In this document: in pieces, positions 1 to 39,234 of the stretch
Layout: every line of letters begins with the position of its first letter
Position numbering within the stretch: position 1 is the first letter of the stretch
Assembly: GCA_040143965.1 (NCBI GenBank)
Contig: JASJQH010006919.1
Span: forward strand, 1-39,234
Direction: 5' to 3'
Source: Basidiobolus ranarum
Taxonomy: Eukaryota
DNA length: 39,234 nt
The notes under the pieces: generated by a model
Seen by the model: only the letters and a program-made list of their open reading frames with translations
Told to the model about the DNA's origin: nothing
The model's database searches: none
Made by a program: the position numbers and the translations under genes

Positions 1-1632
1 ATTATTAAACTCTGCTGACCAATCCAAGCCATCATCCTGATCCGTGATGGATTGCTTCCATATATCTTCTAACCTCGATTTATCATTCGAGTTTAAAGCA
101 AGCTCCTCAGGGAATTCTTGACTATTCAAGAAAGCAACAACATCATTGCCATCAGTATCCTCCGAGGTTTCAAAGGGTAATAGATTATGTTCAGCCAAAT
201 TTTGATCATCCTCATGCAAATGATTCAAATTATCACCCTCGACACCCATGTTAAGGAACTCAGTAGACCAATCTATATGGCCATTGTCTTTAGTTGGTTC
301 GTTGAGTGCTTTCTGTGATTCAGGAAGATTATTTTCACTTTCTTCTTTAAATTCAGCTGCCCACTCTGAGTAAGTGTCTTCTCCGTTATAAACTTGCTCT
401 ACAACAGATATGTCGCTCGAGGATGGTAACAATTCTTCAGGAAATTCTGTGCTATTTAAAAATGCCACCACATCGTCTCCATCTGTTTCCGATGGCCAAT
501 TAGTTTGAGTATTTGAAAAATCACCACGAAATGTCTGCTGCCAAGCTTCTTCAAGCTCCTCCAAGTCTTTTGGATTACGTTGCGATGCTTCACCATGCTC
601 ACTCTGAAAAGCAGTAAATTCATCTTGCTCAGATGCAAGATATTTAGGGCTTTGAATAATACTACCCAATGATGATTTGGTATTTGGCTCTGCTGAAGCG
701 AATGATTGACCTAATTCTACTGGATTGGAATTGAATTCAACTTCAGAATCATTACTGTTAGGGATGCTTCTCTGGTTTTCTGAAGAAATGTGTAGTGATT
801 GTTCGCTTAGATAATTGGGTATATCGTGACTCTCGAATGGATGAGATGCACTATTGTCAGTATTGAATTCTTCTTCGTTCTCATGATTACTTTCTACTAT
901 AGGGCTCTCTATCAAATTTTCACCAAAATGACTTAAAAACTCATCAGCCCATGCATAAGCACGACTTTCAGCAGAGGTGGTAGCGGTTTTATCAGGAGAT
1001 ATCAATAAAGGCTCGGTATTGTTTACATATAGGCCGACCTGTGGAGCAGACTTTAGTGAAAAGCGATTATTCAGAGGAAATCTAGGTCCAGAAAATTCTT
1101 CATTCAGGGGCTGAATGCTTTCACGTTCTGTGACAAACGAAGTATCTAACTGCTGTTCAGTTGAATTTTCGGAATAATCTTGCCCTGAATTGGAGGAAGT
1201 GTTAACGTCTTCAAAGTGTTGCAGCTCGTCCTCAAGAGATGGACCAGCTACAGACCTTTGTCCAATAGATTCAAAAGCGTGATGGGCTGAAGAGCCTTCC
1301 ATGTACGATCCAGTTTGAGAAGTATCATTAATAGACTCTGCCCATTGACTAGAACTCTCAAGAGGATTAATAGCATTTCCAGAGAAAGGGGTGGAATTTC
1401 CAGGTTTGTTAGAAAGTATACTAGCGAGGTTAGCGTTTGTAGATGATCCATTGGCTACACTACCTCCTAAAAAACTTCGAAATAAAGAGCGAGTAGAATT
1501 CGCAATGCCGCTAAACGCAGAGGTCCTATCTGGGACTTTACCAGCCTTTTTACTCTGAGAACTGGCGAGTATGTTAGAAGCATCTGAAGCTCGCTTTCCA
1601 AAATTCTTGCTCGGTCGATGTGAATCAGACAT
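1..1632 (-). CDS. Large acidic, Ser-rich protein with multiple WxxxF motifs (Pex5/Pex20 N-terminus-like); 3' end lies outside the window
   Basis: Uninterrupted minus-strand frame from ATG at 1632 (MSDSHRPSKNFGKRAS...) to base 1, 544 codons with no stop, which is probably why the ORF track omits it. It contains WADEF, WQQTF, WAAEF, WSTEF and WSAEF, plus a duplicated DG[DN]DVVAFLNS[TQ]EFPEEL motif. Coding status is well supported; function is inferred. Confidence 0.8.
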   Translation of the reverse strand, partial: MSDSHRPSKNFGKRASDASNILASSQSKKAGKVPDRTSAFSGIANSTRSLFRSFLGGSVANGSSTNANLASILSNKPGNSTPFSGNAINPLESSSQWAESINDTSQTGSYMEGSSAHHAFESIGQRSVAGPSLEDELQHFEDVNTSSNSGQDYSENSTEQQLDTSFVTERESIQPLNEEFSGPRFPLNNRFSLKSAPQVGLYVNNTEPLLISPDKTATTSAESRAYAWADEFLSHFGENLIESPIVESNHENEEEFNTDNSASHPFESHDIPNYLSEQSLHISSENQRSIPNSNDSEVEFNSNPVELGQSFASAEPNTKSSLGSIIQSPKYLASEQDEFTAFQSEHGEASQRNPKDLEELEEAWQQTFRGDFSNTQTNWPSETDGDDVVAFLNSTEFPEELLPSSSDISVVEQVYNGEDTYSEWAAEFKEESENNLPESQKALNEPTKDNGHIDWSTEFLNMGVEGDNLNHLHEDDQNLAEHNLLPFETSEDTDGNDVVAFLNSQEFPEELALNSNDKSRLEDIWKQSITDQDDGLDWSAEFNN

Positions 1633-2306
1633 TTACTGTCTTCCAGAAAGTATCCTCAATAAAATAAACCTTTAACTAAACTGTAGATGTATTTAGAAAG
1701 AAAACTATAGAATCAATGGAAGGCTCGTGGCTTTTTGTCTTAACAGAGTAAAATATCAGGTTGGGTGATACTACCATTAAGAAGTATCCAAAAAATCCGG
1801 AACATTTTTCGTATGACAAACTCACGGAGTACATAAAATACTGATATTCAACAAATGTATATTTATATTTGTGGCTTTGATGTTTGCAGTAATGTTAGCA
1901 TCTGTTAATTTGGAACAGTAATTCGCAATATGTAAATAGATCTTAATTCAAAGCCCAATATAAGCATTTAAGCAAAATTCCCCAAACTTAATTTTGTGTA
2001 TGCGTATACAATCACGATGGAATTGAAAAAATAGGTCTGGTTTTTTTTCAAGATACATGATCAAGGGGGAACAGATTCAGGCATTCTATTGGTCATATGG
2101 TTTGACTGGAGACTCAGAATCACCTCAATTAATGCGATCAGCCGAAAATCCATTCTTTCTCTCTCTCGCTGTTTCCCAACCAAGCGACTGTATTCTTGGT
2201 AAGAATTATAATCTATTTGAGAAGTTTACATGGGGTTTATCTCGTTAGATCTTACATTTGCTCACATCAAATTATTTCCATTATCCATCCATCCATAAAA
2301 CAGAAA

Positions 2307-2731
2307 ATGGCAAAGGAACAAAAGGGTACCAAGCGTTCCACTCTCTCTGACGTTGTCACCAGAGAATACACTGTTCACCTTCACAAGCTCATTCATGATC
2401 GGTAAGTCCTACAACTAGTTGTACCATTGAGATACCTTCTAATTGTCGGTGTATTCATAGCCAATTCAAGAAAAAGGCTCCTACTGCTGTCAAAGCCATC
2501 AAGGCTTTTGCCGCCAAGCACATGGGTACTGTTGATGTCCGCTTAGATCCTTCTGTAAACAAGCAAGTTTGGAGCCACGGTATTCGCAACGTTCAACGTC
2601 GTATTCGTGTTCGCCTTGCTCGTAGACGTAACGATGATGAAGATGCCAAGGAAAAACTCTATACTTATGTTACTTTTGTTCCTGTTACCTCTTACAAGGG
2701 TCTTCAAACTGAAGTAGTTGAAGAGAACTAG
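2307..2731 (+). CDS. RPL31: 60S ribosomal protein L31 (eL31); exons 2307-2401, 2461-2731
   Basis: Spliced translation [102 protein letters not shown] carries the eL31 signatures. The 59-bp intron is GTAAGT...CTAAT...TAG. Confidence 0.97.
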
Positions 2732-3674
2732 ATTTCTTATTTCTAAATTCTTCATTCTTCAATATGGTACCCTTCATATTGCCGTCTATGAAATACAAAT
2801 ATATTTTTGGAAGTATTACTCTAAAGCATTGTATCGTTATTTTTGTAAGTCGTTAGAACGAATAGTTAAGATCAGTTTGAGATATTCTGTGAAGCCGGTT
2901 TGGCCATAAACCATAATGACTGGCTGGCCGCAAGTTGGATATGTTGGGCAAAGTTATAGCATGCCAAATAATATATTGTTAATGTGAGTGCAACCGTATA
3001 TTAGGGTATTACAGAACACATTAGGCGGGTCACTGAATACTCTAACTTGGGTACTTGTCTTGGGATATAGCCAAATGGGGCATAGATTGACAACAAAGGT
3101 AAAAAGGTCAGTGGTTCAGACGGCGCTGATAACCGCCCTGAGCAAAAGGAGAGCAGGGATTTTATCTGACGAGTCTTGTAGCACTAATTTGATGAGGCTT
3201 AGCTTTACTCTAAACCAGATTGCTGATATGTGGTTTCATCAGGAGCCGCAGCCTCAATTGTATTCTTAACAATATGGCGAGTCTCCATCTCATTAAAGAG
3301 TAGGGGATTTTCCTCCGGATTCACTTCGGATCAGGATTTAATTCAATCGACAAGAAACTGATAAGAGCGAGGCCAAGTCCAATCATGATCTACGCAATTG
3401 GTTTCAAGTAATTCAATTATCTAATTCCATTTCATTGCACTGCATTACCCTCCTCCATACTTGTTCCAATCAGCCCAATGTCTTTTTGGGCTCAAGCCGA
3501 ACGACTGCCTTTTGAAAACATAACTATAGCACTGTTTGAGGACTGGGGATTGCTATATATGGTGTTGAAGTTGCCATGAGCTAAAAATAGCTCTGAACAC
3601 TCCACTGCAAAAGAATCGAATAGGGCTTGATGATACAAATGTTAACCCTTTATGAATTATTACATTTGGATGGC

Positions 3675-3718
3675 TGTTTGCTTGATTGGAGGTTGTTTGC
3701 TTGATTGGAGGTTGTTTG
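3675..3718. repeat. 19-bp tandem repeat (TGTTTGCTTGATTGGAGGT, about 2.3 copies)
   Basis: Perfect copies at 3675-3693 and 3694-3712, partial copy at 3713-3718. Each full unit contains ATTGG (reverse CCAAT). Confidence 0.9.
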
Positions 3719-3911
3719 ATGAACAATATGATAAGTTCAATAATGGTTTCGAGCGTGCTCTTAACTTCACTAATTCCCAGTTGTAGCCTTTATTCATACT
3801 TATTCCATCAAACCATATTTTCTACCCTAAGCTTTGCTTGCAGCATTTGCCTAGGTTTACACATTCGTGCCTCTGAAACCCTGGATTATGAGTTTGTAGA
3901 GTGCTTGGACA

Positions 3912-5223
3912 ATGAAGGTAAGCGAGTGAATAGTCCTTGACCCAGGCGGAAAGAGACTTATCTGTATCACCATGTAGTCTAAATTCTTCTTTACGACTCT
4001 AGAAAATTAAGGTAAACTATTCACAGACAACACTAATTCTGTCTATCGTGGAAGCTATAATTGTCGTAGTGTTGGAGTCGCTCGTTGCATATACCTATTC
4101 CAAAAGCCCGGAGCAAGGAGATACCCCAAATAAATACACCTCCTTGTTAGTTTACTTCATCATTTTTATCAGCTCTCAAGTGTTCCAGGTTGTACTGGTA
4201 TGGGATGCTGTAAGTAGAACCCACATAGTGCTTAACGAGGAGTTACATTGGCAACTTTCTAAACTTTTATTTTTCTAGTTGAGATATGAAAATACAATCC
4301 AAATTATCGCATTCGTTCTATTCAATCTATCTTGCTTTTGCTACTCGCTAATCCAATATAATCAACTGAGTCAAAGCTTAGTTTCTGGATCATCGATGGA
4401 CTTGTGTCGATACATGACCATCTCCATTGCTGCAATTATGTTTGTATTCTTTCTATTATATATATGGTTGGGATACCGCCTCTATCGGGAGTTTGGGTGG
4501 AAAATCTATAAGCGCATAGGTGCAGATGTTCGAATGAAAGGTGATTACTATCTTTAACAAATTTGTTAACCTCGATAGACTAATGCTTACCTCGATACAC
4601 ATCAGCTCGGTATCGCACGTACCAAATCTTTCTTACTTTGGTGAAGCTTGATGTATTCTTTTTCCTTGGTTTCTGCGTGCAATTCCTAGTACTGGTTCTT
4701 GTTGGAAGTGATCCCGAGTTTCCAATTACTATAGCTTCGCTACCCATCATTCTCATTACACTAGTGCTGGCCGTGTATTGTATTCGACATGAGAACCAAG
4801 TGGTAACGGTGATTTTCCTGTTTGGTTTGTGCTGTGGCGCTGGATACTTCATTTTCAAATTGATACGAATGCAACAAAGACGTAATGAAGACAAGTACAA
4901 AAATGTTATCATCTTTCTATCCTTCTTTGGTATTGTCTATCTATGCTAGTCGCTAGATGTTCTCACCACTTTCTAACTCCTGAATTGTTTGCAGCTGCTC
5001 TCTCTTTGATTATGATCTCCGCGACTATAGTCATGACTGTTCAATGTTACATGAATTTTGGTAAAGGACTGAAGTTTCACCGTAAGTGATTTAAATTCTA
5101 TTTCACGATATACCCATCACCTACGAACCGATTATTGACTCTTCTGAATCCATAGTAAGCACTACTCCGGCTATAGCTCAAACACGAGCACCTACTGAAC
5201 GCAATCTAAATTTAATTGAGTAA
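3912..5223 (+). CDS. UPF0658-like Golgi multi-pass membrane protein; exons 3912-3917, 4003-4209, 4279-4540, 4606-4929, 4995-5081, 5156-5223
   Basis: GT-AG introns join in frame to give several hydrophobic helices. Motifs recalled for this fungal family: WDALRYENTIQII, YREFGWKIYKRIGAD, YQIFLTLVKLDVFFF, CYMNFGKGLK. The 6-bp first exon is the least certain part. Confidence 0.8.
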
Positions 5224-6339
5224 ATAAACCCCGATACTATTATTTTTTTTCACAATTCAAAAGAGAACTGTTTTTGACTTCTGCTTCAATTCATGAGTTG
5301 TTTCTTGAGAATTCCTTTTATCGTTATCATACGTTTCTGTGCAATCCATCGTTTTCGGTCAGTTCATTCATTTCTTGGTTTGTACTAAGATTCTCTTATT
5401 ATTTTTATTAAGTATGTACTTTCATATTGGGGGATTATGTTCACCGCTATTGGACTGTTTTAACAAGTAAAATGTCATATTAACCCAGCCAGGACGCATG
5501 TTAAGCAACACATATAGTAGAGTATATTTAGTTTCGTAGTATGCAACATATGGGATTAGTAATCAAAAAGGAACTAATAAAAGTGATCCCAAACCAAGTG
5601 TACCCATATAGGGTTTAAGTTATCATTGTCAATCTGAAGGCACACATTTGGTAACTACATACTATCCCCGTAATGTTGCGCGCAGTAGCTGGGTCTGATG
5701 CAATATAGTTGATAATAATGCGTTAAGGTTTGTGAACGAGACATTGTCAACGGTTTCATTCCATTTCTCCATGTGACCCAATCCAAGTTTACTTTGATGC
5801 GCATAGACGAAACGGGTAGATGTCATCAATTGGGCTTGAGCCAACATGGCGTTATTTTTCGGATCAGATGTATTACACCATAATAATTCACCATCTATGA
5901 AACACTATTATGTAATTGAGGCTACATGTTCTAAGCTGGTGTTTTCAAAATTATTACGACAATCTTATACAAAGATGCAGGAATTGACTGGAGGAAAGCT
6001 ATATTGGATAGAATCCTTCTGATACGTGGAAATTGACCGGAGCTGAAATTGGACTTGTTAGTCTAGATTCTTTCAAGAGGAGACACCCTTCCCACTTGTG
6101 TCTATCAGCGAGAGATGCGACATCTCAGGTTGATGTGATCCACTCAATATGTGAAGCATTTTGAATGAACACACCATATGTGCTTCATAGTCTTTCGTAC
6201 TTTGACTCTGGGATCATTACCAGTATTGTCCCTGCATATGGGTGATATCTTTTACTATAGCATCATATTCGAGGCATCCATCAAGAGATAGAAGAGTTTA
6301 TTCAAGTCGTTTGAAGGCACGAATCATAAAGGACATCCT

Positions 6340-6567
6340 TCAGTTCATATTTAAGTAATCACGTTCTTCGGTTATCTTTTTCATCAAGGTTTCATGCTTT
6401 CCTGCCATCTTCTGATGGTATGCTACTTGCTCTATGCTAACCGGACGTCCATTCATCGTGTAATGAGAGTCAAGTTGGTCATTGTTTACCAAATCGATTG
6501 TGGGATGATTAGGATTATAGTAGTGATGGTTTAAATCGTCAAGAATACTTTGGGAAGGTTGTGTCAT
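6340..6567 (-). CDS. Small protein (75 aa), paralogue 1 of an unrecognised three-gene family
   Basis: Shares NGRPVSIEQVAYHQKMAGKHETLMKKIT motif with the ORFs at 7670 and 8396. TATAAA starts 90 bp upstream of the ATG. Confidence 0.75.
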   Translation of the reverse strand: MTQPSQSILDDLNHHYYNPNHPTIDLVNNDQLDSHYTMNGRPVSIEQVAYHQKMAGKHETLMKKITEERDYLNMN

Positions 6568-7669
6568 ACTTATAAAAGGTGCTTCTGATGGAGTAGATGT
6601 CGTGCGTTGTCCGAAATAGAAACAGATGAGCGAAACGAAAGCGCTACTTGGTTTATATGAGGTGCGTCGAGTGTTTGTACGATGCTTGGGTCATCATGAC
6701 ATCACCAAGACAATAGGTACGATTTTGATGTCATCGTCAGTCAATATTTGGATCATATTTGTCACAATCCATGCAACAAAAACATCTGTACCCGTGTTTG
6801 AATCACTCATGCACATTATTCGGCCAACCAGTGACTTGCGATTTCAGGTCAAACTAACACCAAATTATCGAGGTGTTGGACATTCAGAGCCAATCGTCAC
6901 ACTCAATTTGTCCAGAGCTAAAAAAGAACAGATCGAAGATCATCGGCCCAGACAGCTCTCTGTTGCGACGGGTATTTTGCCTATGCTAGGCTGATTAAGT
7001 GTACGGTCAAAGAACAAATAAAAAATGTACTACACTTAACGGACAGACTACAATAATTGATTGAAATATGAGGTCAAAGAAATCAGCCTGCAGTCTGGTG
7101 TAGTCAAGGTGTATCCTTGGCACTCGCTCTCTAAAACTAGTTGTTTTGAATTTCCAGTTATCGGGGTTCTGAAAAGAAAATCGTAGTTAAAACTGGTCCA
7201 TTCAAGTAGTAAAATAAGCTTTGGCCTCCGTGCATGAATATCGCTTAGCAGTCAACTGCTAATCGAGTTTGCTGATTATATCACATTGGGCACACACCTA
7301 TTATAGCAGATCTTTGAAATGACCAATTGACGTTGAGAAGTCATGTTTTCTATTAGGCGAAAGGCACTCAATATGGAAGTGAGATTGTAAGAGCTAGTGC
7401 TAGTGTTAGTGATGAGTAAATCATAGGATGATCTAGATCACCTTCAAATATGTCATTGTCTTCAGACCTGGCAATGATAAAGTTCATACAATCCTCTGAC
7501 TCATGCGACGCAAAAATTACCAAAGTCTTGGTCACTGCACTGCACAAGGATTTTCGAAGCAGTCCCATAAGTCGAATATGTATAAATAATCAGACCTGTA
7601 AGCATGATTACCAACTATATGCTATCCATAAGCTCCTACATCTGCTTCTGATCCCTATTTGAAAGAACA

Positions 7670-7897
7670 ATGCAGAACCAACACAACCAATACCGTGAAC
7701 CCCAAGAATCTGCTGCTACAATTCAATCTCATCCACTTTACGAGCCTACCCCAAATAGCGATGCTCACGGACAAGAGATTCCAAACCCCACTCCCATACT
7801 AAACGGACGCCGGCTAAGTATTGAACAAGCTGTGTACCATAATTCCATGGCTAATCAACACGAGGCTATGATAAAACAGCTTACCCAGAACCATTGA
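7670..7897 (+). CDS. Small protein (75 aa), paralogue 2 of an unrecognised three-gene family
   Basis: Motif NGRRLSIEQAVYHNSMANQHEAMIKQLT. TATAAATA at 7581, 89 bp upstream. ACAATG start context. Confidence 0.75.
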   Translation: MQNQHNQYREPQESAATIQSHPLYEPTPNSDAHGQEIPNPTPILNGRRLSIEQAVYHNSMANQHEAMIKQLTQNH

Positions 7898-8395
7898 TAA
7901 AATTTGAACTTGTTTCGTATTAGTTCCTAATTGATATAGGCATGTAGCAACTTGAGTTCCAATTTTTGTAGTAAATAGTATTCTAGCAGGGCACAGAACC
8001 ATATATAAATCATATAAAACATAATCTTTAAACTAAATTTGCTTTGGTTAGGCGAATGAGGGAGTATTTCATTTATTCAGATTTGACATGGATGTCATTG
8101 GAGGAGCATCCACCAAGTACGTGGATTTCCATCTAAACTTGCAAAGTGACACTTGGAATTTCAACAGATAGTTTTGTAGTGGAAACACTGACTACTCCAA
8201 TTTCATCCTTGACAATATAACCGGTATGGAATTGACTAAAAAACTAGCTTCTAATTGTGTACATTTTTTGGAAGTTGAGTTGGTACGTATCCATGTAGTG
8301 TATTTATTGGAAGAGTAAATGGAGTAGTCATATATATATATATACAGTAGTCACTGAGCCTTCTGCTAGCCTGGAGAGTTTAAAATATCTTTATC

Positions 8396-8626
8396 TCAAG
8401 GTGAGTTATTGTTTCCTGTCAATCGTTGAATTATAGCTTCGCATTGCCCCGCGATAATTTTGTGGTATGCTATTTCTTCAGCACTGAGACGACGACCTTC
8501 AATCGTGATAATAGACATAGTATACTCCTCCAAGTTTCCTGACATACCGCCTTTGTTAGGACAACTAGGGTAATAATGGTTCAAGGAATCTTGAGACTTA
8601 GCGGTGTGTAGATGTGACTGGGTCAT
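8396..8626 (-). CDS. Small protein (76 aa), paralogue 3 of an unrecognised three-gene family
   Basis: Motif EGRRLSAEEIAYHKIIAGQCEAIIQRLT. N-terminus MTQ...DSLNHYYP resembles paralogue 1 (MTQ...DDLNHHYYNP). TATATA starts 91 bp upstream. Confidence 0.75.
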   Translation of the reverse strand: MTQSHLHTAKSQDSLNHYYPSCPNKGGMSGNLEEYTMSIITIEGRRLSAEEIAYHKIIAGQCEAIIQRLTGNNNSP

Positions 8627-11017
8627 AGCTAACTGTGACAGATTTCTTACTTTGGTGGATAGTGGAATTTGTATTATGAGTTATTTTCAACAGAGGGACT
8701 TCACACAGGACTATATACTGGAGGCACAGCAGGTCAGAAAGAGTGTTACGACTTCCTATTCTGTATTGGATCCTTTAGTTGAAATCTGCTTTGGTATTTG
8801 TATGTAAGTGGATATGATTATTGCTAAAATAGATTTGGTCATATCATATTACATCATTCCGAACATTTAACTACATTTGCAGACTCTATTATTATGTATT
8901 TCATAAACTCTAATCAATGGGTGTCTCGCAGTGTTTTCCTTCGTCATTCTCTACAAATTGGAGGACCTGTAATCTTCCTTACGAATCGTGGCTAACCTAT
9001 AGACCTAACTGCGAGTTGACCTAATTAAGTATGCTCAAGATCGGGCTGTGCTATAGCTACCACATTTTCTATGTGCTCATTGATGATGCACTTAACATGA
9101 AGTACATTAAAAGATCGAGTTGTGTGTCATTGAAGATGGTCCTCAACATTCGCCTCTGCTCATATTAAATAGATGGAATTACAACATTGGGCATATTTAT
9201 TTATGAGATTTCTCTAGGGTTTCCCATGTTCTCGATATGGGAGGGGTAGTCCACAGACTTCTCTATAGCGATATAGGCGCTACCGCAATAAGTATCTGAT
9301 AAACAAGCACTTCGCAAAGCTTGGATGATAGTTCGATCATGTTTCATCACATGAAATGTATGATCGTTAATCATCCTTTGGTCGTTGCGCTATTTTGTAA
9401 GATCGTGGGAATGAATAAGGAATGAAATTTCCAATTTTGACTTGGCCAAGAGTACAGGCATTCATCCATATCACTCGAGGTTGAGGAGATAATGGCTTTC
9501 TACAGGTCAAAGAAGATTGTATGGCTGGTTCATCAAGTACACCACAACTTTTAGTGCTGGCTTGATATGGGTAGAATGCACTTGGTCTCAGGTGGATCAT
9601 TAATATCTGGGGTGACTGGGCTTCAAGCATTTTATCGATGAGAATGTTGTGACGGAGAGGTGTGTTCATGGAATATATTTAGGTACAATGGGCTGATCTC
9701 TATTGGCACTTCACCCACTGCTAATATTCCATCAATCAATTGCTGTACCTTTTTAGAGTCCCTTGATTTGGTAATTGTCATTACTTTCTCCTTTCTATAA
9801 TAATGAACGACAACATCATTTAGCTCTACACTCAGACTGCCCCATTAAAGAGCAAATGATAAACGTGAAGTAGTCAATAAGAGTCTAGCTAAGGATATCC
9901 CAAGCATATTCTAGATTACAAATGGGATCCTATAAGAAACGCTCCTGGTCAAACGTTGAATGGAAAGGTAGAACTGTTATATGTGCTGAGCCTATATATT
10001 GGCTATTTTAAGATGACTTGTTCTAAGCATACCATATTATTTGGTTTAATTGTAGGGTATTACTCTCCGTCATTCCTCTAGCCTTCTTGTTGAATGGGAA
10101 TTCTAGGTGACGCTCGTCACTTGCTCATACATATAGATGAATGATTGAAGCTTAATACTGCATTTTGTACTTGAAGGTAAATCGATATAGCCAATTGGTG
10201 CTGTTATGAAATTGGAATCTAGAAGAGGCATGCTTAAGACTTAATTGGAAGTTTCATATCAAGTAAGCCTAATTTCCCAGTATCGCAAGTGAAATAACTC
10301 TTATGTAAGAACTGGGATCAATTGGATTGAGTAGAATCTGGCTATTTTACTTTTGAGGAGGGGGGTTTGATACAGATCAATTGGATCGAAACACCCATAT
10401 GGGTTGACCTGTTTATTTATTTTTTTCCAATGGATGAGTTCAAATGGATCCTTGAAGTATTTTCACCAAATATGTTCATCTGTACTGATTCCGTTTGTCC
10501 ACTTGTAGAACACACTAAGGATCAGGGCGGCTACAACTACACTTTCAACAATCCAAAAAAGCAAGCCTTGTTAAAGGGGGTCCCTGGTTAAAATGGTCGA
10601 GGTGGGTGGATTTCAGCTACTACCATTAGAGCTAGTGATACATGATTAAGAATGTATGTCAGACACAACAATTAGTTCGCTCCTCGAGATTTCTCTCGTT
10701 TATTCTACTATATACAGTGTGATAGAATGGATAAGAGTAACAGATCGAGGCTGTCACTGAGTTGTGGATAGTTTGAATATAACGCTAACAAGCATTTTAA
10801 AGGTGAGAGCTAGATGGTTAAATTATGCGGCTTGAGTAATGTTCTGAAGAATATGGTATTTGATATGCGATACGTAAGTAAAAATAGATATGGGCGCTAA
10901 ACTAAGGCATGCTATTCGAGTATGGTTTGGTGTCGTATTAGGGAATAATAGTTGGATGAAGGTCTGCAGAAAAAGGGCGGTCAAAAGAGAATAGTCACTA
11001 ATTAGTTGGATTGTTTT

Positions 11018-11791
11018 CTAGTGGGATATTTGTCTATTCTGGAAGTAGGTCTGTAAAAGTCCCAGTGGAACATCATCGTCATCGTCATCATCTTTTTCCT
11101 CTTCAAGGCCATTGGCTCCTGTAATTCTACTTTCAAAGCGAGAGTAAGGAGGAGGTGGTGGAATATATTGGAGTTTGGGAGTTACGGGTGTGGGAACTGG
11201 AGCAATCTGCGAGTATGTAGCTTTTCCTACACGCTTGAGAAAAGCCGCCTTTTCTATAACTCTACGTTCAATTAAAGACGGGTGAAGCCCATCTACGGTG
11301 ACAGAACATTGGAGTTTGGACATGGTTTGATGAATTAGAAGAACTTGCACCATAGGACGTTCTTTACAATTACGTAGCTTTTCCAAGCTCATGATGTATG
11401 CGGATTTCACCGGGGAATATCCAGGACGTTGTTCATGCAAATCGGCATTCAACGCCATATGCAACAAATCATTGTGCATAGTCTGGCCTTCTTTTTCAAA
11501 TTCGTCGAACATATCTTCAGAAGAGAGCTTCTCTTCCTCCGTAGAGGTTGCGAAAAACCGAAAACTACTGAATAGTTGCTTGAAAGTATATGGTTTGGCT
11601 TCTTTGGGAGTGAGTGTTTGAACATGGGCAGAGCTAACAGCATCAGAGTGGTTAAATGGTCTATTTGATACGTCGAGTTTTGTGTCTTTTTCCAACTCAT
11701 AAGTACTCAGTGAAATGAGACTAGTCAAATAGCCGTGAGGTGCTTTTTTAAAGCTCAAGGCTGGTGGTGGTAACGTTATCTCGGAAGGCAT
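11018..11791 (-). CDS. Uncharacterised 257-aa protein with a SERTA/Zds_C-like helical motif, a PPPPPY motif and an acidic DDDVPL tail
   Basis: Long single-exon ORF in AT-rich DNA with protein-like composition. Motifs YIMSLEKLRNCKERPMVQVLLIHQTMSKL, IPPPPPYS and DDDDDDDVPLGLL are read directly. Confidence 0.8.
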   Translation of the reverse strand: MPSEITLPPPALSFKKAPHGYLTSLISLSTYELEKDTKLDVSNRPFNHSDAVSSAHVQTLTPKEAKPYTFKQLFSSFRFFATSTEEEKLSSEDMFDEFEKEGQTMHNDLLHMALNADLHEQRPGYSPVKSAYIMSLEKLRNCKERPMVQVLLIHQTMSKLQCSVTVDGLHPSLIERRVIEKAAFLKRVGKATYSQIAPVPTPVTPKLQYIPPPPPYSRFESRITGANGLEEEKDDDDDDDVPLGLLQTYFQNRQISH

Positions 11792-14700
11792 TTGATATGA
11801 ATGTTTGGAGAGGAAGACCCGCGTAGATACAGAGTTTGCACTTCACTTTCAATCAAGTTGTCTGAATCTCCTAGAGTCAAAGCAAGGGAGAGAGTATCCT
11901 AAACGAGTTACAAGCTGTTAGGATGCTTGTACGTTAAGTACTTCGGAATCGGAGTCAAAGCAAAAAATAAACTTAAGGATCATACGATCAAATATGATCA
12001 TATAGCAAAGGCTCACCAGCAATACCAAAGGAATGTAGGAGAGATTCAGCCGAAATTTAATTAGAGTGCGAGATGGGGTCAGGGGACAAGTACAGACTTG
12101 CATTTATATTACATTCTGGGAATCTAGTACAATCCTTTGAATGGAAACCTCACAGTGTAACACGAGCCAAGTATGGGATCTCGCGTGCTGTATAAGCTGA
12201 TCCTCTTCTCTGGATTCTCTGCTTCAAGAATTGTAGTCTGTAACTGATTTTCATCCCTTAAAGTTAGTAAACTCAGAAGGTGCGCTGAAACTTGATGCAA
12301 AAGAGCATGTAGATGGGAGTCTACCGAACGATAGTTGTACTAACTGAAATTCTGCTCAACAGCTCTAAATGAAAACTACTACGGATACTCAATGCTCCAA
12401 CCGATGGAGTTGGTGGGCACTACTTTTGAGGGTATACTATAAATAGGGATGAATTCTAGGAAGGTTACATCAGTAAAATTAAAAATACAGATCCAACTAG
12501 AAGTAGTATATATATATCATATTGGTATTGGAGCTACTTGAACTGGTAAATCCAGCTGAAGAATTCTCATAGTGATTTAGTCGGAGTGTTCATCTCGATG
12601 CTATTCATTACTGACCAATCAATACATTTAAGATTTTCCTAATTTGCATGAAGGATATTGATATTCTCTGGTCAGGAACACAGGTATCTGCACAACATCT
12701 GACTGCAGCCACAAGGAAGAGGTTATTATCGACATGAGCAAATGAGTTGGTGACAAAAAAGCAAGCTAGGCTGCACTTGATCCCAGCTACGTTGGACAAG
12801 TCCATAGTTATTTTTACCGGTTACACACATTATCTAGTCTGTTTGGCATGTAAAATAGCTGATCAATACGTATCGAAAGATGCAAAATTAAGGGGTGTAG
12901 GAAGGTCTGAAGTAACGTACTGGCTGGTGTCGTGAGATATTCAATGGCAACCGTACACTACAATGGCGTTGAATTCAAATAGACCTTGGATCACTGTAAA
13001 TCAAAAGCATTTAAGCATATGAGAACACTGTGACATTCATCAACGCACAATATGCATACTATCTCGCATCGTAGGTACCCGGATCAATTTTAGATATTTT
13101 GCCATGAAGATACGATAGATATATACGTTTAGTGATCTCAACGGTGCATCGCTGCCACCATCATCATTTCTATTTTTATGTTGGACTCTAGAATTCGACA
13201 TCTTGATTTGACTCGATCAAATAATGAAGCCAAATCGAGTTAGATGTCATGGCTACTCAAGCTACAAGCATGAATATGTATGTATGAATAAGTATGACCT
13301 CAGTATCTACCAATGAAACGTTGAACTAGTAAGTTGCCTTGTCTGCTAAATCGATAGATGACATCTATTCAACACGAATGACTCATTGAACTTGCCTAGC
13401 TGCTCTTAAAGGGGTTTAGCCCATATAGAACCCTTATTTTACTGGTCTTTACCGAGGATTTTGAATTTCTATAACAAGCCTTGTTTTTGATACTAAGTAG
13501 GATACGGTTATTGTCACTTGCTCATGGTGCAGAAATGGGCGAGTCATGCAAGGGTTTAAGGCAACCGATTACATATGGAAGGCACAGTGACTAAACTGCT
13601 ACATTGTCGTGGTTGTATATGTGACATGATATATGTGGAGCAAGGCTACTTTCTACCTCTTCTACCATATTCGCAGATATCTGATCAAAAGGCTAATGAC
13701 GCAACCTCAATGACAGGGAACTGACAGCACTGTGACATGGAATCCGTAAAGGGTGACCAGTGCATTTGGCTACCCACATTGGTACTTTGATTTTGCAGTT
13801 TGTAGCATCTTTTGGTTGCTCCGTTTCAAGGCCGATCGAATTAGACAAATAGAGGCAAAAGGAGAGTATGTGTAATGAATTGGTATTGATTTAAGTATAC
13901 CCACGCACATCATTAGAGTTCCAAACTCAACATTACCCTTGCTTGAAAGCAATGCCATCTCAAATGATCATTTTCAACAGAAAAGATATCCTCACACAGC
14001 AATGGTTATCAAAATGCAGGTTGGCTATCTAGTCAAAGAAGCTAGACTTGGTCGTGGTAGCAATACAAGATCATTGCACTAATATGACTATTTATCTCAT
14101 AACTAGACAGTACGACTCAAATTCGGGCCTGGAAGTCCACAACACAAGGATATCAAACTCATATAGTCGATTCACCAAACCGTATGTCTGTGAAGTCCAC
14201 CAGCGGAGAATAGTGCTCAAAATGAATGTATTGGAAATATTACTTTGATACAGATACAGCAAACCTAAAGTATGATTACATGACTCATAGAGATGACGCT
14301 ATAGTGGTCCTCCATTGATAGTAAAACTTTGGTTGGAAGGTAGTCTTTAGTCAATTGATATGAACTGCAATGAGTAGTAAACTAACCTAATTCATGGTAG
14401 ATCAATTGGTCTGATTGTGTATCAGATATTGATGCTCAACAATTCCCATAATTGAATGAATAGTTCCACAGATTGAACTATTATTTTCTTTAACATTTCC
14501 AAAATACACCATGTCTACAGGCTCCATGATCAAATAAACGGGTTCAATGACTTCATTGCATATGAATATGTACGTATTGGCTAGATATTCAATCTTTTTC
14601 ACAACTATCTCTAACAATTTCTTAGAGGTGTGTCAAGTCTTGCAAAATGTCTCTGTAAGATGGATGTAAGAGATAGAACAATGGGGATTATTGCTCATAT

Positions 14701-16146
14701 ATTTCGAAAAACAGCCTGAAGTTTGGTGATCTATTTATCTCTACACACTCAACAATAATCTTTGATAAATGTACGCAATCATCAACTTTTCAATATTCTT
14801 ATTAAATCATAAACTACAATCGCATATATATATATAATTAAAACTACTTTCTGAATACTATCATGCCAATAACAACAGCTGATGGTCGTCTTTGACAAGG
14901 ATGCTGTGTATTGAAGATACATATAGAAAGTAAGTTCCAAAGTGTAGGGGAATTGAGTGATTATTCACGCCAATACTGCTACTTGGTAAACGTATAATAC
15001 CTGGTTGGATTTATAATTATAAAAGCAACGGCTCACTAAATATGAGGAGAATCCTAAAACCTATTCAAGGATGCTCTAAACTAACAGAAACCTCAAGTAC
15101 CTTTTTGGACCTCAGGGCAAGAAGAGTTAAACACTCCCGCTCGTTAAGATTTCAAACAAGGTAACTCCGCCCCTACCACTCGAAAGTCCCATCGATATAA
15201 CGGGATGATATACTGATACATCTCTATATTGCAACTGTATATAGCCGAGGTTAATCTGGCTGAAGCTGTGTAACCCAATTTGACTCGAAAGAACTTACAA
15301 CCCTGGATATTGCATTATCACATCGCAATGACAATATGGGTTTGGGTCAATCTAAACCGTTGCCACCCCTCAGAGAGACGGAAGGCATATAAGAGTAAAG
15401 ATTGTGAGATTTTGGATTGTTTTATTGCCCATCATTCACCGCCTACGCCTAATACCTAAGTTTTGAATATTAAAACAACTTCCATATATGGTGCATCTAA
15501 GTATAACTCTTAGTGATGTACTACATATTAATCTATTTATGTACTGGGTTACCAGAAACCATTCTAAAATACGCAGAGGATATCTAATTTTCTTCATAAT
15601 GTAATCAAACTATATCGTTTCTCGTCAACAATTTAGCCCTGACATAGGGAAATGAAAGATTGGATTGGAGGGGTGGTAGAAATCTTCAAAACTTCCTCAA
15701 ACGTCAATAATATAACAATCTTCACGGTAATTGCTTGGTAATATGTTTCAATCACTACCATTCAATTCTGTGAAGGCACGATTAGGAGGAGGTGATGGCA
15801 ATTCGCAATAAGCGTATGCGGACTGCTTTGAATCACTATATATTTGGAATCTAGTATATTGCATAACTTTGGGCTTTCTTGTGATCGCTATTGGCTATGT
15901 AGCTCTGTTACTTTTCCAAGCATAATGATAATAAAACTCAAGACAGCAATGGTCCCAATTCATCTCATTCGATAACGGCATCAAATACAGGATAGTATTA
16001 ATATTCAGTACATACTGTCTTAATAGAGCCTATGCTATATTGTGGAATGTATCAAATTGAGCTTGATGAAGGAGTAAAAAGGGAAATTTATCTGGTGAAT
16101 AGAACTGACAAAACGAGAGGTAATATATCCGACTTGAGACTTCACC

Positions 16147-16154
16147 TATATAAA
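16147..16154 (+). promoter_or_regulatory. TATA box of the secreted protein gene
   Basis: TATATAAA 104 bp upstream of the signal-peptide ATG at 16251. Confidence 0.55.
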
Positions 16155-16250
16155 CCTCTTTCATTCTTAACCAGCATCAAAAATTCTGATTGTTTGTTTG
16201 TTTCGCAAATACTAACTTGGGAAGTTACTCTACTTACTAGGATTATACAC

Positions 16251-16895
16251 ATGAAGTTCTTAAGATCGATTATTGTTGCCGGCCTATTGAGTGTTGCATC
16301 TGCTTGTGAAAACGAGTGTCGTCAAGCAGCAGACCGGGACTTTGTTGATAAATATACCCCTTTGGTTACTGAGTTATTCAGCAACTTCGAGAGAGACGTG
16401 AAATCTACTTTTTCTTACGAGATACGGACACATATTGCCCTTGAAGCCAATGTTAAGAATGCTTTCTACAAATCTCAACAACTTCTCATGGAAAAAATGC
16501 ATAATATTATGGACTACGGTATTTTCGGCAAATACCACGCTCGTTGCCATCAAGTAGATACTCCTGGATGTCCAAATTACTATTGCTTAGAAGTGTGCGG
16601 CTCTCCTGGCTCCATTATCTACTATTTGGATGATGTATTGACTCGTACTCGTGCTGGTGTTATTGAGGCCATCAAAGCAGACTCTGATGAGAATGGGAAA
16701 TACGATCAGCTTATTTGGGCCGCTGTAGTTAAGATTTTGGGGAAAGATGTGAGTCCCGCTAACTTGGATAAACTTCGTGTCGACTACTTGGTAGACCTTA
16801 AAACTTTCCAAGACAATGCTGACACTATATGTGAAAAGGATTGCTTTGAAAAATGGGCCCCAAAGCTTGTTTACTTACTACAAGGTTATGATTAA
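16251..16895 (+). CDS. Secreted cysteine-containing protein (214 aa, 8 Cys), uncharacterised
   Basis: Classical signal peptide MKFLRSIIVAGLLSVASA followed by CENECR, then YHARC...GCPNYYCLEVCGSPGS and ICEKDCF. Start moved from 16032 to 16251 because of the signal peptide and the TATA box. Confidence 0.85.
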   Translation: MKFLRSIIVAGLLSVASACENECRQAADRDFVDKYTPLVTELFSNFERDVKSTFSYEIRTHIALEANVKNAFYKSQQLLMEKMHNIMDYGIFGKYHARCHQVDTPGCPNYYCLEVCGSPGSIIYYLDDVLTRTRAGVIEAIKADSDENGKYDQLIWAAVVKILGKDVSPANLDKLRVDYLVDLKTFQDNADTICEKDCFEKWAPKLVYLLQGYD

Positions 16896-18092
16896 TTCTA
16901 GTTATCCAGGACAAATATTCCTTGAATCATCGACGTCTTTTACCTGGTTTTTTTGGGCACAACTCATTTTGGATTCAAGCATAGGTTCTTGTAAACAACA
17001 TTATAATCCTTAAATGTACAACCATCCGTATTGTAATTAGTAACGAATGAAGTAATCATGGCAATTCTTATTATAAACAAAGTTGCACATGTGCAATCCC
17101 TCTATACATGTAGCCCAGCTTGAAATCAACTTGCCAAGAAAATCTTGCATCAAATCTAGCAATTGAAACCATTATGAACTATAATCTCAAGCTAATGAAT
17201 CTTTGTACGTGATATCCGCAAGCGATGATCCAGATAAATGGTCTGACCAGTTGATAACGCATTACAACTACTGGACAAAAGCATTTCCTTTTTTTTGCCA
17301 AATACTTGTGTTAGTTAAGTTTAACCATTAAACTTGAATGTAGACTACTGTGTGAGCACAAAGTAAATGTAGATCCAAGATTACCATGTCTAATTTCAAC
17401 AGAAGGATTACGATTATGCTAATTAGAATTGGGCGGTCCAATTGTAAGTCCCATGACATACTAACTGGGGATGCAGCTAAAAATTGTACCACGAGTCTAT
17501 TTCTGATTCAATAAATCCATATACAGAATACACAACATTAAACGCTACGCCAACTCTAGCTAAATATCGATGGACTTGATTTTTGTAGGAATTTGAGAGA
17601 TATTTTTGGCTCTCAACAATCCAAATTTAAATTTTAATGTTAATTCGCTACCAGTCTGCCACAGGTATTACTTGCTAAACACCCTGGCTCACGTAGGTAA
17701 ATTCCCACAAGCCCGCATAAGTTTTTGGGCTAAGTCGAGTACTAAGCGAAGTGGGACCATCAGGTATGCCAATAGATAACTTGTGTACATGAAATACTAT
17801 TGACCTACATGTACTTCTTCCAAAATATGCACACTCACATTGGGTTTTGAACATATAATGAGCTATGGGAAATATAGCCTTTGCTCACCAGTTTCCAAAT
17901 ACTTGGCCAATTATTCGGATTAAACTGGATGTTACTAGCTGACAAACTTATATGGAATTCACTCAAGAACTATCCAGACGGACTTGTGAGCTTACTTTGG
18001 AATATCTAGAATAGCAGCCAAGGTGTCATTAGGAGTGCACTGCATGACCTGTCCTGGAAGTTCTCGGAGCTCCGAGCATTGGGGCAAGCTCG

Positions 18093-18126
18093 TAATTTCT
18101 ACGTACCATTAATTTCTACGTACCAT
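18093..18126. repeat. Perfect 17-bp tandem duplication (TAATTTCTACGTACCAT x2)
   Basis: Copies at 18093-18109 and 18110-18126. Confidence 0.9.
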
Positions 18127-19092
18127 TATCAATTGAAACTCATTGACTGCTTGGCAGTACTTGATACAAATAAATCCGTTTCAAAATATAAGTAGTAGGC
18201 GTACAAATCAAACCAAATGATGTCATGAACTATGTAAGCTGGTAAGCGTTTTGGATGAACATTCTATGGCATTAGTAAGTGCAACAGTGAGAATCGACAA
18301 ATGATTTCAATCGGAAAACACTTTGGGAAAAGCAAGACCAAATCGCCACCTTGATAGCATTGAGAATGAACGCACCCCCCAGGATTTTGCTCGCTTAAAA
18401 AAGCTAGAAAAGATGAAATGTCCCGACACTGCCTGCGACTATTGCCAAGCATTCAACATGCTCTCATTGGCTTGCAGCCATCATTGTTTACATAAGAAAC
18501 CCGATGCTCGAATGTGTAATGGAAAGGCGGAGATTAGCTAGCCATGACTGATCCCAGAGTTGGGAATGCAACCATTGGTCCCCACTACAAGCCAGGGGGA
18601 GATCAGTATGATGGTGGCGAAATTGCACTGATATCGTATTCAAAACTACCGACCAAATCCTTCATTGTCTTGAGATCGTCAACCTCAGGTTGCCTCCTTT
18701 CTCCAATATTTTCCAGCCTGACGTGAAACAAACACATCAAGATACTCTATTTGCATTGGATATCGGCAGCTGATTGATTGAAATTCTGCTCATAATCTAT
18801 CATCATTCTACTGGCGGTGGAGACCGATTTTTTATGGGACCTCTTAATCACCTCAATCAGTCATAGCGATGCAACAATTAATTTATTAATAAAGCAATTT
18901 AAGGTTCCGCTGGTTTTATTTTTGGCTTATTCCTGAAGCTGATCTGGAAATATATAAGTACCCAGTGTCACTCAATTTGTCAATTACTTTTGTAAATACA
19001 TTTTCAATTTGGGTGCATCAGTCTCCGCAGCATCACCAGGACTTCATAAACCTTGTCATTTGAGATTCCAACACCTTCATTGATTTTCTAAA

Positions 19093-20385
19093 ATGCCTAG
19101 CACAGTCCCAATTGAGGTAGTCGTCACCCCTTGTTTGGACAAGAACGAGCATAATTCAATTCGAGTGTATCATTTACCTTCCAAGGCTGTTGTACAGGGA
19201 ATCGAACCAAAATTCCTTCCTCTTTCGCACCCAAGCTCTTCTCTTTCATTGGATAACTATTCTACCTTAACGACATATTCCTCAGCTCATTCCTCTTCAA
19301 GCTTTAACTCGGAGCACGATTGCTCTTCCATCAACCTCACTCAGATTCCAAGTCGGTTCGTATTTACCGAGATAAAAAAGCATACCGCAAGTCCTACAAA
19401 GAAACGCCGTTTTGCTATATTTTCGCAATTGAGAAAGGTTCTAGCACGCCAAAAGAAAAAAGTGTTTCCCCTTATTGATGCTCTCGAAAAACGTCAAGGA
19501 CCTTCGCTCAAAGATTGCTATGGCGTGTTTGTTGACGTTATAGGTTCTGGAAATGGCGGAAGCGTTCTTCTTGCTCGTAAGGATACGGAAGAGCAGGTAA
19601 CATAAGACCTTATATTCATCATTTGAATCCAGATATTAATGTTATTACGAAATTCTTAGAAGTATGCCGTGAAAAATTTTCGACAACGCTTTCCTGGAGA
19701 AAGTGAAGCACAGTATTATGAATGGCTTAGTAACGAGATATTTATCGCAGCCTCTGTTCAGCATCCTCACATCATTGACATTCATGACGTTGTGCTCGAA
19801 GAGGGAGAGATCCATCAAATCATGGAATATTGTCCAACTGATGTATTTCGAATCGTCAATTCTGGAGAAATGACCATGGACAAAGCGAATAAATACTTTG
19901 CTCAGCTTATACTCGGACTTTCTTATCTACATGGCCGCGGCTTTGGTCATCGCGATTTGAAGCTTGAAAATATTTGTGTCGATACAAACGACGACATCAA
20001 AATTATTGATTTCGGATGTGCAATTGTGTTCCGAACTTTTGGTCGCGAGCCTAAACTCGTTGAAGATGTCTGTGGCTCTGACCCGTACATTGCACCAGAA
20101 ATCTTTGATGGCGAGGCGTACGATGTGAGAAAATCCGATATCTGGTCAGCGGCCATCATCTACATCACGATGATACTGCATAAATTCCCCTGGGACATCG
20201 CTCGGTCGAACGATAAATCCTATAAACTATACTTGGAGCACCGTAAAACTGGTCGCTTTTTCACCAAAATCCCCCACGTAGCTGCGACGATATTAAAAAG
20301 GATGCTTGAGCCTAATCCCAGCTTACGTGCTTCTATGGATGAAGTATTGGCCGATGACTGGATTCAGAGTCTGATTTCTACGTAG
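19093..20385 (+). CDS. Ser/Thr protein kinase, fungal HAL/NPR/HRK-like; exons 19093-19596, 19660-20385
   Basis: Kinase motifs GSGNGGSV, KYAVK (formed across the 63-bp GTAACA...TAG intron), HRDLKLEN, DFG, CGSDPYIAPE and DIWS. Ser-rich N-terminus. TATATAA at 18951. Confidence 0.92.
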
Positions 20386-23366
20386 CGATTGTGTCGTCAT
20401 TCTTTTGTAAATAGCTGGTACATTTGCTAAATATTTTTATTTCTGTACAACAGCCATCCTCGATTCAATCTCATTCTATATACTACCAGTAACCATTTGT
20501 ACCATTCATGTCATGCCCATCCTTTGTACATGTTAGACTTGGGCCAGCTAAACCTTCTATGGAGAAATAAATTGAACATTTACATTGGTTTTAGATGTGA
20601 GCCACATCATTGGTCAATGGAACAAGGCTTGAGGGCAAATGATCACGGCAGTTGCGCCATTGTCAACAAGATGTTTCACGATGCAAGTTAGATTAATTTA
20701 CCATCGCCCTCATTGACAGGCGGGGGTTCGATTAATCTGATTGTAGTGGATCCACCCACTTGAAGAGTCTCAAGATCGAAAGTCGCATATTTGAAAGACG
20801 GTTTTTTATATGCATCATCAACAGATGATTGTGATTGGGGAACTTTGACTAGGATGTAAACATATGCACGCGTTTTTCTCTATGCAGTCAACATTAATAT
20901 GGATCAATGGGTTGCATTCCAGATCCACATAGCATGACATACAATTCGCATTCAACAATGATGATTACCCTTGAGAATCAGAGACTGAGATCGTCTTGCT
21001 TCAGTAACGTGTGGTTTTTCGTTTAGTTCTCCTTCTCAAGGCTGGTTTGTGGTGAGAATCAAAACATAGTTTCAATAGAAATTCCAATCTATTTTGCATT
21101 AACAGCAACCTTGATGAGTCAATCTTAAGGATTCGTATGAACATTGTCTACTCTGTCCAACATCAAATATCAGATAAATCAAAATATCTATCTCGTAGAT
21201 TTTTACCAATTCCACAAACATGTATAATAATTTCGGACACGATCCATTTTAGATCTAGTTCCAAGGATATCAACCAGATAGAGCTAGAGGGTTCTTCTTA
21301 GCAGAAAATTCACTCAGAACCGTAACTAATGCCGACAAAGAGATGTGTCTATGATTTGTCATTTTCCACGAGCATCTGTTTCATTGCTGGATTCACTTTC
21401 TGGACTTGAAACCTCTTCAACTCGTGTGGAATTCGTGGATATTCTCAAGGACATTGCAGAATGATCACATTGTGCAGATGCTACTATCTTATCTATTCCA
21501 GCTCGTCAAGCGTTCAGAGTTGATATTTGACTGTGTTTCATATGCTTGCGAGTTCTCATTCACCAGCATATTCGTGGTTACCTGGTGCTGAAAGTTAACA
21601 AACATATCTAATGATAAGAGGTTTTGAAATTCATGATGTAACTTGAATCCTGGAGGGATTTCTCGCATTTCTGATTTGTCGACAAGAAGTTAGTGTACAT
21701 TAGGATGTTTTGTTTATGGTACCGCAAGCTAGTTAATTCAATGGTTTACTTAGAGCGGAGTCTCCTTTGTATATTGGTGACAATCAATCGTCATCCATCC
21801 ATGGAGTTTGTGTGGCCTTACGGCTCGGTCTTGAAGTAGTCTATATCGATATTCATCAGGGTGGAAGACTAATTTCATGATCATGTCTAACATATCCTGC
21901 CGTGTAATACTAGTTTAATTTACTTCAAATGGGTTTCAATATTTCGTCATATTAATTGCCGAATCTGATCAAATCAGATAGAAACTCTAAGAATCATATT
22001 CCTTTGTGATTTTACTTTATCTAGCACTGAACCTAAAGCTGACCCAAACCATACGCTACCTAAGAAATGAACATCTGGCCGAATTCATACCATATTGTGG
22101 CAGTCCACTACAGGTAGGGTTCTGCTTTTTCATCATTATTCTAGTTTATCAAGTAGTCTTAGATTTATGGAAAGAGTTCTGGAAAGATGCAGATGGCTTA
22201 TTTGCGAGAAGGGTGGTCATAAGCGATCCTGTTTTATAATAAGTATTTAATTGTTTCATATTTCATGGAGCTGTATATTTTGTGGATACTAAATTCAAGT
22301 GACTTTACGCAGATACTTTGCTGTAAACATGTGACTTACCAACCAAATGATGGGCAAGCCTACAATACCGGTCATGGTGTTGCCGCGGAGAGCAGGGGTG
22401 TTATGAATTACTAGTCTTGATGTGTATCAAACGTACATTACAGTAACTTTAGAGCATTGGGGTTATGGTTAGGGTCAGGATGCTTAGCGCATGCAATTCA
22501 ACAATCATGTACTATCCATCAAATGATAATGGTTAAAAAAGGGTGCGAGATAGTAGTAACGTCTAAACTTGCATTCTTTCCTATCCTTTTGACTGCTTGT
22601 TGGTTGGACTGAGCTCAAAATATATATTACCGTGATGATATGAATGCTTATTGAAATCAATCAGGTATTGGATGAAGCAAGTCAAAACCCCTAATAATCG
22701 AGCCTTCACAAAATACACTTGTATTCTTATCTCTGGCATTATACAGAGAGACATCTCAGATACCTGTGCAACTAAAGAATGTGTTAGGCCATCGCACTTC
22801 ATAAGCCCCCAGCAAGCTACCCTATTGCATCTTCTAATAGTGAGAAATCCCCTGGTTTTAGACAAAGTTGGTCAAATAAACACAGGCTTCATTGATATGT
22901 CAGATTCACGGATCTTTATGATATCTAATTTAAAATCAGTGCCTTCAGCTCTTCACATGCAGGGAATTGAGTATGTAAATATGCATTGGTCACATGAATT
23001 ACTAAAATGGCTGAATTGGATTGTTTGAACACGAAGCACACACAGGTGTTAGCAAGTTCAGCACTTACGTATACTTTGCAAAAAGTGTGGTTGAAGGGAA
23101 AAGGAGTCTCATTATATGATCAACCCTGTAGTAAGATGATAGATTTGCATTATATATATGTATTGATTAGCTGTTAAAAGGTGAAGTGTTAATATATACA
23201 TAGCAACCAATTTTATACGTGAATCAAGCAGCGATCAAACACACGCAACACCAAGAGATCTTATTTAAGTGACCATTTTGAGTTATTGCTGAAAGTCATC
23301 CTCAAATCTCCTTATAAGCCAGTCGCATCCAGTCTCTAAGCTTGGCAACAACTCACTAACAACGCA

Positions 23367-24134
23367 ATGAATTTATTGAAAACTGGAAGTACTCTACCGT
23401 TGGACCAACTTCGGAACACTTTGATTCGCTTGGAAGATACAATTATCTTTGCTTTGATTGAAAGAGCTCAGTTTGCCACTAATGATACAATTTATGAAGT
23501 GGATAAGTTCAAGTTTGAAGACAGAAAGAATGTCTCTTTTCTTGAATATATCCTGCATGAGTTGGAGATATCTCATGCCAAAGTACGAAGATACACCAGT
23601 CCTGATGAATACCCTTTTACCTCCAACCTCCCTGACCCTATCTTGCCATCATTGAACTTTCCACCGGTTCTCCATCCAAATAATATTAACATTAATCAGA
23701 AGCTCTACAATATATACATACAAAGCATAGTACCTACTATATGCGTCAAAGGTGACGATCAAAACTACGGAACCTCAGCTACTAGAGACGTAGAATGTCT
23801 ACAGGCACTCTCACGACGTATTCACTATGGAAAATTCATTGCTGAAGCAAAATTCACTGATCCAGAGCTTCACGATAAATATGTGGAGCTGATCAAAGCT
23901 CGCGATTCCCAAAGTATCTACAATCTTTTAACCAATGTAACTGTGGAGGAGAAATTGCTTCAACGCTTGCGTCAAAAGGCCTCTATTTACGGTCAAGATA
24001 TTTCAACCAACGGTGCAGTTCCTGACCATGGAAGTAAGATTGCCGTTGATGCTGTGATCAATCTTTATAAGGATTACGTTATTCCACTAACAAAAGAGGT
24101 GGAGGTGGAGTACCTTCTTCGACGTTTAGATTAA
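23367..24134 (+). CDS. ARO7: Chorismate mutase (eukaryotic AroQ type)
   Basis: LIRLEDTIIFALIERAQF, RRYTSPDEYPF, LQALSRRIHYGKFIAEAKF and VIPLTKEVEVEYLLRRL match yeast Aro7 signatures. Intronless, 255 aa. Confidence 0.97.
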   Translation: MNLLKTGSTLPLDQLRNTLIRLEDTIIFALIERAQFATNDTIYEVDKFKFEDRKNVSFLEYILHELEISHAKVRRYTSPDEYPFTSNLPDPILPSLNFPPVLHPNNININQKLYNIYIQSIVPTICVKGDDQNYGTSATRDVECLQALSRRIHYGKFIAEAKFTDPELHDKYVELIKARDSQSIYNLLTNVTVEEKLLQRLRQKASIYGQDISTNGAVPDHGSKIAVDAVINLYKDYVIPLTKEVEVEYLLRRLD

Positions 24135-24555
24135 TAACTTCTCTATCAACTCGGGTGTACTTATTATGTATCTCATTAATAATCCTCCGTGATAGTACTA
24201 TTATAGCCCTCCATTAGCTAGACGTCATATTACCACTTGTTCGAAATCGTAAATAAAACTCCAATTCTGGGTTATGACTAGACTATATTGTTGGCGGATA
24301 ACGACATTTGATTTCCAAATACATATAGTAGCCACCTGTGTCAACGTAGTTAGTTAAGCGTTATAGTTACTCCTAACATTTTACACATCGCAACTGAGTT
24401 TTGGTAATACGAGAGGCAGTTATCTAATTTCTCTGCAAACAAAATGATATTTATTTCACATTATTGACACTTACTGAAAAGTGTATAAAAGTATATATGT
24501 TCAATAGTGAGGCTAAGTTGGTACTTGGAAAACAACGATTCCTAGTTACTGTGTC

Positions 24556-24852
24556 TTAATGAGAGCATTGGCAATTTGGTCCACAGGTACAAGCTGAATC
24601 CTCGGTACCTCCGCATGAACAAGAGTGTATTGGTTGCTCTTTACTCTTATCGCCGCATTTACAATTAGTCCCACAGTTGCAAGAAGCTCCTTTAGTGCCA
24701 GCGCAAGCACAGGTATTTACTTGACCATCTTTTCCAGAACCACACCCACAATCAGAGATTTTCATGTCGGCGCTAGTGCATTGACAATTGGCTCCGCAGC
24801 CGCAAGAAGGACCGCAAGTAGCACAAGCTTTTACATTCTTCCCCGTATCCAT
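24556..24852 (-). CDS. Metallothionein-like protein (98 aa, 20 Cys, three modules)
   Basis: 20 Cys mostly in CxC pairs, no aromatic residues, Gly/Ser/Lys-rich. Three CxCGxNCxC blocks. TATAAA on the minus strand at 24954-24959. Confidence 0.88.
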   Translation of the reverse strand: MDTGKNVKACATCGPSCGCGANCQCTSADMKISDCGCGSGKDGQVNTCACAGTKGASCNCGTNCKCGDKSKEQPIHSCSCGGTEDSACTCGPNCQCSH

Positions 24853-25982
24853 ATTGATGAATAGTTACGTTTTTCAGTACTGGAAGTTAAAAAAAATAAT
24901 GATCAAGTAGAGTTTGTAATTATCACCTACTTATGGGAGTGAACAGCTACTACTTTATATGTAAGGGTGGCTTAGCTACGGCATCATGTTTCACAGGCAA
25001 CAATCAGTACTAGCTCATGGGTAGCTTGGACAATTCTCTAAACAAACAAGTTTATTGAAACCTCTAGTTGGGGAAGAGGGGGGTCAACCATTTCCAAATC
25101 AGATATCTCTGACCACCACGAACTATGTTTCATCTACCTCTCAACTGACCAAATACTGAAATGGATGATGTAGCTCATTTAATCCTTTGTTCTTTTTCAC
25201 ACTGATAAGAGCCCCCTTCTGAGAATTTATTGACTTCTACGACTACTTGATCTCTTTTAAGGCTATAATTTAATTAACCTAACCGTATGACGGCTGTTGT
25301 TGAAGATGTCTAAAAAGCTTGTTGCCATTCTTTGTATGTATGCATACACATACAGATGTGTGCTAATAACACTTCATAAGAATCATTAGCGACGACAATA
25401 ACACTAATTAACATTGGATCACGTCGTCGATAACTTCTTACGTTTCACACTGAACTTAAGGTATGTAGTAACCAATGGTTGATCTGTGTGGATTGCTATT
25501 GTTCCGAGTCCTCTCCCTACACTTGCTATTGCTATTATATAGTATACAATTGTGCTGTCATAAAATTTCATTACCAACTGGTACCTGTACTATTTTCGAT
25601 ATAACGTTGCCAGTACAAACAATAAGTTAATTCAACTAATATAAGAGTATGAAGTATATTTATATATATCTACAGAAAGCCTTTACCTTGATATAACGCT
25701 TGGATCACTATATACTGGACTACCTTATCATAGAAATCAATGAATATCAAGGATGGTAATGACCAATGAGAGTTGACATAGGAAAAATATCATACATTCT
25801 CGTCAGGATTAATTCCCCCTCAATATAATAGGCAATTCGATTCCTTTTTTCATTGAAAATGATGGGTATTTCGAAATAGAATTTAACTCAATTAACAAAA
25901 ACCACGAATATAATGTAAAAGAGTTCATACCTTGAAAAGTTCACTGTTTTATAGGGAATTCGTTTCGCGTTTGGTAAAACTA

Positions 25983-28140
25983 ATGTTGCTAAACACTACT
26001 AAACAACTGAAAGATAAAAATTTTGGTAAGTAATTTTATACCCTCGTCTTGTGTTGTTTATCTACAGTTTTGTTTAACGAAAGTTTGAAGATGGTGTAGA
26101 TCAGGAGCTTTACGATCTGATAGGCGGTGTTCCCCCTATATCGATAAATAAAAAGTCTTTAAAACAAAAAGCAGATAAAGAAGATAAATGGTAGAGATAC
26201 ATCCCTCCCCTATCCTAGTATTAAGTATAAATATTTACCTGATTTTATAGGGAATGTAAAGGCTTTACCAGTAGTGCACGAGACGATGATCTCATCTTGC
26301 ATCATTGGACAAAAGTAGGAGAAGAAACAGCAGGTATTATTCTACACTCGCGTTCAATTCAAGTGAATGTTAGCTTATCTATTTTGTCTGATACAGATTT
26401 CCATTTCGCACAGTTCAACAAAATAGTTGATCTTGTAGATTATTCAGAAGAAGATTATCAACAATATTTAACGCGTAAGAGATGATGCTGAAAACTCCCA
26501 TTTTTATCTATAGTTAAATATTTACCGTATCCAAATAATATCGTAGAGGAAAACTGGACAAAAGAGGAGACCGACTATCTTTTTGAATTATGCCAACAAT
26601 ACGATTTAAGATTTGTAGTTATAGCGGATAGATATAGTTTTTCTGGAGTAGAGAAATCCATGGAGGTAATTATTTCTCTTGGAAATATCTTTATGAATCT
26701 CTTTAATAACTTAATGATGACAGGACATGAAGGAAAGATATTATAGTGTCACTAGTAAGATGTTAGCAATTCGAGCGGCTAGAGGAGAGAAAATAAACCA
26801 AGAGCGTATACTGTCAATGAGCTTCGATAAAGGTTTGGATTTATTATACCCGGATTGTTGTATATTCTAAATAACACATATCCTTGCAATTAGACAAAGA
26901 AACACAAAGAAAAAGGAATCTCATTCAACTTTATGATCGAGACCGAGCACAGATTGAGGTTTTTTAATCCCGAAGAGATACTTTCAAACAACTCCATGTA
27001 CTTACCAAGTATTTTAATGCAGGCCGAGGAATCGCTCTATTTTGAATCCCTGAGACTTGAGCAAAATGAACGGAACTTATACAAAGAAAGAGAGAACCAT
27101 TTGCTTCTTTTTAACGCTAAAGAGCTACACATTCCCAAACCTCCCGTAGAGGAGGCTTCCACAACAGCATCTCCAAATCCACTTGCCTTTCCTGAAGGAG
27201 TTTTTAAGGTCTTTCTTTTTCGATTTATGATATCAAGGGGATAAGGCCATATATATATATATATATAGCCATAAATATTCTCCAACCAAGTTACAATATT
27301 GCTCACCATTGATAGCACTCCTATAGTCCAAAAAAAAGAAAGTATTAGTGAAAAAAGATGCCAAGCCTTTAAAGGAGCATATAGCGGACCCTAGTCCCTC
27401 CGTTGTCAAAGATGTAGTCGTCGTTAAACAAGAACCGGGGGAAATATCTACTCCACTCAAACCAACTTTTCCTAAGAGTGTGGTGGCATCCAAAGCTACT
27501 CCCATCAAAACGGTCCCTACCCCTGAATGTTAGCTTTGTATTACAATGCATAGACTATTTTATCATAAGCACTCATCGATCTAACAATCTGATTCAATTT
27601 CATTGTTTATTAGCAGTTGGTGCTCCTGTATCTACTACACTTTCTCCTCTCACAACCAAGAAGGATAAACTTCCACCTGGAGTCCACCTGCGAAGTACTA
27701 GAATTGCTCCAATTAAACAGAGTCAATTTCAAAAGATAGCAGCGGTTTTAGAGGAATATGGAATCAGTAAGCCTAATTTCCATGAAGCTCTCAACCTGTA
27801 TGTTATCTGACTCTTTTAATTTGTCACTTTAGAGACATCCCGACCAACCATGCCAACAGCCACAGTTTGTAATAAGTTTGATGAGTTACTTTACGATACT
27901 CTATCTTTGTTGGATTACAAGAAGCAAGTTGAGAAACTAGAGCATGAGCTCAAAGTCGTGAAGCACAAGATTGACGAGTGTACCAACGGAGCCTCTTCAG
28001 ATGGTTCCCTTACACCTGGGGTAAAATATATATTTTGTAATTCAGATACGTGCAATCCACATATTTATCCTCGCATCTAATTATAGCGCAAGAGAATGTC
28101 CTCGATATCTTCCAAAGACATTAAGAAGATCAAGAAATAG
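25983..28140 (+). CDS. SWC4: SWR1/NuA4 complex subunit Swc4/Eaf2 (DMAP1 homologue); exons 25983-26025, 26091-26190, 26251-26333, 26397-26474, 26547-26665, 26724-26832, 26894-26958, 27023-27208, 27327-27528, 27614-27766, 27833-28020, 28087-28140
   Basis: Spliced translation gives DGVDQELYDLIGG, WECKGFTSSARDDDLILHHW, FAQFNK, the SANT-like WTKEETDYLFELCQQYDLRFVVIADRY, SMEDMKERYY, GVHLRS and PTMPTATVCNKFDEL. All introns are GT-AG. The start exon is uncertain. Confidence 0.9.
27249..27267. repeat. (AT)n microsatellite inside a SWC4 intron
   Basis: About 9 consecutive AT units in intron 27209-27326, the longest intron of the gene. Confidence 0.8.
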
Positions 28141-28649
28141 CTGGAACTCCTTGACCAAGTATAAACTTTATCTTAAACCAAGAGTCGTGGAAAGTTTATA
28201 AGTTACTGTACATTCAACTAGCACGATTGTTCAAGTACCTTTAATATACAAAAACTTGTCAATCCTCCTAATCCCTTATCAAAGCCTCAAATAAATAAAT
28301 GGACAGTGTTCTCTTCGCCACTTTTTTAACCAAAGATTGCTAGAGCAACTCTGCGTATTATATATTTGATATGGATGTATAGTTTCATAATACAGCTCCA
28401 AGCTGTCTTCAGATTGCCCTTTCACGAATCAAACATACGCCATATTTATAGACCCAGAAATGAAATTTGTATGTAAACCAAATGAACTGTTAAATAGTGG
28501 ACAGCATATTAGATAAGGTTAACCTGGAATTTCAAGAAAACTTCATATTTATTAAACATTAAAATAATGACATAATCAAAGGAATGGGTGGCACAACCAT
28601 ATGGAATATGATTGTGATAAAATTAGCAGTGTACAGATTATTATTCTAA

Positions 28650-29974
28650 TTAATTGGGACTAGCAGTCAGCTTCGAGCGTCCAGTAATTCTCAATCGAAT
28701 CTCCTCCTTTAAGTTCTCAGTTAATCCATACATTATAGCATCACACAAACCAATGAATTGCGAAGAGGCCTGCATGACTGTCAAAATTCGATTTGAATCA
28801 CCACTTATCTCGATCATACGATTGAGTATTCCCGGTATCCAACATATAGTATACACAACCGGGTACAGACACATCTTCAGCATCACACGGGTTATTCTCT
28901 TCTCATTACTCGATGGTCTTTTCATTGGGAGACCATCGGCACCAGTTTTACCAGGACTCTTGGGTGATTTTTTTAATCCAAACTTGATCATTAGCGTGGT
29001 AAATTTGGGCTCATGATTGGAATTCGCTTCAATATGGCGGCTGACTTCGCTCATATTTGTATCTGTAACCTCACTTCTGAGGGATGGTTCTGCGTAGAAC
29101 TCTTGATAGTTGGAAGCTAATTCTATGCCCCCATGGGTGCTAGAATCATTTGCATAGGTTTGATCACTACTGTTTTGGCTAAGAGAGGTCTTTTTCAAGA
29201 TCAAATACAATCGAATATAGAAGAAGAATACCAAGGGAATGATAGCGAATCTAAAACCATGGGTTAAAGCGTAACGCACCCATGCCGGATGAGGTGGTAG
29301 CCAACACCAATTTCCTGATACTATATGGTAGCATATCAAGAGGTTAATGGGTTATAATTGAAACATAGGTAGTTAACAAGTTACGCACCTGGAACATAGC
29401 CTACTGTGAACTGTCCTATCAACGCGGTAGTTAGAGAGAATCCCCACACACATATATAAAGCCAAGGCTCGTATACTTGGAGAAAATTTAACGCATGTAA
29501 CCATTCCAAGGGTTTGGATATGGCTGAGTAGGTGACTACTGCAATCAATAAAGTAGAGAAATCTTGAGCCTGTTTACAACAAAGCGTAATCAGATGGTTG
29601 GTATGTTGAAGAAGCATCAAAGAATGATTTGAAATACTAACCTGTACAGTTACTTGGCCTACAAAGCCATTGATGGAACAGAAGGTGCCCGGGTGAATGA
29701 CTCCCTCCTTACCCAGCTGTATTCCAGATACCGTGTTGTTTAAAGAATTCAAAAAATCTAACAAAACAACAAAATTAGAACTCAGTGAGAGGTGGGAATT
29801 TATATATGATAGTGCAAACTAACCGGCTATCGATAGACTTAGAATCAGGCGATGTCTGTATGTTCTACATGAAGGAAGACACACATAGCACAGAATCAGG
29901 AGTAGACTAGCTATAGTACTTATTGAGCTTCCAACTAGACTGCTTAATAAAAATCCGTTTGCGGAGGCTGCCAT
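28650..29974 (-). CDS. Seven-transmembrane GPCR, Git3/cAMP-receptor-like; exons 29974-29824, 29757-29642, 29569-29389, 29320-28650
   Basis: In-frame GT-AG joins give RHRLILSLSIADFLNSLNN, CSINGFVGQVTVQAQD, SGNWCWL, KMCLYPVVYTICWIPGILNR and GLCDAIMYG. About seven hydrophobic segments with a long polar third intracellular loop. Confidence 0.88.
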
Positions 29975-32900
29975 CAAGTTATAATAGAGAGCAACTAGGC
30001 ATCTACTTCTGGTTAAAATTCGTTTTTTGGGTAGCCCGGTTGAAAAAAACCTTGGAAAGCAACAGCAATGAATGGAAGAACAAGTTACGTCTGATCTATT
30101 TATGACTTCCAACGTGCTTTCCCCACTTGCTTGTGCATGATTCATATGCATATAATTCCGATAGATGTAACCTTCCTCGATATAATTAGATCAGTTGAAA
30201 AGAATACAACATATCTCAATTTGGCAAGGCCATCATGAATTTAAAATTAGGTTGCAGTATTGTTTGGACAATCGTATTAGGCGTCTTTCTTAATATGACA
30301 GTATAGACCATAAGAAGCCTCCATAGGTGTACACATATATAGATAAGCCTGTAATTCAGACTACGTTTAGACTGCTTGGCCCAAATTCCCTGTTTTTCTG
30401 AACGTATTACATCAGTATAAGTCAACAATGATCACGGGAGCATCACATGCAGAGAGTGTCCGGTGACCTTAACATGAACACGAACAGGAGGAGTGCCGAT
30501 ATAAGCGACCTCAATAGCTATGCAAAGTCAATCTTATTCTCAGTGTAGATGTACTTCAGCAATGATCGCGGATAAACTGTTTGAGAACTTGAAAAGAAAT
30601 CAGTATCATTACGGTACCACTTGTAGAAAGATAAAAAACGCCTTCTACCAATATACCCTCAATGTACTCAATTCGTTAGCACAAGGAACTCGGGAAAGAA
30701 TTGAACCATATACAGCTAGTGCTATGGACAAGAATGGCATCATTAGAGTCTGGGAAATTACTGATTCAATCGAATTTGGTTACTTGATTGCCATTTCATA
30801 TAAAAGCTTAAGATTGAATTACCTGAAAACGCGACACTGACCCGCAAATGATCAATGAACTTCTGACTCGGAATAATAGAACCATGGACTGACAAAGGAT
30901 GGGAGAAGTAATCCTAATGTGTCACCAATTTGGAGGATATCTAGAAACCATGGCGGCAAAGGGACTTCCCTGGTATACACCAATGTCGCCTCATGGAGTC
31001 ATTTGTAACACTCACGGTTGGGCCCAAAACAGATTGATAAAGTATTAGCCCAAGATGTAAATCCACTGTCAACGAGAGAATGGGGTTTTGCCTGACATAT
31101 CTTTATTTCCATATATCTTTGTTACACACATATCAATGTATCTGCCTGAAACAGCAACGTGAGCTTTTGTACTCTGAAGAGTACTGAATGGTAGATTTTG
31201 ACTGATAAATCAAGTGGTACGTGTAAGACGACAAGGGTTGATTTCGCACCACATTCCACTCACAATAGTGTTTTTGGAAATATCCTGTTCCCATTTACAG
31301 AGGCCCACTTCACTTTAGCATTCCCAAACATGATCTAGCCATCTATATACAATTTACCCATTAGCACTGATGTTTGAGCTTTGGGAACATCCACAACATG
31401 GATTTAAAGTTGCTGCAACGGTATGTTGTATGGACTCAGAGGAATCCGTTTTAGTGAACATTGCCGGTTATTTGCTTCATCTATTACACAAAAAAGCAGG
31501 CTTCCCATACTTGAACTATGTCGCTTTGATTTGGGGCAAATGCTATATCAGTGTGCCATATGGTTCTTGGGAGAAAAATCGAGCCAAATCGTTTATGGAA
31601 TAGTTAATGGTACACAATTGTGTACTGTCTCAAAGTGAAGTTGATGTTGAAAATAGAAAATTTTACTGAGTATATTACGTTTTCTACATGATATTTACCA
31701 ATCATGATTAGCTGGTATAAGTAATTAATTTTATGTAACCGTGCTCTTATTGGTATGAGCTAATGAATCAAGTATATCAACCCAGGATCAAAGCCCAACA
31801 TTTATACTCAATATCACAAGCACACGAGAGCTTACATAAGCTTCATGGCGGGTCACTTGGTGAATAAATAGTTAGTAGGACTTGAGTTCGGATGCATGGG
31901 ATGAAAATAGAACTATTAACGTGTAACAAGTACCCATTACGCACAAACTATCTTTCATTTTACTCCTTTTAAACTAGAGATAAACTCTTCTAATATATGC
32001 ACCACAAGTGTGGGGTTTGTTGCACGGCTGCAGTTCGGAGTATTTGTAGTAGATGCGAAGCAATAGCTACCTTCGGAGTGTTCTTCGGCTTTATGTTGAT
32101 ATATTCAGCGCTTATCTTAGCAAAACTATGAAGATGGTAGTTGCATGCAAAATTGATCAAGTGCAATTCAGGATAGGGCGGAGAAACATAGGGCTGGTAC
32201 TTTATTTGTGTAACTTCCGGAGTTGTCCATATTTGGTGACTTGAAAATTGACATTAGGCTACTTCATTAATACAGTTTTTTGCTACTCAAGTATTAAGAA
32301 GGCTGGCATAGAGTTAATAGAGCTTTCTCTCACCTCGGAATTATTTCAGTATTATTGTGAAAATATGTCAATAAGTAGTAACAGGATCGAATTTGCAGTG
32401 AGAGCAATACACAAGTCTAACAAAGGTGCTGCTGTCCGGTGTGCCAAGTCACAAGACAGACTACATTTGGAATTAACTAGGTGATGATCAAAATGTAGAA
32501 TGACTCATGACGGTCACTGAAGTTGTACTCAAATTCCAGATTAATTTCGGGCTAAGTTAGTAATAAGGAAGGAGTGACGATAGTCGGTAAACTGGTTTTC
32601 GTATTTGCAAAGTTGTATTACGATTCGTAATTTCTGCACCACCATAGCCGCATTGATGAAACTTAGGTTTAAAGTAAATATCAGTGGCTAGAGGTTACAC
32701 TCAAAGAGTCATAAATATCATCAATTCGTATCTGATTGAGCTGATATTATATTATCAGAACAATGACCGAATTTCTAATCTATTTGGCAAGGACCATGTA
32801 ATAAAATGGACACTCCCATCCTAATAATCCTCAACTTAATGATGGACAAAGCCCAAAATATGAAAACTCAGTTCGAAATCGTGAGATCTTTGGCAAGGCA

Positions 32901-33450
32901 ATTGAAAAAGTTAATACAACTTTACAAGAGAAAGATGTGGTTATAACTTCTCTTAGTTGTTCTCCAGATGACTAGAAAGGCATAATAATTGCTTCAGAGG
33001 TAAGAGTAGACAAGTTAATTACATTGTTCGCGATGATAAAATTAGTGAAAACGCACTTAGAGAAGTAATCTGATGAAATCTTCTGAAGAGGTTTAACCAA
33101 GTACAAAACTCTCACAGAAAGATGTGCAAATGCTTTCACCAGTTGTAAAAAGCCTAGGTCGGGTGGAGTAGAGGTTATGGGTCAAAAACAGTTGAAGATA
33201 GAGAATGGAGAGAATATACAAATCCAGCTTCAACTCAAGCGCATGTTGTTTTCATTCCCTACTAATATAACATTGGAGCAAGAGAGTCAACGTGGTATAT
33301 CGGTTCTGCAGCCTTCCAATATATTTCAAGAGAGCCTTCTCAATAACCAAAACTGATATATATAGGAAAGCTGCTATCCAGAATAAACGATCATTCCAAG
33401 TCCAAGTATTATGAATCTGATTTTGGTATATTAGCGGTATATACTCTTAC

Positions 33451-33771
33451 TGTTGAAATAAGCATAGCCTAAACACCTATATAGTCATATATAGCTTAGT
33501 ATTTAGTTATTCCATATTGAACTACGATATCACCTCAAGAGGAATTTACTTAGAAGCTTGAAGATATACAGATTTTGATAACTTGTGCTAGAAGTCCCAA
33601 ACTTTGTACACATGTTCCTGGGACCTTCCTTAACACATTCTACACGTTTGTTTGTTTACATCTTGACAAAAATGTAAGTGGCAACTTTTAACTCAATAAA
33701 TCAATAAGTGAAAACCACCATTTCTTCTAGTTCTCCAAACCACTCCCAATAGGCTCCCAGAATATTTCAAC
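33451..33771 (-). mobile_element. Degenerate dispersed repeat copy A, probable non-LTR retrotransposon (LINE) 3' remnant
   Basis: Clearly similar to 37572-37894 and 38095-38294, for example GCATAGCCTAAACA...ATATAGTCATATATAGCT and TTCCTGGGACCTTCCTTAAC. The minus strand reads GSLLGVVWRTRRNGGF. Confidence 0.6.
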
Positions 33772-35918
33772 ACTTACATCTCTATTATATCACTTTTTAC
33801 TACCTCAGGGCAGGTTAGCTAAATTTGATGTTTACTAACGTATTGTGTTTGAGCACTTGCTAGCACTACGCTACATCGCATCTCTAGCCTTGCTATTGTC
33901 ATCAAATGGTGTGTTACCAAAATCATTACTAGGAATATAATGCAAATTTGTGAGCATTCTGACTATGCTGAATGGTCATGATTGCGATTCACCAAAGTAT
34001 TTTTTAATGTCTCCAAAGGTTCTACTGCATAGGCTTAAGAAAGAAACTCTAGGCTCCTTTCAGATATTGAAGTTAGAAGCAATAGTATTGTAGCATTAAA
34101 GATTACAAGCTTTATTGTAGTTATTTCCCTGTTTCTTTGATACCTAATATAGTTTTAATACATGCACTTATAAAGTCACAGTGAAATCTTTGGCCTCACG
34201 AATGGGGAATAATGGTTCGATTATATAGGAGGAGGATAAAGTTGTGAGATATGTAGCGAGAGATTTAACAAGGAATTGTTAATAATTACTCATGAAAAAC
34301 ATACGAACTTTTGATGGTAATAGTGTAAAGATATATTCAAAGCTTGAATAGGAGTAAATTGAGTCATCCTGGGGGCATTGTGTTAGTTGAGTATCAATGT
34401 ACTTGCTTCCAGCACAAAATTAGGATCTTTTCAGTGATAGAAATACAATCTTGTTTATAGATAAGAGCATGAAGAGTGGGTTAGCATTATTTGGTCAAAT
34501 ATCTCTAAGTTCCAAATCAAAGCATATTTTCAGATTGTAGGCGAATCATCCAAAAACTAGCAATGCAAACTTGTAATTCATCATTTCTTTGTCTATTGCT
34601 TGTGGTGGCGTCATCCAACGGACTCAAGATTGACGTCGAGGATCAGAGTAACTATGAGGCAAGTGGGGTTTCTTTCTGGACTATCCAGTGGTTGTGAGAT
34701 TCCCTTACAGTCTTCACTACACTTTCTTCTAAACTTTCAAGTAAATTGAACTCCATACCATCATTGGCAATTATCACCTAAAGCAGATTTTTATCCTAAT
34801 CCCATGACTTATGTGAGCTTGGATTACTTGAATAATATGGCATCAATGCCAAATCGGCTGATCAGTCGTATAAACCAAAGGGTGGCCATGGATTGACAGC
34901 CCTTGCTTATCAAGTAGAGGCTATGGCAACCGATTGGATATTTAGAGCTAGCCACTGCAATCTACTTCAAAGCCACAAACTATATCGCAATCCACCATAT
35001 TGGTAGTTACTATTATCCGTTTTTTGATACATAATGAAGAGGGTAGCAAGGCAGTCAATACGAAAGCGGTTTGAGTAGTAGGTGTGGTCAATAAAATCAC
35101 TCTGGAATATGATAACTTGATGCTTGCAACACATATACCCAATTAAAATATCAGTTACAATTGGTTGCACTAAACACGTTTATTTACGTTCTAGCTTTGG
35201 CAGTTTGTGATATTGTAAAGCAAAATGTACTACAGTTAGTTTATGACTATCTATTGTAACTTGGCGTATGCACATGCATTATAGCGTAATATTTATGCTA
35301 TTGGTACGTGCAGTTGGATTCAGCCGAAGTTAGGTTCCATTATGTGAACATTTTCTAACAAGTGATATTAGGCATATGGCTATTTACTTTCAACTTAGCA
35401 AATCTGTCTTCCAAAAGCAACTTTGTTTTGTTCTTCAAATCGTTTTTGACTCCTCTTGCCATTTCTTTCTCATCATATACCAACATGTACCGATCCCCAA
35501 AGTGCGGGTACTCCACTATATTATTAAATATCTACTGGGATTTGACTTGATTCAATGCATTTATGACGAGTCAAATTCAGCGATGAAATGAACGCCACTT
35601 TATTTAGTGATCTGGAGTTTGATATTCCGCAGTGGCTGGGTCAGAATCATCCCTTCCAGTTAGAACATCGGTCTATATAATGGGCTGAATACTACGAACA
35701 TTGTGTGGATGTGGATGTAGAGGTATTAGGTTCAAACTAACTACTAGATTGTGATCTATGCCAACCGCCCGTCACACTCCAATATGATTGATAGGATGAT
35801 CAATTACTTAATAGTGGGTTTGATCTCCCAGGAAAGCCCAATGAGTCATTCTTGGCTGTACTAATTGTTCCACGAATCCATTGTTTGCTATTTGAACTTG
35901 CCGTTTTTCCAACGCATC

Positions 35919-35925
35919 TATAAAA
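35919..35925 (+). promoter_or_regulatory. TATA box of the GST gene
   Basis: TATAAAA 56 bp upstream of the ATG at 35975. Confidence 0.5.
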
Positions 35926-35974
35926 GATTGTATTGGTGCTAGTGGTAGTATTCATAAACATCTAGCAATCTCTC

Positions 35975-37041
35975 ATGTCTACTTACGATCTCTACTACTT
36001 TGATGTTCCCGGTCGTGCAGAAGCCGCCAAACTTATCTTGTTATTAGCTGGGGTAAGTCTATTGAATTTCTTGTATAAAAGCAGTGCTAACCATCATGTA
36101 GCAAAAATATGAATCTAAAGATATTAAGGTTAGCCCAAAATTGGTATATTGTTCGATAGAATCATCCTATTCACATAAAATAGCGTGAGGATTGGCCTGA
36201 AGCTCAGAAAGATGCTCCATTTGGTACAGTACCATACCTCGTAGAACATCAAGAGAATGGCTCGGTAAGCTCAACTGTTCTGTTTGCTTGATTACAATAA
36301 AACTAAGTGATGTTAGAAATTTGTCCTAGGAGAATCCCATGCCATAGAACGGTACTTGGCTAGGAAATTCGGTGAGTTCTAATGACATCGCATGAGTCTA
36401 GGTATAGGTCTAGAAATTGACTGTACAACCCAGAATTCCTAGGAAAAAATAATCAGGAAATGGCCTTCTTGGAAAGTGTTTGTGATAACGGAAGTATGGC
36501 TAATGCCAATTTATTTTACAACCTAGAAATGATTGCTCATAGTTTCTTAGGTTATATGGTTGAAAAATTCTTTGCTGCAATTAGTTTAGAAGGAGAGTCG
36601 AAAGTAAGTGCCTAATCATTATCCTGTTGTCCAATCTATATGAAATTACTTATACGGTTATTAAAGGAGAAAGCTGTAAAGCAATTTCACGAAGAAGTTG
36701 TACCGAAGTATATTCGATATCATGAGAGTTTACTCGCCAAGAATGGAAATGGCTATTATTTAGGTCAAGAAGTAAGCGGATGTATTCATTAGCTGCTTCA
36801 AGTAATTTAAAAACACAATCTCTAATTATTCTTTGTTCATAAATAGTTCACTTTGGCCGAGTTCTTGAATATGCAAATGGTACGCGTCGTTAATGCCGTC
36901 ACTGGTAAGGAAATCTTCTCCGAAGCTCAATCCCCTAACATCTGGAAAATGTGCCTAAACGTACGCAACTACTCTGTCTTTGCCAAATATTTTGAGGTAA
37001 CTGATACTCAGTTGAAGAAGCATTGTGAGCAATTTCATTAA
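35975..37041 (+). CDS. Glutathione S-transferase (Tyr-type, sigma-like); exons 35975-36052, 36102-36128, 36184-36264, 36317-36371, 36434-36493, 36551-36603, 36667-36771, 36847-37041
   Basis: Mostly missed by the ORF track. Spliced translation: MSTYDLYYFDVPGRAEAAKLILLLAG..., WPEAQKDAPFGTVPYL, LGESHAIERYLARKF, HESLLAKNGNGYYLGQEFTLAEF. Seven GT-AG introns keep frame. Confidence 0.92.
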
Positions 37042-37571
37042 GCCGTTAAAGATGTTTTAGCATAAATAAAACATCTCATCATTGAGATCAATTGATAACT
37101 AGTAGTTGGTTTATGTATTTGTGCAATAGGAATATAAATGTTATTTGTTACCATTGTCCACGTTATTATCGTTTAGGACGTAGCTATTCTGAACATAATT
37201 ATTACATATTGTCAAGTGACTTGAGACTGTTTTTGGATAGAGAGAACTTATACTGACTATATCGATGCTGTTGTACCTTGAAAGTGAATGTCATTACCAG
37301 TTAACTAAGGTGCTATTGTCTAAGGAAATACATTAATCTAACTTTACCATCTTTGTATATTTCAATGCAACATGAGGCAATGGCAAGGAATTTACTACCG
37401 TAGCATGCTACCAGCTAACTTTGTAATAATAAGTGTAAAGTGAATGTTTAATTAAATCTCTATATAAAGCTTCCCCCACTTTTACATCTTGAATCCAAGT
37501 GCTGATCGGTATATCCAGATCTTTGATATAGCGTAACATTGGCACCACAATAATCGAAAAGACAGCCATTC

Positions 37572-37894
37572 TGTTGAAATTAGCATAGCCTAAACATCGA
37601 TATAGTCATATATAGCTCAGTACTCAGTTATTCCATATTCACTAAGATATCGTCCCCTATTCTCAACAAGGATTTCTTGGAAGTTTGATGATACATGGGT
37701 TTTGAGATCATGTCCCAGAAGCGCCAAACTTTGTGCACATATTCCTGGGACCTTCCTTAACATATTCTACACGTTTATGTGTTGAAATTGTGACAAATGT
37801 ATAAATGTCAACTTGCTACTAAATAATTCAATAAGTGAAAAATACCAATTCTTCCACTTCTCCGACCACTTTCAACAAACTTTACAAATACTTC
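37572..37894 (-). mobile_element. Degenerate dispersed repeat copy B, probable LINE 3' remnant
   Basis: Aligns by eye over about 320 bp with 33451-33771 in the same orientation, with many substitutions, indels and stops. Confidence 0.6.
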
Positions 37895-38094
37895 CTCATG
37901 CTGTGAGCCCCAAACTTGCACTCCCAGTAATGTCTACTTCGCAAATATTGAGGATATCCTTGATCTGAAAAATTGGATTGAACCAGTTACAAAGATTGCA
38001 AAATCAAAATAAAATGCTGCTGCAATAAAAAGAACTTTGCCATACTGTTGTAAAAAAAGAAAACAATGCACTTAGCAGTTTGAGGATATACCAA

Positions 38095-38550
38095 TTTTGA
38101 TATCTTGTACTAGCAGCCCCGAGCCTTGCTTACATGTTAATGTGACCTTCCTTAAAACATTCCAGAGGTTTGTTTGCTTACACCCTGAAAAATTATAAAT
38201 GTCAACTTTTAACTTAATCAATCAACGATTGAAAGCAGCATTTCTTCTAGCTCTCTAAATCACTTTCAACAGGCCCCAAAAAACTTCAACAATTACTAAT
38301 ATTCTCATATTCCTTCAGGAAGACTTTTTCAAATGGAAATACAAGATACAACTGCAGTTTGAAAGGAATACTTTTGTGAAAATAATATAACCTGATGATC
38401 AAGAAGAGACTTTGAAAGGAAAGAGTACAGTTTTTGACACTAAAACAAGGAAGCTAACATGTAAAGAGGCCAGGCCAATATTCAAAGAAAAAGAGTTGTA
38501 TACATTTAGGGAAACATGTTTAAGACTAGGATCACTGCAAATTGGGCTAG
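38095..38550 (-). mobile_element. Degenerate dispersed repeat copy C, probable LINE ORF2 C-terminal remnant; may extend to the window end
   Basis: 38095-38294 aligns with copies A and B. The minus strand at 38231-38278 reads WGLLKVI*RARRNAAF. A broken zinc-knuckle-like PICSDPSLKHV(frameshift)KC lies upstream at about 38501-38550. Confidence 0.55.
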
Positions 38551-39234
38551 TCAAAAATCCCCATCAGCAATACAAGTTGAAATATCAGAGAAAAATCAGA
38601 TACTAGTAAAAAACAGGCTGGTTCTATGACATATATAAGTGAGTTCTTGGAAATTAGCACTCTCTGCTAATGTAGAAAATGTTTCTCCATCATCAGCATG
38701 AAATACATCCCTTTCCTTGCCTTTGGCTTTGCAGGAAGATGGCATTAGCATCAGTGCTGGTGCTTTGTCAGTTGCCAGTGTTTGCTCAGATACTCATGGT
38801 CTCTTTTTAGTATTCGTGTGTCTATTTATCAATGGTACTTCCAAAATCTGTTACTACTTTCAAGTTCAAAGAACTTGTATTGATAAATATTTTGTATCAT
38901 TTACAATAGCAATTTGGGGTATTTATTGGTATAGACGTAGCACAATTCTGAAATAGTCTCAGCTTGCATATCTGGCAGATATTATCAAGCAAGTTCTCAC
39001 TTCTGTGGAAAAGGTGTACTTCCCTTTGTCATCAAAAAATATGTGTTTTCAAGAGTTAAACTCTATATATACCCTAACAAAAATAAAATTGATTTGATCC
39101 ACTCTTCTGGATTGCAAAACCATCTGAGGACTGTCACAGTATTGGTGGCTTGCATTCTGCCAGGGATTTTGATGGTGAGAGGGTGGTTTCATGACAGTAT
39201 TTTGAAGGTAATCATAAATGATGAAATATTAGTC

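Follow-up and report, generated by a model that had tools for sequence, protein, structure and literature searches.

A 39,234-nt stretch of Basidiobolus DNA (referred to here in its entirety as the window) carries three short open reading frames (ORFs) close together, and the question raised by this locus is whether they encode genuine proteins and, if so, of what kind. Basidiobolus is a gut-associated, occasionally pathogenic, early-diverging fungus, and orphan families of small ORFs are common in fungal genomes. The initial annotation had described the three ORFs as diverged paralogues, and the coordinates, strands and lengths it gave were all reproduced (Table 1; copies c1, c2 and c3). Elsewhere in the window, RPL31e and a DMAP1-like gene are split across ORFs, so the genome bears introns.

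Table 1. Features of the three-copy locus, with positions numbered from the first nucleotide of the window.
Feature	Position	Strand	Basis or remark
c1 coding sequence	6340..6567	-	Single exon, 75 aa; ORF and homology
c2 coding sequence	7670..7897	+	Single exon, 75 aa; ORF and homology
c3 coding sequence	8396..8626	-	Single exon, 76 aa; ORF and homology
c1 32-aa hairpin-helix module	6370..6465	-	Residues 35-66; alignment and AF2
c2 32-aa hairpin-helix module	7790..7885	+	Residues 41-72; alignment and AF2
c3 32-aa hairpin-helix module	8417..8512	-	Residues 39-70; alignment
TATAAA, putative c1 core promoter	6652..6657	-	-90 from ATG
TATAAAT, putative c2 core promoter	7581..7587	+	-89 from ATG
TATATA, putative c3 core promoter	8712..8717	-	-91 from ATG
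AATAAA, possible c1 poly(A) signal	6297..6302	-	38 nt past stop
AATAAA, possible c3 poly(A) signal	8303..8308	-	88 nt past stop

All three ORFs were matched to one another by tblastn within the 39-kb window (c1-c2, E 6.9e-10; c1-c3, E 1.0e-7; c2-c3, E 9.4e-7), with every further match at E ≥ 0.15. A family HMM run on all six-frame segments of at least 20 aa recovered c1, c2 and c3 only (E 1e-33 to 1e-38); the next match had E 3. Set against those next matches, the E-values place the likeness of the three translated sequences far above chance, and neither search of the window detected a fourth copy. Likeness between the copies at the DNA level stops at the ORFs, with dissimilar flanks.

The three 28-residue strings that had been aligned, and their consensus [NE]GRx[VL]SxE[QE]xxYHxx[MI]AxxxExx[MI]xx[IL]T, were found exactly as quoted. 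The conserved module is, however, 32 residues long rather than 28, as four mostly hydrophobic residues precede the [NE]G. When two B. ranarum relatives (described below) were added to the alignment, nine positions were invariant in all five members (M1, G, R, S, Y, H, A, E and T), and the Y-H and [HC]-E pairs were likewise kept throughout; the glutamate two residues past the serine (S-x-E) varies once these relatives are included. R-x-x-S is present in 5/5 members. The PKA-type substrate consensus R-R-x-S/T-hydrophobic is present in four of them, as R-R-L-S-I or R-R-L-S-A, and the exception is c1, which has G-R-P-V-S (R-P-V-S-I) instead of G-R-R-L-S and so is without the second arginine of the kinase consensus. 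The second histidine of H-x6-[HC] is a cysteine in c3 and in its B. ranarum counterpart. Outside the module, the start methionine and MTQ/MQ are kept, and the stop codon lies 3-9 residues past the module in every member. N-terminal motifs had also been proposed as common to c1 and c3; MTQ and LNH(H)YY are real, but the distance between YTM and the GR motif differs between c1 and c3. The N-terminal parts consist of 71-78% polar, charged, Pro or Gly residues and have a net charge of -1 to -9.

Two intact hypothetical proteins of B. ranarum pair one-to-one with c2 and c3. The c2 counterpart, K7432_017248 (P0123), is 61% identical overall and 27/32 identical within the module; for the c3 counterpart, K7432_017249 (P0124), these values are 45% and 19/32. 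Their locus tags are consecutive and both lie on one 2292-bp (~2.3 kb) contig. In both, the module was better kept than the N-terminal part, which has identities of 14/40 and 14/39, respectively. The chorismate mutase encoded nearby is 83% identical to that of B. ranarum, compared to 45-61% for c2 and c3. As read from these comparisons, the duplication is older than the split from B. ranarum.

The family as assembled here comprises five sequences of 69-76 aa from two species. A profile search of 1.84 billion representative proteins returned c3 itself, the two B. ranarum proteins and one spurious bacterial protein; the latter (P0125), a 1745-aa repeat protein matched at E 1e-4 over 7 stretches, was set aside as a low-complexity artefact once its sequence had been read. 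A word-indexed search of 5.8 billion proteins recovered family members alone (four). The annotated B. meristosporus proteome yielded no relative, though the chorismate mutase of that species is in the same database, and a JGI metagenome scan produced 240 pattern matches and no relatives. Neither a known family nor a transposon was matched: hmmscan against Pfam-A returned no family for any of the five members at E ≤ 10, nor for the three window copies at E ≤ 1, a sequence profile search of the PDB was likewise empty at E ≤ 10 and Rfam gave 0 matches over the whole window. No paper was found on Basidiobolus microproteins and no relevant paper for the K7432 locus tags, and none addressing small ORFs was found in the parts of the Basidiobolus genome, transcriptome and B. 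ranarum RNA-seq literature that were accessible. At profile sensitivity, the homologues detected in protein collections are limited to Basidiobolus, making this an orphan family. It had also been suggested that genes this short escape annotation; this holds at most for c1, the exact protein of which is absent from a 15-billion-protein collection, but not for c2 and c3, which are already present exactly in an NCBI/UniRef-derived collection.

Evidence for coding came from substitution pattern, codon usage and promoter geometry. Across the 28-codon block, pairwise identity at codon positions 1, 2 and 3 was 15-19/28, 21-23/28 and 7-10/28, respectively, and pN was 0.26-0.34 compared to a saturated pS of 0.79-0.93; because dS is saturated, no numerical dN/dS is given. 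This codon-level pattern is one of purifying selection on the block, and bears out the proposal of an old duplicated family under protein-level constraint. Codon-usage log-odds were +0.16 to +0.31 bits/codon in the ORF frames, with the N-terminal 36 codons included, and negative in the other five frames. The in-frame score of c1 was +0.18 bits/codon, its five other frames all scoring below zero, and a 122-aa ORF located between the copies scored -0.03. TATA[AT]A was found at -92 to -88 from the ATG in 3 of 48 ORFs of at least 60 aa, these being solely c1, c2 and c3, with a background rate of 0.0021 per site. Apart from the TATA box, no 7- or 8-mer was common to all three promoters in the 400 nt upstream. 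In-frame stops occur 21-126 nt 5' of the ATGs. Predicted from sequence, c1, c2 and c3 are very probably real coding genes.

Two readings would deny the ORFs the status of separate genes. They could be untranslated, being either chance frames within non-coding sequence that is conserved or the output of an automatic gene caller, and ab initio gene calls alone may account for the c2 and c3 database entries in NCBI/UniRef. Open frames of this length are common, the window containing 48 ATG ORFs of at least 60 aa that have 100 nt or more of upstream sequence, and the family is tiny. Conserved non-coding DNA would, however, show the reverse of the order of codon positions 2 and 3 found here; reading frames and lengths are maintained across five diverged sequences although the N-terminal half has indels, the codon score is positive solely in the ORF frame and the TATA-to-ATG distance is fixed. 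Absence of translation is for these reasons very unlikely. It is scarcely credible that the three are pieces or exons of some larger gene, or the remains of a transposon or of a domesticated mobile-element protein. The presence of introns in the genome would allow for exons, but against this stand the conservation of the start methionine, MTQ/MQ and stop position in five members and the in-frame stops upstream of the ATGs. The region 5000-10500 is also without direct repeats and has just three inverted pairs of 18-19 nt, the three copies had no Pfam match, the scan of window ORFs of at least 70 aa found no transposase, reverse transcriptase or integrase family, and the only longer protein with a module-like match among the 1.84 billion was the spurious P0125.

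Structure prediction with AF2 gave, in two runs (c1 and c2) that agreed with one another, a disordered N-terminal half followed by a hairpin and a helix at pLDDT 85-95, from alignments 5 sequences deep and with an overall pLDDT of about 66. In c1, strands were predicted at residues 36-38 and 41-43 and a helix at 45-74 (pLDDT 85-90); in c2, a short hairpin at 43-48 was followed by a helix at 51-73 (pLDDT 86-95). The disordered N-terminus and single C-terminal helix anticipated from the sequence were thus predicted by AF2 as well. The helix had also been called amphipathic; a hydrophobic moment is present, but it is weak (muH 0.11-0.23 on the Eisenberg scale), and mean helix hydrophobicity is near 0. 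The moment points to 313-37 degrees, a direction coincident with the angular positions of His8 (340 degrees) and His/Cys15 (320 degrees). Foldseek against the PDB returned 0 matches at E ≤ 10, and ESM Atlas returned generic rows below the bar alone (GAF, HTH and single-helix clusters). The best matches of a wide VIA-align search reached Z 3.4 and were all generic long single helices, the query model being very small. A complex prediction for c2 residues 38-75 with c3 residues 36-76 gave an ipSAE of 0.02 in both runs, made without alignments or control folds, and speaks neither for nor against binding.

The explanation we favour overall, with slightly better than even confidence, is a Basidiobolus-restricted trio of small-protein genes whose products would carry a helical binding module. 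Under this explanation c1, c2 and c3 would be single-exon genes separate from one another, each driven by a TATA-type promoter of its own. The N-terminal half would be a fast-evolving, acidic, polar and disordered segment; as it lacks signal-peptide or presequence character, a cytosolic or nuclear location is probable. The 32-residue module would form a two-stranded hairpin with an N-G or E-G turn, leading into a serine-capped helix of about 23-30 residues that may serve as a protein-binding surface, either for a partner or for itself. Whether the module is indeed an interaction helix we regard as evenly balanced. Through R-x-x-S, the N-cap serine of the helix would fall within a kinase consensus of the basophilic, PKA type, and phosphorylation of this serine could switch the binding or folding of the module. 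Such phospho-regulation is putative and rather doubtful, and the conservation of G-R-x-x-S could be purely structural, reflecting the turn and the helix N-cap.

The same module can be read in terms of metal chemistry. The invariant histidine and the His/Cys seven residues on, predicted to sit in the middle of the apolar face of the helix, would then be candidate ligands that, with the invariant tyrosine and glutamate, coordinate Zn, Cu, Ni or haem in a metal-binding or metal-sensing microprotein, probably across an oligomer interface. Both c3-lineage members (c3 and K7432_017249) replace His by Cys, the other classic ligand, a change that takes two base substitutions (CAC in c2, TGC in c3), and the flanking Y-H and [HC]-E are retained in 5/5 members. 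Each chain nevertheless offers two clear ligands and no more, no metal-site family was matched in Pfam or the PDB, and buried His or Cys at helix core positions are common without metal too, leaving a metal role improbable. We give similarly poor prospects to stress-protective, hydrophilin-like disordered proteins that have no specific partner and a helix formed conditionally, for example on desiccation or at membranes. Small size, high polarity, the predicted disorder of the N-terminal half, a mean helix hydrophobicity near zero and the clustering of several copies would all suit such proteins. Conservation, however, falls on particular residues (G, R, S, Y, H, A, E, T) and not on composition, and it is poor in the disordered half; Pfam gave no hydrophilin, LEA or Hsp12 match.

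Compared to known systems, the trio resembles fungal orphan small-protein families in being short, single-exon and without a homologue detected beyond one genus, and in its fast evolution and locally duplicated copies. It differs from a young, weakly constrained ORF in that it predates a species split and has a 32-residue module under purifying selection. With PKI (PF02827) and PKA substrate peptides it shares a length of about 75 aa, a largely disordered chain and a G-R-R-x-[S]-hydrophobic motif beside a helix. The pseudosubstrate of PKI is R-R-N-A-I and the PKA substrate consensus is R-R-x-S-hydrophobic; unlike the pseudosubstrate, which has Ala, the family has Ser at P0 in 5/5 members and is substrate-like. 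Its predicted helix also comes after the basic site and not before it, and the PF02827 profile gave no match for any of the five members in the Pfam-A search at E ≤ 10.

Two small folds also invite comparison. A C2H2 zinc finger has two Cys in a hairpin and two His 3-5 residues apart in a helix, and its beta-beta-alpha arrangement is echoed by a predicted hairpin running straight into a helix within about 30 residues, with two potential helix ligands (His and His/Cys). The trio differs in having no hairpin Cys in any member and a ligand spacing of 7, not 3-5, and the likeness to beta-beta-alpha was accompanied by no Pfam, PDB sequence or Foldseek match. Ribbon-helix-helix proteins have a G-x-S/T loop with an N-capped helix and a strand-helix-helix topology. 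The G-R-x-x-S turn into a serine-capped helix after a short strand is similar, but AF2 predicts a hairpin and one helix, no ribbon-helix-helix Pfam family was matched and the host is eukaryotic.

If expressed, c1-c3 would define a small protein family unique to Basidiobolus. Nothing in Pfam or the PDB matches its 32-residue module, which has the look of a unit that folds autonomously. The trio would cleanly exemplify a gene family confined to one lineage and both retained and duplicated under selection. At this length the module lends itself to peptide synthesis, NMR and pull-downs, making it a tractable target for work on the roles of orphan microproteins. As orphan small-ORF families are common in fungi, the general interest is moderate, and the trio has no bearing on any long-standing open question. 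A more specific proposal, which we regard as a long shot, is that the proteins are Basidiobolus-specific switchable helical microproteins of basophilic-kinase (cAMP/PKA-type) signalling, in which the module would dock or compete as a substrate, and phosphorylation of the N-cap serine would turn binding to a conserved target on or off, possibly together with sensing of metal or pH by the central His-His/Cys pair. If true, microproteins of this kind would be a regulator class without counterpart in other fungi. A kinase gene in the neighbourhood was weighed as a possible link and discarded; situated at a distance of 11 kb, it encodes a CAMK-like enzyme (best PDB matches CIPK, Chk1 and Snf1) and not PKA.

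Three ORFs encoding small proteins (copies 1, 2 and 3 of the family) were recovered with exactly the coordinates, strands and lengths reported in the initial annotation. When each copy was searched against the window by tblastn the other two were recovered (E = 6.9e-10, 1.0e-7 and 9.4e-7), with all remaining matches at E values of at least 0.15, and a family HMM run against all six-frame window segments of at least 20 aa found just these three. DNA-level similarity among the copies stopped short of the flanks; the sole long DNA match between the extended loci was the physically shared spacer between copies 2 and 3. This 498-bp spacer separates the two convergent stops and contains a short (TA)n microsatellite at ~8333-8347.

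Coordinates of the small-protein copies and neighbouring features in the window
Feature	Position	Strand	Description
Copy 1	6340-6567	-	ORF, 75 aa
Copy 2	7670-7897	+	ORF, 75 aa
Copy 3	8396-8626	-	ORF, 76 aa
ORF	1-1632	-	544 aa, open at window edge; no significant Pfam domain
RPL31e	2133-2728	+	Ribosomal protein L31e (Pfam); ORFs 2133-2402 and 2399-2728
ORF	6626-6994	+	122 aa, ATG start; between copies 1 and 2; no Pfam match
ORF	11018-11791	-	257 aa; no significant Pfam domain; in-frame codon score +0.20
ORF	16032-16895	+	287 aa; no significant Pfam domain; in-frame codon score +0.10
Protein kinase domain	19660-20382	+	Pfam Pkinase, E 1e-47; feature region 19084-20382
Chorismate mutase	23367-24134	+	Single-exon; Pfam, protein comparison
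DMAP1/SWC4-like gene	26243-28077	+	SANT_DAMP1_like and DMAP1 domains (Pfam)
Git3/Gpr1-like GPCR	28653-30190	-	Git3 and GPR_Gpa2_C domains, E 3e-5 to 8e-5 (Pfam)

The three copies are very probably real coding genes, as indicated by four independent lines of evidence: codon-position pattern, codon usage, TATA boxes and proteins from Basidiobolus ranarum. Across the 28-codon block that aligns ungapped in all three copies, identity was 15-19/28 at the first codon position, 21-23/28 at the second and 7-10/28 at the third. Nei-Gojobori estimates for this block (pN 0.26-0.34, pS 0.79-0.93) indicate that synonymous sites are saturated while the protein was held; dN/dS is far below 1, with a finite value precluded by the saturation. 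Both measures bear out the initial proposal of a duplicated family under protein-level constraint. A codon-usage log-odds score, trained on 1468 codons from domain-bearing ORFs of the window, gave +0.16 to +0.31 bits/codon for the copies in the ORF frame and negative values in the other five frames, a contrast owing in part to the stop penalty, and the N-terminal 36 codons, although variable, also scored positively in frame. Each of the three ATGs has a TATA[AT]A box upstream, at -90 (copy 1), -89 (copy 2) and -91 (copy 3). The motif has a window-wide frequency of 0.0021 per site, which gives a probability of ~4e-5 that the boxes of two further copies fall within +/-1 nt of the position in the first, and among the 48 ATG ORFs of at least 60 aa with at least 100 nt upstream, exactly these three carried the motif at -92 to -88. 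AATAAA was present downstream of the stops of copy 1 (+38) and copy 3 (+88). The 122-aa ORF overlaps the inferred promoter and TATA box of copy 1; it is probably not a gene, given a codon score of about zero (-0.03 bits/codon) and its lack of a Pfam match.

When 1.84 billion representative proteins were searched with the family profile, the matches were copy 3 itself and a further two, 69 and 76 aa long (E = 5e-15 and 1e-13), identified as the B. ranarum 'hypothetical proteins' KAK9759595.1 and KAK9759596.1 (K7432_017248 and K7432_017249), which share one 2292-bp contig. The only other profile match, a 1745-aa bacterial repeat protein (E = 1e-4), was a low-complexity artefact. The two relatives paired one-to-one with copy 2 (61% identity) and copy 3 (45%), the latter pair both carrying MTQSHL and a Cys replacing the second His. 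This pairing, in a comparison spanning two species, places the duplication of copies 2 and 3 before the species split, in keeping with its earlier description as old, and the adjacency of the two has been kept since. At the sequence level, conservation is concentrated in a C-terminal module of 32 residues (27/32 identical to the counterpart for copy 2, 19/32 for copy 3), compared with 14/40 and 14/39 in the N-terminal parts, where in-frame indels occur. A word-indexed search of 5.8 billion proteins with the five-sequence alignment found only the four family members already known. No relative was found in the annotated proteome of B. meristosporus by profile and word-indexed protein searches, or among 240 pattern matches in a JGI metagenome scan. 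The suggestion that genes this short are often missed by annotation held at most for copy 1, the exact sequence of which was absent from the NCBI/UniRef-derived collection, but not for copies 2 and 3, which were present.

AlphaFold2 was run on copies 1 and 2 with different alignments, each five sequences deep, and the two predictions agreed. Residues 1 to ~32-35 had pLDDT below 50 and were followed by a short two-stranded hairpin at the N-G turn and a single C-terminal helix (45-74 in copy 1, 51-73 in copy 2; pLDDT 85-95), consistent with the disordered N-terminus and one helix proposed initially. In the sequence itself, the module reads hydrophobic-x-hydrophobic, [NE]-G, R-x-hydrophobic and a Ser that caps the N-terminus of the helix; E or Q occupies the two or three positions after this Ser, and the helix continues from there. 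Polar, charged, Pro or Gly residues make up 71-78% of the N-terminal parts, which have a net charge of -1 to -9 and whose lack of a hydrophobic stretch makes a signal peptide or mitochondrial presequence unlikely. The helix is only weakly amphipathic, with a mean hydrophobicity near 0 and a modest moment of 0.11-0.23. This moment points to 313-37 degrees, the direction in which both the invariant His (340 degrees) and the His/Cys seven positions further on (320 degrees) lie, so that the two residues occupy the centre of the apolar face.

None of the five members matched Pfam even at E <=10, a PDB sequence profile search returned nothing at E <=10, Foldseek against the PDB found no match at E <=10 and the ESM Atlas gave no usable lead; the best wide VIA-align hit (Z 3.4) was on generic single helices. 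Rfam gave no match, Pfam identified no transposon domain among the window ORFs scanned, and positions 5000-10500 contained no direct repeats and only three inverted pairs, of 18-19 nt each. A match to a known family or a transposon, which the initial annotation had said would remove the novelty, was not found in the Pfam, PDB and repeat searches. Homology offers no point of comparison for the family. In architecture it resembles PKI, a small, largely disordered kinase-pathway peptide, but it has no PKI profile match, a Ser where PKI has the pseudosubstrate residue, and a helix that lies opposite to that of PKI relative to the basic site. The module shares the beta-beta-alpha outline of a C2H2 zinc finger but lacks the hairpin cysteines and has the wrong ligand spacing. 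The step from G-R-x-x-S into the helix is similar to the loop-helix junction in ribbon-helix-helix proteins, but the predicted topology lacks their first helix. The family is best described as one of the orphan small-protein families restricted to a single genus, which are known as a kind, with a constrained module that is unusually well defined.

The compact hairpin-helix unit is the only constrained part, with a polar His/His(Cys) stripe predicted within its apolar face. Such a module may bind a partner protein or associate with itself through this surface, which would fit better than an enzyme, and we consider the chances even that it is an interaction helix. The main rival for its function would be metal binding via H-x6-H/C plus the adjacent invariant Y and E; here the His-to-Cys change, which needs two base changes (CAC in copy 2, TGC in copy 3), is fixed in both members of the copy 3 lineage and is suggestive. 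An interaction helix could in addition be phospho-regulated, a tentative and rather unlikely proposal. All five members have the Ser (position 0) with an R three residues ahead of it (-3), and R-R-x-S-hydrophobic, present in four of the five, matches the PKA-type basophilic kinase consensus. The same Ser is the predicted helix N-cap, where a phosphate would be likely to change how stable the helix and the hairpin are.

The neighbourhood is otherwise ordinary by Pfam scans of its larger ORFs. The window has a GC content of ~38% and six ORFs of at least 150 aa, and this scarcity, together with genes split across ORFs, indicates an intron-bearing eukaryote; an intron is implied by the two-ORF split of RPL31e, and introns by the spread of the DMAP1/SWC4-like gene across several ORFs. 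The chorismate mutase has 85% identity to its B. meristosporus counterpart and 83% to that of B. ranarum, with next-best matches of at most 64% (Mortierellomycotina, Kickxellomycotina and others); on this basis the DNA is taken to come from a Basidiobolus-like fungus. The kinase is CAMK-like and not PKA, because its closest solved relatives are CIPK23, Chk1, Snf1 and MARK. A 170-aa ORF directly upstream (19093-19605), without a Pfam match, may be the N-terminal exon of this gene. Git3/Gpr1-like receptors feed the cAMP-PKA pathway in yeasts; the GPCR gene lies 20 kb from the small-protein cluster, and we propose no connection between the two. The 257-aa and 287-aa ORFs may be further lineage-specific genes, given their positive in-frame codon scores.
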